A model generated the notes under the pieces. It did not search any database and was not told where the DNA came from. It saw only the letters and a list, made by a program, of their open reading frames with translations. A stretch of DNA of 64,000 nucleotides, taken from an uncultured Pseudomonadales bacterium (GTDB lineage Bacteria > Patescibacteriota > Microgenomatia > UBA1400 > CAYXSR01). Positions 1 through 64,000 of the stretch are shown piece after piece. Made by a program: the position numbers and the translations under genes. The stretch is taken from positions 45,872-109,871 of the forward strand of contig CAYSEI010000004.1 of the NCBI GenBank assembly GCA_964430265.1, written 5' to 3'. Within the stretch, counting starts at the first letter, position 1. The number at the start of each line of letters is the position of its first letter.

Positions 1-311
1 GGGCTTGTAAGCAGTCTGACTCCGCAGTTAATATCCATTCCAACGGCTCCGGCGCTGATAAGTCCTTTAGTGGCCATGACTCCTCCGATTGGTAGCCCAT
101 ATCCTTGATGAAAGTCAGGCATGGCTACTATTGGAGAAACAACGTCAGGTAGGTGTGCAGCATCTTTAAGCTGATTTAAAGACTGGTCCTCTCCAAGGCT
201 TTCAATGATCTTTTTTGTGGCATAGATTACCACGTCTGCATTCATTTTCCCCCGACGAGGATACTGGTATTTGTTTGTGGAAAGTTTTTTTATTTCTTTC
301 ATTACTTTCAT
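1..311 (-). CDS. rtcB: RNA-splicing ligase RtcB, N-terminal part (gene continues beyond window start)
   Basis: Reverse-strand translation from ATG at 311 gives [34 protein letters not shown]...[49 protein letters not shown]. This matches the conserved RtcB N-terminal core (MPDxHxGYGxPIGGV, [10 protein letters not shown]). Not in the ORF track because it is truncated by the window edge. Confidence 0.7.
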
Positions 312-345
312 TATATATCAATCTTCATGATATAATTACTACGTT

Positions 346-843
346 ATGATGCTCAAACATTTTATCAGCCCTACCAGAGGAAAATTAAACATAAACTCTT
401 TAATTAAAGAAATTATTGCTTTTATAGACGAAAGGCCGGAAAGTACTTATAGGCTTGTAATTGGTAGTGATTCCCAGGAAAGAAGAATTGATAATAAAAA
501 AGAATTAAGTTTGGTGTCTGCTATAGTAATTTACAGAGAAGGAAATGGTGGCAGATATTTTTATCAAAGGCTTAAACAGGGAGAAGCCCATTCTTTAAGG
601 GATAAGATTTACAGAGAGGCTATATATTCAATCGAAGTAGCGCATAAACTTCTTCCAAAAATAGACAAGGCATTGAATGGTAAGAAACCGTATGAATTGG
701 AAATCCACTTGGATGTTGGTCAAAATGGTGAAACAAAAGAAATGATTAAGGAAGTAGTAGGAATGGTAAATGGAAACGGTTATCCAGCTAAAACAAAGCC
801 AAGTTCTTATTGTGCTTCTAAGGTAGCGGATAAATACGCTTAA
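346..843 (+). CDS. hypothetical protein, possibly DUF458/YkuK-like RNase H-fold protein
   Basis: 165-aa ORF immediately downstream of, and divergent from, rtcB. The translation (LVIGSDSQ..., RYFYQRL...) recalls the DUF458 family only weakly from memory. No search was run. Confidence 0.4.
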   Translation: MMLKHFISPTRGKLNINSLIKEIIAFIDERPESTYRLVIGSDSQERRIDNKKELSLVSAIVIYREGNGGRYFYQRLKQGEAHSLRDKIYREAIYSIEVAHKLLPKIDKALNGKKPYELEIHLDVGQNGETKEMIKEVVGMVNGNGYPAKTKPSSYCASKVADKYA

Positions 844-920
844 TGAGTACAATATATACTTGGGTATAAATTGTATACTAATAACAATTATAAAAAATAA
901 AACGAAAGTTTGAGTATAAA

Positions 921-1505
921 GTGACAACAAAGACAAACCGAAAAGAATGGAAAGTTTTGAGTAGTAAAATTGTTCACAAAAATCCGTTTTTTAAAATAGT
1001 TAAAGAGAAAATACAAAAACCAAGCGGATATGTTGGCCCCTACTATATTTTAAAAAGGCCGCAAAAGTTTGTTGCAGTAGTTCCTATTGACCATAATAAT
1101 AACTTTGTTTTAATTAAACAGTTTCGTACTACCCTAAAAAAAATTATCTGGGAATTTCCCATGGGAGGAATTGATAAGAATGAAACTCCTTTACAAGCTG
1201 CACAAAGAGAGTTATTAGAAGAAACAGGCCTAAAAGCAGATAAATGGGTTAATCTCGGAGAATTTTATGTTGGACCAGGGCATACTGATCAAGCAGGCAT
1301 TGTTTTTATTGCTCAAAAGCTTAAAAAAGCAAAAGGTTCTTCTTTTGGTGATCATTTAGAAGATGGGGAAGAAATATATGAATTAAAAAAATTTACCTGT
1401 GAAGAATTTGAGAATAAAACAGTTCATGGTAAAATCAAAGATGGACCATCAATGACTGCTTACTATCTTGCAAAACATCATCTAGAAAGGAAAGTAAATG
1501 AATAA
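921..1505 (+). CDS. NUDIX hydrolase, candidate nucleotide-sugar or ADP-ribose pyrophosphatase
   Basis: Clear Nudix box GGIDKNETPLQAAQRELLEETGL (GX5EX7REUXEEXGU). GTG start at 921. Its stop overlaps the rmlB start. Confidence 0.8.
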   Translation: MTTKTNRKEWKVLSSKIVHKNPFFKIVKEKIQKPSGYVGPYYILKRPQKFVAVVPIDHNNNFVLIKQFRTTLKKIIWEFPMGGIDKNETPLQAAQRELLEETGLKADKWVNLGEFYVGPGHTDQAGIVFIAQKLKKAKGSSFGDHLEDGEEIYELKKFTCEEFENKTVHGKIKDGPSMTAYYLAKHHLERKVNE

Positions 1506-2514
1506 ACTTCTTGTTACCGGCGGTGCGGGATTTATTGGGGCAAATTTTATTCACTATTGGATGGAAAACCATCCTGAGGATGAAATTATCAACCTTGACA
1601 AGCTGACTTATGCAGGCAACCTCAAGAACTTAAAAAGTATTGAAGATAAAGCAAACTACACTTTTATTAAAGGAGATATTGCAGATGATAAAATAGTTGA
1701 TGAGGCAATGAAGGATGTGGATATTGTGGTCAATTTTGCCGCAGAAACCCATGTTGACCGGTCAATAATGGGACCGGCTGCTTTTATCCTTACCAATGTA
1801 GTGGGAACCCAGGTTCTTTTGGATGCGGCAAAAAAACATAATGTAAATCATTTTCACCATATTTCAACTGACGAAGTTTTTGGTTCCTTGGATTTAAAAA
1901 GTGATCAAAAGTTTGATGAGAATACCAAGTTTCAACCTAATTCACCTTATTCAGCTTCCAAAGCTGCTTCAGACCATCTGATTAGGGCGTGGAATAAAAC
2001 TTACGGGTTAAAAACCACGATTACAAACACTTCAAATAATTATGGTCCATACCAGTTTCCGGAGAAATTTATACCGTTGGCAATAACCAACTTAATGCAG
2101 GGGAAAAAGATTCCTGTTTATGGAGACGGTAAAAATATCAGGGACTGGGTATATGTAAAAGACCACTGCCGGGCAATTGATTTGGTTTTACAAAAAGGTA
2201 AAAATGGTGAAACATATTGTATTGGTGGAATGACTAATGATGTTAACAACCTGGATGTGGCAGAAAAAATTTGCAAGCTTATGAACAAAAATGCAGATGA
2301 ATGCTTGGAGTTTGTCAAAGACAGGCCGGCACACGACCGTAAATATGCAGTTGACTGGACAAAGGCAAGAAATGAATTAGGGTATGAACCTGAGCATGAC
2401 TTTGATTCTTGGCTTGAAAAAACAGTTGAATGGTATAAAGAAAACAAATGGTGGTGGCAGCCTTTAAAAGAAAAAGAAGGAAAATATTTCAAAGAATGGT
2501 ATGAAGATAGATAA
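1498..2514 (+). CDS. rfbB: dTDP-glucose 4,6-dehydratase
   Basis: N-terminal [13 protein letters not shown] Rossmann motif, YAGNLKNL, the STDEVFG segment and the YSASKAASDHL catalytic YxxxK. Length is 338 aa. Overall collinear with RmlB. Confidence 0.85.
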   Translation: MNKLLVTGGAGFIGANFIHYWMENHPEDEIINLDKLTYAGNLKNLKSIEDKANYTFIKGDIADDKIVDEAMKDVDIVVNFAAETHVDRSIMGPAAFILTNVVGTQVLLDAAKKHNVNHFHHISTDEVFGSLDLKSDQKFDENTKFQPNSPYSASKAASDHLIRAWNKTYGLKTTITNTSNNYGPYQFPEKFIPLAITNLMQGKKIPVYGDGKNIRDWVYVKDHCRAIDLVLQKGKNGETYCIGGMTNDVNNLDVAEKICKLMNKNADECLEFVKDRPAHDRKYAVDWTKARNELGYEPEHDFDSWLEKTVEWYKENKWWWQPLKEKEGKYFKEWYEDR

Positions 2515-2568
2515 AGAGTGAACAGCAGTGAATTGAATTAAAAAATTATTATTAAATTAAAAATTAAT

Positions 2569-3120
2569 ATGGAATTAAACTTTTTCACATTAGATAAAAT
2601 TAAAACCTACCCATTAATTAAAGATGTTATTATAAGGCCTTTAAAAGTTAACCGCGATGACAGAGGAATTTTAGTGGAAACATTAAAAATAACCTGGAAA
2701 GATGTATATGGTAAAAATTTGCAATTTGCACAAACATATTATTCAATTACCGAACCCGGAGTTGCCAGGGATGAAGACAGATGGCATCTACATCCAACCA
2801 AACAAACAGACAGATTTGTAGTCATCAGCGGAGAAATTGTGGTTGCTTTAGCTGATCCAAGAAAGGATTCGCCAACCTATCAGGAGCTTAACCTTTTTAA
2901 AATGGGAGATGTAAACGGGGATAATGGCAGGTATCTGCTTTTAATTCCGCAGGGGGTTTTGCATTGTTTTTTAGTTACCGGAGATAAAAAAGCTACTTTA
3001 ATGAATTATCCGAACCAAGTTTATGATCCTGAAGAAGAAGGCCGTGTACCTTTTAAAGAATTTGAGTTTAAAAACAAGAAAAACTTTAATTGGGACTTAG
3101 TTCGAAAGGAGCTTAAGTAA
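2569..3120 (+). CDS. dTDP-4-dehydrorhamnose 3,5-epimerase-like cupin (RmlC family, divergent)
   Basis: 183 aa. Segments DDRGILVE, RWHLH, VVALADPRKDSPTYQE, LLIPQGVLHCF and YDPEEEG align with the RmlC blocks GDERGFF.E / RGLHFQ / VAVDLRRGSPTFG / WIPAGFAHGF / YSPEHERG. Confidence 0.6.
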   Translation: MELNFFTLDKIKTYPLIKDVIIRPLKVNRDDRGILVETLKITWKDVYGKNLQFAQTYYSITEPGVARDEDRWHLHPTKQTDRFVVISGEIVVALADPRKDSPTYQELNLFKMGDVNGDNGRYLLLIPQGVLHCFLVTGDKKATLMNYPNQVYDPEEEGRVPFKEFEFKNKKNFNWDLVRKELK

Positions 3121-4020
3121 ATGACTAAAATAATTGGAACAGGTTTATCTGGTTTAGTAGGTTCAAGAATTGTTGAATTATTACAGGATAAGTATGAATT
3201 TGTTGACTTTAGCTTGGATACGGGAGTGGACATTACTGATAAAAAGCTTCTTAAAAACAAGTTTATAGAGCATGAAGATGCAGAAGTTATTCTGCATTTG
3301 GCTGCTTTTACTAATGTTAATGCAGCCTGGGAGCAAAAAGGTGATGAGGATGGATTATGTTATCAGGTAAATGTTATTGGAACCAGAAACATTGCGCAGC
3401 TGGCAGCAAAATTTAAAAAATATTTAATTTATGTTTCAACTGATTTTGTTTTTGACGGTAGAAGAAAAACACTATATACGGAAAGAGATAAGCCCAGTCC
3501 CATTGAATGGTATGGTAAAACAAAATATTTGGGTGAAAAAGAAGTACGTAAGGCTGAAGGTGAATTTTCAATTGCCAGGCTTTCTTTTCCTTTTAAAGCA
3601 CAAAAGTCTTCTGAAGAACTTGAACCAAAACACAAAATGGATTTGGTAAGGAAAATAATTAAGAAGCTTGAAAGCGGAGAAGAATTTCATGGTTTCCATG
3701 ATCAAATAATTACCCCAACTTTCATAGATGATTTTGTAAAAATGATGGACTCTTTTTTTCAAAGAAAACCGGAAGGAGTTTATCATACGGTCGGTTCAAC
3801 AGCTCTTTCTCCTTATGAGTTGGCATTAAGGTTAGCTGAGATTTTTAATCTACCTAAAAGTTTAGTTAAAGAAAGCAGTTTGTCTGACTATTTGAAAAAA
3901 GAAAAAAGGCCCAGACAGCGGTATTTGGCAGTATCCAATCGAAAGATAAAAGATAAATTGGGAATATATCCTTTAAGCATTCGAAAAGCTTTGGTAAAGA
4001 TTAAAAGCCAAAGGGAGTAA
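3121..4020 (+). CDS. dTDP-4-dehydrorhamnose reductase-like SDR (RmlD family)
   Basis: N-terminal GTGLSGLVGSRI and DITD, VILHLAAFTNVNAAW, and the VSTDFVFDG block typical of RmlD. Follows the rmlB and rmlC-like genes. Confidence 0.6.
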   Translation: MTKIIGTGLSGLVGSRIVELLQDKYEFVDFSLDTGVDITDKKLLKNKFIEHEDAEVILHLAAFTNVNAAWEQKGDEDGLCYQVNVIGTRNIAQLAAKFKKYLIYVSTDFVFDGRRKTLYTERDKPSPIEWYGKTKYLGEKEVRKAEGEFSIARLSFPFKAQKSSEELEPKHKMDLVRKIIKKLESGEEFHGFHDQIITPTFIDDFVKMMDSFFQRKPEGVYHTVGSTALSPYELALRLAEIFNLPKSLVKESSLSDYLKKEKRPRQRYLAVSNRKIKDKLGIYPLSIRKALVKIKSQRE

Positions 4021-4031
4021 GAGGAACTTAA

Positions 4032-4703
4032 TCAATCCAGGTCTGGTCTTCTTGTTTTGGTTCTTTGTTTAGCTTTTTTTTGCCGCCATTCTTTTATTTT
4101 TTTATGGTCTCCAGATAAGAGGATCTCCGGAACTTTGTGACCTTTAAAATCACGCGGTCTTGTATAATGCGGGTATTCTAAAAGTGATTGATCTGAAAAA
4201 GATTCTTTTTCTACGGCATCTGTTTTTTCAAATACTCCCGGTAAAAGCCTGACAACTGCATCAGATAAAACCATAGCGGGTATTTCACCGCCGGTAAGAA
4301 TGTAGTCACCAATAGATATTTCTTCATCTACCAAATGTTTTCTGATTCTTTCATCTACACCTTCGTAATGGCCGCAGATTAAGACTAGATGTTTTAATCC
4401 GGAAAACTGTTTTACCTTTTTTTGTTTTAATTTTTCACCTTGCGGGGTTAATAAAACCACATGGGCTTTTTTATCAGGATTTAATTCTTTAACAGCTCTA
4501 AATATTGGACCGCATTGTAAAATCATTCCCGGGCCACCACCATAAGGTCTGGCATCCACTTTATTGTGTTTGTCCTGAGACCAGTCCCTTAAATTATGGA
4601 TATTGATTTTTGTAATATCTTCTGCTTGAGCGCGTTTTATTATGCTGTGGTCAAAAGGACCGGTAAACATTTCCGGGAATAGGGTAATAATATCTATTTT
4701 CAT
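4032..4703 (-). CDS. trmD: tRNA (guanine37-N1)-methyltransferase
   Basis: MKIDIITLFPEMF...ARPYGGGPGMIL...LICGHYEGVDERI...SIGDYILTGGEIPAMV...SLLEYPHYTRP is a textbook TrmD sequence of 223 aa. Confidence 0.9.
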   Translation of the reverse strand: MKIDIITLFPEMFTGPFDHSIIKRAQAEDITKINIHNLRDWSQDKHNKVDARPYGGGPGMILQCGPIFRAVKELNPDKKAHVVLLTPQGEKLKQKKVKQFSGLKHLVLICGHYEGVDERIRKHLVDEEISIGDYILTGGEIPAMVLSDAVVRLLPGVFEKTDAVEKESFSDQSLLEYPHYTRPRDFKGHKVPEILLSGDHKKIKEWRQKKAKQRTKTRRPDLD

Positions 4704-4792
4704 ATTTGTATTTTAACATACCTTATTTGAATATTTTCTGATATGTTTTAGTTTTGAATAATAGTTAATAATAAGCAGCCAGAATCAACCTT

Positions 4793-4825
4793 GCAAAAAA
4801 AAAAAGATTTAAATATACTGGTTTA
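4793..4825 (+). promoter_or_regulatory. candidate sigma70-type promoter (TTGCAA-N18-TATACT) in the trmD/ugd divergent intergenic region
   Basis: ttgcaa aaaaaaaaagatttaaa tatact read directly. It lies upstream of the small SD-preceded ORF and of ugd. Spacing is slightly long. Confidence 0.2.
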
Positions 4826-4918
4826 GATCCAAACTTCTTCCCGCGTTGGAAAATCAAAGTATCTTAAACAAATATTAATAGGGTTAGCTAAAACATATAA
4901 TAAAGAAAGGAGGTTTTT

Positions 4919-5083
4919 ATGGAAGAAAAAAGAGGTGAAAAAATCACTGGTACTGAAAACGAATCCAGAACAATAGAGATTGACGATGCAATAAATAAGC
5001 GTTTAAACGAGTTTAAAAAAAGAAGAAGTTCCCTAAACATCAGTGGTTTGGATAAACATATTGATTCCAGAAAAGAAAAGTAA
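4919..5083 (+). CDS. small hypothetical protein (54 aa) with canonical Shine-Dalgarno
   Basis: AAGGAGGT at 4907-4914, 5-6 nt before ATG 4919. ORF MEEKRGEKITGTENESRTIEIDDAINKRLNEFKKRRSSLNISGLDKHIDSRKEK. It is below the 60-aa cut-off of the ORF track. This is the strongest SD in the window. Confidence 0.35.
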   Translation: MEEKRGEKITGTENESRTIEIDDAINKRLNEFKKRRSSLNISGLDKHIDSRKEK

Positions 5084-5168
5084 GATAAAGAAATAGGAAA
5101 CTTTAGTTTTAATAAGAAAGTATATTTAAAACTTCATAAATTAATCATTTCTTGATATACTCTTACAT

Positions 5169-6455
5169 ATGAAAATTACTGTAGTGGGGACCGGTTATGT
5201 TGGCTTGGTTACAGCCGCTATATTTGCCAGTTTTAACAACCAGGTATATGGTCTAGATATAGACCAGGAAAAAATTGATACTTTAAAAAAAGGTAAAGTG
5301 TTTTTTTATGAACCCGGACTTGAGGAATTGGTCCAATCAGGAATAGATAAAGGAAATCTTCATTTTACGACTTCATACAAAAAAGCAGTGCCTGAATCAG
5401 AAGTCATTTTTATCTGTGTTGGCACTCCGCCAAAGAAAAATGGTGATTATGATTTAAAATATGTTTTATCTTCTGCAGAATCAATTGCCAAGAATTTAAA
5501 AAAATATTCAGTAGTGACAGTTAAAAGCACAGTTCCGCCAGGTACAAATGACAAAGTCAAAGAGGTTATGGATAAAAATACAAGTGTTTCTTATGACTTG
5601 GCAGCCTGTCCTGAGTTTTTAAGGGAGGGTAGTGCAGTAGAAGATTCTCTTAATCCTTCCAGGATTGTAATTGGTACGGATTCTGAAAAGGCTAAAGAAA
5701 AGCTTCTTAAGCTGCACAAACAAATTAAAGGTCCGCGATTAGTAACTGATGTTTCTAGTGCACAGTTAATCAAATATGCAAGTAATGCATTTTTAGCCAC
5801 AAAAATTTCATATATCAACTTCCTTGCCCGGCTTTGTGATAAAGTTGGTGCTGATATTAATGAAGTAAGCAAGGGATTGGGAATGGATCCCCGGATCAGC
5901 TCCTCATTTTTAAGGGCAGGCATTGGCTATGGAGGTTCTTGTTTTCCCAAAGACACTTGGGCACTAATCCGATTTGCTAAAAGAAAAGGTGAAGAGTTTA
6001 CTTTTTTAAAGCAGGTTGATAATGTCAACAAAACTCAGGTGGAATACTTTTTAAACAAAGCTGAAAAACTGGCTGATGATAGCTTACAAAGCAAAAAAGT
6101 AACTGTTTTGGGGTTATCTTTTAAACCGGAAACAGATGACATGCGTGAAGCTCAGTCAATTCCATTAATTAATGGTTTAAATAAAAGAGGGGCTAAAGTT
6201 ACTGCAACCGATCCGGTGGCAATTAAAAACGCCCAAAATTTGATTGAAGGGATAAAATATGAAAAAGATGTTTACAAAGCACTTGAAAACAGTGAGATGC
6301 TGATTTTAGTTACGGAGTGGGATAAATACAAAAACCTTGATTTTAAAAAAGTCAAAAAATTAATGAATAAACCAGTTGTTCTTGACGGCAGAAATATTTA
6401 CAATCCGGATAAAATGAAAAAATTGGGGTTTGTTTATAAAGGAGTCGGTCAATAA
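5169..6455 (+). CDS. ugd: UDP-glucose 6-dehydrogenase / nucleotide-sugar dehydrogenase
   Basis: N-terminal VVGTGYVGLV NAD-binding motif, catalytic-Cys motif GGSCFPKDT, 428 aa. Confidence 0.85.
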   Translation: MKITVVGTGYVGLVTAAIFASFNNQVYGLDIDQEKIDTLKKGKVFFYEPGLEELVQSGIDKGNLHFTTSYKKAVPESEVIFICVGTPPKKNGDYDLKYVLSSAESIAKNLKKYSVVTVKSTVPPGTNDKVKEVMDKNTSVSYDLAACPEFLREGSAVEDSLNPSRIVIGTDSEKAKEKLLKLHKQIKGPRLVTDVSSAQLIKYASNAFLATKISYINFLARLCDKVGADINEVSKGLGMDPRISSSFLRAGIGYGGSCFPKDTWALIRFAKRKGEEFTFLKQVDNVNKTQVEYFLNKAEKLADDSLQSKKVTVLGLSFKPETDDMREAQSIPLINGLNKRGAKVTATDPVAIKNAQNLIEGIKYEKDVYKALENSEMLILVTEWDKYKNLDFKKVKKLMNKPVVLDGRNIYNPDKMKKLGFVYKGVGQ

Positions 6456-7411
6456 TGAAAACTGCATTAATTACTGGAGTTACAGGCCAGGACGGATCAT
6501 ATCTAGCAGAATTGCTTTTAAAAAAAGAATACAAAGTGATTGGCATGATTAGGGAAAACAATGGAATCGATGATGAGAATATTAAGCATATAAAAAAAGA
6601 ATTGGTAATTGAAAGTGGTGATCTTTTAAATAAAGAATCACTTTTAAATATTTTTAAAAAACATAAAATTGATGAGGTTTACAATCTTGGTGGAATTACT
6701 TTTATACCTGCATCCTGGGAAAATCCCACAAAAACGTTTAATGTAAATACGCTTGGATATACAAGATTATTAGAATTAATTAAGGATAAATACCCCAATG
6801 TGAGAATATTTCAGGCAAATTCAGCAAAAATATTTGGCAAGCCTGACAAATCACCTCAGGATTTGGAAACAAAAATTAATCCGCAGGATCCTTATGGCAC
6901 CTCAAAAGCAGCAGCGCATTTGTTAACTAACAATATGCGAAAACAATTTGGCATTTATGCTGTTTCTGGTATTATGTATAATCATGAATCTGAAAGAAGA
7001 GGAGAGCAGTTTGTTACGCGTAAAATTACCAGGGGTGCGGTTAAAATAAAAAGGGGAATGCAAAAAGAGCTTAAGCTGGGTAATTTGGATGCACAAGTTG
7101 ACTGGGGTTATGCACCTGATTTTGTTAAAGCAATGTGGCTTTCACTACAGCAGGAAAAAGCAGACGACTATATTTTTGCTACAGGCAAGGTGCATAAAGT
7201 AAAAGATATTTGTAAAACAGCTTTTTCCTATCTTGATTTGGACTGGCAGGATTATGTTAAAGTGGATAAAAAGTTTTATAGGGAACAAAAAGGAAAATTG
7301 TTTACCGGTGATATCAGCAAAGCAAAAGAAAAACTTGGTTGGGAGCCGGAAACTTCTTTTGAAGAAATGATAGAAAAAATGGTTGAGTTTGATTTAAAAA
7401 ATATTAACTAG
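6455..7411 (+). CDS. GDP-mannose 4,6-dehydratase family protein (divergent paralog)
   Basis: [19 protein letters not shown] at the N-terminus, [17 protein letters not shown] (Gmd signature NHES.RRG..FVTRKI), 318 aa. Confidence 0.65.
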
Positions 7412-7427
7412 ATTAAAGGAGAAAAGA

Positions 7428-8390
7428 ATGAAAAAAGCATTAATCACTGGAATTACAGGACAAGACGGTTCATATTTGGCAGAACTTTTGTTAGAAAAAG
7501 GTTACGAAGTATATGGTTTAGTAAGAAGGACATCTCTGCCTAATAATGAAAGAATTGCACATATATTAGAAAAAGTTAATCTTGTATCAGGTGATTTAGC
7601 AGACCAGCATTCATTAACCAGGGCAGTAGAGGAAGTTCAGCCGGATGAAGTATATAATTTAGCTGCACAAAGCTTTGTTTCAACTTCCTTTAAGCAGCCT
7701 GTTTTAACCGGGGATATTACCGGATTGGGTGTAGCAAGAATGCTTGAAGCTTTAAGAATGGTTAAGCCGGATGCGAAATTTTATCAGGCTTCTTCTTCTG
7801 AAATGTTTGGCAAGGTAACAGAAACACCGCAGACGGAAAAAACTTTTTTTCATCCACGCAGTCCTTACGGAGTGGCTAAGGTTTATGGTCACTGGATAAC
7901 TATTAATTACCGTGAGTCTTATGATATGTTTGCAGTTTCGGGAATTCTTTTTAACCATGAATCACCTAGAAGAGGAACAGAATTTGTCACCCGGAAAATT
8001 AGCAAAGCTGCTGCAAGAATCAAGCTGGGCAAGCAGGAAAAGCTTTATCTTGGCAATATGGAAGCAAAAAGGGACTGGGGGTTTGCAAAAGATTATGTGG
8101 AAGCAATGTGGCATATGATGCAGCTGCCGGAACCGGAAAATTTTGTTATAGGAACCGGGGAAACACATTCGGTTAGGGATTTCTGCCAAAGAGCTTTTGC
8201 AGTAGTTGACCTTGACTATACAAAATATGTAGAAACTAAAAAAGAATTTTTACGTCCGGCTGAAGTTGACTATTTAAAAGCAGATTATTCCAAAGCTAAA
8301 GAAAAACTTGGCTGGGAGCCAAAAACCAGTTTTGATGAGTTGGTAAAAATTATGGTGGAAAAAGATTTGGAAAGGGAAAAAAATAAATGA
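7428..8390 (+). CDS. gmd: GDP-mannose 4,6-dehydratase
   Basis: [44 protein letters not shown] and [10 protein letters not shown]. Closer to canonical Gmd than the upstream paralog. Confidence 0.75.
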
Positions 8391-9319
8391 AAGTTTTAGT
8401 AACCGGAGGCGCAGGGTTTATTGGCAGTCATTTGTGTAAAGACCTTTTAAATCAAGGTCATTTTGTATACTGTGTTGACAACCTTTTAACCGGAAGAAGA
8501 GAAAATATCCTGGAACTTGAAGGGAATAAGAATTTTTGTTTTATTAGCGCAGACGTTTCCAAGGCAAAAATTGATCTGGAAGTTAAATATATTTTTCATC
8601 TTGCTTCGCCGGCAAGTCCAGTGGATTACCAAAACCTGCCTTTGGAAACAATGTTTGCTAACTCTAATGGGACAGAAAACATGCTGCGGCTTGGAGTAGA
8701 TAATAAAGCACGCTTTGTTTTAGCATCCACTTCCGAGGTTTATGGAGATCCTCTAGAGCACCCGCAAAAGGAAACATATAACGGAAATGTAAGTACAACC
8801 GGTCCTAGGGCCTGTTATGACGAAAGTAAAAGATATGCAGAAACATTAACCAAAATATTTGAAAAAAAATATGCTTTGGATGTCAGAATTGTCAGGATAT
8901 TTAATACATACGGTCCTAACATGAGAAAAGATGACGGAAGGGTAGTTTCCAATTTTATTAATCAAGCAATTGCAAACCAGCCGTTAACCGTATACGGCAA
9001 GGGAGAGCAAACGCGTTCATTTTGTTATGTTGATGATATGGTTAAAGGTTTAAACAAACTAATGTTTAATCCGGATATAAAGGGAGAGATTGTTAATATC
9101 GGCAACCCGCATGAAGTAACTATCTTGGAATTGGCGGAATTGATTCGAAAACTAGTCGGAAGCAGTTCAGAGATTATATTTAAACCATTACCACAAAATG
9201 ATCCGCAAAAAAGGTGTCCGGATATAACTAAGGCAAAAGAAATTTTAAAATGGGAACCGCAGATTGAATTAAAACAAGGATTACAAGAAACTATAAAATA
9301 TTTTAAAGGATTAAAATGA
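8387..9319 (+). CDS. UDP-glucuronate decarboxylase (UDP-xylose synthase)-like SDR
   Basis: [39 protein letters not shown] and [11 protein letters not shown]. The architecture and length (310 aa) match UXS/ArnA-decarboxylase-like enzymes. Sits with ugd, which would supply UDP-GlcA. Confidence 0.65.
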
Positions 9320-10467
9320 AGATTGTAGTTGTAATGCCGACTTACAATGAAGAAGACAACATTGGCAAAATGATTGATGTTCTGCATGAAGAGATTTTTC
9401 CGCAGCTGAAAAAGCATGATTTGGAATTATTGGTTGTTGATGATAATTCACCAGATAAAACACAAGAAATTGTTAAAAAGAAAACAAATAAATATGAAAA
9501 TATTCATCTTTTTACAGGAGAAAAAAAAGGTTTGGGAGTAGCTTATGTCAGGGGAATAAAATATGCAATGGAAAATCTGGATGCAGAATGGGTTGTGGAA
9601 ATGGATGCTGATTTTCAGCACAACCCAAATGACCTTGTGCCAATGATCTTAGCAGCAGAGGAAGGTTATGACTATATTATCGGTTCCCGCTACATAGAAG
9701 GCGGTTCAATACCCAAAGAATGGGCTTTAATACGCAAACTTCAATCAGTTTTAGGCAATTTGCTTGCCAGGATTGTTCTTTGGCTGCCACAAATTCATGA
9801 TGTTACCAGTGGGTTTAAAATGAGTAAGGTCAAAGAGTATTTGGATAAAATAGATATTGATGAAATTGTCAAGGAAGAATATTCCCGTAATTATGCTTAC
9901 AAAATATTTCTGCTTTTTAAAATGATTAAACAGGGAGCGAAAGTAAAAGAAGTTCCAATTAATTTTCAATCCCGCGAAGAAGGGGACTCAAAAATGCCCA
10001 AAAATAATATTAAGGATTCTTTACGCATGGTTCTGACTCTTAGATGGTTGGAGTCGCAGCGGTTTATAAAAGTCTGTGCAGTTGGAACTATTGGAGCGGC
10101 CATTCAGTTTACTATTTTTAATATCCTAAGAAGGACACTTAATCCGGAAATTGCCAATGTGATTGCAGTAGAGTTTGCAATTATTGGCAACTTTATTATT
10201 AATAATTCATGGACTTTTAAAGATAAAAAGCTCAAGATTGAAAAAGGATTGCAAAAGATCATTCTTAAATTTGCCCAATTCAACCTTTTTTCATTAGGTT
10301 CCTTATTAATTCAGTACATAGTAATGAAAATCGGCACTAACATTCTGGGTCGCGGCTTTATAATTGAAAATGGGTTAGTAGTAGTTGGAATTTTATTGGG
10401 TTTAATTTACAATTTTACAATCTACACCAAACTGATTTGGAAAACAACAAATAAAAAAGAAAAATGA
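9316..10467 (+). CDS. polyprenyl-phosphate sugar synthase (DPM1/GtrB-like GT2) fused to C-terminal GtrA-like membrane domain
   Basis: N-terminal VVMPTYNEEDNI...VVDDNSPDKT...EMDADFQHNP (GT2 DPM1-like DxD region). C-terminal KVCAVGTIGAAIQFTIFNILRR...GNFIINNSWTFKDKK is the GtrA-family signature. Confidence 0.75.
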   Translation: MKIVVVMPTYNEEDNIGKMIDVLHEEIFPQLKKHDLELLVVDDNSPDKTQEIVKKKTNKYENIHLFTGEKKGLGVAYVRGIKYAMENLDAEWVVEMDADFQHNPNDLVPMILAAEEGYDYIIGSRYIEGGSIPKEWALIRKLQSVLGNLLARIVLWLPQIHDVTSGFKMSKVKEYLDKIDIDEIVKEEYSRNYAYKIFLLFKMIKQGAKVKEVPINFQSREEGDSKMPKNNIKDSLRMVLTLRWLESQRFIKVCAVGTIGAAIQFTIFNILRRTLNPEIANVIAVEFAIIGNFIINNSWTFKDKKLKIEKGLQKIILKFAQFNLFSLGSLLIQYIVMKIGTNILGRGFIIENGLVVVGILLGLIYNFTIYTKLIWKTTNKKEK

Positions 10468-12653
10468 TTAAAGAACTTTCTGTTTTTTTCCCTGCCTACA
10501 ATGAAGAGAAAAATATTTCAAAAACTGTTAAAGATACTGTCAAAGTTCTTGAAGACAAGGGAATAAAATACGAGGCACTTGTAATTGATGACGGGTCCAA
10601 AGATAAAACAGCAGAAATTGTAAAAAAGCTTCACAAAGAGAATGAAAAAGTAAAACTTGTTTCCCACAATGAAAATAAAGGATACGGCGCTGCAATAAAA
10701 ACCGGTATGAAAAACTCCCAATATGAGTGGGTATGTTTTACAGACTCAGATGGGCAGTTTGATTTTAAGCAAATCAAAAGGTTTTTAAAACATACTGATG
10801 AAAATGATTTGATCATTGGATACAGGGAGAAGAGGTCCGATAGCTTAGTAAGAAGGTTTATTGCTAATGTTCTTTTAAGAATCTGGAATCTGATTTTGTA
10901 TGGTGTTTGGTTTAAGGATGTGGATTGCGGGTTTAAACTCTTTAAAAAGCAAGTGGTTGATAAGGTTTATCCTAAATTAGTTACAGAAAGTGCTATTACT
11001 GAAACTGAATTTATGGTCCGTAGCAAAAGAAATGGATTTAAAATAAACGAAGTGCCGGTAACCCACCATGCACGAACCGGAGGCGACCAGACGGGTGGAA
11101 ATTTTAAAGTTGTGAGTAAAGCTGTTTTACAAGGTATAAAACTATATTTATCTTTTTTAAAGGAATTCTTTTCCCAGTGGCAAAATATTTTGTTTTTTAT
11201 AATTCTTGTTTTAGGAGCTTTTTTAAGGTTTTTTAAATTAAGAGCTTATATGACTTTTTTAGGTGATCAAGGAAGGGATGCTTTGGTAGTTTGGAAGATG
11301 TTAAAAGAGGGGGACATTACTTTTTTGGGTCCGGTTGCATCTATGGGCGGTTTTTACTTAGGTCCAATCTATTATTATTTTATGGTCCCTTTTTTATTTC
11401 TTTGGAACTACAATCCGGTTGGTCCCGCTGTGATGGTGGTTTTGTTTGATTTAGCTACTATTGTTTTAATTTACAAATTTTGCAATGAGTTTATTAACAA
11501 AAAAGTTGCACTTTTATCAACATTTCTTTATGCAATTTCAAACCTTGTAATTGTCTATTCCCGTTTTTCCTGGAACCCCAATATCTTGCCTTTTTTCTCT
11601 TTTCTTGTGTTTTATTCTTATGCCAAGGCAATAATTAAAAAGCAAAAATTCTTTTATTTAATTGCAGGTTTATCTACCGGAGTAATTGTCCAGCTGCATT
11701 ATATGGCAGTTTTAATGTTTCCTTTTATGATTTTGGCTTACTTTCTTTTGGATAATAAAAAGGAGATAAAAGATATATTTCAGCTTATTGGCGGATTTTT
11801 AATTACTTTTTCACCTTTTTTACTTTTTGAGATCAGGCATGGATTTCCCAATTTCAATACTATTTTTAATTTTGTTTTAAAAGGTGAAGAAGTTGGCCTT
11901 CTTACAGGAGGTAAGCAGGTGGTTAACAATACTTTTATTAGTTTAGGCACCCAATTGTTTTCTGGGATTCTGACACCTGGATATAAATTACTGGGTAAAA
12001 TTTTACTTATATTTTCTTTAATTGGAATCTTTTTTGAATATCTGACGCCAAGAATTATGAAAAGAAAACAAACTATGTTATTGTTTTTTTTAATTAGCTT
12101 GATATTTATTTCTTCAATATACAATAATCCTATTCATGATCACTATTTGACATTTTTGTTCTTCTTGCCGCCATTGATTTTTAGTATTGCTTTTTTCAAG
12201 TTTGTTGATAATAGAAAGCTTCTTTTTATTCCCGGAGCAATATTAATCTTTTTACTAGTAAGAGCTAATTTTCAAGAGAATCTCTTACATGGAGAACCAA
12301 ATAGACAGCTAGCACAGCTTAACCGGGTAACTAATATAATAATTGATAAAGCTCAGAATAATAAATTCAACTTTGCCATGGCAACACCGGGCAATTCAGA
12401 TCATGCATACCGTTATTTTTTAACCAAAAAAGGATATGAACCTGTAAAAATTGAAAATCGAATTGAGGAAGAGTTAATGGTTGTATGTGAAGTCCAAGAT
12501 TGTAACCCTATAGATAAGAGTCTTTGGGAGATTAGGGAATTTGGAGATGCTAAAATAGAAGGCAAGTGGAGTGATGATGAAGTGATTTTTGTTTACCGTC
12601 TAGTACACACTAAAAAATCAGAAGATTTAATTGGACAACCTGCTAAAAAATAG
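10464..12653 (+). CDS. fusion protein: DPM1/GtrB-like GT2 domain plus GT-C-like polytopic membrane domain (D-x-G-R-D family)
   Basis: Residues 1 to about 230 are SVFFPAYNEEKNI...VIDDGSKDKT...FTDSDGQFD (GT2). The remainder is a roughly 500-aa multi-TM domain with LGDQGRDALVVWKML...LGPVASMGGFYLGPIYYYFM, homologous to ORFs 14572, 47452, 49065 and 59337. Confidence 0.65.
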   Translation: MIKELSVFFPAYNEEKNISKTVKDTVKVLEDKGIKYEALVIDDGSKDKTAEIVKKLHKENEKVKLVSHNENKGYGAAIKTGMKNSQYEWVCFTDSDGQFDFKQIKRFLKHTDENDLIIGYREKRSDSLVRRFIANVLLRIWNLILYGVWFKDVDCGFKLFKKQVVDKVYPKLVTESAITETEFMVRSKRNGFKINEVPVTHHARTGGDQTGGNFKVVSKAVLQGIKLYLSFLKEFFSQWQNILFFIILVLGAFLRFFKLRAYMTFLGDQGRDALVVWKMLKEGDITFLGPVASMGGFYLGPIYYYFMVPFLFLWNYNPVGPAVMVVLFDLATIVLIYKFCNEFINKKVALLSTFLYAISNLVIVYSRFSWNPNILPFFSFLVFYSYAKAIIKKQKFFYLIAGLSTGVIVQLHYMAVLMFPFMILAYFLLDNKKEIKDIFQLIGGFLITFSPFLLFEIRHGFPNFNTIFNFVLKGEEVGLLTGGKQVVNNTFISLGTQLFSGILTPGYKLLGKILLIFSLIGIFFEYLTPRIMKRKQTMLLFFLISLIFISSIYNNPIHDHYLTFLFFLPPLIFSIAFFKFVDNRKLLFIPGAILIFLLVRANFQENLLHGEPNRQLAQLNRVTNIIIDKAQNNKFNFAMATPGNSDHAYRYFLTKKGYEPVKIENRIEEELMVVCEVQDCNPIDKSLWEIREFGDAKIEGKWSDDEVIFVYRLVHTKKSEDLIGQPAKK

Positions 12654-12661
12654 GAGATAAA

Positions 12662-13426
12662 ATGAATAAAAAATATCTATCAGTAATTATCCCGGCGTTT
12701 AATGAAGAGGAAAATTTCAAACGCGGGGCTTTAAAACAAGTAAGCGAGTATTTAGAAAAACAAACTTATGAATATGAGGTTTTATTGGTTGATGACGGTT
12801 CAATTGACAAGACATATGACCTTCTTAAAGACTATATTAAAAACAAGAAAAATTGGAAATTAGTTAAAATTCCTCATCAAGGTAAGTATAAGGCAATAAA
12901 AAAAGGTGTTCAAAAAGCAAGTGGTGAGCTGGTACTCTTTACCGACTTTGACCAATCCACTCCCTTGTATGAATCGGAAAAATTAATTAAAGCAGTTAAA
13001 AACGGAAGTGACTTGGCAATCGGTTCCAGGGAAATTATTGGTGCCAAAAGGGAAGAGGAACCTTTTTACCGTCATTTAATGGGAAAAGGATTTAATTTTG
13101 TTGTCAGAATTATTACAGGACTTTCTTATCATGATACGCAATGCGGATTTAAACTGTTTAAAAAAGAACCGATAAAAAAGATCATAGAAAATGTATCTGT
13201 TGCAGAGAAAAGAAAGGTTGCGGATGCATATACAGGTGCTTTTGACGTGGAAATTCTTTATTTAGCCCAAAAGATGGGTTATAAATCAAAAGAAGTTCCT
13301 GTTGACTGGAAGCATTTTAAAACCCAGCGTGTAAATCCGATTAAAGATTCTTTAAGGATGTTTATAGATATTCTCAAAATTAGGGTTGCTGATTTATTGG
13401 GGGAATATAGAAAAAGTGATGAATAA
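12662..13426 (+). CDS. DPM1/GtrB-like GT2 polyprenyl-phosphate glycosyltransferase
   Basis: SVIIPAFNEEENF...LLVDDGSIDKT...FTDFDQSTP. 254 aa and soluble. Confidence 0.75.
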   Translation: MNKKYLSVIIPAFNEEENFKRGALKQVSEYLEKQTYEYEVLLVDDGSIDKTYDLLKDYIKNKKNWKLVKIPHQGKYKAIKKGVQKASGELVLFTDFDQSTPLYESEKLIKAVKNGSDLAIGSREIIGAKREEEPFYRHLMGKGFNFVVRIITGLSYHDTQCGFKLFKKEPIKKIIENVSVAEKRKVADAYTGAFDVEILYLAQKMGYKSKEVPVDWKHFKTQRVNPIKDSLRMFIDILKIRVADLLGEYRKSDE

Positions 13427-14561
13427 AAAGATCAAACTGGTAATAGGTTTATACTTTCTTTACTTATTTGTTTTAAATATTTTTTCATATACCCAGGTAG
13501 ATTTAAATTTAACCTTGTTCGGTTTTGGTCCGTATTTAAAAGTACAAGAAAAACTTACTCAACTGGGCTATTTTAACAGGCCGTTGAATACCGCTATTTT
13601 ACTTGTTTTATTAATTTTGTCTTTTATTTTCTGGCTGTTTTTTGTTAGGAACAATAAAAAATTTAGTTTAAGCCAAACTAAAAAAATAATTTTAATTACG
13701 GGGTTATTGCTGGTTTTTGCCTATCCGATTTTTTCCCATGACATATTCAATTATATTTTTGATGCCCGCATTTTTACCAAATACAGATTAAATCCATACC
13801 AGTATAAAGCTTTGGATTTTTCAAATGACCCTTGGACAAGGTTTATGCACTGGACGCATCGTACTAATCCTTATCCTGTATTCTGGACTTTATATACCTT
13901 TATTCCTTCAATTTTAGGTCTGCAGATATTTTCTTTTACTTTTTATCTTTTTAAGTTATTTGTTGGAATTATACCTTATTATCTTGCCTGCTTTTTTATT
14001 TACAAAATCAGTAAAAAATACTTCAATACAAAAAAAGCTTTGTTTTTATTTGCTTTCTCACCTTTAGTAATTTTTGAATTTTTAATAAACAGCCATAATG
14101 ATTTATTAATGGTTTCTGTTATGCTTTTTTCTTTATATAAGCTGATGCAAAACAAAAAAATACAATCTTTTTTTGGATTAACAACTTCTGTTTTAGTAAA
14201 ATATGCAACTGCAGCATTAATACCAGTCTATGTTTTAAAGTTTTTTAAAAGGAATCTTAAAAAAGAAAATATTTTAAAAATCTCCTTTTGGCTAATGTTT
14301 TTAATAATGGCAGTTTATTCGTATATAAATGAACTGCAGATTTGGTATTTGATTTGGATATTTCCTTTATCAGTATTGTTATTTAAAAATACCTTTTATC
14401 TTGCAATTTCTTTCCTTATACAACTGATGCTTTTTTTCTACCACGGGTATTTATACTTTGGTGAGTGGAAGTATGGGAGTTTAAGACTTTTGTTTTTTCT
14501 AGTACTTTTAATATTAGCTTTGGGATATAAGACAATTAAAGAAAAATATATTACCAAATAA
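13419..14561 (+). CDS. polytopic membrane protein, PIG-M/GT87(DUF2029)-like mannosyltransferase candidate
   Basis: ATG 13419 overlaps the upstream stop (ATGAATAA). The first-loop motif SHDIFNYIFDARIF...NPY resembles the PIG-M/GT87 motif TDIDYxVFTDAAR...SPY. About 10 predicted TM segments. Confidence 0.4.
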   Translation: MNKKIKLVIGLYFLYLFVLNIFSYTQVDLNLTLFGFGPYLKVQEKLTQLGYFNRPLNTAILLVLLILSFIFWLFFVRNNKKFSLSQTKKIILITGLLLVFAYPIFSHDIFNYIFDARIFTKYRLNPYQYKALDFSNDPWTRFMHWTHRTNPYPVFWTLYTFIPSILGLQIFSFTFYLFKLFVGIIPYYLACFFIYKISKKYFNTKKALFLFAFSPLVIFEFLINSHNDLLMVSVMLFSLYKLMQNKKIQSFFGLTTSVLVKYATAALIPVYVLKFFKRNLKKENILKISFWLMFLIMAVYSYINELQIWYLIWIFPLSVLLFKNTFYLAISFLIQLMLFFYHGYLYFGEWKYGSLRLLFFLVLLILALGYKTIKEKYITK

Positions 14562-14571
14562 AAGCACAAAA

Positions 14572-16134
14572 ATGAATAAAAATATCAAAAAATATATGAT
14601 ATTAACATCTATATTAATCTTGGCATTTTTGCTAAGGCTTAAACCTTTTGTAACCAAAGAAATTCCTTTTATATTTGATACCGGCAGGGACATGGTTTGG
14701 ACACGGGATATTGTTGTACTTAAGGACTTTACTTTAATCGGTCCCTGGACTTCATTAACCGGAGTTTTTTTTGGTCCGCTTTGGTATTATTTGTTGGCAT
14801 TATTTTTTATTCCTTTGGGTGGACATCCAATTACGGGAACGGCTCTTTCAACTTTTATTAGCTTGGCAACAGTTTTACTCTTATATATTGTCGGCAAGAA
14901 AACTAAAAATCATTATTTAGGTCTAATTTTGGCTTTTTTAGGGGCTGTTTATCCAATAATGATTGGAACTTCAGTGACCTCTTTAAATCCAAACCCGATT
15001 ATTTTTCTTTCACCTTTAATAATTTATCTTTTGTATATCCTTCCCAAAAGTAAAAATAATAAATTCTGGAAGTATCTGGCCGCTTTGTTTTTTACTGTCA
15101 GTCTAATTTTTCATTTTTCCACACCAACGGCTTTATACTTTACGCTTTTGTTAATTTTTTATTTAATTTATCTTTTTATTAAAACCAAACAATTTAAAAT
15201 AAAAAAATTTTTAATCAGTGGAATCTTTTTTATTATTCCTTTTGCACCTCAGATATTGTTTGAATTAAGAAATAACTTTTTACAAATCCGCTCATTTGCA
15301 AGCTTTTTGACTGGAAAATCTAATTCTTTACAAGGTTATCTGCCTATATTTGAAAGAACACTTAACCGCTGGGGAATTTTATGGGGCTTTTTTAAAAAAA
15401 TGCTTCCTTTAAACCAAAGTGTGATTGTGCAAATATTTTTTAGCTTATTAATTATTTATGCATATTATCTTGTTTACAAAAAAAAGGACAAATTAAAAAG
15501 CCTTTATGACCTTTGCTTTTTACTTTTAATCAGTTCATTTTTTGTTTTTAATTTTCTTTTTAAAGCAGCGCTCAGACCTTGGTATGTTTTTCATATTCCA
15601 ATGACCTTCATAATCTTACTGGGTACAAGCTTTTGGGTTGTGTTAAAAGAGCATAAGTTTTTAAAATATTTAATGCCAATATTAATTATTGGCTTTTTAT
15701 TAAATGTAAACTTTATTGCTTCACTTAAATTTAAACAGACAACACCGGATATCAGTGAGTACAGGAGCCAGAAAAAAGTAATTGAATATATTTACAATGA
15801 TGCAAATAAAACACCTTTTAATGTATATGTATTTACACCGGCTTTATATGATTTCCATTATCAGTACAGTTTTTGGTGGATCGGTCGCAAAAGAAACTTC
15901 TGGCCGGTTGAGTATGCGTATTTACCAGGTAAGGTAGAATATGTTCCAAATAAACAAAGGTATTATGACAGGCAAAAGCAGATTATGGGGGATAAAAAAG
16001 CAGAAATAACCTATTTAATAATTGAAACCAAAGATAATCCCAATTTCCCCGGATGGCACGGATATTTTGAAGAATTAGATCTGATTTCAGAAAAAGAGTT
16101 TGAAAGTGGTATAATTTTGGAGAAAAGGCATTAA
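14572..16134 (+). CDS. GT-C-like membrane protein, D-x-G-R-D family, with C-terminal soluble domain
   Basis: IFDTGRDMVWTRDIVVLKDFTLIGPWTSLTGVFFGPLWYY is shared with ORFs 10464(C-term), 47452, 49065 and 59337. Multi-TM N-terminal region and roughly 130-aa hydrophilic C-terminus. Confidence 0.5.
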   Translation: MNKNIKKYMILTSILILAFLLRLKPFVTKEIPFIFDTGRDMVWTRDIVVLKDFTLIGPWTSLTGVFFGPLWYYLLALFFIPLGGHPITGTALSTFISLATVLLLYIVGKKTKNHYLGLILAFLGAVYPIMIGTSVTSLNPNPIIFLSPLIIYLLYILPKSKNNKFWKYLAALFFTVSLIFHFSTPTALYFTLLLIFYLIYLFIKTKQFKIKKFLISGIFFIIPFAPQILFELRNNFLQIRSFASFLTGKSNSLQGYLPIFERTLNRWGILWGFFKKMLPLNQSVIVQIFFSLLIIYAYYLVYKKKDKLKSLYDLCFLLLISSFFVFNFLFKAALRPWYVFHIPMTFIILLGTSFWVVLKEHKFLKYLMPILIIGFLLNVNFIASLKFKQTTPDISEYRSQKKVIEYIYNDANKTPFNVYVFTPALYDFHYQYSFWWIGRKRNFWPVEYAYLPGKVEYVPNKQRYYDRQKQIMGDKKAEITYLIIETKDNPNFPGWHGYFEELDLISEKEFESGIILEKRH

Positions 16135-16137
16135 AAA

Positions 16138-17634
16138 ATGAAAATCAACAAAAGAGCAGTTATTACCAGTATTGGTATTTTGGCATTATTTGCACTTACC
16201 CGTCTTATTGGGATCCTAAAAATTCCTATTTTTACTGATGAGGCAATTTATCTGCGCTGGAGCCAGGTTGCTTCTTATGATGCATCCCAGCGTTTTATAT
16301 CCTTAATCGACGGCAAACAGCCCTTATATATGTGGGTGACAATGTTTGTTATGAAAATAATGGATGCGCCTTTGCTAGCAGGTAGGCTGGTGTCTGTATT
16401 TTCCGGTCTGGGTGCTTTAGCTGGCATGTTTTTGCTGACAAAAGAACTTTTCAATAAGAAAACAGCTTTTTTAAGCAGCTTTTTTTATGTTATATTTCCG
16501 CTTTTTATTTTATATGACAAAATGGCGCTTGTTGATGCCATGCTGACAATGTTTGGCTTCTGGAGCCTCTGGCTGGCAATTAAAATGGCTAAAAAAAGAA
16601 AACTGGTTTATGCACTGCTTTTGGGCGGAACATTGGGCGGTGCTTATCTGACAAAGTCTCCTGCTGTATTTTTTACTATCTTAAGCCTTTTATCGGGAAT
16701 ATTTATTAATTTTACAAAAGAGAAAAAAAGTAATCTAAAAAAAGCAGGACAGTTTATCGGCTTGTTTTTAATTGCTTTTGTTATTTCACAAGGTTTTTAT
16801 AATATCCTCAGGTTATCGCCGATGATGCATATGATTGCCAGGAAGAATTCTACATTTGTCAGAAGCTTTTCTGAGGTATTAAAAGATCCCTTTTTCAATT
16901 TCTGGGGTAATTTCAAAGGAGTAGGCAAGTGGATAATTGGTTATGTTTCAATACCTTTAATTATTACTGCAGTCTTTGGAATTTTTTACAAACCAGTGAA
17001 AAAATGGCGGGAGAAAATGTTTTTGTCAGCCTGGTTTTTTGGCCCGCTTCTTGCCTATTCATTATTTGGAAAGGTTTTGTACCCAAGATATATTTTGTTT
17101 TTTACTCCTTCACTGGTAATTTTTGTTAGCTACACGCTTATGCAGATGAAAAACAAGCTTAAAAATAAATTGTTTTATGTTTTGCTTTTCTTGTTGTTGC
17201 TTCCCAATATTTATACTTCATTTAAGTTGATAACCGATCCTTTAAATGCGCCTATACCTACAGCTGACAAGGGCCAATTTTTTAACAGCTATTTTGCCGG
17301 ATACGGAGTGGAAGAGGTAAATAATTATTTTAAAGAGGAAATAAAGAATGAGGAAGTTGTTTTGTATACGGAGGGGACATTTGGCCTTCTTCCTTATGCA
17401 GTTGAATTATATTTTTATAATAATCCTAATATCCGTGTTATTGGAATCTGGCCATTAGAAGAAGTTCCCGGTAAAAAAGTTAAATATATTCCAGGTAAAG
17501 AAAACTATCTGGTAACTAATGAAACACAGGAAATTCCCCAGCAGTGGCCCTTAGAGAAAATATTTGAAGTGCAAAAAGGTAAAAGTGAGGACAGATTAAG
17601 GTTATTTAAAATAATTGCTGATGAGAATAAATAA
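16138..17634 (+). CDS. PMT_2/ArnT-like (GT39/GT83-type) GT-C glycosyltransferase
   Basis: First-loop DE motif IFTDEAIYLRW, multi-TM N-terminal region and soluble C-terminal domain. 498 aa. Confidence 0.55.
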   Translation: MKINKRAVITSIGILALFALTRLIGILKIPIFTDEAIYLRWSQVASYDASQRFISLIDGKQPLYMWVTMFVMKIMDAPLLAGRLVSVFSGLGALAGMFLLTKELFNKKTAFLSSFFYVIFPLFILYDKMALVDAMLTMFGFWSLWLAIKMAKKRKLVYALLLGGTLGGAYLTKSPAVFFTILSLLSGIFINFTKEKKSNLKKAGQFIGLFLIAFVISQGFYNILRLSPMMHMIARKNSTFVRSFSEVLKDPFFNFWGNFKGVGKWIIGYVSIPLIITAVFGIFYKPVKKWREKMFLSAWFFGPLLAYSLFGKVLYPRYILFFTPSLVIFVSYTLMQMKNKLKNKLFYVLLFLLLLPNIYTSFKLITDPLNAPIPTADKGQFFNSYFAGYGVEEVNNYFKEEIKNEEVVLYTEGTFGLLPYAVELYFYNNPNIRVIGIWPLEEVPGKKVKYIPGKENYLVTNETQEIPQQWPLEKIFEVQKGKSEDRLRLFKIIADENK

Positions 17635-20005
17635 ATATAAAAAAGCTTTAAGCAGAATTCTTCCCTTTTTAATTATTATTCTATATGTGGTTATAGTATT
17701 TCAAAAGTATATTTTTAAAGGGCAATTACCGATTTCTGTTAATCTGTTAATGGCTTTTTATTTCCCTTTTTTCCTAGGCGGATTTAAAGAATACTCACCC
17801 TGGGTCAGGTATAAGGGTTTTTTAAATTCGGATGTAGTGAGACAAGGCCTCCCTTGGAAAATACTAGCTTTTGAACAAATTAAAAATTTAAAGCTTCCAG
17901 TTTGGAACCCCTATACTTTTTGCGGTAATCCTTTAATGGCTAATATACAGTCAGCAGTATTTTATCCGCTTAATTTTATATTTTTAATATTTTCAATGCC
18001 GGTTGCCTGGAGTTTGTTAGAGATAATAGGTTTGTTTTTAATGCTTTTGTTTATGTACCTCTTTTTAAGAGAATTAAAAATTTCCAAAACTTCAGCTTTG
18101 TGGGGTGCAATTGTATTTGCCAGTACCCAGTTTCTTATTGTTTGGCTGCAGTTGAATATTGTTATTCATACTTTGTTATGGCTGCCTCTTGCTTTATTTG
18201 CTTTTGAGCGTTTTAAAAAAAATTCAAAAAAACGGTTTCTTTTCTTATTTGCTTTATGCTTTTTTATGTCGATTTTGGGCGGACATCCGCTGTCTTTTAT
18301 TTATGTTTCATTAATTAGTCTTTCTTATATTCTTTTTACGTCTAATAAAAGAAATTTTTTGACTTTTTTGTTTTTAGTATTTGTTGTTGTGTTATTAGCT
18401 AGTTTTCAACTTCTTCCAAGTATAAAAATATATCAGCATGCAGTAACCGGTGGAGAGTTTGGCAAAGAGGTTTTTAAGATTTTAACCATTCCTTGGAAAA
18501 ATCTGCCAACATTTTTAGCTCCTGACTATTTTGGAAATAATGCTACATGGAATAAGCGGGGGCATGGAGGTACAGGAGACATGACACCGTTTATGGGGGT
18601 AATTACCTTGGCCTTAGCACCTTTGGCTTTTTTCAAAAAAAATAAGAAAAAAGTCTGGTATTTTACAGCTATTTCTTTATTTGGTTTTCTGCTTGCTTTT
18701 GATAGTCCGTTAAATTGGATAATTAGGGAGGCAAGGATTCCTATGCTTTCAAGTACTGCTCCTGCTAGAGCGTTAATTGCGACGTACTTTGGTTTTGCAG
18801 TTCTTTCAAGCTATGGTCTGGATTTAATTTTGAAAAAGAAAATACCACTTAAAAAAGTCTTGATATCTATAGGAATCTTGACATTAACGTTTGGATTACT
18901 TTTTCTTTTAACTGTTAATAAGGCTTTTTTTATTGAGAATCCGGATGTAAAAAGCAAGTTTTATATTAGTTTCAGAAATATGATTTTGCCTGGAGGAACA
19001 TTATTTGCATCTTTTCTGTTTATACTGGCTTATTACAAATGGAAGAAAAAGTTTCTGGTTTATTTATTAATTCTTTTTAATAGCTTGTTTTTCCTTTATA
19101 ACTTTGACAAGATTCTAACTTTTGGTTCCAAAAAGTTTTTTTATCCCCAACATAAGCTGATTACTTTTTTACAAAAACAAAATAATTGGCGTTTTCATGG
19201 TTCTGATGCTGGAAAAATTGATACAAATTTTCAAATTCCATATAAAATATACACTCCTGTCGGATATAATGTTTTGCGTATTAAATATTATGCGCAGTTA
19301 GCAGATGCAGCCTTTAATACTGAACTTGAATATTCAGATGCTTTTTCTCGCGCCGATGCTTTTTTCCCTTCACAAAACGATCCCAATCGCGATAAATTCT
19401 TTAATCTTACAGGAGTTAAATACATAACTAACAAACTGGAAAACCCCAAACCGGATAACACATGGGAACAAGATGTTGCAAAATTTCCCGAAGATAAATA
19501 CAAGCTTGTATGGCAGGAAGAGCATTTCCAAGTATATGAACGTAGAAATGTGTATCCCCGTAGTTTTATTGCAACGCAGTCAGCATTAATCAATAATCCG
19601 CAAAAAGCAATTGAAAAATTTTATGATCCTGATTTTGATGTGCGCAATACTTTAATTTTATCTGACATTGCGGAAAAACCGCATTTAAATGCAAAAGAAG
19701 GTAAAGCAGAAATTATTGATTACCAGCCTAATAAGGTAACTATTAAAATCCAAACAGACGGAAAAGCCTTGCTTTTCTTGTCAGATGCCTATTATCCTAA
19801 CTGGCAGGCAAGAGTTGATGATAAAAAAGTTGAAGTTATACGCACCCACCATGCTTTCCGTAGTGTTGTAGTTCCAAAAGGTGAACACACAGTGGAATTT
19901 TTTTATTATCCTAAAGAGTTTTATTATGGAGTTGGAGTTAGTTTTTCTGTTTTACTAAGCTTAGGTATATATTTTGTTATTAGCTGGAAAAAAGGCCAAT
20001 GGTAA
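17621..20005 (+). CDS. YfhO-like large membrane glycosyltransferase (GT-C)
   Basis: ATG 17621 (track start TTG 17615). 795 aa, N-terminal polytopic region with WNPYTFCGNPLMAN and FYPLNFIF. C-terminal module YYPNWQARVDDKKVEVIRTHHAFRSVVVPKGEHTVEFFYYP is typical of the YfhO family. Confidence 0.55.
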   Translation: MRINKYKKALSRILPFLIIILYVVIVFQKYIFKGQLPISVNLLMAFYFPFFLGGFKEYSPWVRYKGFLNSDVVRQGLPWKILAFEQIKNLKLPVWNPYTFCGNPLMANIQSAVFYPLNFIFLIFSMPVAWSLLEIIGLFLMLLFMYLFLRELKISKTSALWGAIVFASTQFLIVWLQLNIVIHTLLWLPLALFAFERFKKNSKKRFLFLFALCFFMSILGGHPLSFIYVSLISLSYILFTSNKRNFLTFLFLVFVVVLLASFQLLPSIKIYQHAVTGGEFGKEVFKILTIPWKNLPTFLAPDYFGNNATWNKRGHGGTGDMTPFMGVITLALAPLAFFKKNKKKVWYFTAISLFGFLLAFDSPLNWIIREARIPMLSSTAPARALIATYFGFAVLSSYGLDLILKKKIPLKKVLISIGILTLTFGLLFLLTVNKAFFIENPDVKSKFYISFRNMILPGGTLFASFLFILAYYKWKKKFLVYLLILFNSLFFLYNFDKILTFGSKKFFYPQHKLITFLQKQNNWRFHGSDAGKIDTNFQIPYKIYTPVGYNVLRIKYYAQLADAAFNTELEYSDAFSRADAFFPSQNDPNRDKFFNLTGVKYITNKLENPKPDNTWEQDVAKFPEDKYKLVWQEEHFQVYERRNVYPRSFIATQSALINNPQKAIEKFYDPDFDVRNTLILSDIAEKPHLNAKEGKAEIIDYQPNKVTIKIQTDGKALLFLSDAYYPNWQARVDDKKVEVIRTHHAFRSVVVPKGEHTVEFFYYPKEFYYGVGVSFSVLLSLGIYFVISWKKGQW

Positions 20006-21648
20006 GGGGAAAAATAAAAGATATAATTGCTTTTTTACTTATTTCTTCAGTTAGTTTACTAATCTTATTGCCCCTTTTTAAAAAAGGATTTTTAATAACT
20101 GATGACGGTGATCTACTTTTGATAAGGCTGGGTGGAGTTATTCGTGCAATCAGGAATTTACATTTTCCTGTCAGAATGCTTGATCTATACCATGGCTATG
20201 GTTATCCAGTAATGAATTTTTTATATCCACTGCCCTTTTATTTTGCTTCATTAATATATTTTTTTCTGCCTATAGGTTTGATTGCTACATTTAAGCTGTC
20301 AATTTATTTGTTTAGTGTTTTAGCAGGTATAGGCGCTTATTTGCTAGTCAACCAGGTTTCAAAGAATAGAATGTTGGCTTTTCTAGCTTCTGTTTTGTAT
20401 TTATCCGCTCCCTACCGGTTAATAGCAATTTTTTATCGGGGTTCAATAGGAGAAGTTTTAGCACATTCTTTACTGCCATTTCTTTTTTACTGGATTTATT
20501 TATACAAAGAAGAAAATAAAAACATTTATTTAATAATTTTTAGTTTTTTTGTTTTCTTATTAATTATTTCACATAACGTTATTGCTCTGTTAAGTTTGCT
20601 ATTTTTAGTCTTTTATAATTTTTTTGTTTTAAAAAACAAAAAAGTATGGAAGTATTTAATTCTAGGAATTTTATTAAGTGCATTTTTTTCTGTTCCCGCA
20701 CTAGTGGAAAGAAAGTATACACATGCAGTAAATATTAGTTTATCAGACGCCGGCAGCAGGCTGATTTTATTAAAAGATCTATTTCTTAATACATTTAGCT
20801 TAAAAAAATATTTACCCAATATTGAAAAAGTATTTTATTTAAATATTTCATATCTGTTTATTTTAGTTTTTTCATTGACTGCTTTGTTTTTAATAAAAAG
20901 AAAAAAAAAGAAACAAACAAAAAATATTATTTTTATTTCAGCTTTAATTTTTTTAATTATCTTTTATGTTTCTACTTTTTCCCAATCATTCTGGAGACTG
21001 GCTAAGCCATTGGTTCCATATATTCAGTTTCCTTGGAGGCTTTTAAGTTTATTGGGATTACTGTTTATTCTTTTAATGAGTCATGTATATAAATTTTATA
21101 TGAATAATAAAATAAACAATGATAAAAAAAAGATTATATTCTGGATTTCAATCATATTTTTGTTTTTAAGTTCTGTTTTTTCTATTTACAAAAGCTGGCA
21201 AATGCTTAGGTACAAACAGGTTGATGATGCATATTATTTAACCAACCAGTCAAGTAGTACTACCCAAAATGAATACACGCCGATATGGGTAAAAGAATTT
21301 CCTAAAGAAATGCCTCAGAATTTGATTGAAACAAGTCCAGAAGCAAAAATTAATATTTTAAAAAGAAAAACTCAAAAAATTGTTTTCAGGATTGATGCAA
21401 AAGAAAAAACCTTAATTGCAATCAACAAACATTATTTTCCGGGTTGGACATTATATGTTGAGAATGAAAAAAAAGAATTTAACAAAAAGAATGCTCAAGG
21501 TATAATTAATTTTCAGTTAAACAAAGGGAAGCATCAAGTTGAATTAATTTTTAAAGAAACCAAATTAAGACTTTTTGCTGATTTGATTTCAATTATTGTC
21601 TTTGTTTATTTGTTAAAATTAGGTTGGCAAAAAAATGAAAATTCTTAA
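19999..21648 (+). CDS. YfhO-related membrane protein, short form
   Basis: HFPVRMLDLYHGYGYPVMNFLYPLPFYF N-terminal loop and C-terminal FPGWTLYVENEKKEF...KGKHQVELIF module, homologous to the YfhO-like C-terminus. Paralog of ORF 21635. Confidence 0.45.
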   Translation: MVRGKIKDIIAFLLISSVSLLILLPLFKKGFLITDDGDLLLIRLGGVIRAIRNLHFPVRMLDLYHGYGYPVMNFLYPLPFYFASLIYFFLPIGLIATFKLSIYLFSVLAGIGAYLLVNQVSKNRMLAFLASVLYLSAPYRLIAIFYRGSIGEVLAHSLLPFLFYWIYLYKEENKNIYLIIFSFFVFLLIISHNVIALLSLLFLVFYNFFVLKNKKVWKYLILGILLSAFFSVPALVERKYTHAVNISLSDAGSRLILLKDLFLNTFSLKKYLPNIEKVFYLNISYLFILVFSLTALFLIKRKKKKQTKNIIFISALIFLIIFYVSTFSQSFWRLAKPLVPYIQFPWRLLSLLGLLFILLMSHVYKFYMNNKINNDKKKIIFWISIIFLFLSSVFSIYKSWQMLRYKQVDDAYYLTNQSSSTTQNEYTPIWVKEFPKEMPQNLIETSPEAKINILKRKTQKIVFRIDAKEKTLIAINKHYFPGWTLYVENEKKEFNKKNAQGIINFQLNKGKHQVELIFKETKLRLFADLISIIVFVYLLKLGWQKNENS

Positions 21649-23347
21649 TTTTTTTAAAAAACACTATTACTTATTTTTCTTGTTGTTGCTTGCAATATTA
21701 GCTGGCCGGCCCCTTTTTCAAGCTGGTTATTTTTCTTATCATGATTATCAGCATCTTGCCAGGTTTGCGGAGTTGGATAAAGCAATTAAATCCGGTCATT
21801 TTCCAGTTCGCTGGAGTGAAAATTTAGGGTTTGGTTACGGTTATCCGATTTTTGTCTTTTATCCGCCTTTAATTTATTATTTGGCAGAAATTTTTCATTT
21901 AATAGGGTTTTCATTTATTGTTTCTTTTAAAATGATGCTCTTTTTAGGCTTTTTGCTGTCTGCTTATTTTATGTATTTATTGGTCAAAGAATTATTAGGA
22001 AAGCATGCAGGTTTTTTGTCTAGTGCATTGTATCTTTTTGTTCCCTATAGGGCAGTAACTATCTATGTCAGGGGAGCAATGGCGGGATTTTTTTCTTTTG
22101 TTTGGATTCCGGCTGTTTTTTGGTCCCTCATAAAGTTTGACAAAACCAAAAAAAGAAAATTCCTTTTTTTGTCTGCTTTATTTACCAGCCTAGTTATTAT
22201 TACTCATAGTTTAATTGCTCTACCTTTTGCTTTTTTTCTTGCTTGTTTTGTTTTTTACTTATTTTTTAAAAGTGAGTTTAAGAATATAAAAGAGTATTTG
22301 ATTTATGGACTGCTGACTTTAGGAATGAGCTGTTTTTTCTGGCTGCCTTCTCTGGCATTAAAAGAATACACTTTAGTGGACAGGATTCTTACAACTGAAT
22401 TAGCAAATTATAAAATCCATTTTGTATACCCTCAGCAGTTGTGGGATTCACTATGGGCTTTTGGTGGTTCAGTAGAAGGCTTATTGGATGGAATGTCTTT
22501 TAAGATTGGAAAGTTACATATTATTTTTGCAGGGCTTTCCATAATCTTATTAGTATTTGCCAATAAAACTAAAAAGAAAATAAAAAAATATATGTATATA
22601 TTTTCAATCTTTTTAATTGTATCGATATATTTAACTTTGAAAATCAGCAAACCTGTTTGGGATATATTCAAACCTTTATGGTATCTGCAGTTTCCCTGGC
22701 GTTTTTTACTTTTTATCAGCCTTTTTATTTCAATACTATCAGGCTTCTGGCTGACTTTTATTAAGAAAAAAAAGATAAGAATTTTATTTTTAATCTTAGT
22801 TATTACTTTGCTTTTGCAGTATAATTTAAAACTTTTTTGGCCCCAGTTTATCTTTCCTGAAAAAAAAGATGCAGACTATATAAACCAAGAACGGATTAAA
22901 TGGGAAGTAAGTAAGTCTTCTTTTGAATACCTTCCCAAAGGAGTAGAACTAAAAATAGGGGAAAACAATACTTCTACAGTAGCAATTTCAAAAGATGAAG
23001 TGGCAAAAGGAATAGGGAATATTGTATCAGGTAAAGGAAGTGTTAAAATAGTAATGGATAAGCCACATAATAATTTACTGGAAGTCAAAGCAGAGGAACC
23101 GCTTGTTTATCGTTTTAACACCACTAATTTTATCGGCTGGAAAGCATATTTAAACGGAAAGCGGATTTCTATTCAGGATGATAATAAGTTAAAATTAATA
23201 ACTGTTAGTGTTCCAAAAGGCGAATACAGGCTTAAACTGGTTTTCAAAAATAGGATTATACAGATGTCTAATTACATATCATTATTAAGTTATTTGATTT
23301 GGGGTTATCTTTTTTATGGACTCCTCCGAAACAAGAGAATACACTAA
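21635..23347 (+). CDS. YfhO-related membrane protein, short form (paralog of 19999)
   Basis: HFPVRWSENLGFGYGYPIFVFYPPLIYY and C-terminal FIGWKAYLNGKRISIQDDNKLKLITVSVPKGEYRLKLVF. Confidence 0.45.
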   Translation: MKILNFFKKHYYLFFLLLLAILAGRPLFQAGYFSYHDYQHLARFAELDKAIKSGHFPVRWSENLGFGYGYPIFVFYPPLIYYLAEIFHLIGFSFIVSFKMMLFLGFLLSAYFMYLLVKELLGKHAGFLSSALYLFVPYRAVTIYVRGAMAGFFSFVWIPAVFWSLIKFDKTKKRKFLFLSALFTSLVIITHSLIALPFAFFLACFVFYLFFKSEFKNIKEYLIYGLLTLGMSCFFWLPSLALKEYTLVDRILTTELANYKIHFVYPQQLWDSLWAFGGSVEGLLDGMSFKIGKLHIIFAGLSIILLVFANKTKKKIKKYMYIFSIFLIVSIYLTLKISKPVWDIFKPLWYLQFPWRFLLFISLFISILSGFWLTFIKKKKIRILFLILVITLLLQYNLKLFWPQFIFPEKKDADYINQERIKWEVSKSSFEYLPKGVELKIGENNTSTVAISKDEVAKGIGNIVSGKGSVKIVMDKPHNNLLEVKAEEPLVYRFNTTNFIGWKAYLNGKRISIQDDNKLKLITVSVPKGEYRLKLVFKNRIIQMSNYISLLSYLIWGYLFYGLLRNKRIH

Positions 23348-24764
23348 AAATACTGTCAAAGGAATTACTGCTTTAGCTGGAAGAACCTTGTTTTCGCAAG
23401 TAGTGGCGGTCCTTGCTACTTTTGGTCTGACTATATTTCTTTCTCCGGCTGAATACGGTGTGTTTTTTGCAGTATCCGCTTTAATTAACTTTTTAGTTTA
23501 TTTTTCCGATATTGGCCTGGCAGCTGCCTTGGTGCAGAAAAAAAAGATAACTGATAAGGAAATTTCAACAACCTTTGTTATACAGCAAATTCTGGTTGTA
23601 TTACTTAGCGCGGTTTCTTTGCTTTTAACCTCAAGAATTGCCCAGTTTTATAACCTTGGGGAGGCAGGGAAATATCTAATTATGGCTTTAATTGCCAGTT
23701 TTTTCCTTTCTTCTTTAAAAACAATTCCCACGATACTCTTGGAGAGGGAACTTAAATTTCACAGGCTGGTAATACCCCAAATTTTGGAGCAGGTGGTTTT
23801 TTATTCAGTGGCAGTATTTCTTGCTTGGAAGGGAAAGGGCATTAGTTCTTTTACTTATGCTGTTTTATTAAGAGGGATTATTGGAGTAGTTTCAATCTAT
23901 ATTATTAAACCGTATATTCCTAGACTACATATACAAAAAAGTGTAGCTAAAAACTTAATTGGAACTGGTGCATTTTTTCAAGCCAACTCAATACTTGCGC
24001 TTCTAAAAGATGACTTAATGGTGCTTTTTCTGGGTAAAATTTTGCCTATGACTCAAGTAGGATATATTGGATGGGGGCAGAAGTGGGCCTTTTTCCCGTT
24101 AAAATTTGTACTTAACAATGTGAATAAAGTTTCTTTTCCCGCTTATTCCCGCGTACAAAATACAAAAGAATTGCTTAAAAAAGCATTGGAAAAAACTATT
24201 TACTGGATGTCAGTTTTAATATTTCCAATGATGACGGGTATGATTCTTAGTGTGCCTTTGTTTATTGAATTTTTCCCCCAATACAGTAAATGGCAGCCGG
24301 CAGTGATTATACTTGTATTTTATTGTTTGAACGGTATTTTTGGATCCTTGTCCAATATATTTACTAACATGCTTAATGCAACGGGAAGAATTAAAACTAC
24401 TTTAAAGATTATGGTTGGAATGACGATTTTAAACTGGGTATTAACCTTAACAGGCATTGAAGTTTTTGGCTATACGGGTGTAGCGGTTGCTTCCTGGCTG
24501 GTGGCTGTTTTTGGCATGGTTGCAGGTATTCATGTTAAAAAGTTTTTGGAATTCAGTTTTTGGAAGCATATTTTTCCTGCCATTGTAAGCACCTTACTGA
24601 TGATTCTGGTTTTTCTGGGATTAAAACATATTTTAATCAGCAATTTAATAACTCTTTTTATGGGAATTGCTCTAAGTGCAATTGTATACATATTAAGTCT
24701 GATTATCTTTTTTAAAAAAATGTTTTTAAAAGAATTGGATTTTGTGATTAAACAATGGAGATAA
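23316..24764 (+). CDS. Wzx-type polysaccharide/oligosaccharide flippase (MOP superfamily, PST family)
   Basis: 482 aa with about 12 to 14 predicted TM segments. N-terminus ITALAGRTLFSQVVAVLATFGLTIFLSPAEYGVFFAVSALINFL is typical of Wzx/RfbX. Confidence 0.65.
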   Translation: MDSSETREYTKNTVKGITALAGRTLFSQVVAVLATFGLTIFLSPAEYGVFFAVSALINFLVYFSDIGLAAALVQKKKITDKEISTTFVIQQILVVLLSAVSLLLTSRIAQFYNLGEAGKYLIMALIASFFLSSLKTIPTILLERELKFHRLVIPQILEQVVFYSVAVFLAWKGKGISSFTYAVLLRGIIGVVSIYIIKPYIPRLHIQKSVAKNLIGTGAFFQANSILALLKDDLMVLFLGKILPMTQVGYIGWGQKWAFFPLKFVLNNVNKVSFPAYSRVQNTKELLKKALEKTIYWMSVLIFPMMTGMILSVPLFIEFFPQYSKWQPAVIILVFYCLNGIFGSLSNIFTNMLNATGRIKTTLKIMVGMTILNWVLTLTGIEVFGYTGVAVASWLVAVFGMVAGIHVKKFLEFSFWKHIFPAIVSTLLMILVFLGLKHILISNLITLFMGIALSAIVYILSLIIFFKKMFLKELDFVIKQWR

Positions 24765-27163
24765 AAAAACACTGGATTATTTTTTTAATCTTAATAGTTA
24801 TAGTCCTAGTGGTTTTTCGCCAAGTTTTTTTAAATAACAGGATTCCTTTTTCTTCAAATCTATTAGTCTCTCTTTTTCAGCCTTGGTTTTCCCAGTACGG
24901 TAGTACTGTTCCTAATAAGGCAATCGGCTGGGATAACCTAAGAATTTTTTATCCTCAGAGAGTATTTGCGCAAAATTTATTAAGCAATTTTAAAATTCCT
25001 TTTTGGAATCCTTATAATTTTTCCGGAAATGTGCATTTGGGCAATTCACAGACAGCAACTTTTTATCCGCTTAATATTCTATATTTCATTTTTTCTTCAA
25101 TTAACACCTGGACAATATTGGTTATTTTAGGCTTTTTAATGACAGGATATTTTACCTATTTATTTGTGAATAGTTTATTGGACAACAAAAAAGCTGCTTT
25201 ATTATCTACTTTTGCTTTTATGTTTTCCGGCCCTTTAATGGTAAGGGTGGAGGATGGTTTGGTAATAATGCATTCTATTTTATGGCTGCCCTTGGTTTTA
25301 TATGGCATTGAAATGTTTTTCAAATTAAAAAAGAAAAAATACTTGTTCTTAGCATATCTGGGTATTTTTTCTTCTATTACTTCCGGATGGTTTCAGTTTA
25401 CCTTTTATTTACTTGCCTTGTCCTTTGTCTATTCTTTTTATAAATTATTAAAGACTAAATGGATAAAAAATAATATTAAAAGTCTGCTTATCTTCAAACT
25501 TTTCTGGATTTTTACTTTGGGGAGTACAGCTTTTCATTTTCTTCCTTCAGTTCAAGCCCTTTTTCTATCTCCAAGGGGTGGAGGAGCGCCTCAGCATTTT
25601 ATTGACCAGTTTTTATTGGGTAGAGAAGGATGGTTTACTTTAATTGCACCTGATTTTTTTGGCAACCCGACAACTTATAATTATTTTGGCAGTTCTTTTT
25701 ATAAGGAAAGAGTATTGTTTATCAGTATAGTTCCTCTATTTTTTGCCTTATTTCAAATGTTTGACAATTTTTTCAAAAATAAAAGGCTGAGCCTTTGGGC
25801 ATATATAAGTATTTTTTGCTTTTTGCTTGGATTTAGAAATCCTTTAAGCATTGTTTTACTTAAATCGGAAATACCAGTAATCTCCAGCTTTGTTCCCAGT
25901 CGTATTTTTATTGTCAGTAGTTTTAGTTTAAGTGTATTAGCTGGTTATGGACTAAAAAACTTTTTAAACTGGCTTAAAAATGCTAAAAAAGCCTCCTGGC
26001 TGTCTTTAAGCTTGACTTCAGCACTCTTTATTTTCTTTTTTCTCAGTATTTTAGCTGTTTTTTATCCGCAAGTACCTTTGAATGTTTATGATGAATTAAG
26101 AAGCGTTGGGGAAAATAACCTGAATACTGCTTTAAGAAATACAATTCTGCCATTTGCCAGCTTTTTGACTGCTTTGGGCCTGATAGGAATTGGCTTGTCC
26201 TTTAAAAAGAAAGTGACTAAATTTATCTGGCTGTCTATTACATTAATTCCTTTACTTTTCGGCATATATTATGCAGACAAATATTTATACTTTTCTGAAA
26301 GAAAATTTGTTTTCCCTCAGCATCCGGTTTGGGAGCAGCTGCAAAAATACAAAAATGATCATTACCGTTTCTGGTCATACGGAAAAGGCCATGTAGAATC
26401 TAATTTTTCCACTTATTATCAGGTCTATTCTCCTGAAGGGGTGGATGCTATGTATCCGCGCTGGTATGCACAGCTTTTTAGCGGCTGTAAGACTGAAGGA
26501 AAATTTACCGAGGAGGTAATGCGTATTGAAGCGGAAGTCTGCGGTGCAGATTCTTTTTATGAATCTGAAAACCATTATCAGCAAAGGCTTTTAGATCTTT
26601 TAAGCGTTAAATATATTACAAAGCTGACAAACAAGAAAGTTTTAGAAAATGCAAGTTTACTTTGGGAAAACGATAAATGGCAGATTTGGGAAAGACAAAA
26701 TATCCAGCCTCGTGCCTATCTGGTTTCTGACTATGTTTTAGCTGCAAATGAAAAAGACTCATTGGAAAAAACGTATTCTCAAAAACTTGATTTAAATAAA
26801 CAAATTGTTTTGCAAAAAGATCCGCAAATAGAAAAAAATGGTCAAAGCATTAAAAAAGCAGAAATAATTGAGTACAAGCCGAATAAAGTGAAAATTAAAT
26901 CTCAAGCAGAAAAAGAAGCTCTTTTATATTTATCAGACACGTATTATCCGGAATGGGAAGCCTTTGTGGACAATAAAAAAACAGAAGTTTTAAAAGCAAA
27001 CCATGCTTTCCGCGCCATAGTTGTGCCTGAGGGAAATCACGAAGTAGTTTTCAAATATACGGGAAAAGCATTTAAAAAAGGACTTGTTATTAGTTTTGTT
27101 AGTATAATAGGATTGACAATTCTGTTTATAAAAAAGGATTTTACAAATGAAAAAAAAGATTAA
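24755..27163 (+). CDS. YfhO-like large membrane glycosyltransferase (GT-C)
   Basis: 802 aa. N-terminal WNPYNFSGNVHLGNSQTATFYPLNILYFIF. C-terminal YYPEWEAFVDNKKTEVLKANHAFRAIVVPEGNHEVVFKY. Confidence 0.55.
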   Translation: MEIKKHWIIFLILIVIVLVVFRQVFLNNRIPFSSNLLVSLFQPWFSQYGSTVPNKAIGWDNLRIFYPQRVFAQNLLSNFKIPFWNPYNFSGNVHLGNSQTATFYPLNILYFIFSSINTWTILVILGFLMTGYFTYLFVNSLLDNKKAALLSTFAFMFSGPLMVRVEDGLVIMHSILWLPLVLYGIEMFFKLKKKKYLFLAYLGIFSSITSGWFQFTFYLLALSFVYSFYKLLKTKWIKNNIKSLLIFKLFWIFTLGSTAFHFLPSVQALFLSPRGGGAPQHFIDQFLLGREGWFTLIAPDFFGNPTTYNYFGSSFYKERVLFISIVPLFFALFQMFDNFFKNKRLSLWAYISIFCFLLGFRNPLSIVLLKSEIPVISSFVPSRIFIVSSFSLSVLAGYGLKNFLNWLKNAKKASWLSLSLTSALFIFFFLSILAVFYPQVPLNVYDELRSVGENNLNTALRNTILPFASFLTALGLIGIGLSFKKKVTKFIWLSITLIPLLFGIYYADKYLYFSERKFVFPQHPVWEQLQKYKNDHYRFWSYGKGHVESNFSTYYQVYSPEGVDAMYPRWYAQLFSGCKTEGKFTEEVMRIEAEVCGADSFYESENHYQQRLLDLLSVKYITKLTNKKVLENASLLWENDKWQIWERQNIQPRAYLVSDYVLAANEKDSLEKTYSQKLDLNKQIVLQKDPQIEKNGQSIKKAEIIEYKPNKVKIKSQAEKEALLYLSDTYYPEWEAFVDNKKTEVLKANHAFRAIVVPEGNHEVVFKYTGKAFKKGLVISFVSIIGLTILFIKKDFTNEKKD

Positions 27164-27992
27164 ACTATTTTCAATTGTTTTAAACTACAGCCGGCCTAAA
27201 GAGACTATCAATGCGGTAAAATCTCTACAAAAACAGGAAGGTGAATTTAAGCAACAGATTGTGGTTGTAGACAATTCAGAAAAGGGAAATATCAGTTTAA
27301 AAGAGTTTGAGGATCAGGAAGATATCCATTTGATCAAAATAGAAAAAAACCTTGGTTACAGCAAGGGAAATAATAGGGGAATAGAGTATGCCTTGGAAAA
27401 AGAAGCAGACTATGTTCTTCTTTTAAATGATGATGCATACTTAAGCAAGGATTGTATAGATAAAATGCTTAAAATAATGGAGAAAAGCAAAAATACAGGA
27501 ATTGCTTCTCCCAAAATATTTTTTGCTCCGGGATATGAGTATCACAAGAAGAAATATGAAAAAGACGATAAAGGCAAAGTTATTTGGTATGCCGGCGGAG
27601 TAATTGATTGGGATAATATACTGGCATCACACCAAGGTGTAGATAAGATTAATAAAAGCAACTTTGACAAGATAGAAAAAACTGATTTTGCTTCAGGATG
27701 CGTAATGCTGATAAAAGCGGAAGTTTTTAATAAAATCGGACTACTGGATCCCAAGTACTTTATGTACTGGGAGGACGTTGATTTTTGCCAGCGTGCAAAA
27801 CAAGCGGGCTACAAAGTTATATATATTGGTAAAGCAGAGGCTTGGCACAAGAACTTGGGAACAGTCAAAGGAGAAGAAAATGAGTTAAAAGAAAAATATA
27901 TGGCTTGGTCACGTCTATTGTTTGCTTTTAAATACGCACCTCTTAAAACAAAACTTCTTTTAATGAAAAAGTTTCTATCTACCTGGGTTTAA
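27147..27992 (+). CDS. GT2 family glycosyltransferase
   Basis: FSIVLNYSRPKETINAVKSL...VVVDNSEKG...LLNDDAY (GT-A fold DxD). 281 aa and soluble. Confidence 0.7.
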   Translation: MKKKIKLFSIVLNYSRPKETINAVKSLQKQEGEFKQQIVVVDNSEKGNISLKEFEDQEDIHLIKIEKNLGYSKGNNRGIEYALEKEADYVLLLNDDAYLSKDCIDKMLKIMEKSKNTGIASPKIFFAPGYEYHKKKYEKDDKGKVIWYAGGVIDWDNILASHQGVDKINKSNFDKIEKTDFASGCVMLIKAEVFNKIGLLDPKYFMYWEDVDFCQRAKQAGYKVIYIGKAEAWHKNLGTVKGEENELKEKYMAWSRLLFAFKYAPLKTKLLLMKKFLSTWV

Positions 27993-29604
27993 GCATGCGA
28001 ATGTTATCAAAGTTTGTATTGCTGACAGGAGTATATTTTTCTTCCAGTTCCGTAAGAATTTCTTGGTATGATCCTGGAAATTTATTCTGATAATTATCGT
28101 ATGCAGACTGATTAAACAAAAAAATGTCCGCCTTTTTATTTCTAATAGTATCAAGCATTGCATTATTCAGACGCTTTGGCCAATCCATCCAGGGATAGTA
28201 ATAGATGAGAATGTTTGCGGGTATGCGATCCGGGAAGTAGAATACTGAAGTTGTTAAATTAACCTGAGTGATTTTTGCGTTCTTGTCAGTGTTTTCTTTA
28301 ATATATTGGGTAACTTTTGGGTATGGGTCTTTAAGAATAAAAGAAGTGCTGAACTTAAATTCAGGTCTGTTTTTTGTATAGTAAGCAAATAAAAGAAAGC
28401 ACAAGAATAAAAAGGGGAGGATTTTTTTCTTTTTTAGCTGTTTTATTGCATACACGGCAAAAAAACCCGCCAGCCAGAAGCTGTAGATATAAAAAGCGGT
28501 GATATGAAACTTTTCTCCAAAGCGCAGCCTAGCGGAAAAAAGAAAGAATGCACTTAATGCAAGTGCTTGTAATTTCTTTTTTTTAAGAAAAACAAACAAT
28601 CCTAGAAGGATAAAAACAAATACAAAAAATTCAAATGTAAACAGCTGATTGTAGTTTTGTTCGTTTATCATAAATAAATGCTTTTTAAAGGTTTGAAAAT
28701 CAAGGGTTTTTATAAAGTCTAAGCTGATTCCCTTGAGTGCTTTTAAATAGGTTGACCCCACAATTACAAGCGTTTTAGATAACTGGTAAAAATGGTTAAG
28801 AAAATCAATGATAAACTTTTTTATTAGACCAGGGAATTTAGGACCGGTTATACCGTATCTAATTGCATAAAATTCAGCGTTGAAAACAAATAAGGACCAG
28901 AATGCAGGATAAAGCGCATTTTTTAAAAGATAATAAAAAATAAATACAGCGGTTCCAATTATATTGGGAAGGAAAAAATATTTTAAATTAGTTTTGTTTA
29001 AGGAGTCCTTTTTGTTTTGGTAAAAATATATTGCGAAAAAAGGTAAAAAGGAAAGCGAATAAATTATTGAATTGGCAATAGTGGTAAACATAAAATATGC
29101 CAATAAAAGAAGTTCGGGTTTGGAAAAACTAAGTTTTTTATCCTGCCAAAGCTTGTTTATAAACATTAAATAAAAACCCAGTAATGAGTAAGCAAAAAAA
29201 GTTTCCGAAGAAAACTGCTGGCCCCCAAACAATATTAGACTCCAAGAAATTAAAGGCAGGCAAATAATTGTAGCCTTACGGATTTCCTTGTCCAGAATTT
29301 TAATCATTAATATCCAGAATATTAAGGCGTAGAAAACCATAAAATATCTGTAAATAATAAGTTTATGCACAAAAAGTTCAATAAAAGCACTGATGTAATA
29401 CATCAAAGGGAAATGGTGTGAGAAAATATCCTTATAAAGGATACGTCCTTTGGTAATCAGCCATCCAATGGCAAAATTATCCATTTCGTCAGGATAGAAA
29501 CCCTTGTCAAAAGTTATCAGTCTGATTTTCATCCAGATGCCCAAAAACAATAAGGGGAGAACTAGCGGAAATAATTTGTTTTTTATCTTATTTTGCATTA
29601 TCAT
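27979..29604 (-). CDS. polytopic membrane protein, putative GT-C-type glycosyltransferase
   Basis: 541 aa with at least 12 hydrophobic segments. First-loop FYPDEMDNFAIGW (acidic D/E motif). Only minus-strand gene within the 5-45 kb plus-strand block. Confidence 0.4.
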   Translation of the reverse strand: MIMQNKIKNKLFPLVLPLLFLGIWMKIRLITFDKGFYPDEMDNFAIGWLITKGRILYKDIFSHHFPLMYYISAFIELFVHKLIIYRYFMVFYALIFWILMIKILDKEIRKATIICLPLISWSLILFGGQQFSSETFFAYSLLGFYLMFINKLWQDKKLSFSKPELLLLAYFMFTTIANSIIYSLSFLPFFAIYFYQNKKDSLNKTNLKYFFLPNIIGTAVFIFYYLLKNALYPAFWSLFVFNAEFYAIRYGITGPKFPGLIKKFIIDFLNHFYQLSKTLVIVGSTYLKALKGISLDFIKTLDFQTFKKHLFMINEQNYNQLFTFEFFVFVFILLGLFVFLKKKKLQALALSAFFLFSARLRFGEKFHITAFYIYSFWLAGFFAVYAIKQLKKKKILPFLFLCFLLFAYYTKNRPEFKFSTSFILKDPYPKVTQYIKENTDKNAKITQVNLTTSVFYFPDRIPANILIYYYPWMDWPKRLNNAMLDTIRNKKADIFLFNQSAYDNYQNKFPGSYQEILTELEEKYTPVSNTNFDNIRMLKPR

Positions 29605-29640
29605 CTAATTTAGTACCTGATATAATATTTTATCAAAAAG

Positions 29641-30711
29641 ATGAATAAGATTGGAATATTCAGTCCCTACTTAGACAGTTTAGGCGGCGGGGAAAAGTAT
29701 TTTTTAACTCTTGCAGAGTGTCTTTCAGGCGAATATGCTGTGGAAATTTTTTGGAAAGACAAGCAAATTATTAAGCAAGCTGAAGAGCGTTTTAATCTTG
29801 ATTTAAGCGGAGTTACTATAAACAAAAACAATTACCGCTTATTCAAAAAAAGGAATTTTTTAAATAAGCTAAAAGAGATAAGACAATACAATTCCCTTTT
29901 TTTTCTTTCGGACGGAAGCATACCCTTTTTATTTGCAAAGAATAACTTTATTCATTTTCAGGTTCCTTACCAAAATTTAAGGACTAGTTTATTAACTAAA
30001 GCCAAGCTGTCACTGGTAAATACACTTTTTTGCAACTCGAAATTTACCAAAAAACACATTGACACAAAACTTGGAGTTAATAGCAAAGTAATATATCCTC
30101 CAGTTAATGTCAATGATTTTAGTCCCTTGGAAAAAGAAAATATAATTTTGTCGGTGGGAAGATATGACAATTTGGAACAGAATAAAAATCAAGCACTAAT
30201 GATTGACGTTTTTAAGCAAATGCAAAAAAAAGAAAACAACAATTGGAAATTTATTTTAGCCGGAGGAGTGAGTACGCCTGAAGGAGAAAGGAATTTTAAA
30301 AAATTGCAAGAAAATGCTGTAGAAGAAGAAATTGAGCTCTACAAAAATATTGGATTTAAGAAGCTTAAAGAGCTGTATGGGAAAGCCAAAATATATTGGC
30401 ATGCGGCCGGACACGGACAAGATTTAAGAATTAATCCGCAAAAAGCAGAGCATTTTGGCATAACAACCGTTGAAGCAATGGCCTCGGGATGTGTTCCTGT
30501 AGTTATTAATGCAGGCGGCCAAAAAGAGATTGTAAAACATAATTTAAACGGGTTTCTATGGAAAACTGAAAAGGATTTAATAACAATGACATTAAAATTG
30601 ATCAAAGACAAGAATTTGTGCAAAAGCATGAGTAAACAAGCATTACAGGATAGTAGAAAATATAGTAAAGACAGGTTCTGTCAACAAATAAAAGAACTAT
30701 TAGCTAAATAA
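29641..30711 (+). CDS. GT4 (Glycos_transf_1) glycosyltransferase
   Basis: EHFGITTVEAMASGCVPVVINAGGQKEIV matches the GT4 EX7E region. 356 aa. Confidence 0.75.
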   Translation: MNKIGIFSPYLDSLGGGEKYFLTLAECLSGEYAVEIFWKDKQIIKQAEERFNLDLSGVTINKNNYRLFKKRNFLNKLKEIRQYNSLFFLSDGSIPFLFAKNNFIHFQVPYQNLRTSLLTKAKLSLVNTLFCNSKFTKKHIDTKLGVNSKVIYPPVNVNDFSPLEKENIILSVGRYDNLEQNKNQALMIDVFKQMQKKENNNWKFILAGGVSTPEGERNFKKLQENAVEEEIELYKNIGFKKLKELYGKAKIYWHAAGHGQDLRINPQKAEHFGITTVEAMASGCVPVVINAGGQKEIVKHNLNGFLWKTEKDLITMTLKLIKDKNLCKSMSKQALQDSRKYSKDRFCQQIKELLAK

Positions 30712-30727
30712 TTATATAAATAAACTA

Positions 30728-32965
30728 ATGATTATAAATAAAAAAAACATCTGGATTATTATATCCCTAGCTGCAGTAATTTTATTTTTTAGTTTTTTGT
30801 TAATTAAAAAAGGAGTACCTTTACCAGCAGATGCTTTAGTTGGCATGTATCATCCCTGGAGGGACTTGTATAAAAAGGAATTTCCAGTAGGTTATCCTTA
30901 TAAAAACTTCTTAATTACAGATCCGGTTAGGCAGCAGTATCCCTGGAAAACTGCAGTCATAAACCAGTTTAAACAAAAACAACTGCCGCTTTGGAACCCT
31001 TATTCTTTTTCCGGTTATCCTTTGCTGGCAAATTTTCAATCAGGTGCTTTTTATTTTATTAATATACTTTTTTTGACATTTAATTTTAATTTAGGATGGA
31101 GTTTGTATATTATTTTGCAGCCAGTTCTTGCGCTTCTTTTTATGTATTTGTTTTTAAAAGATAAAGTTGATAGATTTTCAGCATTAATAGGGAGTATTGC
31201 TTTTTCTTTTTCCGGGTTTATAGTTGCGTGGTTTGAGTGGGGGAATGTTGGTCATACATTTATTTGGCTACCATTGATTTTTTATACATTAGAAAAGATT
31301 ATTAGAAAAAAAAGTTGGAAATACGCCCTTTTGTTTATTTTTGCTTTAAGCAGCAGCTTTTTTGCCGGCCATTTACAAACCGCTTTTTATGTTATTTTAG
31401 TTAGTGTTTTATATAGTTTATCAATGATTTTTAAGCTAAAAAAGACAAGCAAAATATTAGCTATAAAAAGAATTTCAATTGCTTTTTTATTCTTCACAAT
31501 CTTAACTTCAATCCAATGGTTGCCAACATTAAATTTAATCCAAAAAAGCACCCGCGGATTAAATGTGCCCAAACTACTTTTTCTGCCGTTTAAACACTTG
31601 ATACAGATGTTTTTTCCTGACTTTTTTGGTAATCCGGCTACTTTGAATTATTGGGGTGAATGGAATTATTTAGAATATATTTCCTATATTGGTATTATTC
31701 CAATATTTTTTGCACTTTATTATATTTTCAGTAGTTCTTTTAGTAAAAATCGCTTTTTTAAAATAACATTAATAATAAGTATTTTATTTGCGACCAATAA
31801 TCCCATTGCTAAACTTCCATTTGCTTTAAACATTCCTTTTATATCCACATCTTCGCCAGCAAGACTTGTATCATTAATATGTTTTTCCAGTGCAGTTTTG
31901 TCAGCATATGGAGCCAAGAAATTTTTAAAACAAAAAAAGATAAAAGCCCTTTTAATTTTTACACTTTTTATATTTATATCCTGGGTAGTTGTATATTTTC
32001 TTGATGCAAGACCTCACAGCAAATATTTACGCTACAACGTAACCAAAAGAAATCTGATCCTGCCAACGGCAATATTTTTAACTTTTGCTTGCGGATTTTT
32101 TATTAAAAATATCTTAAAAAAGTTTTTAAACAAAAAAATAGCAAAATATCTTGAATATTTATTTTTGCTGGGAATATTAATTATTGTTTTATTTGACGGA
32201 TTTAGGTTTTTATCTAAATTCAACCCCTTTATTAAAAAAGATTTAATTTATCCGGATACAAAAATTTTAAGTTATCTGCAGGAAGATAAAGAAAAATTTA
32301 GAGTTATTGCTCCGGATGAAAGAATCTTAATACCTAACAGCGCAATTCCATACAAAATAGAAACTGTACAAGGATATGATCCTTTAATGCTTAAAAATTA
32401 TGTTTCTCTTGTCCAATACTCTGAAACAGGTGAGTTTAATAAAAAGTACCCTAGAAGCAGGATAGTACAACCGCAGAATATAGAAACTGGATTAATAGAT
32501 ATCTTAAATGTCAAATATTTACTTACATTTGATGAATTTGGAGAAGAATTTGAAAAAATAATGGAGGAAGGAGAAACCAAGCTTTATAAAAACCCCAATT
32601 ATCTTCCGCGAATATATTTTGCAAACGAATTGCAGTTTTTAGAAAATAAAGAAGAAATATACAAAAAAATTATTAATGAACAAAAAACAACTACTGACAG
32701 GATAGTCTATAAAATAGGACAGCAAGAGAATAAAGTATGTGATCAAGCTGAGATCCTGGAAAGTAATATTAAAGCAAATCAAATAACTGTCAAAACAAAT
32801 AACAGCAATGATTGTTATTTAGTTGTTTCTCAAGTTTATTATCCGACTTGGAGTGTAATTGTGGACAATAAAAAGAAAAAAATTGAACAAGTAAACTCAA
32901 TATTTCCTGCAGTTAAACTTAATAAGGGAGAACACGAAGTGACATTTAAAAATAATTTGCTATAA
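30728..32965 (+). CDS. YfhO-like large membrane glycosyltransferase (GT-C)
   Basis: 745 aa. WNPYSFSGYPLLANFQSGAFYFINILF. C-terminal YYPTWSVIVDNKKKKIEQVNSIFPAVKLNKGEHEVTFKN. Confidence 0.55.
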   Translation: MIINKKNIWIIISLAAVILFFSFLLIKKGVPLPADALVGMYHPWRDLYKKEFPVGYPYKNFLITDPVRQQYPWKTAVINQFKQKQLPLWNPYSFSGYPLLANFQSGAFYFINILFLTFNFNLGWSLYIILQPVLALLFMYLFLKDKVDRFSALIGSIAFSFSGFIVAWFEWGNVGHTFIWLPLIFYTLEKIIRKKSWKYALLFIFALSSSFFAGHLQTAFYVILVSVLYSLSMIFKLKKTSKILAIKRISIAFLFFTILTSIQWLPTLNLIQKSTRGLNVPKLLFLPFKHLIQMFFPDFFGNPATLNYWGEWNYLEYISYIGIIPIFFALYYIFSSSFSKNRFFKITLIISILFATNNPIAKLPFALNIPFISTSSPARLVSLICFSSAVLSAYGAKKFLKQKKIKALLIFTLFIFISWVVVYFLDARPHSKYLRYNVTKRNLILPTAIFLTFACGFFIKNILKKFLNKKIAKYLEYLFLLGILIIVLFDGFRFLSKFNPFIKKDLIYPDTKILSYLQEDKEKFRVIAPDERILIPNSAIPYKIETVQGYDPLMLKNYVSLVQYSETGEFNKKYPRSRIVQPQNIETGLIDILNVKYLLTFDEFGEEFEKIMEEGETKLYKNPNYLPRIYFANELQFLENKEEIYKKIINEQKTTTDRIVYKIGQQENKVCDQAEILESNIKANQITVKTNNSNDCYLVVSQVYYPTWSVIVDNKKKKIEQVNSIFPAVKLNKGEHEVTFKNNLL

Positions 32966-32973
32966 TTGCAAAA

Positions 32974-33882
32974 ATGAAATACAGCATAATAATTCCAAAC
33001 TATAACGGAAAAGAACTATTAAAAAAGAACCTTCCCTCTCTTATTAATCTGTTAAAAAGAGACGACAACTTACTTGAAATAATAGTTGTTGATGACGCTT
33101 CAAATGACCAAAGTATAGAATTTGTTAAAAAAAAATACCCTGATATTAAACTTTTAATTAATAAAGAAAACAAAGGTTTTGCATATTCTTGTAATCGTGG
33201 TGTAGAAAAAGCAAAAGGAGAGGTGGTTATTCTTTTAAATACGGATGCGGTATTTAAAAACAAAACAATAACCGACAAAATAGATACCTATTTCAAAAAT
33301 GATGATGTATTTGCAGTCGGTTTTTTGGATATTGTGAAAGAAAAAGGGGAAATTCAAGAGCATGGTAGAGGAATCGGCTATTTTAAAAAAGGCTGGTTCT
33401 TTCATAAAAAGGCAAGCCTGAAAAAAGGATATTCTTTATGGGCTTCTGGAGGAAGTTCAGCTTTTTGCAAAGAAAAATGGGACAAACTAAACGGATTTGA
33501 CACAATATATTCGCCTTTTTACTGGGAAGATGTTGATCTGGGATTTAGAGGCTGGCTTAATGGTTACAAAATATATTTTGATCCGGATATTAAAGTTGCA
33601 CACAATCATGAAAAAGGAAGTATTAAGAGCAATTACGAAAAAAAACAGATTGAAATAATTTCTTACAGAAATCAGTTTTTATTCAACTGGAAATATTTTA
33701 ATCGGGGTAAATATTTACTCAAACAAATTTTAGGATTTTTTTATTACTCGTTTTTTGCACTTATGGCCAATGAATGGACGTTTTTTAAAGGATTTTTTTC
33801 TGCATTGAAAAAAATAAAGCAGCTGAATAAAAAAAAGTTTGATCCAAACAAATTTCAAGATAAAAACATATTGGAAATATGA
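32974..33882 (+). CDS. GT2 family glycosyltransferase
   Basis: YSIIIPNYNGKELL...IIVVDDASNDQS...LLNTDAV. 302 aa. Confidence 0.7.
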   Translation: MKYSIIIPNYNGKELLKKNLPSLINLLKRDDNLLEIIVVDDASNDQSIEFVKKKYPDIKLLINKENKGFAYSCNRGVEKAKGEVVILLNTDAVFKNKTITDKIDTYFKNDDVFAVGFLDIVKEKGEIQEHGRGIGYFKKGWFFHKKASLKKGYSLWASGGSSAFCKEKWDKLNGFDTIYSPFYWEDVDLGFRGWLNGYKIYFDPDIKVAHNHEKGSIKSNYEKKQIEIISYRNQFLFNWKYFNRGKYLLKQILGFFYYSFFALMANEWTFFKGFFSALKKIKQLNKKKFDPNKFQDKNILEI

Positions 33883-35513
33883 AGATAAATTTAAAACTTC
33901 TGGGCATTTTTATATTAGGACTTTTGTTAAGAATTATTTTATTAAGCCAGATTCCTTCTGGTTTACACCGGGATGAAGTTTCTACTGGGTATAATGCCTA
34001 CAGCATAATAAAGACAGGAAAAGATGAGTATCAAAGAAGTGTGCCCTTAGTATTTGAAGCTTTTGGCGACTGGAAAAGGCCTTTAAATATTTATTTATCT
34101 GTTCCTTTTATTTTTATATTTGGCTTAAATGCCTTATCTGTAAGACTGCCTATTACAATTTTGGGTGCTTTAAGTGTTTTGTTAACCTACTTGATTGTTA
34201 AAAAACTTTTTCCTGTTAAAAGATCCTTGGCTTTAATTAGTGCCCTGGTTTTTGCTATTTCCCCATGGCATGTGTTTATGTCACGGACCGGGCTGGGTTG
34301 GAATGTTGTTGGCTTGTTTTTTACATTGATTGCTTTTTTGTTTTTATTAAAATCGTTTAAAAAGGATTACTGCTTAGTAATATCCAGTTTTTTATGGGGG
34401 GTAACCTTATTTACCTACGCCAGCAACCAGATACTTACACCTATTTTTCTTGTGCTTCTTTTATTTTTATATTTTAAAAAAATAATTAAAAATAAATATT
34501 TTTTTATTAGTCTAGTCGTTTTTATACTTTTGTTTGCAGTTTTTCTTAAAGTTTATGTACCTGTATTTCAGGTCAATGCAGTAGGTTCTAGTTTTATTAA
34601 TCCGCTTTATACTTTTACGCATATTGAACAAAAAAGAGTTCAATCTGGTAGGCCAAATTCTATCTTAATAAGGCTTGTTTACAACCGCCTCACTGTTTAT
34701 TCAGTTAAATTTATAAAAAACTTTTTTACTGCTTTTTCTCCTAAAACGCTATTTTTACCATTAAAATCAAATAAAGCTTATAGTTTAAAAAACCATGGGA
34801 ATCTTTATTTAATTGAGATATTCTTTTTAATATTAGGATTATTTGCCTTGAGAAAGCAAAAGATAAAAAAAATCTTTTTGCTTTTAGGATGGTTTTTTAT
34901 TTCCTTTGTACCGGCAGCATTAACTATTGACCCTCAGGCCAGTACCCGCTCAATAACAGCATTATTCCCTATATCAGTTTTAATTGCTATGGGTATAAAT
35001 AAAATAATGGATATTTTTAAGAGCAAAAATAGTCAAAAAATAGTAGAAATAGTAATTATTCTAGGATACCTTACTGTATTTAGCTATTTTATAAAAGCAT
35101 ATTTTATTGATTTTCCTAATAATAGAGCAGAAGTACATGGATACGGATGGAAAAAAATTATTGCTTATGAAAACAAACTTAATCCGGAAAATGTGTATGT
35201 AGCAACACCGGAAGATCAATATTACATTTATTTTCTTTTTTATAATAAGATAAAACCACAAGTTTTTTGGGATACTGTTAATAGGGGAGAAATGACCAGA
35301 GACGGATTCCAGAGGGTAACAGATTTTTCAGATTACCATTTTATTGGTAAAATAGACTGGCAAAACCTGGGGAAATACAAAAACAGCCTTTTAATAAAAA
35401 AGATTGATAACAAAAAACTGGAGGAATTAAGAAAGTATTATTCGGAAGCTGAGGAAAAAAAGATTATAAAACTACCTAATGGAGAACCAGAATGGCTATT
35501 AATAAAAACATAA
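33879..35513 (+). CDS. PMT_2/ArnT-like GT-C glycosyltransferase (tandem array member 1)
   Basis: LHRDEVSTGYNAYSI (DE loop), ISPWHVFMSRTG, and a soluble C-terminal domain. Paralogous to 35492, 37186, 39290 and 40983. Confidence 0.6.
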   Translation: MKINLKLLGIFILGLLLRIILLSQIPSGLHRDEVSTGYNAYSIIKTGKDEYQRSVPLVFEAFGDWKRPLNIYLSVPFIFIFGLNALSVRLPITILGALSVLLTYLIVKKLFPVKRSLALISALVFAISPWHVFMSRTGLGWNVVGLFFTLIAFLFLLKSFKKDYCLVISSFLWGVTLFTYASNQILTPIFLVLLLFLYFKKIIKNKYFFISLVVFILLFAVFLKVYVPVFQVNAVGSSFINPLYTFTHIEQKRVQSGRPNSILIRLVYNRLTVYSVKFIKNFFTAFSPKTLFLPLKSNKAYSLKNHGNLYLIEIFFLILGLFALRKQKIKKIFLLLGWFFISFVPAALTIDPQASTRSITALFPISVLIAMGINKIMDIFKSKNSQKIVEIVIILGYLTVFSYFIKAYFIDFPNNRAEVHGYGWKKIIAYENKLNPENVYVATPEDQYYIYFLFYNKIKPQVFWDTVNRGEMTRDGFQRVTDFSDYHFIGKIDWQNLGKYKNSLLIKKIDNKKLEELRKYYSEAEEKKIIKLPNGEPEWLLIKT

Positions 35514-37189
35514 TAAATAATAAGATCATAAAAAAAGTAAGAAATCTTTTTAAAAACAGGAAATTATTACTAATAATAATCTTGTTTATTGCAGCATTTT
35601 TACGTTTTTATAAGCTGGGTAAAATACCGCCGGCATTGCAATGGGATGAAATTTCCATGGGCTATGAATCCTACAGCATTCTTAAAACCGGCAAGGACCA
35701 GTTTGGTAATTTTTTACCTGTATTTTTCCGCTGTTTAGATGATTGGAAGCCGGGAATGTATATGTATATTTCTGTAATTCCAATAGCTTTATTTGGACTA
35801 AATGCTTTTTCCGTCCGCTTTGGGGTAGCTTTTTTTGGTGTTCTTTCTGTTTATTTTACTTACCTTTTGTTTAAGGAAATATTTAAAAACAATAAAAATA
35901 AAGAAATAATTGCTTTGTTAACCAGTTTCTTGCTTGCGGTTTCTCCTTGGCATCTGCAAGTTACTCATGCTTTGTATCAGGTGAGTATTTCAATTTTTTT
36001 ATTAATACTTGCAGTGTATTTATTTTTTAAAGGATTAGAAAAAAATAAATATCTCTGGTTTTCTTCATTTCTTTTTGGGCTGGGATTTTACTCATATACC
36101 AGTGCAAGAATTGTTTTACCCTTAATGTGGTTATCTATGATTTTGATCCATAACCACAAAATCCTATTCAAGAAAAAGAAAATGCTTGCATTTTTTATCC
36201 CTTTTTTAGTTTTGCTTTTTTTATACATTCCGCATTTAAATGAGCCGGGTGCAAAGATCCGTTTTGAAGCTACTAATATTTTGCAAATGGAAGAATATGC
36301 AGATAATTCTATACTTGAAGTTTTAGAAGATAAAAAAAGAGGTGCTTATTTAGGGGGCAGGATATTTCATAACCGCAGATTTGCTTTTATCAACTGGGAA
36401 AACACAGGAGAAGTAATCAGGAACTATTTTTCACATTTCAGGCCGGAATTTTTATTTATTAAAGCGGATGTGCCTCTACACCATGCACCAAATATGGGTT
36501 TATTGTATGCTGTAGAAATACCTTTTGTTGTTTTAGGATTTTTATTATTTCTTAAAAACAAACTAAACAGAAAAACATTAATAATTTTAGCGTGGTTTTT
36601 AATTGCTCCTATTCCTGCATCAGTGACCCGACAGGTGCCGCACACTATTAGGACTGCACTTTTTTTGCCTACGTTCCAGTTTTTTACGGCTTTCGGATTT
36701 ATAAAAACATTTGAATTTATTAAAAGGGAAAGAAAATTGTTTGCTTATCTGTTTACAGGAATTGTTATATTTTTGCTAACATACAATATTGGTTACTACT
36801 TGCATCAGTTTTATGTGCATCTGCCATATGAATATTCCCAATTTTGGAAATATGCGAGGAAGCAGGCTGTTGAATATACTGAAGAAAACAAGCATAAGTA
36901 TGATCAAGTTCTTGTTTCTACAGATTTGGAATTTCCTTGGATTTTCTGGCTCTTTTATGCAAAGTATCCGCCTCAAGAATATTTAGAGGATGGTGGCACA
37001 GTCAGTGGTGGTTTTGCAGCCCAGGAAAATAGTTTTGATAAATATGATTTTCGTAAGTTTGATTATGATGCAGAAAAAAGCCAGAACTTTTTATTTGTGG
37101 GGAATCCGAAAGAATTTCCGCATTTTGCTGATGTTGTTAAAGAGATTGAATATAAAAATGGAGAAAAAGCAATTATAATTGCCAAATGA
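35492..37189 (+). CDS. PMT_2/ArnT-like GT-C glycosyltransferase (array member 2)
   Basis: LQWDEISMGYESYSIL, VSPWHLQVTHA, FHNRRFAFINW, VPHTIRTALFLPTFQ and C-terminal YPPQEYLEDGGTVSGGF. Confidence 0.6.
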   Translation: MAINKNIINNKIIKKVRNLFKNRKLLLIIILFIAAFLRFYKLGKIPPALQWDEISMGYESYSILKTGKDQFGNFLPVFFRCLDDWKPGMYMYISVIPIALFGLNAFSVRFGVAFFGVLSVYFTYLLFKEIFKNNKNKEIIALLTSFLLAVSPWHLQVTHALYQVSISIFLLILAVYLFFKGLEKNKYLWFSSFLFGLGFYSYTSARIVLPLMWLSMILIHNHKILFKKKKMLAFFIPFLVLLFLYIPHLNEPGAKIRFEATNILQMEEYADNSILEVLEDKKRGAYLGGRIFHNRRFAFINWENTGEVIRNYFSHFRPEFLFIKADVPLHHAPNMGLLYAVEIPFVVLGFLLFLKNKLNRKTLIILAWFLIAPIPASVTRQVPHTIRTALFLPTFQFFTAFGFIKTFEFIKRERKLFAYLFTGIVIFLLTYNIGYYLHQFYVHLPYEYSQFWKYARKQAVEYTEENKHKYDQVLVSTDLEFPWIFWLFYAKYPPQEYLEDGGTVSGGFAAQENSFDKYDFRKFDYDAEKSQNFLFVGNPKEFPHFADVVKEIEYKNGEKAIIIAK

Positions 37190-38703
37190 AAAAAACAATA
37201 ATTATTCTTATTTTGATCTTAGCCTTAGCAGCTTTTTTACGTTTTTATAAAATTTCAATTTATCCGCCTGGCTTGTATATTGACGAAGTATCAATTGGCT
37301 ATAATGCATATACAATTTTGCAAAAAGGGGTGGACCAGCATGGTGTTAAATATCCTATATGGTTTAAAGCGTTTGGAGAATACAAGCTGCCGGTTTATAT
37401 ATATCTAACCAGTCTGACAATGTTTGTTTTTGGTAAAAGTGTTTTTAGTGTGAGGTTTTTTTCTGCTTTTTTTGGCATTTTAACAATACTTTTCTTCTAT
37501 TTGTTTGTAAAGGATTTATTAAAAAAAGAGTTTAAAAATGAAAGTAAATCAATTGCTTTATTATCTACCTTTTTGTTAACTATTTCCCCTTGGCATTTAC
37601 AGCTTTCAAGGGCAGGTTTTGAAGTAAATGTTGCACTTTTCTTTTTTGTTTTGGGTTCTTGGCTGTGTTTAGTATTTTATCAGCAGAAAAAGTTAAGATA
37701 TCTAATTTTTGGGTATCTTAGTTTCGTATTAACTTTTTATACTTACAACAGCTTTAGATTAATAACACCATTAGTTTTAACATTTTTATCTGTATATTTT
37801 TATGTTAAAAAATTTATTAAAAGAAAAAAATTAGTTATTGTTTACTTGCTGTTTTTTATACTCAGTATCCCAATGCTGTTTTTTTCATTATCAACTGAAG
37901 GCGGAAGAAGGCTAACACAAATTTCTGCTTTTAATAAAGAAGGGATTAATACACCGTTGCAAAAAGCTTTACATTATCCTTTAATTTATTTTAATAAATA
38001 TATTCTGCATTTTTCTAATAATTTTTTGTTTAATTACGGTGACGGAATAAAAAGACATGTAATGAGGGATTTTGGTGTTTTACCCCGCTGGCAGTTACCT
38101 ATAATAATTATTGGAGCTGTTTTTGTTTTTAAAAATATAAAAAAAACATGGAGTAAAGTTTTAGTTGGTTTGATATTAATTGCTCCTATGGCTTCTTCTT
38201 TAACAGATTTAAGTCCACACGCTCTTCGATCTTATTTACTGGTTATCCCATTTATATCCTTGGTATCTTTAGGTTTGTATTTTATTTACAAGAAATTTAA
38301 GGGAATAAAAATGTGGTTTATTTTAACAATAATTAGTTTAGTTGCTTTGTATGAATTTGTTTTTCACCAGCATTTTTATTATGTGCATTATCCGCAGGCA
38401 AGAGTTCTTGACTGGGGCGCTGGATATAAACAAACTGTTGATAAAACAGCTGAACTGGGCAAAAATTATTCAAAAATTTATGTTAGTGAGAAAATTGGTG
38501 GTGAAATATATTTTCAATTTTATAATGATAAATTAGAAGTTGAATTTGTAGAACCGGGAAAAAACAAGCCGGAAGATCTAAAAGGAACAGATATTTTATA
38601 TGTTACCGGTCCAGTTGAAAAACCATCAGATAAAAAGCTAGATGAAGTTTATTTTCCATATAAATTAAATAAAGACGTTTTTGCAACTTTTTGGGAAATA
38701 TAG
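37186..38703 (+). CDS. PMT_2/ArnT-like GT-C glycosyltransferase (array member 3)
   Basis: LYIDEVSIGYNAYTIL, ISPWHLQLSRAGFEVN and SPHALRSYLLVIPF. Confidence 0.6.
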   Translation: MKKTIIILILILALAAFLRFYKISIYPPGLYIDEVSIGYNAYTILQKGVDQHGVKYPIWFKAFGEYKLPVYIYLTSLTMFVFGKSVFSVRFFSAFFGILTILFFYLFVKDLLKKEFKNESKSIALLSTFLLTISPWHLQLSRAGFEVNVALFFFVLGSWLCLVFYQQKKLRYLIFGYLSFVLTFYTYNSFRLITPLVLTFLSVYFYVKKFIKRKKLVIVYLLFFILSIPMLFFSLSTEGGRRLTQISAFNKEGINTPLQKALHYPLIYFNKYILHFSNNFLFNYGDGIKRHVMRDFGVLPRWQLPIIIIGAVFVFKNIKKTWSKVLVGLILIAPMASSLTDLSPHALRSYLLVIPFISLVSLGLYFIYKKFKGIKMWFILTIISLVALYEFVFHQHFYYVHYPQARVLDWGAGYKQTVDKTAELGKNYSKIYVSEKIGGEIYFQFYNDKLEVEFVEPGKNKPEDLKGTDILYVTGPVEKPSDKKLDEVYFPYKLNKDVFATFWEI

Positions 38704-39293
38704 TGAAAAAAAAGTATATTTTTTTACTAGTGTTAATAATTATTTTACAATTAATAACACTTAGACCTGTATTTAGATGCAGTCGTTGGGATAATCAATT
38801 CCATTTTAGTAGCCTGAATTTAAAACTGCAGATAAATTCAGCCATTTTTGCAGATCAAAATGTGCCTAACTTGTTAACCCGCGCTATGCATAACAAGATA
38901 ACCTATTTTGTGCTAGATGTTTTTCGCAGATATATGTACTTTACTGATTTTAAATTTTTATTAAGCTATTTATTACCTGTTGGATTAATTGGTTTTTTAA
39001 CTGCTATTTATTTTATTTTTAAAAATAAAATATTTAAATGTAAATATAGAGATTTCTGGGTAATTATTTTTTCTTTTTCAATACTGACACATTTATTTGA
39101 AATTATATTTAATCCCGGATTGTCTTTTATCTTAAAAACAACAATCTTATTATTACCCCATTATTTATTGTCCAGTTATGGAATTTATAAACTGTTGGAG
39201 AAAAGAACTATTTTAGTTATTTTACTGCTTATTATAAGTGTAATGTGGCTACAGGTTTATTCCCAAGAGATACTTAATTTTTGTATGGTATGA
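38703..39293 (+). pseudogene. truncated remnant of a PMT_2/ArnT-like paralog (middle TM portion only)
   Basis: GTG 38703 (track gives TTG 38691). The 197-aa product ...TRAMHNKITYFVLDVFRRYMYFTDFKFLLSYLLPVGLIGFLTAIYFIFKNK aligns with the HNRR...F...G..Y...K mid-section of its neighbours. It lacks both the N-terminal DE loop and the C-terminal domain. Confidence 0.35.
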
Positions 39294-40993
39294 AATTCTT
39301 ATATAATACACTTATGAATTTAAAACTTGATAAATCTAAAGAATTAGTAATTTTTTTAGCGATTCTGATTTTAGCTGCATTTTTACGCTTTTATAAGCTG
39401 GGAAAAATACCACCGGCGCTTAACTGGGATGAAACAGCACAGGCATACAATGCTTATTCAATCTTAAAAACAGGGAAGGATGAACATCAGAAATCTTTTC
39501 CGCATGTATATTTAACTTCATTTGGAGATTATAAGCCGCCTTTATATACCTATTTGACAGTGCCTAGTCTTTATTTTTTTGGCAATAACGCTTTTGCAGT
39601 CCGCTTTGTCTCCTCTTTATCCGGATTGATAACAGTTGGAGCAACTTATTATCTTGTAAAAGAGATTTTTAAAGATAGAAAAAAAATCAAAAACAATTTG
39701 GCTTTAATAGTTTCTTTTTTATTAGCAATCTCACCTTGGCATATCCAGCTGTCCAGAGCTGCATATGAAGCTAACTTGGCAACTTTGTTAACAACAACGG
39801 GAGTTTTATTTCTTTTAAAAGGTATTAAAAAGAAGAAATATTTATATTTATCTGCAATTTTATTTGCACTCAGTTTTTATACTTTTAACACGCCAAGGGT
39901 TTTTGTTCCTTTACTAGGGTTAAGCTTTGTTGTTACGCATTTTAAAAAGATTTGGCAAAATAAAAAGCATTTTATATTAGCAGCCGGTTTATTTATTTTA
40001 ATTGTTGCACCCCTTGTACCGCATATGTTATCTGAAGAAGGAAGACTGCGTTACCGTGAGGTTAACATCTTTTCCAATATCAAGCCTTTACAACAAGCTA
40101 ATCAGAGGATGCAGATTGATAATAATACCTGGTGGTCAAGAATCTTACATAACCGCAGGTTTGTTTACAGCCGTTTGTTTTTAAAACACTACTTTGATCA
40201 TTTTAAAGCTAAATATCTTTTTTTTACAGGTGATAGAAATCCACGTTTTTCCTCACAGGATGTTGGCCAGCTATATTTATTTTCTTTACCGTTTTTAGTT
40301 ATGGGTATTATTTATTTAATAAAAGCAATTAATAAAAAAGAGCATTCAATAAAAGAAACTAATAATAAAATAATATTTGTTTTTCTCTGGTTTTTTACAG
40401 CCATTATTCCTGCAGCAACAGCCAGAGAAACTCCTCATGCTTTAAGAACAGAAGTAATATTGCCTACATTTCAGATTTTTATTGGCTACGGCATTATTAT
40501 GTTTTGGGACAAGATAAAGAAAGCAAAAAAGAATAAGAAATTTAAAAAGTATCTGCAGATATCTACAATTTCAGTTTATTTGCTGTTTCTTTTTTATTTT
40601 TTACATAATTACTTTGTTCATTACCCAATTAAATATGCTTCAGAATGGCAGTATGGATACAAAGAAGCTTTTGAATATACAGCTCAAGTTGAAGATGAAT
40701 ATGAGAAAATTATTGTTAGCAAAAACTTGGGCCGGCCTTATATTTATTTCCTTTTTTATAACCAATATCCGCCGCAAAAATATTGGGAGGACAAAAGAGA
40801 AAATATTAAACCTTTTGGGGTACGGGAGGTTAATGGTTTTGGCAAATACTATTTTGTTGACAAAGGTGATGATATTGATGCGCCAAATGCATTATGGATT
40901 ATGCCTCCATCACAAAAACCTAAAAATGCAAAAATAATAAAAGAGATTGTGCAGCCAGATAAAAAGGTGGTTTTTTATATTTATGAAACTTAA
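39290..40993 (+). CDS. PMT_2/ArnT-like GT-C glycosyltransferase (array member 4)
   Basis: ATG 39290 overlaps the upstream stop as ATGA (alternative ATG at 39314). LNWDETAQAYNAYSIL, ISPWHIQLSRAAYEAN, LHNRRFVYS, TPHALRTEVILPTFQ and YPPQKYWED. Confidence 0.6.
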   Translation: MKFLYNTLMNLKLDKSKELVIFLAILILAAFLRFYKLGKIPPALNWDETAQAYNAYSILKTGKDEHQKSFPHVYLTSFGDYKPPLYTYLTVPSLYFFGNNAFAVRFVSSLSGLITVGATYYLVKEIFKDRKKIKNNLALIVSFLLAISPWHIQLSRAAYEANLATLLTTTGVLFLLKGIKKKKYLYLSAILFALSFYTFNTPRVFVPLLGLSFVVTHFKKIWQNKKHFILAAGLFILIVAPLVPHMLSEEGRLRYREVNIFSNIKPLQQANQRMQIDNNTWWSRILHNRRFVYSRLFLKHYFDHFKAKYLFFTGDRNPRFSSQDVGQLYLFSLPFLVMGIIYLIKAINKKEHSIKETNNKIIFVFLWFFTAIIPAATARETPHALRTEVILPTFQIFIGYGIIMFWDKIKKAKKNKKFKKYLQISTISVYLLFLFYFLHNYFVHYPIKYASEWQYGYKEAFEYTAQVEDEYEKIIVSKNLGRPYIYFLFYNQYPPQKYWEDKRENIKPFGVREVNGFGKYYFVDKGDDIDAPNALWIMPPSQKPKNAKIIKEIVQPDKKVVFYIYET

Positions 40994-42632
40994 AAAAATA
41001 TTATTTGTTCTAATACTGTTTTTATCAATTATATTAAGGTTTGCAAATTTTCCCAATGTTCCTCCAAGCCCGGACTGGGATGAAGCGGCAATTGGCTGGA
41101 ATGCTTATTCTTTAATAGAGACAGGAAGAGACGAGTTTAATCAAAAATTTCCTCTTACATTTAGATCTTTTGATGATTATAAACCCCCCTTGTACTTTTA
41201 TTTAACAGTACCTGCCGTTAAAGTGTTTGGAATAAATATCTTTGCTGTACGTTTACCTTCGGCTGTTTTTGGGGTTATATCTGTTATAGGAACCTACCTT
41301 TTAGTAAAAAATTTGTTCAATAACAAAAATCTAGCTTTGTTGTCAATGTTTTTTATGGCAGTTTCGCCCTGGCACTTGCAGTTTTCAAGAATTGCTTTTG
41401 AAGCAAATGTAGCTTTAGCTTTTAAGATTTGGGCCACTTATTTGTTTTTAGTTTCTATGAGTAATAAAAAATCAGAGAAGTTTTTTAATAAAGGATTATT
41501 AATTGTTTTGTCAGCAATTTTATTTGGACTGGCTTTGTACACCTATCATAGTGCAAGGGTGTTTGTTCCAGTTTTAGTTCTATTATTAACTTTATTTAAC
41601 TGGAAAAAATTATTAAAAATACGTAAAAAAGTTTTAATCGGATTCTTAGTTGGTATGATTTTTGTTATACCCTTAGTAAGGATAATGACCAGCAAGCAAG
41701 GCCAGATGCGTTTAAAAGGGGTAAGTTCTTTTTCCAATACTGTTGAATTATTAAAAGAAGACAGCTTAAGAATTCAAGCTGACTTGGAAAATGGTTTTAG
41801 ATTGGGAAGATTAATCCACAACCGCAGAATAAGATATGTTTTAAGATTTATGGAAAGCTATTTTGCGCATTGGGATTTGAATTGGCTGTTTCTAAATACT
41901 GAAGGTGATGTACAGCGCCATCATGCACCAGATATGGGGTTGTTGTATTTATGGGAGCTTCCTTTTGTATTGATTGGTATTTATCAATTATTTTTCTCCA
42001 AAAAGAAAAGAGCAAAAAGAGATGTATTTGCATGGTTTTTAATTGCTCCTTTGGCTTCTTCAGTTTCTGCTGATGTGCCGCATGCTGTTAGAACCTTATG
42101 CTTTTTACCCACCTGGCATATATTTACCTCATTGGGTGTTTTAAAAACTTATGACTATTTAAAAGATAAAAACAAAATACTAAAAACAACGGCTTTCGTT
42201 TTTCTATCAAGTGCATTTGTTTTCAATTGCATATTTTATCTACACCAGTATCATGTGCATCAGCGGATTGAGTATTCAAAATATTGGCAATATGGGTATA
42301 AAGAATTGTACAAGGAGCTGAAAGAAATTGAAGATGAATATAGTCAGGTTCGCGTCTCCATAGAAGCAGAACAGCCTTACATGTTTTATCTTTTTTATGC
42401 TCAATACCCGCCCCAAAAATATCTAAAACAAGGAGGGACTCCTTCAGGCGGTTTTTGGGAGGAACACACAATTGGCAAATATCATTTTGTCAGGTTTAAC
42501 TGGAATGAGGAGTCTAAGAAGAATGATATAGTTTGGGCAGTGGTTGACAAGGAATTGCCTGCAAATGTTGATGTGATTAAAACTATTAATTTGTTAAATG
42601 GGGAACCATATTTACATATATTTAAATTATAA
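40983..42632 (+). CDS. PMT_2/ArnT-like GT-C glycosyltransferase (array member 5)
   Basis: ATG 40983 (track TTG 40947). PDWDEAAIGWNAYSLIETGRDEF, VSPWHLQFSRIAFEAN, IHNRRIRYV, VPHAVRTLCFLPTWH and YPPQKYLKQGGTPSGGF. Confidence 0.6.
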   Translation: MKLKKILFVLILFLSIILRFANFPNVPPSPDWDEAAIGWNAYSLIETGRDEFNQKFPLTFRSFDDYKPPLYFYLTVPAVKVFGINIFAVRLPSAVFGVISVIGTYLLVKNLFNNKNLALLSMFFMAVSPWHLQFSRIAFEANVALAFKIWATYLFLVSMSNKKSEKFFNKGLLIVLSAILFGLALYTYHSARVFVPVLVLLLTLFNWKKLLKIRKKVLIGFLVGMIFVIPLVRIMTSKQGQMRLKGVSSFSNTVELLKEDSLRIQADLENGFRLGRLIHNRRIRYVLRFMESYFAHWDLNWLFLNTEGDVQRHHAPDMGLLYLWELPFVLIGIYQLFFSKKKRAKRDVFAWFLIAPLASSVSADVPHAVRTLCFLPTWHIFTSLGVLKTYDYLKDKNKILKTTAFVFLSSAFVFNCIFYLHQYHVHQRIEYSKYWQYGYKELYKELKEIEDEYSQVRVSIEAEQPYMFYLFYAQYPPQKYLKQGGTPSGGFWEEHTIGKYHFVRFNWNEESKKNDIVWAVVDKELPANVDVIKTINLLNGEPYLHIFKL

Positions 42633-42647
42633 TAGAGAAGAGGACAT

Positions 42648-43385
42648 ATGAAAAAAACTAAAGTTGTAGTTGTAATGCCTGCTTACAATGCAGAACAAAC
42701 TTTGGAAAAAACATATAAAGATATCCCCAAAAGAAAAGTTGATGAAATAATTCTTGTTGATGATAAATCAAATGACAATACTGTGAAAAAAGCAAAAGAG
42801 CTTAAAATTAAAACATTCAGCCACAAGAAAAACAAAGGATATGGCGGGAACCAGAAAACCTGCTATAAAAAAGCTTTAAAAGAAGGAGCAGACATTATTG
42901 TAATGCTGCATCCTGATTATCAGTACGATCCGAAATTAATAGGCGAAATGATTGAACCTATTAAAAAGAATAAGTACGACATAATTCTTGGTAATAGGAT
43001 TAGGTCCAGAAAAGAAGCTTTTGAAGGAGGAATGCCAAAAACAAAGTATTTTTTAAACAGAATGCTGACTTTTATTGAAAACGTTGTTTTGGGGACAAAC
43101 CTCCGTGAACACTTATCTGGATACAGAGCATACACAAAGGAAGTTTTAAAAACTTTGCCTTTAAAGAAAATGAGTGATGACTTTGTATTTGATCAGCAGT
43201 TTACTATTTCAGCAACATACTCAGGCTTTGATATTGGCCATATTGAAGTGCCGGTAAGATATTTTGATGAAGCATCTTCAATCCAGTTTATCCGGGGGAC
43301 AAAGTTTATGCTGCAGACTTTCTGGACATTATTTTTATTTACTCTAGCAAAAAATGGTATTTATAAAGCTAAAGTATTTAAATGA
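42648..43385 (+). CDS. DPM1/GtrB-like GT2 polyprenyl-phosphate glycosyltransferase
   Basis: VVVVMPAYNAEQTL...ILVDDKSNDNT...MLHPDYQYDP. 245 aa. Confidence 0.75.
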   Translation: MKKTKVVVVMPAYNAEQTLEKTYKDIPKRKVDEIILVDDKSNDNTVKKAKELKIKTFSHKKNKGYGGNQKTCYKKALKEGADIIVMLHPDYQYDPKLIGEMIEPIKKNKYDIILGNRIRSRKEAFEGGMPKTKYFLNRMLTFIENVVLGTNLREHLSGYRAYTKEVLKTLPLKKMSDDFVFDQQFTISATYSGFDIGHIEVPVRYFDEASSIQFIRGTKFMLQTFWTLFLFTLAKNGIYKAKVFK

Positions 43386-44161
43386 GCAAAATATCTGCAA
43401 TCATATTATTCGGTAACCGTGAAAATGAAATAGAAAAATGCTTGAAAAGCATTAAATGGGTGGATGAAATTATTGGGGTAAATATTGGATCCAATGACAG
43501 GACACAAGAGCTGATTAAAAAGTTTCGCAAGGATGCAAGGATAGTTAAAGGAGGGGAAGGCTTTTTTTCTAAATGGAGAAACATTGGGGCAAATAAAGCA
43601 AAAAGCGACTGGCTTTTTTACATTGACACTGACGAAAGTGTGACCGACAAGTTGAGAAAAGAGATTTTAAAAAAAATCAAAGTTGAAAAATATTCAGCTT
43701 TTCAGATACCTAGGAAAAACTTCTTTTTAGGCAAGGAATTCAAATCTGAATGGCCCGATTATGTAACCCGGTTAATAAAAAAAGATAAATTAAAAAAATG
43801 GGAAGGTTCCATTCATGAACAGCCAATAATTGAGGGTAAGATAGGAAGGCTGAAAAATCCTTTGATTCACGTAACCCACCGTAATTTAGGCCAGATGCTT
43901 GAAAAAACAATTAAATGGTCCTGGCTGGAGGCTGAAAACCGCTATAAAGCAGGTCATCCGCCTATGAAGGTCTGGCGCTTTTTCCGGGTGATGTTTACAG
44001 AATTTATTAATCAATTTTTTAAAAAGAAAAGATATATTGATGGTGTTGAGGGCTGGATTGAAGGAATTTATCAGATGTTTTCTGTTTTTATAACCTACGT
44101 TCGTTTATGGCAGCTGCAGAATAAAAAAGGGTTGACTAAAGAGGAGGAAAAATATTTATGA
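43382..44161 (+). CDS. GT2 glycosyltransferase (WaaE/KdtX-like, about 260 aa class)
   Basis: SAIILFGNRENEIEKCLKSIKWVDEIIGV...YIDTDE. Tandem paralog of 44158. Confidence 0.6.
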   Translation: MSKISAIILFGNRENEIEKCLKSIKWVDEIIGVNIGSNDRTQELIKKFRKDARIVKGGEGFFSKWRNIGANKAKSDWLFYIDTDESVTDKLRKEILKKIKVEKYSAFQIPRKNFFLGKEFKSEWPDYVTRLIKKDKLKKWEGSIHEQPIIEGKIGRLKNPLIHVTHRNLGQMLEKTIKWSWLEAENRYKAGHPPMKVWRFFRVMFTEFINQFFKKKRYIDGVEGWIEGIYQMFSVFITYVRLWQLQNKKGLTKEEEKYL

Positions 44162-44937
44162 GCAGTCTATCAGTTTGCTGGGCAGTGCACAATGAAGAGG
44201 AAAATATTAAAAAATCAATGGAGTCTGTTAAGGATATAGCAGATGAGATTGTTATTGTTGATGGAGCCTCTACAGACTCAACAATAGGCAAAATTGAAGA
44301 ATTTAAAAAAGAGAATCCGCGCATTGAGTATAAAATAATAGTTACCAGTAACAAGGAAATGTTTCATATTAATAAGCAAATGGCTGTAGACAATTGTTCT
44401 AAGGAATGGATTCTGCAGCTGGATGCAGACGAAGAAGTTTCTGATAAGCTGGGGAAGGAAATAATTAACAGGATCAAGCAAAAACAAACTAAAGCAGGCT
44501 ATTATCTGCCCAGAAAAAATTACTTTTTAGGCAGATTTTTAAAAAAAGGCGGTGCTTATCCTGATTATGTAATCAGGCTTTTCCAAAACGGCAAAGGAAA
44601 ATTTCCCTGTGAAACTGTTCACGAACAAATTGAAATTGATGGAGAAGTAGGTTACTTAGAAAATGATTTGCTTCACTGGGCAGACCCGAACTTTAAACGC
44701 TATTGGAAGCGCTTTCAAAGGTATACAAAAGAGACTGCATATAAACTAAGTAAAAAAGGTGTAAAACAAAACCCGCTGTATTTTTTCATATACGTAATTT
44801 ATATGCCTTTGAAGACTTTTCTATCAATTTATATCCGTCACAAGGGTTTTATGGACGGATGGCAGGGATTTGTCTGGGCGTTTTTTTCCGGACTGCACTG
44901 GAGCGCGGCCTATATAAAATTATTAGAAAATGCATAA
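44158..44937 (+). CDS. GT2 glycosyltransferase (paralog of 43382)
   Basis: SVCWAVHNEEENIKKSMESVKDIADEIVIVDGASTDST...QLDADEE. Same length and C-terminal W/Y-rich tail as 43382. Confidence 0.6.
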   Translation: MSSLSVCWAVHNEEENIKKSMESVKDIADEIVIVDGASTDSTIGKIEEFKKENPRIEYKIIVTSNKEMFHINKQMAVDNCSKEWILQLDADEEVSDKLGKEIINRIKQKQTKAGYYLPRKNYFLGRFLKKGGAYPDYVIRLFQNGKGKFPCETVHEQIEIDGEVGYLENDLLHWADPNFKRYWKRFQRYTKETAYKLSKKGVKQNPLYFFIYVIYMPLKTFLSIYIRHKGFMDGWQGFVWAFFSGLHWSAAYIKLLENA

Positions 44938-44942
44938 CACAT

Positions 44943-46391
44943 TTAATTAATAAATTTTTTTGCTTTAAGAACAAGATATTCACCTTCAGGTTTTCCATCT
45001 GTTAAATCTTGGAAATATACTTTCATGTTATTATTGGGAAATAGATAATTAAACCCCTTTTCTTCAAACATTGCGAGAGCAATCTGCTTTGATTCTCCTC
45101 TCCAGTGAGGATTAACAAATTCTGAATTTACAAAATATATTTTATTGTTATTCAATTCTGAATAATTGCTTTTAAAATATGTATAGATATTTTTGCTGAT
45201 TTTTCCGCGTTTAAATATCCAGTGGTGCTGGTAATTAAAAGAGTTTGTGACGAAAAAGAGGGAAATATAAACAAAAAGGAATAAAATACTTTTAAAATTA
45301 AATTTTAAGAGTAAAAGACCTAAAAATAAAGACATAAAAAAATGGGGGAGGGTGAGGGAATAAGCAAATTTATGCCAGGGGAGAGTGAGTACCGGAGAAA
45401 GAAAAACAATGTATCCAAAAATAGCAAAAATTATTAATCTTACATTATTTTTTTTAAAGTATTCTTTTCTATTTTTTAAAATATTAAAAATAAATAAGAC
45501 AAACATCAATATTAAACTAATAGCTGTTGTGTAAGTTAAAAATCTGAATTCATTTAGCAAGCGAGGATTAATTCTTATACCCGGCCCGATAAAGTCCACA
45601 AAGCTTTCTGCTACGTTTAATGACCATAAACTATACCAAAAGGTGTTGTTTAAGAGCTTAGACAAGCTTAGAGAGACTTGGTATACATATCCACCCGGTG
45701 TTCCCATAACAATTATTCTTAAATAAAGATAAGTTATTAAAAGAATAAAAGATAAAAGAAAATATAAATAAATATCCTTTGAGTATTTTTTCTTTTTTTG
45801 CTTAAAAAAGAAAAACAGTATTAAAAGCAAAAAAGGTATAATAATTGCGGTTTCTTTGCTTAAAAAAGATAAAATTAAAGCAATAAAGCTGATAATTAAG
45901 TTAATATTTTTCTCTTTTTTCAGATATTGTATAAAAAACCAGATTGAAGACATAGCAAAAAAAGCAAGCATGTTTTCCTGGATCTGTGTAATCCAAGCAA
46001 CGCGTAAAATGTGGTGTGAAGAAAAAGTATAGATTAAAGTTGCCAGGATTGAAACGGATTTTCTTCTGGTTAACAGACTGATTATATGATAGCATAAGTA
46101 TATTGATCCCAGATAAAAAGCAAAAGAGGTTAGGTGATAGAAATATGCATGAGTTGATAATATTTTGTTAGCTAAAAAATAAAAGCTTTGTAAAGGTAGT
46201 GGGCGGTAAAAAGGCAGCTCTTTGTTTTTAAAAGTAAAAAAATTGGCAAACTGTTTTAAGTTTTTTGCCTGCGAAATGGAAAAATTATAAAAGTCATCAC
46301 TTAAAAAGAAATTTGACAAGGCCGGCTGAAAAAGAAGAAATAAAAATAAAACAAAGAATATTAAAAATACCTTTTTTGAACTTATAAACAT
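44943..46391 (-). CDS. polytopic membrane protein (possible GT-C, polymerase or ligase-like), function unknown
   Basis: 482 aa, highly hydrophobic N-terminal two-thirds with acidic loop FFLSDDFYNF, and a soluble C-terminal roughly 100 aa. Confidence 0.35.
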   Translation of the reverse strand: MFISSKKVFLIFFVLFLFLLFQPALSNFFLSDDFYNFSISQAKNLKQFANFFTFKNKELPFYRPLPLQSFYFLANKILSTHAYFYHLTSFAFYLGSIYLCYHIISLLTRRKSVSILATLIYTFSSHHILRVAWITQIQENMLAFFAMSSIWFFIQYLKKEKNINLIISFIALILSFLSKETAIIIPFLLLILFFFFKQKKKKYSKDIYLYFLLSFILLITYLYLRIIVMGTPGGYVYQVSLSLSKLLNNTFWYSLWSLNVAESFVDFIGPGIRINPRLLNEFRFLTYTTAISLILMFVLFIFNILKNRKEYFKKNNVRLIIFAIFGYIVFLSPVLTLPWHKFAYSLTLPHFFMSLFLGLLLLKFNFKSILFLFVYISLFFVTNSFNYQHHWIFKRGKISKNIYTYFKSNYSELNNNKIYFVNSEFVNPHWRGESKQIALAMFEEKGFNYLFPNNNMKVYFQDLTDGKPEGEYLVLKAKKFIN

Positions 46392-46418
46392 TATTTATAT
46401 ATAATAACAAATAATTTA

Positions 46419-47462
46419 ATGAAAATTGCAGTATCTTTTAAAAACCACAAAAACGAAGCTAAAAGAGGCATAGATTTTTATACTGATAAAATAGTGGAAG
46501 GAATTAAATCAAGGGAAAAAATTGAACTGGTTAAAGAAGATGCAGCAGATTTAATTCACTTGACCAGTGCAGATTTTTTTAACAACCCCAGATTTGATCT
46601 GCTGAATAAAAAATATATTTACACAATTCACGACTTAATTCCGATTAAGTTCTCCGAGCATTTTCCTAAAGGAATAAAAGGAAGCACAAAATGGATGTTT
46701 AACCGGATTATTATGAAAAAAGCAAAATTTATGATAACCGATTCCGTAAGCTCAAAAAACGATATTGTAAAGATTATTAAATATCCTGAAGAAAAGATTA
46801 CAGTTATTCCATTAGCTCCAAGAGAAAATTTTAAATTAATGACAAAAGAAGAAAAGGAAAAGTTTTCCTCTGTCAAGGAAAAATATAATATTGCTGATGA
46901 TTTTGTATTATATGTGGGTGACGTAAACTGGAATAAAAACTTGCCTGGACTAGCAAAAGCATGTATTGAACTTGAATATCCGCTAGTTGTTGTTGGATCT
47001 AAAGCAGATAAAGAAAAATTCAATTCCAAACATCCAGAAAACAAGCCGCTTAAGGAATTCAAACAAATCCAAAAGAAAAACCCTGAATTAATCATTACAA
47101 CAGGATTTATACCTGAACGCTATTTAGTTTATATATACAATATTGCCAGACTATACTGCCAGCCGTCATATTATGAAGGATTTGGATTACCTGTTCTTGA
47201 AGCAATGGCATGCGGATGTCCGGTTTTATCTTCAAATCAGGGAAGTCTGCCTGAAGTAGGCAATAAAGCAGCAGTATATTTTAATCCCTATTATAAAGAA
47301 GAAATCAAAAGAAAACTTAAAAAATTTTGGAAATTAAAAGATAATCAGGTAAAATATCAAGAGTTAAGCAAAAATTGTCTGCAAAATGCAGACCAATATT
47401 CTTGGGAACAAACATTGGAAAAGACATTTAATGTTTATAGAAAGGCACTAAATGAAAATTGA
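46419..47462 (+). CDS. GT4 (Glycos_transf_1) glycosyltransferase
   Basis: YYEGFGLPVLEAMACGCPVLSSNQGSLPEV. 347 aa. Confidence 0.7.
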   Translation: MKIAVSFKNHKNEAKRGIDFYTDKIVEGIKSREKIELVKEDAADLIHLTSADFFNNPRFDLLNKKYIYTIHDLIPIKFSEHFPKGIKGSTKWMFNRIIMKKAKFMITDSVSSKNDIVKIIKYPEEKITVIPLAPRENFKLMTKEEKEKFSSVKEKYNIADDFVLYVGDVNWNKNLPGLAKACIELEYPLVVVGSKADKEKFNSKHPENKPLKEFKQIQKKNPELIITTGFIPERYLVYIYNIARLYCQPSYYEGFGLPVLEAMACGCPVLSSNQGSLPEVGNKAAVYFNPYYKEEIKRKLKKFWKLKDNQVKYQELSKNCLQNADQYSWEQTLEKTFNVYRKALNEN

Positions 47463-49068
47463 TAAACATAAAATCCTTTTGATTTTTATTATTTTAATAG
47501 CGGTTTTTTTCCGTTTTTATAATTTAAAAGATAATTTTAATTTTACTTATGATGCAGGCCGGGACCATATCCGCATAAACAACATATATGAAAATAAAGA
47601 TATAAAAATTGTTGGAACAGAAACTGATATTCCAGGTGTTTTTAGCGGTGCTTTTTATTATTATATGCTTATTCCTGGTCAAATAATTACTAAGGGAAAC
47701 CCGAATGCATCTATTTATCTTTTAGCATTTATAAATTTATTAGCTGTCCCCTTTATATATTTAATAACTAAAGAGTTATTTGATAATAAAACTACAGCCT
47801 TGATCGCTTCTTTTATTTCTGCAGTTTCATATTTTTTAGTCAACTATTCCCGTTTTCTTTCCAATGCTTCGCCCTTGCCTTTATCTATTGCTGTTTTCTT
47901 TTATGGTTTGCTTTTATGGAAGAAAGGCAAAAAAAACGGTTTTCCCTTAGCAATGCTGGGGCTTGGATTATCTACGCAATTTGACTATTTATATATTTAC
48001 TTATTTGTATACCTGCTGATAATCAAACTTTTATATAATCCTAAATTAAATAAAAAAGAACTTTTAAAGGGTTTTGTTGCAGGTTTAATAACTTTTAGCA
48101 CTTATATAATCGCAGAAATTAAATTTAAGTTTTTAGGAACAAGAGAACTGATAAGTTTTATTGCTGAGGGAGTAAATGAAGTTTCAGCTCAAGCAGCAAT
48201 TGATAAATATATTAATAAAATTGTAAGAATTACGGGGTATAACTTTTTCCATTTTAATTTTTTCCTTTCTTTATTAATTTTTGTTTTTATGATTTATTTT
48301 TCTTTTACAAGAACCAAGAAGAAAAAATATATAGAAAACCTTGAATTTGTTTTGTTGTGGTTTTTTTCATCTCTTTTAGTTCTTGGATTTAATACTGGAG
48401 GAGTAAATCTGCCGTTGATTATTAATAGCGGAATAATTTTTCCAGCAATTATTTTAGTTGCCTATTTTGGGCAAAAAGTTTATGCCAAAAATAAATTATT
48501 ATTTGCTTTAATGATTGTTATGATTTTCACAAGCAATCTTATTCTATATTTTGAAAGCAACTGGGTACCTTCAGATCTGAATAATCCCGGAAATAAAATG
48601 CTTTTGAAATATCAAAAACAAGCGCTTGATTATATGTATCAAGAAGCAGATGGAAAGGACTTTGCTTTTTGTGGGCTTACTCAGCCTCTTTTTATCAACT
48701 CGACATGGGCACACTTATTTGAATGGTATGGCAAAAGCAAATATGGATATCTTCCATACTGGTCTGGCCCAAAGCAAAATCCGCAATTTGGAGCATCTGA
48801 TATTCAAAAAGAAGAAGAGTTCAAGGAAACAAGATTTATTATCTATGAACCACCCTATGGGTTAAAAGAGGAAATGTATACTCATACGAGGATTGTTGCT
48901 GACAGAACTACAGAGGTTGTTGAAAAAAAGAACTTTGGTGCAATTGAAGTGGAAAAAAGACGAATCTTAAAAGGAGAGGAAAGAGAACAAGCGGAAAAAG
49001 AATTTCAATTAAAAAGCAAACAATACAAAGATGTTCTAGATAGTGATATTCGCTACAATTGCTTATGA
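47452..49068 (+). CDS. GT-C-like membrane protein, D-x-G-R-D family (tandem duplicate A)
   Basis: YDAGRDHIRINNIYENKDIKIVGTETDIPGVFSGAFYYYMLIPGQ. C-terminal soluble domain ends RRILKGEEREQAEKEF. Confidence 0.5.
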   Translation: MKIDKHKILLIFIILIAVFFRFYNLKDNFNFTYDAGRDHIRINNIYENKDIKIVGTETDIPGVFSGAFYYYMLIPGQIITKGNPNASIYLLAFINLLAVPFIYLITKELFDNKTTALIASFISAVSYFLVNYSRFLSNASPLPLSIAVFFYGLLLWKKGKKNGFPLAMLGLGLSTQFDYLYIYLFVYLLIIKLLYNPKLNKKELLKGFVAGLITFSTYIIAEIKFKFLGTRELISFIAEGVNEVSAQAAIDKYINKIVRITGYNFFHFNFFLSLLIFVFMIYFSFTRTKKKKYIENLEFVLLWFFSSLLVLGFNTGGVNLPLIINSGIIFPAIILVAYFGQKVYAKNKLLFALMIVMIFTSNLILYFESNWVPSDLNNPGNKMLLKYQKQALDYMYQEADGKDFAFCGLTQPLFINSTWAHLFEWYGKSKYGYLPYWSGPKQNPQFGASDIQKEEEFKETRFIIYEPPYGLKEEMYTHTRIVADRTTEVVEKKNFGAIEVEKRRILKGEEREQAEKEFQLKSKQYKDVLDSDIRYNCL

Positions 49069-50678
49069 ATAAAAAAACAAAAAATATATTACTAATAATT
49101 ATTTTAATAATTGCAGTATTTTTCCGTTTTTATAACCTCGAGGATAATTTTAATTTTTCTTATGACCAGGGAAGAGATCATTTAAGGGTAAATAACATGA
49201 TTGATAACTTAGAGGTAAAAATTGTTGGAACGGAGACAGATATTCCAGGAATTTTTAGCGGGTCTTTATATTACTACATGTTGATCCCCGGGCAAATAAT
49301 CAGTAATGGCAGTCCCAATGCTTCAATATATTTATTAGCCTTTTTGAACTTATTGAGCATTCCTTTAGTTTATTTAATAACCAAGGAGTTGTTTAAAAGT
49401 AAGATAACGGCTTTAATTGCTTGTTTTATTGCTACTTTTTCATATTTCCTGGTGAACTATTCACGTTACCTTTCAAATGCTTCTCTTTTACCTTTAACAA
49501 CTGCAATTTTCTTTTATGGTTTGCTTTTGTGGATAAAAGAAAAGAAAAACGGTTTTCCGCTTGCTATTTTAGGATGGGGATTGTCAACGCAAGCTGATTT
49601 TTTCTATATCTATCTTTTTGTATTTATACTTTTAATTAAGGTAATGTATAATCCCAGAATAAAAAAGAAAGAACTTTTAAAAGGATTTATTGCGGGTTTA
49701 ATTACTTTTAGCACATTTATTGTAGCAGAAATTAAATTTAAATTTTTGGGAATAAAAGAGCTAACAAAATATATTAGTCAGTCATCAACTCAAGTTAGCG
49801 TAGCTTCTGCAATAGATAAGTTTATAAATAAAATGGGGGTAGTGACAACTCATTCCTTTTTTAAGTTTAATCTTTTTTTGTCCTTATTAATTTTAGGATT
49901 TATGATTTATTTTTCTTTTACAAGAACAAAAGATAAGAAAAATATAAGAAGTCTTGAGTTTGTTATGTTTTGGCTTTTATCTTCAAGCTTACTTTTTGGT
50001 TTTGATACTGGTGCGGTTAACGTAGCAATAATTATTAATGGAGCACTGGCCTTTCCAATCATAATATTGTTAGCTTTTTTTGCTAAAAAAGTTTATGAAA
50101 AGAATAAATTCTTATTTATAACAATGATACTATTAGTTTTTATCAGCAATTTAAGCTTGTATTTTGAAAGCAATTGGGTGCCCAATGAATTGTCTTATCC
50201 GGGAAATCACTTTCTTTTAAAATATGAAAAGCAAGTTTTGGATTATATGTATAAAGAAGCTGATAATCAGGAGTTTTCTTTTTGTGCAGTTACTCAGCCT
50301 GCATTTATAAATTCTACCTGGGCATATTTGTTTGAATGGTATGGTGAAAATAAGTATGGGTATTTGCCGTATTGGTCAGGAACTGAACAAAATCCACAGT
50401 TTAGCGATACAGAAATTCAAAAAGAAGGAGAATTTAAAGAAACCAGGTTTATAATTTATGAACCACACATAAGTAAAGATAGTGAGTTATATGTTTCCAC
50501 AAAATTATTTGCAGATAGAACTACAGAGTTGATTGAAAGTAAACAAATTAATGAATTTATTATTGAAAAAAGAAGAATCTTGAAAGGTGAAGAAAGAGAA
50601 AAAGCGGAAAAAGTATTTAAGAAAAAAATTAAACAAAACCAGAATTTTATTTATGATCACAGATATAACTGCTTATGA
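49065..50678 (+). CDS. GT-C-like membrane protein, D-x-G-R-D family (tandem duplicate B)
   Basis: ATG 49065 (ATGA overlap; track TTG 49059). YDQGRDHLRVNNMIDNLEVKIVGTETDIPGIFSGSLYYYMLIPGQ. Collinear and highly similar to 47452 along its full length. Confidence 0.5.
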   Translation: MNKKTKNILLIIILIIAVFFRFYNLEDNFNFSYDQGRDHLRVNNMIDNLEVKIVGTETDIPGIFSGSLYYYMLIPGQIISNGSPNASIYLLAFLNLLSIPLVYLITKELFKSKITALIACFIATFSYFLVNYSRYLSNASLLPLTTAIFFYGLLLWIKEKKNGFPLAILGWGLSTQADFFYIYLFVFILLIKVMYNPRIKKKELLKGFIAGLITFSTFIVAEIKFKFLGIKELTKYISQSSTQVSVASAIDKFINKMGVVTTHSFFKFNLFLSLLILGFMIYFSFTRTKDKKNIRSLEFVMFWLLSSSLLFGFDTGAVNVAIIINGALAFPIIILLAFFAKKVYEKNKFLFITMILLVFISNLSLYFESNWVPNELSYPGNHFLLKYEKQVLDYMYKEADNQEFSFCAVTQPAFINSTWAYLFEWYGENKYGYLPYWSGTEQNPQFSDTEIQKEGEFKETRFIIYEPHISKDSELYVSTKLFADRTTELIESKQINEFIIEKRRILKGEEREKAEKVFKKKIKQNQNFIYDHRYNCL

Positions 50679-51829
50679 AAAAAATCAAAAAGTATTTGAA
50701 TAAAAAAAGAATATTAGTTTGGCTGCTGCTTTTATTTGGAGTTGCATTAATGGGTACCCTTTTTCCCTTAAAAACCGGTTATCTTGCTGGAGGAAATATG
50801 GATGCATACAAATCCAAGCCTTGGCTTTACTGGCTGGCAAATTTTGACGGCGACCACTATATTTCCATTGCCAAAAGGGGATATGTCCAGTTTCAGCAAG
50901 CCTTTTTCCCTTTATATTCCTATTTAATTTCGCGTATTGCTTCTTTTTTTAAAAATTCTTTTCAGACGTACTTTTTTTCCGGAATAGCTTTATCTTTTGT
51001 TTGCTTCCTTTTATTCTTCCGCTATTTAAAAAGACTTATAAAAAAGGATTTTAAAAAATTTAGTTTTAAAAAAACAAAGTTAATCTATCTTTTATATCCT
51101 ACCGCTTTCTTTTTAATTTCCATTTATACAGAATCATTGTTTTTGTTTTTAGCAGTTGCAGCTTTTTATTTTTACAGCAAGAAAAGAAAAATTCTATATA
51201 TCTTTTTCAGCAGTCTGGCAACAGCTACCAGGTTAATTGGTGTATTTATTCCTTTTTCAATATTTTTAGAATATTTAATTAAAGCTTTTGATGACGAAAC
51301 AAACAAAAAAATATTTTCAGTTGAAACACTAAAAAAAGGTTTAACATCAATTTTAGCTTCCAGCGGTCTTTTATATTACATGAACTATCTTTGGCAGACA
51401 AAAAATGATCCTTTATATTTTTTTCATGTCCAGCCTGAGTTTGGCGCCAACCGCAGCGGGGGAAAGTTAATTCTTCCCTACCAGGTTTTATGGCGTTACA
51501 TTAAAATTATTTTTACTGCCAACCCACGTACTGTAGAATATTTTGTTGCTGTTCAGGAGATTGCTTTAACAGTACTTTTTATTGCAGTATTTTTCTGGGC
51601 AATTAAAAAGGTAAAATCCAGGTACCTGATTTATTCCGGGGCAGTAATTATTTTACCCACTTTAACCGGAACTCTTTCTTCTATGCCAAGATATATTATG
51701 GCGGCTTTTCCTTTGTTTATAGTTCTTAGCAAACTTAAAAAAAGAAAGAAAAAAATTCTTTTGGCGGTATTTGCAATTCTTTTAATTATTAACCTGATAT
51801 TATTCAGCCGCGGATATTTTGTAAGTTAG
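50675..51829 (+). CDS. polytopic membrane protein, PIG-V/GT76-like mannosyltransferase candidate
   Basis: N-terminal loop WLANFDGDHYISIAKRGY resembles the WD..HY..IA..GY motif of GPI mannosyltransferase 2-like (Mannosyl_trans2) proteins. 384 aa, multi-TM. Confidence 0.35.
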   Translation: MKKIKKYLNKKRILVWLLLLFGVALMGTLFPLKTGYLAGGNMDAYKSKPWLYWLANFDGDHYISIAKRGYVQFQQAFFPLYSYLISRIASFFKNSFQTYFFSGIALSFVCFLLFFRYLKRLIKKDFKKFSFKKTKLIYLLYPTAFFLISIYTESLFLFLAVAAFYFYSKKRKILYIFFSSLATATRLIGVFIPFSIFLEYLIKAFDDETNKKIFSVETLKKGLTSILASSGLLYYMNYLWQTKNDPLYFFHVQPEFGANRSGGKLILPYQVLWRYIKIIFTANPRTVEYFVAVQEIALTVLFIAVFFWAIKKVKSRYLIYSGAVIILPTLTGTLSSMPRYIMAAFPLFIVLSKLKKRKKKILLAVFAILLIINLILFSRGYFVS

Positions 51830-52202
51830 AAGAATGCTGTTTAAGCCATTGGCTTATGTTCCCAACATCCATTTGTTTACTTTCAATGCTTAAAACCAAT
51901 TCAATAAATTCGTTTTTTTCTGCTTTAATATTCACGCTATTTATATTTAAAAAATATAAACACGCAGCTAAAGCGGTTCTTTTATTGGCGTCAACAAAAG
52001 CATGGTTCAAGATTAAAGTTTGCAGTAAAACTGCAGCTTTTGAAAAAATACTGGAATATAAATCTTTTCCAGCGAAAGTGGATTTAGGTTTTTCCACTGC
52101 TGAGTAAAGAAGCGATAGGTCACGAATTCCCTTACTTCCCTTACTTTTTTCAAGTATTTTCTGGTGGAGAAAAACAACTTCCTCAACAGTTGGGTATTTC
52201 AT
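51804..52202 (-). CDS. doc: Doc (death-on-curing) Fic-fold toxin
   Basis: HAFVDANKRTALAA matches the Doc-type Fic motif HxFx(D)ANKRTA. 132 aa. The 4-nt overlap with the upstream antitoxin gene is typical of TA operons. Confidence 0.8.
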   Translation of the reverse strand: MKYPTVEEVVFLHQKILEKSKGSKGIRDLSLLYSAVEKPKSTFAGKDLYSSIFSKAAVLLQTLILNHAFVDANKRTALAACLYFLNINSVNIKAEKNEFIELVLSIESKQMDVGNISQWLKQHSSNLQNIRG

Positions 52203-52435
52203 TTTTCAGCAAGCTCATCAAGAAGGCTTTGGTTTTTGCTAATAAAGGTTTCCGCCCATGTTTTTATATTTTCTTTATTGAAAGAGCTATCTTTGGGCTT
52301 AATAATAATAGTCTGGGATTGAATATCAGTATCAACTTTAACTTTTTTACCTATCTTAAGATCAGTTGATTCTAAAAAGTCTTTTGGAATCGTGACGGCA
52401 GCTGAATTGCCGACTTTAATTATTTTTTGAAACAT
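52199..52435 (-). CDS. AbrB/MazE-type (SpoVT-AbrB fold) antitoxin
   Basis: MFQKIIKVGNSAAVTIPKDF matches the swapped-hairpin antitoxin N-terminus (compare MazE/PemI). 78 aa and first gene of the pair. Confidence 0.7.
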   Translation of the reverse strand: MFQKIIKVGNSAAVTIPKDFLESTDLKIGKKVKVDTDIQSQTIIIKPKDSSFNKENIKTWAETFISKNQSLLDELAEK

Positions 52436-52451
52436 GAGTACTTTTCAATTT

Positions 52452-52472
52452 AGTTATAACTAAATTATAACT
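52452..52472. promoter_or_regulatory. candidate TA operator: palindrome AGTTATAACT plus second TTATAACT half-site one helical turn away
   Basis: AGTTATAACTAAATTATAACT read directly, 17 to 37 nt upstream of the antitoxin start codon. TTATAACT at 52454-52461 and 52465-52472. Confidence 0.3.
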
Positions 52473-52520
52473 GAAAATAATAGATTGTCAACAATAAATG
52501 TATTCTGATAGACTAGGGGT

Positions 52521-53234
52521 ATGAAAAAGTTTAAAAAACTTTCCATAATTATCCCCGTATACAATGAAGAAAAAACAATTAAACAGGTAATAAAAGAAGT
52601 AAAAAAATCCAAAACATTAGGTTTAAAAAAAGAAATTGTAATCATTGACGACGGATCAAATAAAGCAACAAAAAGTATTCTTAAAAAATACAAAAACGAA
52701 AAGAATATTATTCTTTTAAATAATAAAAAAAATAAAGGAAAAGGATATTGTATTAAAAGAGGATTTAAACAGAGTACAGGTGATATAGTTTTGATACAGG
52801 ATGCTGATTTAGAATATTCTCCAAAAGAATACCCCGAACTTATATCTCCCATTTTGCAAAACAAAGCAGATGCGGTAATCGGTTCCCGCTTTATGACTCA
52901 AAAAGCACACAGAACCTTGTATTTTCACCACTACCTATTTAACAAAATGCTGACTTTTTTTTCCAATATTTTAACCAATCTCAATCTTTCGGACATGGAA
53001 TGCGGATATAAAGTGTTTAAAGGTGAATTTGCAAGAAAAATTGTACCCAAGCTTAAATCCAATTCCTTTACTATTGAACCGGAGCTAATTGCCAAAGTGG
53101 CAAAAAACAACCTTTCAGTATATGAAGTTGGTGTTTCATATAGGGGAAGGACATATGCAGAAGGCAAAAAAATCACCTGGGTTGATGGAATAAAAGCATT
53201 TTTTGGAATTATATATTTTAACCTACTTGCCTAA
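52521..53234 (+). CDS. DPM1/GtrB-like GT2 polyprenyl-phosphate glycosyltransferase
   Basis: LSIIIPVYNEEKTI...VIIDDGSNKAT...IQDADLEYSP. 237 aa. Confidence 0.75.
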   Translation: MKKFKKLSIIIPVYNEEKTIKQVIKEVKKSKTLGLKKEIVIIDDGSNKATKSILKKYKNEKNIILLNNKKNKGKGYCIKRGFKQSTGDIVLIQDADLEYSPKEYPELISPILQNKADAVIGSRFMTQKAHRTLYFHHYLFNKMLTFFSNILTNLNLSDMECGYKVFKGEFARKIVPKLKSNSFTIEPELIAKVAKNNLSVYEVGVSYRGRTYAEGKKITWVDGIKAFFGIIYFNLLA

Positions 53235-53254
53235 GGTCCTTCCCAATTTCTTTT

Positions 53255-53276
53255 CCCGAGACGGACAACTTTCGGG
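53255..53276. terminator. candidate bidirectional stem-loop between convergent GT2 gene and metK
   Basis: CCCGAG-acggacaact-TTCGGG (5 bp plus a G.U pair). It sits immediately 3' of both stop codons. There is no U-tract on either strand, so weak as an intrinsic terminator. Confidence 0.2.
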
Positions 53277-54383
53277 CTATACTACAATTTGCTCCCAGGG
53301 ATAAGTTTTATTTCCAAAATGTCCGTATCTAGCTGTTTTTTGGTAAACTGGTTTTTTTAAATCCAAGCCTTTAATAATTCCATTAACAGATAAATCCAAA
53401 AGATTCCAAGCAAAATTATTTATTTTATTCATACTCTTTTTCTCAGTTCCAAAAGTATTTATAGATTTTGCAATCGGCTGGACATGGCCGATTACATAAG
53501 CAAGCTGAACTTCACATCTTTCTGCCAATCCGGCAGCAACAATGTTTTTAGCAATGTATCTTGCTGCATATGCACCGCTTCTATCAACTTTAGTTAAGTC
53601 TTTTCCAGAAAAGCATCCGCCGCCAACTCTTGCCATGCCTCCATAAGAATCAACAATTATTTTTCTGCCAGTTTCACCAGTGTCAGAAGCAGGCCCGCCG
53701 ATTTCCCATTTTCCTGTTCCATTAATTATTAAGTCTTTTGTTTTAATAATTTTCTGCTTGTATTTTTCAAGGATTGGAACAACAGCTTTTTTGTACAAAT
53801 CATTTTTAAGCTGTTTTACACTTACATTCTGGTTGTGAGGTGCAGCTAAAACTATTTTAGCCACATTCTCTGGTCTTCCATTGCGGTAATTAACAATTAC
53901 TTCGCTCTTTCCGTCAGGACGCAGATAGTTTAGTTTAGACAGTCTTAATGTATCTATTTTTTCTGTAAGTTTGTGAGCAAGCATTATTGGCAAAGGCATC
54001 AGCTCCGGTGTTTCATTACAAGCATATCCAAACATCATACCCTGGTCACCTGCGCCACCATTGTCTACACCTTGAGAAATATCAGCAGATTGTTTGTTTA
54101 CTTTAACAAGGATAGGGGATTTGTCTGAATATCCCCATTCAGGGTGTGTGTATCCCAGTTCTTTTATCTTTTTTTTGGCAATATGTTTGTAATCAATTTC
54201 TTTTTTGCAGGTCACTTCACCTGCAATAGTGGTATGGTTTTTAGTTGCCAAACATTCTACTGCCACTCTGGATTCAGGATCAGCAGTATAGGCTGCATCT
54301 AAAACAGCGTCAGAAATTTGGTCACAGATCTTGTCCGGGTGACCGGCACAAACAGATTCGGAAACAAATACGGGGTATTTCAT
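53277..54383 (-). CDS. metK: S-adenosylmethionine synthetase
   Basis: SESVCAGHPDKICDQISDAVLDA, the GGGCFSGKDLTKVDRSGAYAARYIAKNIVAAGLA block and 368 aa. All are hallmark MetK motifs. Confidence 0.9.
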   Translation of the reverse strand: MKYPVFVSESVCAGHPDKICDQISDAVLDAAYTADPESRVAVECLATKNHTTIAGEVTCKKEIDYKHIAKKKIKELGYTHPEWGYSDKSPILVKVNKQSADISQGVDNGGAGDQGMMFGYACNETPELMPLPIMLAHKLTEKIDTLRLSKLNYLRPDGKSEVIVNYRNGRPENVAKIVLAAPHNQNVSVKQLKNDLYKKAVVPILEKYKQKIIKTKDLIINGTGKWEIGGPASDTGETGRKIIVDSYGGMARVGGGCFSGKDLTKVDRSGAYAARYIAKNIVAAGLAERCEVQLAYVIGHVQPIAKSINTFGTEKKSMNKINNFAWNLLDLSVNGIIKGLDLKKPVYQKTARYGHFGNKTYPWEQIVV

Positions 54384-54391
54384 TTTCCCTC

Positions 54392-54512
54392 CTAGAAATT
54401 ATATATATAGTTGGGCGTGTCATTCCCTTTTTGGTCTGGTATTAGCACCGTGCAAATGTCGGTTGCTGAATGGCTCAAACGGGCCAGTTCCCTTGCCACT
54501 GCTCTAGACAAC
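54392..54512 (-). ncRNA. SAM-I (S-box) riboswitch in the metK 5' leader
   Basis: Minus-strand read: CTAGAGCAGTGGCAAGGGAACTGGCCCGTTTGAGCCATTCAGCAACCGACATTTGCACGGTGCTAATACCAGACC...TTTCTAGGAGGGAAAATG. This matches the SAM-I core (GGCAGAGGGACUGGCCCGACGAAGCUUCAGCAACC ... GGUGCUAAAUCCAGCA). The 3' strand of P1 (TTCTAG) abuts or overlaps the SD AGGAGGG. Confidence 0.75.
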
Positions 54513-54556
54513 TAACCCCATTATATTTCCCAAAATTAGATTCTGTCAATTGTAAT

Positions 54557-55432
54557 ATGCTAAAATTATTAGCAATGAAAGATTTAGCAATCATAATTGT
54601 CTCTTACAATACCAAAGATTTATTAGACCAGTGTATAAACTCCATATACAAACACACCCGGGATATAGATTTTGAAATTATTATTGTTGACAATAATTCA
54701 TCAGACGGCACAAAAGAGATGATAAACAAGAAATATCCTAATATTTATTTAATTGAAAACAAAGAAAATATTGGCTATGGAAACGCAAACAACCAGGGGA
54801 TGAAAAAAGCTGATGCCAAATATTTATGTCTTTTAAATTCGGATACATATATTCATTCAAATGTTTTTAAAAAGATGTATGATTTTATGCAGGAGAATAA
54901 ACAGGTTGATGTTTTGGGTCCAAAGCTATTGCATCAGAACGCGCATGCTCAAAGGTCAGTGGGAAAAGACTACACACTCCCAATTGTTTTTATAATGCTT
55001 TTTGGCGGAGACAAAATCTTAAGAACCGCACCTAAAAGAACAAAAAAGGTTGATTGGATTATGGGTGCCTGTTTTATGCTTAAAAGCAAAGTATTTGAAA
55101 ATACCAAGGGATTTGATCCGGACTTTTTTATGTATGTTGAAGAAGTGGAATGGTGTAAAAGGATCCGCCAGTCTGGCTTTAATATCTTTCACAACCCCAA
55201 TTTTTCACTTTACCATTTAGAAAGAGGTAGTTCAGGAGGTAAAAAAACAAACGCAATTGTGGGCATTTACAAAGGAATAATGCTTTATTATAAAAAGCAT
55301 TATTCAAAAGTAGGGCAGAGGACTGCCAAATTCCTTCTTAAACTCAAAGCCCAAATTTCAATCATAATCGGCAAATTAATAAAAAGCGATTATTTAATTG
55401 AAACTTACACTAGAGCTTTGGAAGTTTTCTAA
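54557..55432 (+). CDS. GT2 family glycosyltransferase
   Basis: Start trimmed to ATG 54557 (alternative ATG 54575). The track start at 54470 would read through the antisense riboswitch. MKDLAIIIVSYNTKDLL...IIIVDNNSSDGT...LLNSDTY. Confidence 0.65.
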   Translation: MLKLLAMKDLAIIIVSYNTKDLLDQCINSIYKHTRDIDFEIIIVDNNSSDGTKEMINKKYPNIYLIENKENIGYGNANNQGMKKADAKYLCLLNSDTYIHSNVFKKMYDFMQENKQVDVLGPKLLHQNAHAQRSVGKDYTLPIVFIMLFGGDKILRTAPKRTKKVDWIMGACFMLKSKVFENTKGFDPDFFMYVEEVEWCKRIRQSGFNIFHNPNFSLYHLERGSSGGKKTNAIVGIYKGIMLYYKKHYSKVGQRTAKFLLKLKAQISIIIGKLIKSDYLIETYTRALEVF

Positions 55433-56131
55433 TTCTTCTGGAGTTCCTAAAATATTACATTTATCAGCAGTATCAAGAATAAATTTCTTGCCTTTTTTAA
55501 TTAAATCGTTATACATCGGAGCAATATAAAATTCACCTTTTGTTTTTTTGTCTTTTTGAATATGCTTGCTGCCAGTACTAAAAAAATCAGCTGCTTTTTT
55601 AAAATGATACAAGCCTGTTAAGGCTTTGTTTGAAATTGGCTCTTTTTCAGTTAGTCTTTTCACAAAGCCTTTTGCATTAGTTTGGGCAAAACTATAACGC
55701 TTTTTTGTTGATTGAAAAGAGCCGATTACACCGTCAATATTGTTTTTTTTAAGGTTGTCAACTAAGCTTTTTGATTGAAAACAAGTATCAATATTAAAAA
55801 TTAAAAGTGGTTCATCGGGATTAATTTTAGAATGCGCTTTTAAAACAGTTTCTGCTTGGCCCTGGGTGTATTTGGAGATATAAACAAATTCTATTTTATC
55901 TGTAAATTTCTTGTACCATTGATAAACTTTTTTAGAAATATTCAGTTCTTTTTCTTGTTTTTCTAAAGCTACAAAGATAATTTTTGTAGCCAAATCTATT
56001 GGCAGAGAATTTACACTCAATTGTAAAAGAGTTTTATCATGTACTTTAATTAAAGGTTTTGCTGTTTTATAACCAGCTTTTTTAAAACGACTTCCCTTCC
56101 CAGCCATTGGTATTATAATATTAAGCTTCAT
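55394..56131 (-). CDS. sugar-phosphate/phospho-alcohol nucleotidyltransferase (NTP_transferase fold, LicC/MurU/HddC-like)
   Basis: MKLNIIIPMAGKGSRFKKAGYKTAKPLIKV carries the G-x-G-x-R nucleotide-binding loop at the N-terminus. 245 aa. Confidence 0.55.
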   Translation of the reverse strand: MKLNIIIPMAGKGSRFKKAGYKTAKPLIKVHDKTLLQLSVNSLPIDLATKIIFVALEKQEKELNISKKVYQWYKKFTDKIEFVYISKYTQGQAETVLKAHSKINPDEPLLIFNIDTCFQSKSLVDNLKKNNIDGVIGSFQSTKKRYSFAQTNAKGFVKRLTEKEPISNKALTGLYHFKKAADFFSTGSKHIQKDKKTKGEFYIAPMYNDLIKKGKKFILDTADKCNILGTPEELENFQSSSVSFN

Positions 56132-57728
56132 TTAATAGTTTTAATCCGTGAAAATACATAATTTTTTGTTTATGATATGAATCATGATGCAGAGGAGTCA
56201 TGGAGATAAATAATAAGCCGACAATAAACTTGATATCGTTTTTATTATATGACATTTTTTTAATTAAATTTGCGCATAATTTTTTAATCAGTTTGTTTTC
56301 TTTTCTATAATTCAACCGATATTTAATATTTTGCTTTCCAGTTTCAATTTCAAATAGGTTATTAACAATGTAGTCATAACCATAGATTGCAGAATGGGCA
56401 AGTTTGGCAATATCATATTTTTGGTCTCCATAAATACCCGGACATGATCTGCCTAAGCTGCCTCTTTGATCAATTAGTCTAATGATACCGGTTTTTAAAT
56501 CATAAAGAATGTTATTAAAACAAAAATCTCCGTGCATAATGCACAAATGTTTTTTAGCATATAATTTTTCTATACGTGAATCAATTTTATTAGATAAATT
56601 GTCAAGCGGTTGACATTGCAGGTTGTTAATTTGTATTTCTTTTTTATAGAGTTCTTTTTCTTTAACGGGAATCTGTTTTAAGAATTCCTTTATCCTTTTT
56701 TTTGTTTTATGCAAATAAAATTTTTGATAGGTTTTTTTGTCAATTATTGGTTTCTCTTTTTGAAAATGTTTCAGTATTTCTTCTAGATAAGAAAATATTT
56801 TATGCCAATGTGCTGGGTCAATGTCCCAGTAAAGCATATATTCAGCCAGGTTGGGGTAACCGTAGTATTCTATTTTATATCTGTCTTTATTATTGTAAGT
56901 TTTTATCAGCCTGGGAAAATATATGCGGTATTTTTCAGGCAGCTTTTCTAAAAAATTAGCTTCGTTTGCAAGCTTTTTATTGTTTTTTGATTTTTTTGTC
57001 AGTACTCCTGCAGGAAGATTAACACTAATCTGGTTAAATACGCGTGATGCAAGTAATTTGTTTCTTGCTTCAAAATAGTTGATTTCGTGTCCGCAGTCGA
57101 TCCAGTTGACTTTTTTAAATTTCAAGTTAATTTGCTGATTTAATCTTTTAATTAATTCCAAAAGGTCCTGTTGGTTTTCAATTTTAGTTAAGGTCTTTTT
57201 TAATGCCGCAGTTTTTGTATAAAAAAGACCAGTAAATGGATAAGCATGGTTTAAAAAGGATTTGTTTTTAGTCAAAAAAATGGGTTTGTTGTTTTTAAAT
57301 TGGATGCCGGCGCCAACGCGGTAGTTGCGCTGCTTGGATGAAATTTGTACTTCGTTTAATAAGGGAAGACGTGTGGGAATTGTTGTAACTAAATTTACGA
57401 TTATATTTTTTTTAGGTTTTATTTTTTTGATACTTTGCGCTAAGGAGTCATTTACACCGGAAGAGTTTTTTAAAGCGATAAGTGAATAATTGTGTAATGA
57501 CTGATTAAGTTCATTACTTACATTTTGTGCTTGTTTCTGAGAGACAACGACATTTATTGGGAAATTTGTTTTATTTCTGTAAAAGTCCAGCAGGTACCAG
57601 AGCAGGGGTCGGTTATTAACCGGTATTAAAGCTGGCGAAGCAAATTTACTCCTAATATAAGGCAGTTTTTTGCTTATATCACCAGCTGCCAATATTATAA
57701 TTTCAGTTGTAGTTTTATTCTCTGCCAT
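56121..57728 (-). CDS. bifunctional protein: N-terminal nucleotidyltransferase-like domain plus C-terminal APH/choline-kinase-fold kinase
   Basis: N-terminus IIILAAGDISKKLPYIRSKFASPALIPVNNRPLLWYLL is an NTP_transferase-like start. C-terminus HGDFCFNNILYD...IRLIDQRGS matches the Brenner motif HGDxxxxN and the DxxG of APH/ChoK-like kinases. 535 aa. Confidence 0.5.
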   Translation of the reverse strand: MAENKTTTEIIILAAGDISKKLPYIRSKFASPALIPVNNRPLLWYLLDFYRNKTNFPINVVVSQKQAQNVSNELNQSLHNYSLIALKNSSGVNDSLAQSIKKIKPKKNIIVNLVTTIPTRLPLLNEVQISSKQRNYRVGAGIQFKNNKPIFLTKNKSFLNHAYPFTGLFYTKTAALKKTLTKIENQQDLLELIKRLNQQINLKFKKVNWIDCGHEINYFEARNKLLASRVFNQISVNLPAGVLTKKSKNNKKLANEANFLEKLPEKYRIYFPRLIKTYNNKDRYKIEYYGYPNLAEYMLYWDIDPAHWHKIFSYLEEILKHFQKEKPIIDKKTYQKFYLHKTKKRIKEFLKQIPVKEKELYKKEIQINNLQCQPLDNLSNKIDSRIEKLYAKKHLCIMHGDFCFNNILYDLKTGIIRLIDQRGSLGRSCPGIYGDQKYDIAKLAHSAIYGYDYIVNNLFEIETGKQNIKYRLNYRKENKLIKKLCANLIKKMSYNKNDIKFIVGLLFISMTPLHHDSYHKQKIMYFHGLKLLNEA

Positions 57729-58522
57729 AATCTTATTAAAGCTTGTTCAAGTTTCCAGCGGTATTTGTTTATTTTCAGTTTATCTTTTCCAACGCGTAAA
57801 ATATAGCAGTACATGGAAAAAGTTTTTGTTTTTATTTTAGCTTTATTTAGGTGATATCTCATTAATCTTTGCTCGACACGGTAATTTACCCATTGGCCAT
57901 TGCCAAGAGGATTTTTCCAGTAGGAAGGTAATTTTTCCCAGACAGAAGTATAATAATCCATATTAGAGGAATTAGACACGGCAAACTTATCACTTGCCAT
58001 ATACAAAGGAACTGTTCCATATTTATCAACCCAAAGTATATCGAAATTATTTTTTACTATGTTTGGAATTTCCTCCATCAGCATCAAATCCGGTCTAATT
58101 CTAATAACCATATCATAGACAAAATTATTTTCAGCCTCGTAGTTTTTTTTTAGTTGATTGCAAGCATACATTTTATAAAAGAGGGGCAGGTTTGACTTAG
58201 AGTGTAGAGGGCTTTTTTTTCTTAATATTTCAGGTCTGCGGATACCTTTTAATTCATTAAAATATTCTTTTTTAAAAGGCTCGATTACAACTGCTACAGG
58301 AGAATAAAGATCATTCAGAAGTGCATCAGTTACTTTATATGCAGATTTTTTCTTTTTTTGTTTATTTTGAACTCTTTGACCGGTTCTTTCCCAGGTATGA
58401 ATAAAAATGTCAGGCTGCAAAGGCTGCAACATATATTTCTTTAGATTACCGTAACAGCGTTTATAAGTACGCATTTGTCCGGAAATGCAGAGTGCAGTCT
58501 TTAGTTTGCGCTTTTTCTTCAT
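57695..58522 (-). CDS. hypothetical protein (possible GT-A-like transferase), Lys-rich
   Basis: 275 aa and soluble, with no motif I can place confidently. Co-oriented with and overlapping the kinase gene. Confidence 0.35.
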   Translation of the reverse strand: MKKKRKLKTALCISGQMRTYKRCYGNLKKYMLQPLQPDIFIHTWERTGQRVQNKQKKKKSAYKVTDALLNDLYSPVAVVIEPFKKEYFNELKGIRRPEILRKKSPLHSKSNLPLFYKMYACNQLKKNYEAENNFVYDMVIRIRPDLMLMEEIPNIVKNNFDILWVDKYGTVPLYMASDKFAVSNSSNMDYYTSVWEKLPSYWKNPLGNGQWVNYRVEQRLMRYHLNKAKIKTKTFSMYCYILRVGKDKLKINKYRWKLEQALIRLWQRIKLQLKL

Positions 58523-58661
58523 GAATTTAATTATACAACAGATTTTTTCCCCGATTCGGACATTCTTCGAATTTTAGGCAAGTGGAAGCGGACGAAAAAG
58601 CTATGCTGTGAAATGATAAATTAGCAATAATTAAATTTTTTTGTGCTATTATAAAATTATT

Positions 58662-59315
58662 GTGAAAAAGAAACATATTATTACTTCTTTTCTTCTTTTA
58701 ATCTTTTCTATTTTGAGTATTTTTCTTATCTATAAAAATAAAATTCTGCAGAAAGATGCAGATACTTTTCTTGTCCGTGAAGTTTTTGACGGAGATTCTT
58801 TTTTGATTGAGTTGAATGAAGATGTCCGCCTAGTTAACTTAGACGCGCCGCAACTAAAATATTGCATGGGAAAAGAGGCAAAAGAGCGTTTGGAAGAATT
58901 AATCCTTCATAAAGAAATACGTTTGGAAGAGGCAGGAATGGGTGAGTTTAATAGAATCTTGGTTTTTGTATATGTAGATGATTTATTTATTAATGAAATA
59001 ATGGTCAAAGAAGGTTATGCAAGATACCGGCCTTTAAAAACAAATAAAAAAGAAATTATTAAAGAAGCAGATGCATATGCTAGGGAAAATAATTTAGGAA
59101 TTTGGGGCAAATGTAGACAAAGACAAAATCCTGATAATCCGAACTGTAATATAAAGGGAAATATTGAGATCCGCTCAAAAGAAAAAAGATACTTTTTCCC
59201 GGGATGTACAAACTATACTAATGTAATTATAGATAAAGATCTTGGAGAAGAGTGGTTTTGTACAGAAAAAGAAGCACAAGAGGCAGGTTTTGAAAGATCC
59301 GGTGATTGTCCTTAG
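58662..59315 (+). CDS. membrane-anchored thermonuclease (SNase-like) with Cys-containing C-terminal extension
   Basis: GTG 58662 gives MKKKHIITSFLLLIFSILSIFLI as an N-terminal anchor (track TTG 58641). VREVFDGDSFLIELNEDVRLVNLDAPQ matches the SNase motif V.DGDT...RL.GIDAPE. C-terminal NCNIKGN...PGCTNYT...FCTEKEA...GDCP. Confidence 0.6.
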   Translation: MKKKHIITSFLLLIFSILSIFLIYKNKILQKDADTFLVREVFDGDSFLIELNEDVRLVNLDAPQLKYCMGKEAKERLEELILHKEIRLEEAGMGEFNRILVFVYVDDLFINEIMVKEGYARYRPLKTNKKEIIKEADAYARENNLGIWGKCRQRQNPDNPNCNIKGNIEIRSKEKRYFFPGCTNYTNVIIDKDLGEEWFCTEKEAQEAGFERSGDCP

Positions 59316-59336
59316 TCATATAGTATAATCATATTT

Positions 59337-60797
59337 ATGAAAAAAAGATATATATTTCTGCTTGCACTAATTACTCTTCTTGGTTTTTGGTTGCGTTTTA
59401 ATTCAGTTTTTGAAACGGCAATCTATAATGGGGATGAAGGCAGAGATTATTTAAATGCATACCGAATTTGGAATGGTAAGTTAACTCTTTTGGGTCCAGC
59501 TATTTCTACTGTAAGATTTTTTCTGCCTCCTACATGGTATTATTTAGTTTCCATTCCTCTAAAAATCGGCGGTTGGAAAATAGAGGCCGCTCTACTTTTT
59601 ATTAACCTTCTTTATGCAGCCGGAACAGTTATCTACTATTTGCTGGGAAAAGAAGCCACTAATAAGGAAATTGGAGGAATAATATCTGCTGCTCTTTTTA
59701 CATTTTCTCCTTATATGACTAAAGCAGGCAGGTTTACAGGCAACCATATTGTAATTCCTGTTTTTACAGCTGCTTATTTATTGTTTTTAGTCCGTTATTG
59801 GGAAAATAAAAGGAAAAAGGATCTTTTATTAAGTTCTATTCTTTTGGGATTTACTTTTTCATTTCATTTTTCCATGTACTTATTTGTCATAATACAGATG
59901 GGGTTTCTTTTGTATTATTGGCTAAAACAAAAAATTATTAATTGGCAAGAATATATTTTAAATAACATTTCATTGTTTTTCTTCTGGCTGCCCATATTAA
60001 TTTTTGATCTCAGGCACGGATTTATTAATGTAAAGGGATTCTGGTATTACATGAATGAAGGCAGAACAGACCAGTTAAGAGAAACTGTGGGGCAGGGGGC
60101 TTGGTCTGTTAAGAACAACTTACAAGTAGTTGCAGATATTTTTCAGCAATATTTTAGAATAGGGGAAATATGGCCCTGGATTTATTTAATATTGGGAATT
60201 ATTGGACTTTTTCTGGTTATTAAAAAGAATGATAAAAAGGTTATAGTTTTAAGAATTCTAGGAATAATTTTTTTGTTTTTTATAAATGTTTTAATTTACA
60301 ACGGGTATATTGCCTACCACTTCTTTTTTGTCATTGTTCCATTTTATTTTCTGCTTATCAGTATTGGTTTATCAAAAATTATTAAAAGCTATATATTCTT
60401 AACTATTTTTCTTTTAATTATTACTCCTTTTTCTTTGATCTCTAAACAAGCTTATGCAAAAAAACCTAAAAGAGTTTTAAAAGTAAAAAAAGTAAGCAAT
60501 ATCATAATTAATGATTTAAAAAATTCACCAGAAAAGAAATACTCAATTTTTCTTAAAAAGAAAGAGGATTTCTGGGCGTTGGCAAAAGAATACAAATATC
60601 TAGTAGAAATAAAGACAAATAAGGAATTAGTTTCTGATCATCATTATGAGAATGCCGAGGTATTATATGTCGTTTCAGAAATAGAGGCTCCTAATCCTAT
60701 GGATTATGCAAATATTGAATTAGAGAATTTTAATCCCAAAGAAATTGTTTGGGAAAAAGAAGTTGATGACTACAAAATATACAAGCTGAAAAATTAA
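59337..60797 (+). CDS. GT-C-like membrane protein, D-x-G-R-D family
   Basis: YNGDEGRDYLNAYRIWNGKLTLLGPAISTVRFFLPPTWYYLVSIP. Multi-TM with a roughly 110-aa hydrophilic C-terminus. Confidence 0.5.
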   Translation: MKKRYIFLLALITLLGFWLRFNSVFETAIYNGDEGRDYLNAYRIWNGKLTLLGPAISTVRFFLPPTWYYLVSIPLKIGGWKIEAALLFINLLYAAGTVIYYLLGKEATNKEIGGIISAALFTFSPYMTKAGRFTGNHIVIPVFTAAYLLFLVRYWENKRKKDLLLSSILLGFTFSFHFSMYLFVIIQMGFLLYYWLKQKIINWQEYILNNISLFFFWLPILIFDLRHGFINVKGFWYYMNEGRTDQLRETVGQGAWSVKNNLQVVADIFQQYFRIGEIWPWIYLILGIIGLFLVIKKNDKKVIVLRILGIIFLFFINVLIYNGYIAYHFFFVIVPFYFLLISIGLSKIIKSYIFLTIFLLIITPFSLISKQAYAKKPKRVLKVKKVSNIIINDLKNSPEKKYSIFLKKKEDFWALAKEYKYLVEIKTNKELVSDHHYENAEVLYVVSEIEAPNPMDYANIELENFNPKEIVWEKEVDDYKIYKLKN

Positions 60798-60841
60798 ATT
60801 TAATAGATATAAGGAAAACAATTTTTAGTATAATTAATTAT

Positions 60842-62089
60842 ATGAAAAAACAAGAAAATAGAGTAATTTTTAAAATATTTATTTTAGGAATTCTATTACG
60901 TCTTATATTAATGCCTTGGTTTGCTCATGGTGATATTATTGCCGTACATAGAAGAGTAGAAACAATTATTTGCGGAAACAGAAGCCTGCTTAGCTATAGT
61001 GCGATAGGTGTCCATTTTATGGAATCTCTGTTTGCTAAAATATATTCTCCTTTTGTTAACTGCTCAATGCTTTCTGGGATTCAGGAGAGTTATTACAATG
61101 CGCCTTTTATCAACAGGATGCTTTTCTTTTTTAAGTTGCCATATCTTTTGTTTGAAATAGGGTATTGGTATTTAATGTGGATTTTTGCAAAAGATAAGGA
61201 TATAAAATGGAGAAAAATATTTGCTTATTTACTTGCATTTAATCCAGTGGTTATTTTTGCTGTCTATATTTTTGGCCGTTTTGAAGCATATAACCTGTTT
61301 CTTTCTGCTGCTATTTTATATTTATTTAAAAAATACGAAAATCAAAAGCTTGATTTTAAAAAAATCTTTTTATTAACAATTCTTTTTGCGGTTTTACTTC
61401 TATTTAGAAAATCATATGCAATAATTTTCCCTGCGCTTTTACTGGCTTTTGGCTTTCCTAAACTGAAAAGCTTGTATGCAATCTTTATTTCAATTGCTGG
61501 ATATTTTCTTTTTAAGCTATTCAATTTCGTATCCGGGCACGGATTTGATTTAACCAAAGAAATTGACTGGCTAAAAACAGGAACGCATACCCAGTATTTC
61601 TTTGATGCAAAAATATATTTAGGTAATGGCAGATTTATTTATCTTTTCTTTTTAGTATTAGGGCTTGTATTTTTATGGTGGTTGTTTAATAGGAAGAAAT
61701 TATTAGAGTTGGGTAGGGTAGAGGTGTTTTCTCTATTTTCCTTTCTTTTGTTTATGACATATTTTACAACCTCAACATTTCATCCCCACTATTTTTCCTG
61801 GGTTATTCCTTTTCTATTAGTTTTAATAATAAAAAAGAAGGATAAAATCCTTTTAAAATCATTTTATTTAATCATTCCTTTTTACATTCTCTACTTTCTT
61901 AATTGGGGTCCGCATATTACTTTTGGGCTTCTTTTCCCAATTTCTCCTGCATTTAGACAAATTAGCCCTGCTTGGTTTCTTCCATTTTTTTCTTTAAGCA
62001 CTTGGGCAGATATTGGCAGGTACACTTTTTCTGGGATTGGGTTTTTAAATATGCTTTATCTAGCAAGAAAATATGCAAAAAATAATTAA
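60842..62089 (+). CDS. polytopic membrane protein, function unknown (possibly GT-C related)
   Basis: 415 aa with about 11 hydrophobic segments. N-terminal loop PWFAHGDIIAVHRR. Confidence 0.35.
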   Translation: MKKQENRVIFKIFILGILLRLILMPWFAHGDIIAVHRRVETIICGNRSLLSYSAIGVHFMESLFAKIYSPFVNCSMLSGIQESYYNAPFINRMLFFFKLPYLLFEIGYWYLMWIFAKDKDIKWRKIFAYLLAFNPVVIFAVYIFGRFEAYNLFLSAAILYLFKKYENQKLDFKKIFLLTILFAVLLLFRKSYAIIFPALLLAFGFPKLKSLYAIFISIAGYFLFKLFNFVSGHGFDLTKEIDWLKTGTHTQYFFDAKIYLGNGRFIYLFFLVLGLVFLWWLFNRKKLLELGRVEVFSLFSFLLFMTYFTTSTFHPHYFSWVIPFLLVLIIKKKDKILLKSFYLIIPFYILYFLNWGPHITFGLLFPISPAFRQISPAWFLPFFSLSTWADIGRYTFSGIGFLNMLYLARKYAKNN

Positions 62090-62651
62090 AACACTTGTTA
62101 TTATTACAGTTTTGTTTTTTAGCAGTATCAAATCTGCTGATGCTTTAATGGAGCAGGTATTGGTTGTTGAGGATCAAGAGAGTAACAAAGTTACTGTTCA
62201 AGCAGGGGAGAAAATAGAACAGGCGTTTGTCATGCCAACTGACAGTTTTGGAATTGTCACAGTTAACTTTATCCTGCCGGAAAGAGAGAGCAAGGTAAAG
62301 GTGGAGTTTAAAATAAAGGAAAAAGGAGAGGATGGATGGATTTTTGAAGGCAGTAATTTTGTGCATGCACTAGACTTTTACCAGGATAACGGGATACCTT
62401 TCCCTTTTGGGTTTCCTACTATCCAAAACGCAAAAGGTATAGAATATGTGTTTGAAATCCAACCGGAGGAAGAAATAACAATTCTTGAAACTAATGGTAA
62501 AATATTTTTTAGTGTAGCCAGAGAAAAACCTGCAAAAGAGTTAGTATTAAATGATTTACAAAGAAAAATTTATGAAGATGGTATTTTTATTTTTATATGG
62601 TTAATAATTTGTACTGTATTTTTATTTAAATATCTGAAATTAAACAAATGA
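62073..62651 (+). CDS. secreted protein with signal peptide and C-terminal TM anchor, hypothetical
   Basis: MQKIIKTLVIITVLFFSSIKSADA signal-like N-terminus and hydrophobic C-terminal IFIFIWLIICTVFLF. 192 aa. Confidence 0.4.
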   Translation: MQKIIKTLVIITVLFFSSIKSADALMEQVLVVEDQESNKVTVQAGEKIEQAFVMPTDSFGIVTVNFILPERESKVKVEFKIKEKGEDGWIFEGSNFVHALDFYQDNGIPFPFGFPTIQNAKGIEYVFEIQPEEEITILETNGKIFFSVAREKPAKELVLNDLQRKIYEDGIFIFIWLIICTVFLFKYLKLNK

Positions 62652-63559
62652 AAAAAGTTTTATTAACCGGCGGAGCCGGATTTATTGGTTCACATATTGC
62701 AGAAACATACCTTAATAAGGGGTATAAAGTTGTTGTAATTGATAATCTTTCTTCAGGTAAGAAGAAAAACATTCCCAGCAAAGCAAAGTTCTATAAAATA
62801 GATATTTTGAATAAAAATATAATAAAGGTGATTAAAGAAGAAAACCCAGACATTATTAATCATCATGCAGCACATATTAATGCTGTTGAAGCTGTTGAAA
62901 AGCCTTTAAAAGACGGGAAAATAAATGTTTTGGGACTTTTAAATATACTAGAGGGTGCAAAAAACACAAATGTAAAAAGAATCATATTTGCTTCAAGTGG
63001 AGGAGCAATATGCGGAGAAACAAAAAAAGCTGCAAACGAGTCTATTTTGCCAAAGCCTTTATCTCCATATGGTATTAACAAACTAATAGGCGAGTTTTAT
63101 ATAAAAAATTTTTCAGATAGATTAAATATACCCAGTATTTGTTTAAGGTATTCAAATGTATACGGACCAAGACAAAGAGCTGATGGAGAAGGCGGAGTAG
63201 TGGCAATATTTACAAAAAATATGCTAAAAAACAAAAAAGTTAAAATATATGGAGATGGAAAACAAACAAGAGATTTTGTCTATGTTAAAGATGTTGCTGA
63301 GGCAAATATATTAGCTACTGAAAGTAACAAACAAGGAATTTTTAATATATCAAAAGGAGAAGATATTTCAGTAAACGATTTATTTAATAAAATAGCAAAA
63401 ATTTGTAATTATAATTTAAAACCAGAATATGCAGAAAAAAGAAAGGGAGATATTAAATACAGCTGTTTGGATAACAAAAAAGCCAAGAATATATTAAATT
63501 GGCAAGCAGAAACTTCCTTAGATAAAGGATTAAGAGAGACAGTTCAATTTTTTAGTTAA
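62648..63559 (+). CDS. NAD-dependent epimerase/dehydratase family protein (GalE/WbpP-like)
   Basis: [34 protein letters not shown], catalytic YGINK (YxxxK) and SSGGAICG. 303 aa. Confidence 0.75.
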   Translation: MKKVLLTGGAGFIGSHIAETYLNKGYKVVVIDNLSSGKKKNIPSKAKFYKIDILNKNIIKVIKEENPDIINHHAAHINAVEAVEKPLKDGKINVLGLLNILEGAKNTNVKRIIFASSGGAICGETKKAANESILPKPLSPYGINKLIGEFYIKNFSDRLNIPSICLRYSNVYGPRQRADGEGGVVAIFTKNMLKNKKVKIYGDGKQTRDFVYVKDVAEANILATESNKQGIFNISKGEDISVNDLFNKIAKICNYNLKPEYAEKRKGDIKYSCLDNKKAKNILNWQAETSLDKGLRETVQFFS

Positions 63560-63581
63560 ATAATGTTAAGATATTAAAGTA

Positions 63582-64000
63582 TGGATAAAAAACATATTTT
63601 CTTTGCAATTACTGTCGGGTTGGAAACATTTATCTTCTATACCCTATTTATTATCCCTTTTGAATATTTTTTAACCGAAAAGTATCCAATCATGCATTTT
63701 ATCAGTTCTGATTTAAAATCAATTATATTTTTAGTTTTTTTTATTATATTTTTTTCACTTAACTATTCTTTTAAAAAAATAAGATTAAAATCAGAAAAAA
63801 TCATTATTCCTTTAAGCTTGCTTTTTATAATTACTATTTTTGGATTTAAAAAATATACTAGTTTTTATTCAGACTTACGCAAAGGACCACGTATATATGA
63901 AGTTAATGTTGTTAATAACCACAGGCGCTGGGGTATACAAGGAGACAAAATAGAAATTTATGGAACAAATTTCGGTGATATAAAAAAAGGTTCTGTCTAT
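63582..64000 (+). CDS. membrane protein, N-terminal part (continues beyond window end)
   Basis: ATG 63582. MDKKHIFFAITVGLETFIFYTLFIIPFEYF... has several hydrophobic segments. Open to the window edge. Confidence 0.35.

Follow-up and report, generated by a model that had tools for sequence, protein, structure and literature searches.

Within the window, meaning the whole 64,000-nucleotide stretch of DNA that was analyzed, a preliminary description had placed five large membrane-enzyme genes and one shorter ORF in a single run. All six were confirmed on the plus strand and are referred to here as paralogs A to E and ORF X; a GT2 glycosyltransferase gene lies on each side of them.

32974–33882, plus strand: GT2 glycosyltransferase, 302 aa (Pfam Glycos_transf_2, E = 1e-24)
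33879–35513, plus strand: paralog A, GT-C (PMT_2) enzyme, 544 aa (PMT_2, E = 4e-10)
35492–37189, plus strand: paralog B, GT-C (PMT_2) enzyme, 565 aa (PMT_2, E = 3e-13)
37186–38703, plus strand: paralog C, GT-C (PMT_2) enzyme, 505 aa (PMT_2, E = 8e-10)
38703–39293, plus strand: ORF X, membrane protein with five TM helices, 196 aa, GTG start
39290–40993, plus strand: paralog D, GT-C (PMT_2/PMT) enzyme, 567 aa (PMT_2, E = 3e-14; PMT, E = 2e-9)
40983–42632, plus strand: paralog E, GT-C (PMT_2/PMT) enzyme, 549 aa (PMT_2, E = 2e-17)
42648–43385, plus strand: GT2 enzyme, 245 aa (Pfam Glycos_transf_2, E = 3e-28)

The junctions between the six ORFs all overlap, by ATGA, TAGTG, or 11–22 nt. The stop codon of the upstream GT2 gene overlaps the start of paralog A (ATGA), placing both in the same operon. 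The GTG start of ORF X shares one nucleotide with the TAG stop of paralog C (TAGTG), and its own stop overlaps the ATG of paralog D (ATGA); an alternative TTG start at 38691 would give ORF X 200 aa. Promoter and terminator matches at the locus were not above chance. Sequence searches of the PDB matched the upstream GT2 enzyme to Dol-P-Man synthase (5mlz, E = 1e-8) and to generic GT2 enzymes, and the downstream one solely to the Pyrococcus Dol-P-Man synthase 5mlz (E = 7e-12, residues 4–192). A GT2 gene of 245–251 aa also directly follows the paralog E ortholog in the related loci L001, L002, and L003, and the downstream enzyme is, judging by its sequence, likely a polyprenyl-phosphate-sugar (donor) synthase. 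The interval is best explained as the central part of a single compact operon in a cell-envelope glycosylation island of roughly 50 kb, which contains about 15 GT-C genes as well as YfhO-type genes. The host of the island is best explained as a Microgenomates-type (CPR/Patescibacteria) bacterium.

Each of the five large ORFs encodes a full-length paralog, with similarity that goes far beyond TM composition. Pairwise blastp comparisons gave 29–38% identity (E = 1e-37 to 1e-122), with paralog A at 29–34% to the other four and paralog B at 37–38% to D and E, and every one exceeded the gathering threshold of 26.1 bits for Pfam PMT_2 (PF13231), the scores being 40.6 for A, 50.9 for B, 39.5 for C, 53.8 for D, and 64.2 for E. 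Their earlier designation as diverged PMT_2/ArnT-like paralogs was borne out, the set being one of GT-C enzymes; ORF X lacks a PMT_2 match and so is not a member of PMT_2. The set of motifs that had been ascribed to each paralog was only partly universal. The first-loop Asp-Glu pair and SPWH occur in all five, but HNRR is confined to B, D, and E, with YNRL taking its place in A and a deletion removing it from C; PHA(L/V)RT occurs in C (as SPHALRS), D, and E, takes the form VPHTIRT in B, and is reduced to a degenerate PQASTRS in A; and YPPQ(E/K)Y is limited to B, D, and E, with a degenerate version in A. The complete set is therefore carried by D and E, while B has the Asp-Glu pair, SPWH, HNRR, and YPPQ together with the VPHTIRT variant, and A stands out as the type with the greatest divergence and the patchiest distribution. 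Identity among the paralogs falls from 37–45% in the conserved N-terminal module to 26–29% in the LL4 loop (described below), TM8–11, and the C-terminal domain. This concentration of divergence is compatible with the proposed diversification of acceptor specificity.

In the published definition of the GT-C(A) class (PMC13503287), a conserved N-terminal module of ~7 TM helices precedes a variable C-terminal module, the catalytic acidic residue sits in the opening helix of the first extracytoplasmic loop, and the donor is an isoprenoid-phosphate-linked sugar. The AF2 model of paralog E (pLDDT 91.9, pTM 0.92) reads as seven TM helices, a long loop, four TM helices, and a C-terminal domain, which is the GT-C(A) layout. 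In this model, D33 and E34 sit at the start of a helix (residues 32–47) just after TM1, as expected for GT-C(A); the two residues are invariant across 56 family members, and the acidic pair is found in all five paralogs. The long loop after the ~7 TM helices, named LL4 here by comparing the helix order of the model with the published description (PMC13503287), carries the nearly invariant N280, R281, and R282 (paralog E numbering), and P366, H367, and R370 lie between TM9 and TM10. Conserved basic residues occupy LL4-like (R275, R281, R282) and LL5-like (H367, R370) positions; together with the neighboring GT2 enzyme that matches 5mlz, they are contextual evidence for an isoprenoid-phosphate donor. 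Foldseek matched the E model with a probability of 1.00 to ArnT, STT3, PglB, PMT, ALG9/12, DPY19, AftD, and Emb, with E values of 3e-8 to 1e-4 for STT3/AglB/PglB, PMT, and ALG; the best structural overlap was with ArnT (TM 0.56/0.57, E = 7e-8). Paralogs A to E are best explained as membrane glycosyltransferases with a GT-C(A) fold that belong to a single uncharacterized PMT_2-type family. Public entries for homologs read "glycosyltransferase family 39 protein," and both "GT39" and "ArnT-like" are automatic names only.

Each of the better-known relatives shares part of this architecture. ArnT (CAZy GT83; PDB 5ezm/5f15), the lipid A 4-amino-4-deoxy-L-arabinose transferase, has the same GT-C(A) layout and an extracytoplasmic C-terminal domain, and it is the one solved structure that a sequence profile picked up (E = 1e-4, restricted to the N-terminal module). 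It differs in that identity is only 9–11% and in having no stand-alone module partner like ORF X. The ORFs scanned here included no arn operon genes, and lipid A synthesis is not known from CPR bacteria. Assignment to the ArnT equivalog (NCBIfam NF009784, GT83) was rejected, the scores being 16–20 bits against a cut-off of 567, and scores for the ArnT, Agl23, and STT3 NCBIfam models all lay far under their cut-offs, the archaeal STT3 model giving 15.9 bits against 450. Protein O-mannosyltransferases (PMT; CAZy GT39, including actinobacterial Pmt), which act as dimers, share the Pfam PMT/PMT_2 matches and the Asp-Glu pair in the first outer loop; the Pmt1-Pmt2 and Pmt4 structures were matched over only ~260 residues of the N-terminal module. 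Pfam PMT (PF02366) itself was passed by D (37.8 bits) and E (40.6 bits), narrowly missed by C (22.3 bits against a threshold of 22.7), and absent from A and B, and Pfam matches to the PMT-specific C-terminal elements, PMT_4TMC and the MIR domains of eukaryotic members, were absent from A to E and ORF X. STT3, AglB, and PglB gave the lowest Foldseek E values (3e-8 to 8e-6, over 460–660 alignment columns) and share the GT-C(A) fold and an extracytoplasmic C-terminal domain with paralog E, but their TM-scores are 0.47–0.52 and their identity is 12–16%.

ORF X had been described as matching only the middle TM segment of the family. That match is invisible to BLAST, where the best pairwise hit of ORF X to a paralog had an E value of 0.15, and marginal when a profile built from the five paralogs is searched (1.9 bits; third among 501 sequences, comprising ORF X and 500 shuffles of it). 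With homologs added, hhalign aligned ORF X to the family with a probability of 96.5% (E = 8e-10, score 74.6), compared with scores of at most 20.8 for reversed and at most 18.2 for column-shuffled controls, and the X-family HMM was collinear with residues ~215–430 of full-length family members (E values down to 3.5e-13). At the level of sequence profiles, ORF X is a remote homolog of TM7, LL4, and TM8–11 of the family, which supports its evolutionary origin in a paralog that lost both its N- and C-terminal parts. Nucleotide alignment of 38703–39293 to its neighbors, which had been suggested as a way to find the deletion breakpoints, showed no similarity left, so the breakpoints cannot be mapped.

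The family of ORF X comprises 125 cluster representatives, mostly of 190–205 aa, that align end to end and of which none is annotated. N64 and K65 are invariant in this family, and C26, D51, R60, H63, G94, G160, and C194 are at least 90% conserved. The AF2 model of ORF X (pLDDT 94.9) places a beta-bridge between residues 27–28 and 194–195, and a probable extracytoplasmic disulfide would link C26 to C194. The charge distribution of its loops is part of the evidence for this account of ORF X. Searches returned no PDB fold match (best E = 2) and no Pfam or NCBIfam match at E ≤ 0.01.

The position of ORF X is tied to one type of paralog. Members of the orthogroup of paralog C (C-type) lack the LL4 segment with HNRR and a hairpin of ~23 residues in the C-terminal domain, deletions common to C-type orthologs, and their loop is 43 residues long compared with 60–68 in the HNRR-bearing paralogs of the window. 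ORF X lies directly 3′ of the C-type gene in the window and in L001, L002, L005–L011, and L092, and in L011 the pair stands alone. Among species-representative genomes, all 22 strict C-type loci with downstream sequence have X immediately downstream, starting between −28 and +4 nt of the C-type stop in every case, and, conversely, 25 of 25 small X genes follow a loop-deleted family glycosyltransferase. The segment absent from C-type paralogs is retained in ORF X as R-x-x-H-N-K, and hhalign places R60, H63, N64, and K65 on R275, H279, N280, and R281 of paralog E. In genomic terms, ORF X is an obligate companion of the C-type paralog. Approximately 22 other loop-deleted family paralogs (loops of 30–41 residues) have no X-like gene downstream, indicating that loss of HNRR alone does not demand a trans-acting partner, and C keeps its own TM8–11 and PHxxR motif, so most of ORF X duplicates C.

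We propose that A to E transfer sugars on the outer face of the membrane from polyprenyl-phosphate-sugar donors, with the neighboring GT2 enzymes, which resemble Dol-P-Man synthase, producing these donors on the cytoplasmic side. The catalytic base would come from the invariant Asp-Glu at the start of the helix that begins the first outer loop, and each paralog may use a different acceptor. ORF X is best explained as a functional, conserved gene, an old truncated derivative of an HNK-type paralog that comprises one TM helix, an LL4-like outer loop with R-x-x-H-N-K, and the four TM helices of the variable module. Together, C and X could make up an enzyme of two chains, with X providing in trans the loop that would cap the donor groove and bind the phosphate of the donor. 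In ArnT, a loop 4 caps the undecaprenyl-phosphate site (PMC13503287). ORF X may, in addition, bring a second module for lipid or acceptor binding. The analysis demonstrates the paralogy, the fold, the age of the duplications, the homology of ORF X to the middle module, the purifying selection on it, and its adjacency to C, whereas the donor type, the acceptors, and a physical C-X complex with loop complementation are inferred. Taken as a whole, with A to E as GT-C enzymes and ORF X as the loop-supplying second chain of C, this explanation is about as likely as not.

A different role for ORF X, in handling the lipid carrier for the C-type enzyme, would have it flip or deliver the polyprenyl-phosphate-sugar donor or recycle polyprenyl phosphate. 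Such small proteins are known from three-component glycosylation systems (GtrA/GtrB/Gtr-type, ArnC/ArnE/ArnF/ArnT, and CsbB/YfhO), and GtrA in the first and ArnE/ArnF beside ArnT would be the analogs. As in those systems, a GT2 polyprenyl-phosphate-sugar synthase, a small multi-TM protein, and a GT-C transferase are encoded together here, and the other loop-deleted paralogs manage without X. ORF X also keeps residues homologous to the donor-phosphate-binding positions of GT-C(A) enzymes (PMC13503287). It is, however, a homolog of the GT-C variable module that resembles neither GtrA (PF04138), nor the EmrE-like ArnE/F, nor other Pfam or NCBIfam families, nor any PDB fold. A general role of this kind would not predict pairing with one loop-deleted paralog type, and only one such protein is present in an island with so many GT-C genes. 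We consider carrier handling rather unlikely.

ORF X could instead be a noncatalytic scaffold, a pseudoenzyme-like partner that stabilizes, localizes, or regulates the C-type enzyme or a hetero-oligomer built from several paralogs and contributes no active-site residues. The unbroken adjacency of the two genes and the overlap of their stop and start codons speak for a stoichiometric complex, and GT-C accessory subunits and obligate dimers have precedents in Gpi14-Pbn1 (PMC12653191) and Pmt1-Pmt2 (PDB 6p25); ORF X would then resemble Pbn1/PIG-X, an accessory subunit that is not homologous to its enzyme, or the partner protomer of the dimer. In the former, GPI mannosyltransferase I (PIG-M-PIG-X), a GT-C catalytic subunit needs a smaller second membrane protein (PMC12653191). 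Compared with Pbn1/PIG-X, ORF X is derived from a GT-C module and keeps the conserved LL4 motif of the family. Pbn1/PIG-X is not known to derive from a GT-C module. The most conserved residues of ORF X (R60, H63, N64, and K65) coincide with the LL4 motif and not with a novel interface, a coincidence that points to a retained substrate-binding function and makes a pure scaffold unlikely. In the present data, the LL4 coincidence is the one feature that separates the scaffold from the two-chain reading.

In the related locus L001, paralogs B, C, D, and E and ORF X have 1:1 orthologs in the same order at 51–73% identity (64% for B, 66% for C, 51% for X, and 67% for D), and orthologs of paralog E are 73% and 66% identical. 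Paralog A has no ortholog in the syntenic L001, its nearest database relatives being 51%, 43%, and 39% identical. Homologs of paralog E occur in many Microgenomates at 44–50% identity, closer than its in-array paralogs, and each array member is more similar to relatives from other genomes than to its fellow members. No long DNA repeats are left between paralogs, and shared DNA patches are no longer than 69 nt. From these comparisons, the duplications are old, and all array members were in existence before the compared genomes diverged. For ORF X, dN/dS was 0.138 at a dS of 0.57, similar to the flanking segments of C (0.12) and D (0.11), and each related locus examined has an intact ORF X in the corresponding place. 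A pseudogene assignment was rejected on the grounds of the intact ORF of ~190–205 aa, this ratio, the conserved position, and the invariant residues.

The preliminary description had read ORF X as a deletion-truncated paralog decaying within an actively turning-over birth-and-death array; the lack of significant pairwise similarity or a Pfam match, coverage of only the middle of the family, the lowest conservation of the block (51% to the L001 ortholog compared with 64–73% for the others), and copy number that varies between genomes would fit, but the stand-alone family of mostly full-length members, the purifying selection equal to that on flanking genes, the absence of frameshifts and of residual DNA similarity, and the age of all array members make decay highly improbable, and it is refuted as far as sequence analysis goes. 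Birth-and-death evolution more generally is weakly supported: copy number varies and A is missing from L001, but the closer relatives lie outside the array, and the interval contains neither a recent duplicate nor a pseudogene. Membership also differs between genomes, and arrays of two to six copies occur elsewhere. Arrays of this kind are widespread among Microgenomates (CPR), which makes the present one ordinary in itself.

The six ORFs of the preliminary description were all recovered in place, all on the plus strand:

33879-35513, plus strand, paralog A, PMT_2-type GT-C protein
35492-37189, plus strand, paralog B, PMT_2-type GT-C protein
37186-38703, plus strand, paralog C, PMT_2-type GT-C protein
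38703-39293, plus strand, X, 196-aa ORF between C and D
39290-40993, plus strand, paralog D, PMT_2-type GT-C protein
40983-42632, plus strand, paralog E, PMT_2-type GT-C protein

The five large ORFs had been described as paralogs, and this was borne out: A to E are genuine full-length paralogs that align over nearly their whole length in blastp (29-38% identity, E 1e-37 to 1e-122). Pairwise blastp placed B, D, and E mutually closest, with A and C more diverged. The Pfam PMT_2 gathering score was exceeded by all five, that of PF02366 only by D and E. A family HMM scored A-E at 461-791 bits and the next-best ORF of the window at only 45 bits, so the A-E subfamily is confined to this interval. 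The motif set attributed to all five held for the first-loop D-E and SPWH, whereas the remaining motifs were not universal. B, D, and E have HNRR, where A reads YNRL and C has a deletion. For PHxxR(T/S), the motif is intact in C, D, and E, B reads VPHTIRT, and the A copy is degenerate; YPPQ(E/K)Y is limited to B, D, and E.

The AlphaFold2 model of E (56 homologs) had a pLDDT of 91.9 and a pTM of 0.92. When the PDB was searched with this model using Foldseek, the top matches were all GT-C enzymes, at 9-16% identity. The best structural overlap was with ArnT (TM 0.56/0.57); STT3, AglB, and PglB matched with E-values of 3e-8 to 8e-6, and Pmt4, ALG12, Pmt1-Pmt2, ALG9, DPY19, AftD, and Emb followed in the list. 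A sequence profile detected ArnT alone in the PDB, and weakly (E 1e-4, N-terminal module). No NCBIfam model came near its cut-off for A-E; the labels ArnT, Agl23, STT3, and LA_3751 family were rejected, all NCBIfam matches being sub-threshold, and A-E thus fall outside the ArnT equivalog. They are proteins of GT-C(A) fold and Pfam PMT_2 type, roughly equidistant from ArnT, PMT, and STT3.

Enzymes of the GT-C(A) class have seven conserved TM helices, and their catalytic base sits on helix 1 of the first luminal loop; the outer loop LL4 bridges the donor groove and binds the donor phosphate through an Arg, LL5 does likewise through a His, and the acceptor is contacted by a variable C-terminal module (PMC13503287). 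The predicted structure of E fits this description. The invariant D33-E34 stands at the start of a helix (32-47), seven TM helices (by our reading of the model) extend up to residue 236, and N280, R281, and R282, all nearly invariant, lie in the long loop that comes next (238-324). Beyond this loop are four more TM helices, P366, H367, and R370 lying between numbers two and three of them, and a C-terminal domain of 120 residues. Judged by helix order rather than by superposition, the two loops would correspond to LL4 and LL5. Identity between paralogs is 45% in the first loop and 37% in TM2-7, and falls to 26% in LL4, 28% in TM8-11, and 29% in the C-terminal domain; low identity in these last three regions would be expected of paralogs whose main difference is the acceptor they recognize. 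The GT2 gene directly 3' of E (42648-43385) had a single match in a sequence search of the PDB, the Pyrococcus dolichol-phosphate mannose synthase (E 7e-12), which would agree with a locally made polyprenyl-phosphate-sugar donor.

X had been taken for a decayed copy of its neighbors. Pairwise BLAST against the five paralogs gave nothing significant (best E 0.15), and X had no Pfam or NCBIfam match. Against a profile of the five neighbors it scored 1.9 bits, a marginal result (third of 501 sequences, X plus 500 shuffles), in an alignment collinear with the HNRR-to-PHxxR region. When 1.84 billion representatives were searched exhaustively with phmmer, 125 relatives were returned at E<=1e-3, 74 of them at E<=1e-10. 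Most are 190-205 aa in length and align end to end, every named one is a "hypothetical protein", and no long GT-C protein is among the 125 listed. Within the family, N64 and K65 are invariant, and C26, D51, R60, H63, G94, G160, and C194 are at least 90% conserved. Comparison with an 85%-identical ortholog on a 2.2-kb contig gave a dN/dS of 0.138 for X at a dS of 0.57, and 0.12 and 0.11 for the flanking segments of C and D. Synonymous sites were saturated, and dN/dS uninformative, against the orthologs (51-73% identical) in L001, a syntenic locus in another genome. X is under purifying selection. Together with the conserved family, this speaks against decay; within the reach of sequence analysis, X is not a pseudogene remnant.

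The origin of X became visible with alignments deeper than pairwise BLAST or the five-sequence profile. In an hhalign comparison between 70 X-family sequences and 35 family enzymes, X 47-170 paired with columns 270-403 (probability 96.5%, E 8e-10, score 74.6); reversed profiles scored at most 20.8 and 20 column shuffles at most 18.2. The X HMM also matched 25 full-length family proteins at E<=1e-5, its positions ~5-190 being collinear with residues ~215-430, that is, TM7, LL4, and TM8-11. The long proteins that match it best have "HNKI", similar to the motif of X itself. These mappings uphold two earlier proposals, that X matches only the middle segment of the family and that it arose from a truncated paralog, here cut at both the N- and C-terminal ends. 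With X, a protein family that lacks annotation is recognized as a free-standing part of a GT-C enzyme. The AlphaFold2 model of X (pLDDT 94.9) comprises five TM helices, the first two joined by a loop of 64 residues. A beta-bridge sets residues 27-28 beside 194-195, near both conserved cysteines, and the loop charges obey the positive-inside rule with the long loop and C-terminus outside. Foldseek found no whole-fold match to this model in the PDB.

In every X locus found (the window, L001, L002, L005, L006, L007, L008, L009, L010, L011, and L092), the start of X adjoins or overlaps the stop of a gene that matches C best. The identity of this upstream gene is 35-88% to C and 26-41% to the other paralogs, the latter over shorter alignments and with far weaker E-values. 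L011 has the C-X pair on its own, with glutamine synthetase coming next. The converse test used the C-type alignment (C-type being the orthogroup of C, in which the HNRR-bearing segment is deleted) with one genome per species, giving 333 relatives, 80 kept loci, and 158 classified long family ORFs. Strict C-type genes were defined as at least 37% identical to C, without HNRR, with a loop of exactly 43 residues (vs. 60-68 in HNRR-bearing paralogs), and without the C-terminal hairpin. A small X gene begins -28 to +4 nt from the stop in 22/22 strict C-type genes with downstream sequence, and all 25 small X genes in the 80 loci come after a loop-deleted family GT. The 25 include two shorter X-like ORFs from Curtissbacteria, at L037 3550-4014 (154 aa, X HMM E 2e-9) and L039 3498-3956 (152 aa, E 2e-11), directly 3' of more distant loop-deleted GTs (503 and 496 aa); these pairs may be a second, diverged lineage. 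Some 22 other loop-deleted paralogs had no X-like ORF downstream and, those two aside, the small ORFs downstream of family GTs were not X-like. Among them, ORFs of ~180-200 aa in L042 (1875-2423), L061 (1816-2421), and L078 (1852-2448) overlap the stop of ~495-500-aa family GTs but do not resemble X (E > 5), and may belong to another small partner family.

The C-type deletion removes the stretch that hhalign aligns to X 47-65, which contains the helix and R-x-x-H-N-(R/K). The LL4 motif lost from C-type proteins persists in X, which is LL4 and the variable module as a separate protein; the C-type and X genes form a conserved, selected, and translationally coupled pair. A family genetically locked to one paralog type that bears the complementary deletion is a concrete, testable oddity. 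Possibly, although we would put it at slightly under an even chance, C and X form one enzyme, with X providing in trans the loop that would cap the donor and bind phosphate. Counting against this are the other loop-deleted paralogs, which do without X, and the TM8-11 that C itself has. X may instead be a purely structural accessory subunit. By analogy with GtrA or ArnE/F it may handle the lipid carrier, but it has no homology to either. Fusion of C and X by frameshifting was rejected: fused proteins were not found, and the extent of the overlap differs from locus to locus (-28 to +4 nt).

If C and X are one enzyme, the GT-C fold would be naturally split at the boundary between its conserved and variable modules, which would offer a handle for testing the parts that LL4 and the variable module play in binding donor and acceptor. 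The pair would also caution against writing off short ORFs between the paralogs of such arrays as remnants. More tentatively, and from sequence comparison, the pair could be the first described "two-chain" GT-C, in which a long-kept copy of the variable module (TM7, LL4, and TM8-11) gives its partner the deleted loop; the variable module would then be an autonomous, exchangeable folding and functional unit. Searches of the accessible literature found no account of GT-C arrays in CPR bacteria, nor of a GT-C variable module that occurs as a protein by itself and is tied to a single paralog. A-E themselves are new members of a known GT-C kind.

In L031, two ORFs (149 and 322 aa) make up a split C-type gene ahead of an intact 194-aa X gene, and the X ORF of L032 (5500-5919) has only 139 aa; either case may reflect a real disruption or an assembly error. 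L084 533-3901 encodes a 1122-aa protein with the family GT at residues 633-1068 and ~630 residues N-terminal to it. Microgenomates-type loci, L013-L021 among them, occur in many third-party MAG records whose titles name "uncultured Gammaproteobacteria" or, in other cases, Methanosarcinales, Clostridia, or Limnocylindrales; these titles look like automatic mislabels.

The array is an old, stable paralog set whose membership shifts slowly between lineages. Homologs of E in many Gottesman-, Levy-, and other Microgenomates genomes are 44-50% identical to it, closer than its neighbors in the array. L001, a 51-kb contig from another sample, keeps the order B-C-X-D-E-GT2 with 1:1 orthologs (B 64, C 66, X 51, D 67, and E 73% identical, vs. 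27-40% across paralogs). DNA shared between paralogs is confined to patches of at most 69 nt at conserved-motif codons. These closer relatives outside the array, the L001 orthologs, and the shortness of the patches indicate stability and great age. Birth-and-death evolution had been proposed, but the interval is not a site of recent birth and death; the sole recent tandem duplicate in the window lies elsewhere, as two adjoining PMT_2-type ORFs (47452-49068 and 49059-50678, plus strand, 67% identical) unrelated to the A-E subfamily. The nucleotide alignment suggested for locating deletion breakpoints, also used to look for gene conversion, yielded nothing beyond short patches at conserved codons and chance matches in AT-rich sequence. 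Paralog A is absent from L001, and its nearest database relatives are 51, 43, and 39% identical. In its place L001 has a YfhO-type gene (2156-4516, minus strand, 786 aa) that overlaps the end of the called GT2 gene. Tandem sets of 2-6 family members are common in the 80 kept species-representative loci; such sets of uncharacterized GT-C enzymes are routine in CPR/Microgenomates genomes, and the array shows how much of a very small genome goes to surface glycans.

The A-E block reads as part of one long operon. ATGA overlaps occur at three junctions (upstream GT2/A, B/C, and X/D), TAGTG at C/X, and overlaps of 22 nt at A/B and 11 nt at D/E. An eight-A run (38706-38713) straight after the GTG start of X (GTGAAAAAAAAG) codes for N-terminal lysines. 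Promoter-like and terminator-like matches in the window did not exceed the shuffle expectation, and an Rfam scan gave no match. The window is AT-rich (28-36% G+C in 2-kb windows), and Pfam scans of its ORFs showed that ~10 kb to 62 kb is almost wholly a glycosylation island. Besides A-E, it holds one PIG-V-like ORF, several GT2 and GT4 enzymes, a Wzx-like flippase, and the following (single numbers are ORF positions from Pfam scans):

10464, PMT_2-type ORF fused to a GT2 domain
14572, PMT_2-type ORF
16138, PMT_2-type ORF
17615-20005, YfhO-type GT-C paralog
19999, PTPS_related ORF, the second in the island
21635, PMT_2-type ORF
24755-27163, YfhO-type GT-C paralog
30728-32965, plus strand, YfhO-type GT-C paralog
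44943, minus strand, PMT_2-type ORF
47452, PMT_2-type ORF
49059, PMT_2-type ORF
59337, PMT_2-type ORF

The 729-aa ORF at 10464-12653 (plus strand) has an N-terminal GT2 domain (E 8e-29) and a C-terminal PMT_2-type GT-C domain, an architecture that may join a donor synthase to its own transferase. The three YfhO-type paralogs are 29-33% identical to one another, and the X HMM recognizes only that at 30728-32965, where its TM8-11 part matches residues 307-426 with 26.3 bits (300 shuffles, at most -0.4); an X-like module is thus detectable beyond the PMT_2-type family.

Follow-up and report, generated by a model that had tools for sequence, protein, structure and literature searches.

A KfoE-like gene trio predicted to activate and transfer a labile sugar, possibly fructofuranose

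Organization of the Locus

Three co-oriented genes, here called UNK275, FUS535, and NT245, overlap one another on the minus strand of the window, the whole 64-kb stretch of DNA that was analyzed (table 1). Direct reading of the DNA places the ATG of FUS535 at position 57728, which yields a 34-nt overlap with the UNK275 stop, and the NT245 ORF and the FUS535 stop share 11 nt. The original prediction, made from the letters and an ORF list, had described three overlapping, co-oriented ORFs and quoted motifs from them; both the ORF listing and the DNA reading confirm that description. Each ORF has many homologs, and AlphaFold models of FUS535 and UNK275 are confident, indicating that the trio represents real genes rather than chance ORFs.

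Table 1. Positions of the minus-strand genes and of the two FUS535 domains in the window
Feature	Position	Strand	Description
UNK275	57695-58522	-	275-aa ORF; DUF7796 / KfoD-C-terminal-like protein, predicted GT-A fold, putative transferase
FUS535, whole ORF	56121-57728	-	535 aa; contains HGDFCFNNIL...IDQRGS
FUS535, N-terminal domain (residues ~1-222)	57063-57728	-	RmlA-like nucleotidyltransferase fold without catalytic signature
FUS535, C-terminal domain (residues ~223-535 plus stop)	56121-57062	-	APH/ePK-like small-molecule kinase, catalytic residues intact
NT245	55394-56131	-	245 aa, N-terminus MKLNIIIPMAGKGSRF; canonical sugar-phosphate nucleotidyltransferase, KfoH/orf1-like

An Intact Kinase Fused to a Degenerate Nucleotidyltransferase-Like Domain

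The C-terminal half of FUS535 had been read as an APH-type kinase, correctly as judged from profile similarity to APH(2'')-Id and from invariant catalytic residues. On FUS535 itself, the Pfam score for PF01636 is below the gathering threshold (14.6 bits; cutoff 23.2), and a match to this family is precomputed for some of its homologs. A profile built from 36 sequences matches residues 239-414 to APH(2'')-Id (E = 8e-4), and matches of the kinase half to APH structures, APH(2'')-Id and APH(3') among them, are weak (E = 8e-4 to 0.1). Across all 79 aligned homologs, residues K245, S247, E256, H399-G-D401, C403, F404, N406, D420, R422, and G423 are invariant. The HxDxxxxN loop, the Mg-binding Asp (D420), the beta-3 Lys (K245), and the alpha-C Glu (E256) are thus all present in FUS535, and on its residues the kinase half is catalytically intact.

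For the N-terminal half, the proposed similarity to NTP-transferases stands with respect to fold and falls with respect to catalytic residues. PF00483 scores below threshold (16.6 bits), while the 36-sequence profile matches residues 4-218 to nucleotidyltransferases (NTs) of the ST0452/RmlA type (E = 1.4e-5). In Foldseek comparisons with the AlphaFold model (pLDDT 89.9), the top PDB matches are RmlA-type NTs (RmlA, GlmU, and ST0452), and the match to 4ecm (E = 4e-9, target-normalized TM 0.73) supports a Rossmann-like NT fold. In the alignment of 79 homologs, this domain has no GxG[TS]R and no conserved Arg, and the PK-lysine position is occupied by A, G, S, or C, never by K. FUS535 reads AAGDISKKL...SPA at the NT signature and Lys motif. 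Its Mg-binding Asp, in the GD motif that follows beta-strand 4, is replaced by T115 (VTT); this position is D in 52 of the 79 homologs, as part of a GDT motif, and T in the other 27, with T found in the clade of FUS535. Elsewhere in the domain, W209, D211, and G213 are invariant and K21 is frequent.

Because the catalytic Arg and Lys are absent, the fusion probably does not carry a second working nucleotidyltransferase, and its N-terminal domain is probably a noncatalytic binding or regulatory domain. There is a parallel in GMPPA, an inactive NT paralog that regulates the active GMPPB, in that an NT-fold domain lacking catalytic residues is kept beside an active NT. FUS535 differs from GMPPA in carrying its inactive domain on the same chain as a kinase, and its regulatory role is presumed.

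The active partner is predicted to be NT245, which scores well above threshold for PF00483 (39.3 bits; cutoff 21.2). G11, R15, K25, and D115 are invariant in all 78 aligned homologs and G13 is conserved in 76, so that NT245 keeps every canonical NT residue (GxGxR, Lys, and Asp). The prediction of a separate NTP-transferase of 245 aa is borne out by both the Pfam match and this full residue set.

It is conceivable that FUS535 is instead bifunctional, its N-terminal NT working through a noncanonical site to make an NDP-sugar alone and NT245 acting on a different substrate. The well-predicted NT fold, the conservation of W209, D211, and G213, the frequent K21, and the Mg-binding Asp present in most homologs are compatible with such an activity, and fused pyrophosphorylase-kinases have precedents such as FKP (PMC11982464). 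Nevertheless, we regard a bifunctional fusion as improbable. Throughout the family, neither the GxGxR arginine nor the catalytic Lys is present, and FUS535 itself has Thr in place of the Mg-binding Asp. In 74 of 80 loci, a fully canonical NT homologous to NT245 adjoins the fusion in the same orientation; a fusion able to make the NDP-sugar alone would have no need of it.

UNK275, a Member of DUF7796 Predicted to Adopt a GT-A Fold

The product of UNK275, initially listed as unknown, is a KfoD-like protein of the DUF7796 type, a domain found in 22 of 30 members of its family. A profile HMM of the family matches KfoD of E. coli (E = 1.6e-17), a 562-aa protein of the K11 locus (E = 8e-29), and the C-terminus of an 833-aa protein of another E. 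coli capsule locus, L084 (E = 4e-25); BLASTP of UNK275 itself against KfoD gives E = 4e-10. Relative to UNK275, KfoD has an extra N-terminal region of ~200 aa. Structure prediction yields a confident AlphaFold2 model (pLDDT 90.7) to which Foldseek assigns a GT-A fold, with GT6 BoGT6a as best PDB match (E = 2.6e-7), followed by the ABO transferases GTA/GTB and glycogenin.

The closest structures are therefore retaining GT-A enzymes of families GT6 (BoGT6a and the ABO transferases) and GT8 (glycogenin). UNK275 is nonetheless distinct from both, with identity of about 10%, TM of only 0.36-0.53, an RPD motif instead of DxD, and a position outside CAZy family assignments. Its invariant residues are A10, G15, F40, R143-P144-D145, and D178, of which R143-P144-D145 stands at the end of the strand formed by residues 138-142; D137 and D178 accompany this motif. 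BoGT6a, the nearest structural match, is itself metal-independent. From its predicted fold and its linkage to the other two genes, UNK275 is the likely transferase for the activated sugar.

Distribution and Neighborhoods of the Fusion

The arrangement had been described as not a textbook one, but it is no oddity of this genome: the fusion belongs to a conserved and widespread family, nearly always paired with the NT and with relatives in E. coli (KfoE). Relatives of FUS535 occur in bacteria and archaea and, clustered at 50% identity, number 712 clusters at E <= 1e-30, 2,030 at 1e-10, and 3,137 at 1e-3. In contigs sampled at one genome per species, more than 561 relatives were found across many phyla, archaea included.

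Most relatives have the gene order fusion-HAD-NT. A small HAD phosphatase, a minimal enzyme of ~120-125 aa resembling TIGR01689 EcbF-BcbF, accompanies the fusion in 62 of 80 loci, as a separate gene in 54 and fused to the NT in 8. No HAD phosphatase was found across the 64-kb window by tblastn with three HAD representatives (best E = 0.7), and since it is part of so many other loci, the pathway encoded here may differ. The two nearest relatives share the order UNK-FUS-NT and likewise have no HAD, and a further locus, L088, has the order UNK-FUS-HAD-NT.

UNK275-type proteins are not confined to these loci. DUF7796 proteins also occur elsewhere without the cassette or next to CMP-sugar synthetases, and at most loci with the cassette there are further candidates for the transferase, WavE or GT2 for instance. 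Both observations count against the pathway proposed below.

Relation to E. coli Fructose Capsules

The sole studied relatives of the trio are kfoD, kfoE, and orf1 from region 2 of the E. coli K4 capsule locus. Deletion of kfoE in E. coli K4 yields an unfructosylated chondroitin capsule (PMC7925653, PMC10609508); the branch that requires kfoE is beta-fructofuranose, and K4 has no phosphocholine. In the K4 locus, genes are ordered kfoA-B-C-D, HAD, kfoE, a gene for a 243-aa NT, kfoF, and kfoG, in agreement with the published KL4 gene list. FUS535 and K4 KfoE are 28% identical over residues 208-531 (BLASTP, E = 5e-32). This alignment is limited to the kinase half and leaves the N-terminal halves unaligned, whereas in the 79-sequence alignment the E. 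coli homologs align across both FUS535 domains. NT245 and the 243-aa protein encoded downstream of kfoE are 34% identical over their full length (E = 6e-33). The literature names KfoE a "fructosyltransferase", a designation that its kinase sequence does not support.

K4 kfoD-HAD (orf3)-kfoE-orf1 and the window thus have three protein families in common, the fusion, the NT, and the DUF7796 protein, all co-oriented and overlapping, and the fusions are of similar size (522 aa in K4 KfoE and 535 aa here). The small HAD that lies between kfoD and kfoE in K4 has no counterpart in the window.

Two other E. coli capsule loci have a comparable content. On plasmid CP103510.1, genes for a DUF7796 protein, a HAD, a 536-aa fusion, and an NT lie in a row; the plasmid carries K11, the 1990 structure of which reportedly contains fructose. 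CP103510.1 is described as the K11 kps plasmid, and a figure legend of the same paper, combined with elimination, points to fructose in this capsule (PMC10433991). The third kps locus, L084, encodes the 833-aa acyltransferase-DUF7796 fusion, an NT, a HAD, and a kinase fusion, and occurs in an O15:H18 ST69 strain. This lineage is typical of the fructose-containing K52, and L084 is the probable K52 locus. Where E. coli capsule loci with both the cassette and a DUF7796 protein can be tied to a structure, the polymer contains fructose in each case (K4, K11, and probably K52).

The same three-step module could serve a sugar other than fructose, for example xylulofuranose, another ketose, or a pentofuranose, and specificity may vary among loci. 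Several observations favor this alternative and count against fructose. Identity between FUS535 and KfoE is only 28%, and the cassette also lies in O-antigen clusters, namely those of E. coli O78 and O20/O137 and one of the ABC-transporter type (L092), none with known fructose; E. coli O antigens are not reported to contain this sugar. The genes for NDP-Xulf in O95/O97, which are ABC-dependent, are stated to be unknown (PMC7685785), and the transferase partners differ by locus (DUF7796, WavE, and GT2). A separate point against the main reading is that fructose is added in C. jejuni HS:1 through a different, single gene, HS1.08, which was not recovered by the profile search. Against a different sugar stand the capsule loci tied to structures, all of which make fructose polymers. 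We consider another sugar a real, if clearly the less probable, alternative to fructose.

Comparison with Known Kinase-Nucleotidyltransferase Systems

Two systems had been offered as analogies for the trio. In the first, LicA/LicC, a kinase would phosphorylate choline or some comparable small alcohol, a CDP-alcohol would be formed by the NT, and a phospho-substituent would be placed on the glycan. The APH fold is common to choline kinases, some homologs carry a "choline kinase" label (JGI), and both systems pair a kinase from this superfamily with an NT, in keeping with such a pathway. FUS535 does not match PF01633 (Choline_kinase), and even its APH match reaches only the low score given above; neither LicB nor LicD was found in the 64-kb window by Pfam scans of nearly all ORFs of at least 120 aa. 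The partner protein has a GT-A-like fold rather than that of a LicD phosphotransferase, and the capsule that requires kfoE bears a fructose branch and no phosphocholine. Membership in LicA/LicC is consequently not supported, and choline-type decoration appears very unlikely.

In the second, AmgK/MurU, an anomeric kinase and a uridylyltransferase salvage MurNAc or GlcNAc to UDP-sugars for the cell wall. The trio resembles AmgK/MurU and NahK/GlmU in that an APH-superfamily anomeric kinase is followed by an enzyme of NTP-transferase fold, in the same order as AmgK and MurU. The MurU equivalog model NF045761 does match, but at 17.5 bits against a cutoff of 250 and over residues 5-44 only. The kinase profile reached APH-type structures, if weakly, and did not reach LicA, AmgK, or NahK; none of the kinase searches reached an anomeric amino-sugar kinase with a solved structure or a profile. 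Unlike these pairs, the trio has its kinase joined to a degenerate NT-like domain, brings a dedicated transferase gene of its own, and lies in a surface-polysaccharide setting. The neighborhoods are in every case clusters for a polysaccharide, a capsule, or an O antigen that include a dedicated transferase, and not murein recycling. This analogy fails as well, and we give a salvage function slightly less weight still than choline decoration.

A parallel in reaction order is offered by the GDP-heptose enzymes HddA/GmhB/HddC and by HldE, which combine a kinase, a HAD phosphatase, and a nucleotidyltransferase. Both the fusion-HAD-NT order and the HAD-NT fusions of related loci are reminiscent of these systems, and the gene order mirrors that of the reactions, from sugar phosphate to bisphosphate, sugar-1-phosphate, and NDP-sugar. 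The trio differs in the fold of its kinase, which is APH rather than GHMP or PfkB, and in the missing HAD step in the window.

Proposed Pathway

In general terms, the originally proposed logic, in which a kinase and a nucleotidyltransferase supply glycosylation with a donor, holds, and a progression from kinase to NT to transferase is quite likely. The three genes would form one translationally coupled operon in which an activated sugar is made and then transferred to a glycan. In the first step, the APH-type kinase of FUS535 would use ATP to phosphorylate a sugar, most likely at the anomeric position. NT245 would then join the sugar phosphate and an NTP to form an NDP-sugar, and UNK275 would move the sugar onto an acceptor from the surrounding glycosylation island. 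The NT-like domain of FUS535 may bind the sugar phosphate or the NDP-sugar, either to dock the NT or to sense the product.

The requirement of kfoE for the K4 fructofuranose branch and the occurrence of the same gene set in the fructose-containing K11 suggest that the sugar is most likely a labile 2-ketofuranose such as fructose, which would proceed from fructose-2-phosphate to NDP-fructose. Fructose specifically, which is argued from analogy to the capsule loci, is a tentative assignment, somewhat short of an even chance. The HAD-less variant found here presumably begins with free sugar or borrows another phosphatase. Taken as a whole, the trio is probably a KfoE-like operon that provides an anomeric kinase, a nucleotidyltransferase, and a transferase for a labile sugar, possibly fructofuranose.

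Organization and Context of the Module

The module is a variant, lacking a HAD (a small phosphatase), of a large family whose only studied members are the K4 fructosylation genes of Escherichia coli. Its three minus-strand genes, encoding UNK275, FUS535 and NT245, form a compact block that is transcribed away from the nuclease-like gene starting at 58641 and toward a GT2 gene ending at 55432. The ORF listing returned exactly the coordinates and motifs of the original prediction, and the DNA itself bears out the 34-nt overlap between UNK275 and FUS535, with the ATG of FUS535 at 57728 lying within the 3′ end of UNK275. FUS535 in turn shares 11 nt with NT245. In scans of 55100–58800, promoter-like sites were not in excess (15 consensus matches versus 17.3 expected from shuffling) and a single, weak terminator-like hairpin was found 67 nt beyond the NT245 stop. 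Operon coupling of the three genes is tight and their linkage is conserved.

The entire window is effectively one glycosylation island. It encodes many GT2 and GT4 proteins and no fewer than 17 membrane transferases of the GT-C type, along with Ugd, GDP-mannose-dehydratase-like proteins and rhamnose-pathway enzymes. The GT-C-type paralogs (PMT_2/PMT, YfhO, PTPS_related and PIG-V-like) form an unusually long run at 10464–50678 and 59337–62089, interspersed with GT2 and GT4 genes. This run and the low GC content hint, no more, at a bacterium of the candidate-phyla type. The gap at 52203–52460, next to a Fic/DOC-family gene, might hold a partner antitoxin. ORFs of 190–540 aa at 13386–14561, 27979–29604 (minus strand), 38691–39293, 60842–62089 and 62073–62651 had no Pfam match; several of the window's ORFs of this kind resemble polytopic membrane proteins.

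Features of the window and of loci fetched for comparison (NT, nucleotidyltransferase; cassette, FUS535-type fusion plus NT245-type NT, usually with HAD; DUF7796, family of UNK275 and the KfoD C-terminus)
Locus	Feature	Positions	Strand	Details
Window	Nucleotide-sugar genes	1498–4020, 5169–9319		RmlB/C/D-like, UDP-glucose dehydrogenase, two GDP-mannose-4,6-dehydratase-like, epimerase
Window	GT2-GtrA	9316–10467		Polyprenyl-phosphate sugar synthase, after the nucleotide-sugar genes
Window	Fic/DOC family	51804–52202	minus	PF02661, E 2e-15; lone, amid glycosylation genes
Window	NT245	55394–56131	minus	245 aa, MAGKGSRF
Window	FUS535	56121–57728	minus	535 aa, HGDFCFNNIL...IDQRGS
Window	UNK275	57695–58522	minus	275 aa
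Window	Staphylococcal-nuclease-like	58641–59315	plus	N-terminal hydrophobic segment, Cys-containing C-terminal extension; divergent from module
E. coli K4	Capsule locus, first half			kpsMT, kfoA, kfoB, kfoC (686-aa polymerase), kfoD (477 aa), HAD (126 aa)
E. coli K4	Capsule locus, continued			kfoE (522 aa), 243-aa "GT2", kfoF, kfoG, kpsSCUDE
L085 (E. coli ETEC H10407)	Cassette in O78 cluster	8001–10728		WavE-family gene also encoded
L086	Cassette in O20/O137 cluster	7854–10566
L087 (Salinibacter)	DUF7796			Cassette absent nearby
L088	Module genes			Order UNK-FUS-HAD-NT
L089	DUF7796 and kinase–NT genes	6001–8750		DUF7796, stand-alone 280-aa APH kinase, 364-aa NT-HAD fusion
L090	DUF7796			Adjoins HAD and CMP-sugar synthetase; FUS-like gene 5 kb upstream
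L091 (E. coli TOE51)	Cassette in kps locus	6165–8826		With 1157-aa "HAD-IA family" protein
L092 (E. coli ES1)	Cassette in O-antigen cluster	6808–9421, 11109–12131		ABC-transporter-dependent cluster with WavE gene

Predicted Functions of the Three Proteins

FUS535 had been described as an NTP-transferase-like region fused to a kinase. Both folds hold up, whereas the N-terminal half is unlikely to be a working nucleotidyltransferase because its signature is lost. Searches against Pfam and NCBIfam did return the expected NTP_transferase and APH families for the two halves, but both matches were below threshold. With a profile of 36 homologs, residues 4–218 match ST0452/RmlA-type nucleotidyltransferases (E 1.4e-5) and residues 239–414 match APH(2'')-Id (E 8e-4). 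The AlphaFold model (pLDDT 89.9) has RmlA, GlmU and ST0452 as its closest PDB structures (E 4e-9, target-normalised TM up to 0.73). In an alignment of 79 homologs, five of them from E. coli, K245, S247, E256, H399-G-D401, C403, F404, N406, D420, R422 and G423 of the kinase half are invariant. In the NT-like half of the same alignment, GxG(T/S)R is absent throughout, the catalytic-lysine position is A, G, S or C and never K, and the position of the Mg-binding Asp is Thr in FUS535 (VTT) and in 27 of the 79 homologs; W209, D211 and G213 are invariant. By this pattern of kept and lost catalytic residues, the APH-type kinase is intact and looks active, and the NT-like domain probably has a binding or regulatory role rather than being a second enzyme.

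Aminoglycoside resistance was rejected as a reading of the kinase because the domain is invariantly linked to a nucleotidyltransferase within polysaccharide loci. A kinase-only profile searched against the PDB matched APH(3') and the kinase domain of ACAD10/11 marginally (E≥0.1) and reached none of LicA, AmgK or NahK. The predicted logic of a kinase and nucleotidyltransferase feeding a donor into glycosylation stands, but its assignment to LicA/LicC or AmgK/MurU does not.

The call of a separate 245-aa NTP-transferase was upheld. NT245 scores 39.3 bits, above the Pfam threshold. All 78 homologs compared have G11, R15, K25 and D115, and 76 of them have G13; judged by these residues, NT245 rather than the NT-like half of FUS535 is the nucleotidyltransferase competent for catalysis.

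UNK275, for which structure prediction had been proposed, can be given a likely role. Sequence searches found 31 homologs, a DUF7796 match in 22 of 30, and no related solved structure. Its AlphaFold model (pLDDT 90.7) is predicted to have a GT-A fold, resembling GT6 BoGT6a (E 2.6e-7), ABO transferases and glycogenin, with modest TM-scores of 0.36–0.53. A10, G15, F40, R143-P144-D145 and D178 are invariant in the family. The model makes UNK275 the likely, putative transferase of the module.

Distribution and Gene Neighborhoods of the Family

When each species was represented by a single genome, more than 561 relatives were identified, in hosts that include Acidobacteriota, Verrucomicrobiota, Bacteroidota, Myxococcota, candidate-phyla bacteria, Thaumarchaeota, Woesearchaeota and Xenorhabdus, among others. 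A HMMER search of all 1.84 billion representatives matched 712 clusters at E≤1e-30, 2030 at 1e-10 and 3137 at 1e-3, nearly always of 520–570 aa in length.

Gene neighborhoods were compared across 80 fetched loci. In 74, an NT245 homolog is on the same strand as the fusion and within 1.6 kb; three of the six loci without a nearby nucleotidyltransferase are interrupted by contig ends. The HAD (∼120 aa), closest to TIGR01689 "EcbF-BcbF capsule biosynthesis phosphatase", is a separate gene in 54 loci, fused to the nucleotidyltransferase in eight and absent from 18, and mostly lies between the fusion and the nucleotidyltransferase. A literature search on bcbF/ecbF found nothing relevant. No HAD homolog was found across the whole 64-kb window, and the module's two nearest relatives (L001 and L002) likewise have the order UNK-FUS-NT without HAD. 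The stand-alone APH kinase of L089 lacks the NT-like domain and has no BLAST similarity to FUS535, and the HAD part of the neighboring NT-HAD fusion is 52% identical to K4 KfoI. WavE-family proteins take the place of DUF7796 in approximately ten cassette loci. The two families share a local ISGQ...TWE-like motif, yet hhalign gave a probability of 1.6% and we do not claim homology.

Capsule and O-Antigen Loci of E. coli

A distant DNA search with a Xenorhabdus cassette matched 131 E. coli genomes. Strain SCU-115 has the complete K4 capsule locus, in agreement with the published KL4 gene list, in which two unnamed genes are a "putative phosphatase" and a "putative glycosyltransferase". Despite low identity to the E. 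coli proteins, FUS535 is similar to KfoE (E 5e-32), NT245 to the 243-aa protein (E 6e-33) and UNK275 to the C-terminal half of KfoD (E 4e-10 by BLAST, 1.6e-17 by HMM). The K4 polymer is chondroitin with β-fructofuranose on GlcA, deletion of kfoE abolishes the fructose, and the functions of kfoB, kfoD and kfoG are given as unknown (PMC10609508, PMC7925653). On these comparisons the module is homologous to genes needed for the fructose branch. KfoE is called a fructosyltransferase in the literature because its deletion removes fructose, on genetic grounds alone. The name does not fit a kinase sequence, and lost donor synthesis would account for the phenotype equally well as lost transfer.

Two further kps loci have the same genes. 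Plasmid CP103510.1, the K11 kps plasmid (PMC10433991), consecutively encodes a 562-aa DUF7796 protein (HMM E 8e-29), HAD, a 536-aa fusion and a nucleotidyltransferase. K11 alone among group-3 types is missing rhamnose genes, and the legend of a structure figure lists fructose and glucose (PMC10433991). The third locus, L084, is present in 40 genomes, one of which is an O15:H18 ST69 strain, and encodes an 833-aa acyltransferase with a C-terminal DUF7796 domain (5647–8148; E 4e-25), followed by NT, HAD and fusion. The usual capsule of ST69 is K52, which is reported to be one of the most invasive capsules of E. coli and is termed "the fructose-containing K52" in the title of a paper. Our guess is that L084 is the K52 locus, in which case the 833-aa protein could couple acylation and transfer of one residue.

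Cassettes are also found in E. coli loci for which no matching sugar is known, namely the O-antigen clusters of O78, O20/O137 and L092 and the kps locus L091. Fructose is known in no E. coli O antigen, and the published O78 and O20/O137 structures, as given in paper titles and a review, include no sugar needing the cassette. Either the cassettes of these loci supply a different sugar or an acid-labile ketofuranose is lost in standard acid release of the O-polysaccharide; their presence in the O78 and O20/O137 clusters hints at an overlooked labile substituent. According to a review, genes for NDP-xylulofuranose (O95/O97) are unassigned (PMC7685785), a gap that fits a broader ketofuranose reading. 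In Campylobacter jejuni HS:1, fructose is added through another gene, HS1.08, which was not recovered with the DUF7796 profile. Literature searches for nucleotide-activated fructose (NDP-, UDP-, CDP- or GDP-) or fructose-2-phosphate in bacteria found nothing relevant.

RefSeq names NT245-type proteins "glycosyltransferase family 2 protein" (L083, the K4 locus, 10989–11720; L084, 8186–8932; L086, 9811–10566), and KfoE-type fusions variously "capsular biosynthesis protein", "aminoglycoside phosphotransferase family protein", "nucleotidyltransferase family protein" or "hypothetical". These are probably systematic misannotations.

A Candidate Pathway to Activated Ketofuranoses

To our knowledge, the donor of fructofuranose branches in bacterial capsules (K4, K11 and K52) has never been identified. 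The sequence evidence points to a pathway for fructose branching that comprises a kinase, a nucleotidyltransferase and a GT-A transferase. In the window, the kinase would phosphorylate a sugar at its anomeric hydroxyl, NT245 would convert the product to an NDP-sugar, and UNK275 would move the sugar onto a glycan that the genes of the island around the module produce. The fusion-HAD-NT order of most relatives, and the HAD-NT fusions, suggest that kinase, phosphatase and nucleotidyltransferase react in that sequence. Synthesis of GDP-heptose has the same logic as the HAD-containing relatives, passing from sugar phosphate to bisphosphate and then to sugar-1-phosphate. For fructose, the route would be Fru-6-P to Fru-2,6-P2 to Fru-2-P to NDP-Fru; the HAD-less version of the window would start from free sugar or use another phosphatase. 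By analogy with GMPPA, an inactive nucleotidyltransferase paralog, the degenerate NT-like domain may dock on NT245 or sense product.

A bolder proposal, which we put forward tentatively and would sooner bet against than for, is that the FUS535 family is the missing prokaryotic pathway to nucleotide-activated ketofuranoses. The APH-type kinase would make fructose-2-phosphate, directly or via a HAD-trimmed 2,6-bisphosphate, the partner nucleotidyltransferase would make NDP-fructofuranose, DUF7796 or WavE-type enzymes would be the real fructosyltransferases, and the fused pseudo-NT domain would be a product sensor. If so, KfoE is misnamed in the chondroitin literature, and acid-labile fructofuranose (or xylulofuranose) branches are widespread yet overlooked on bacterial and archaeal glycans, including those of E. 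coli O78 and of candidate-phyla organisms like that of the window.

The module is not categorically new, and the fructose donor of bacterial polysaccharides is an old question that is now directly testable, with each step of the pathway assayable with a few purified proteins. K4 is an industrial chondroitin strain, and the answer would clarify which genes to keep or remove to control fructosylation. Because the family is large and occurs in both bacteria and archaea, identifying the substrate would allow thousands of genes to be annotated and could expose acid-labile sugars that have been missed in O-antigen structures such as that of O78.
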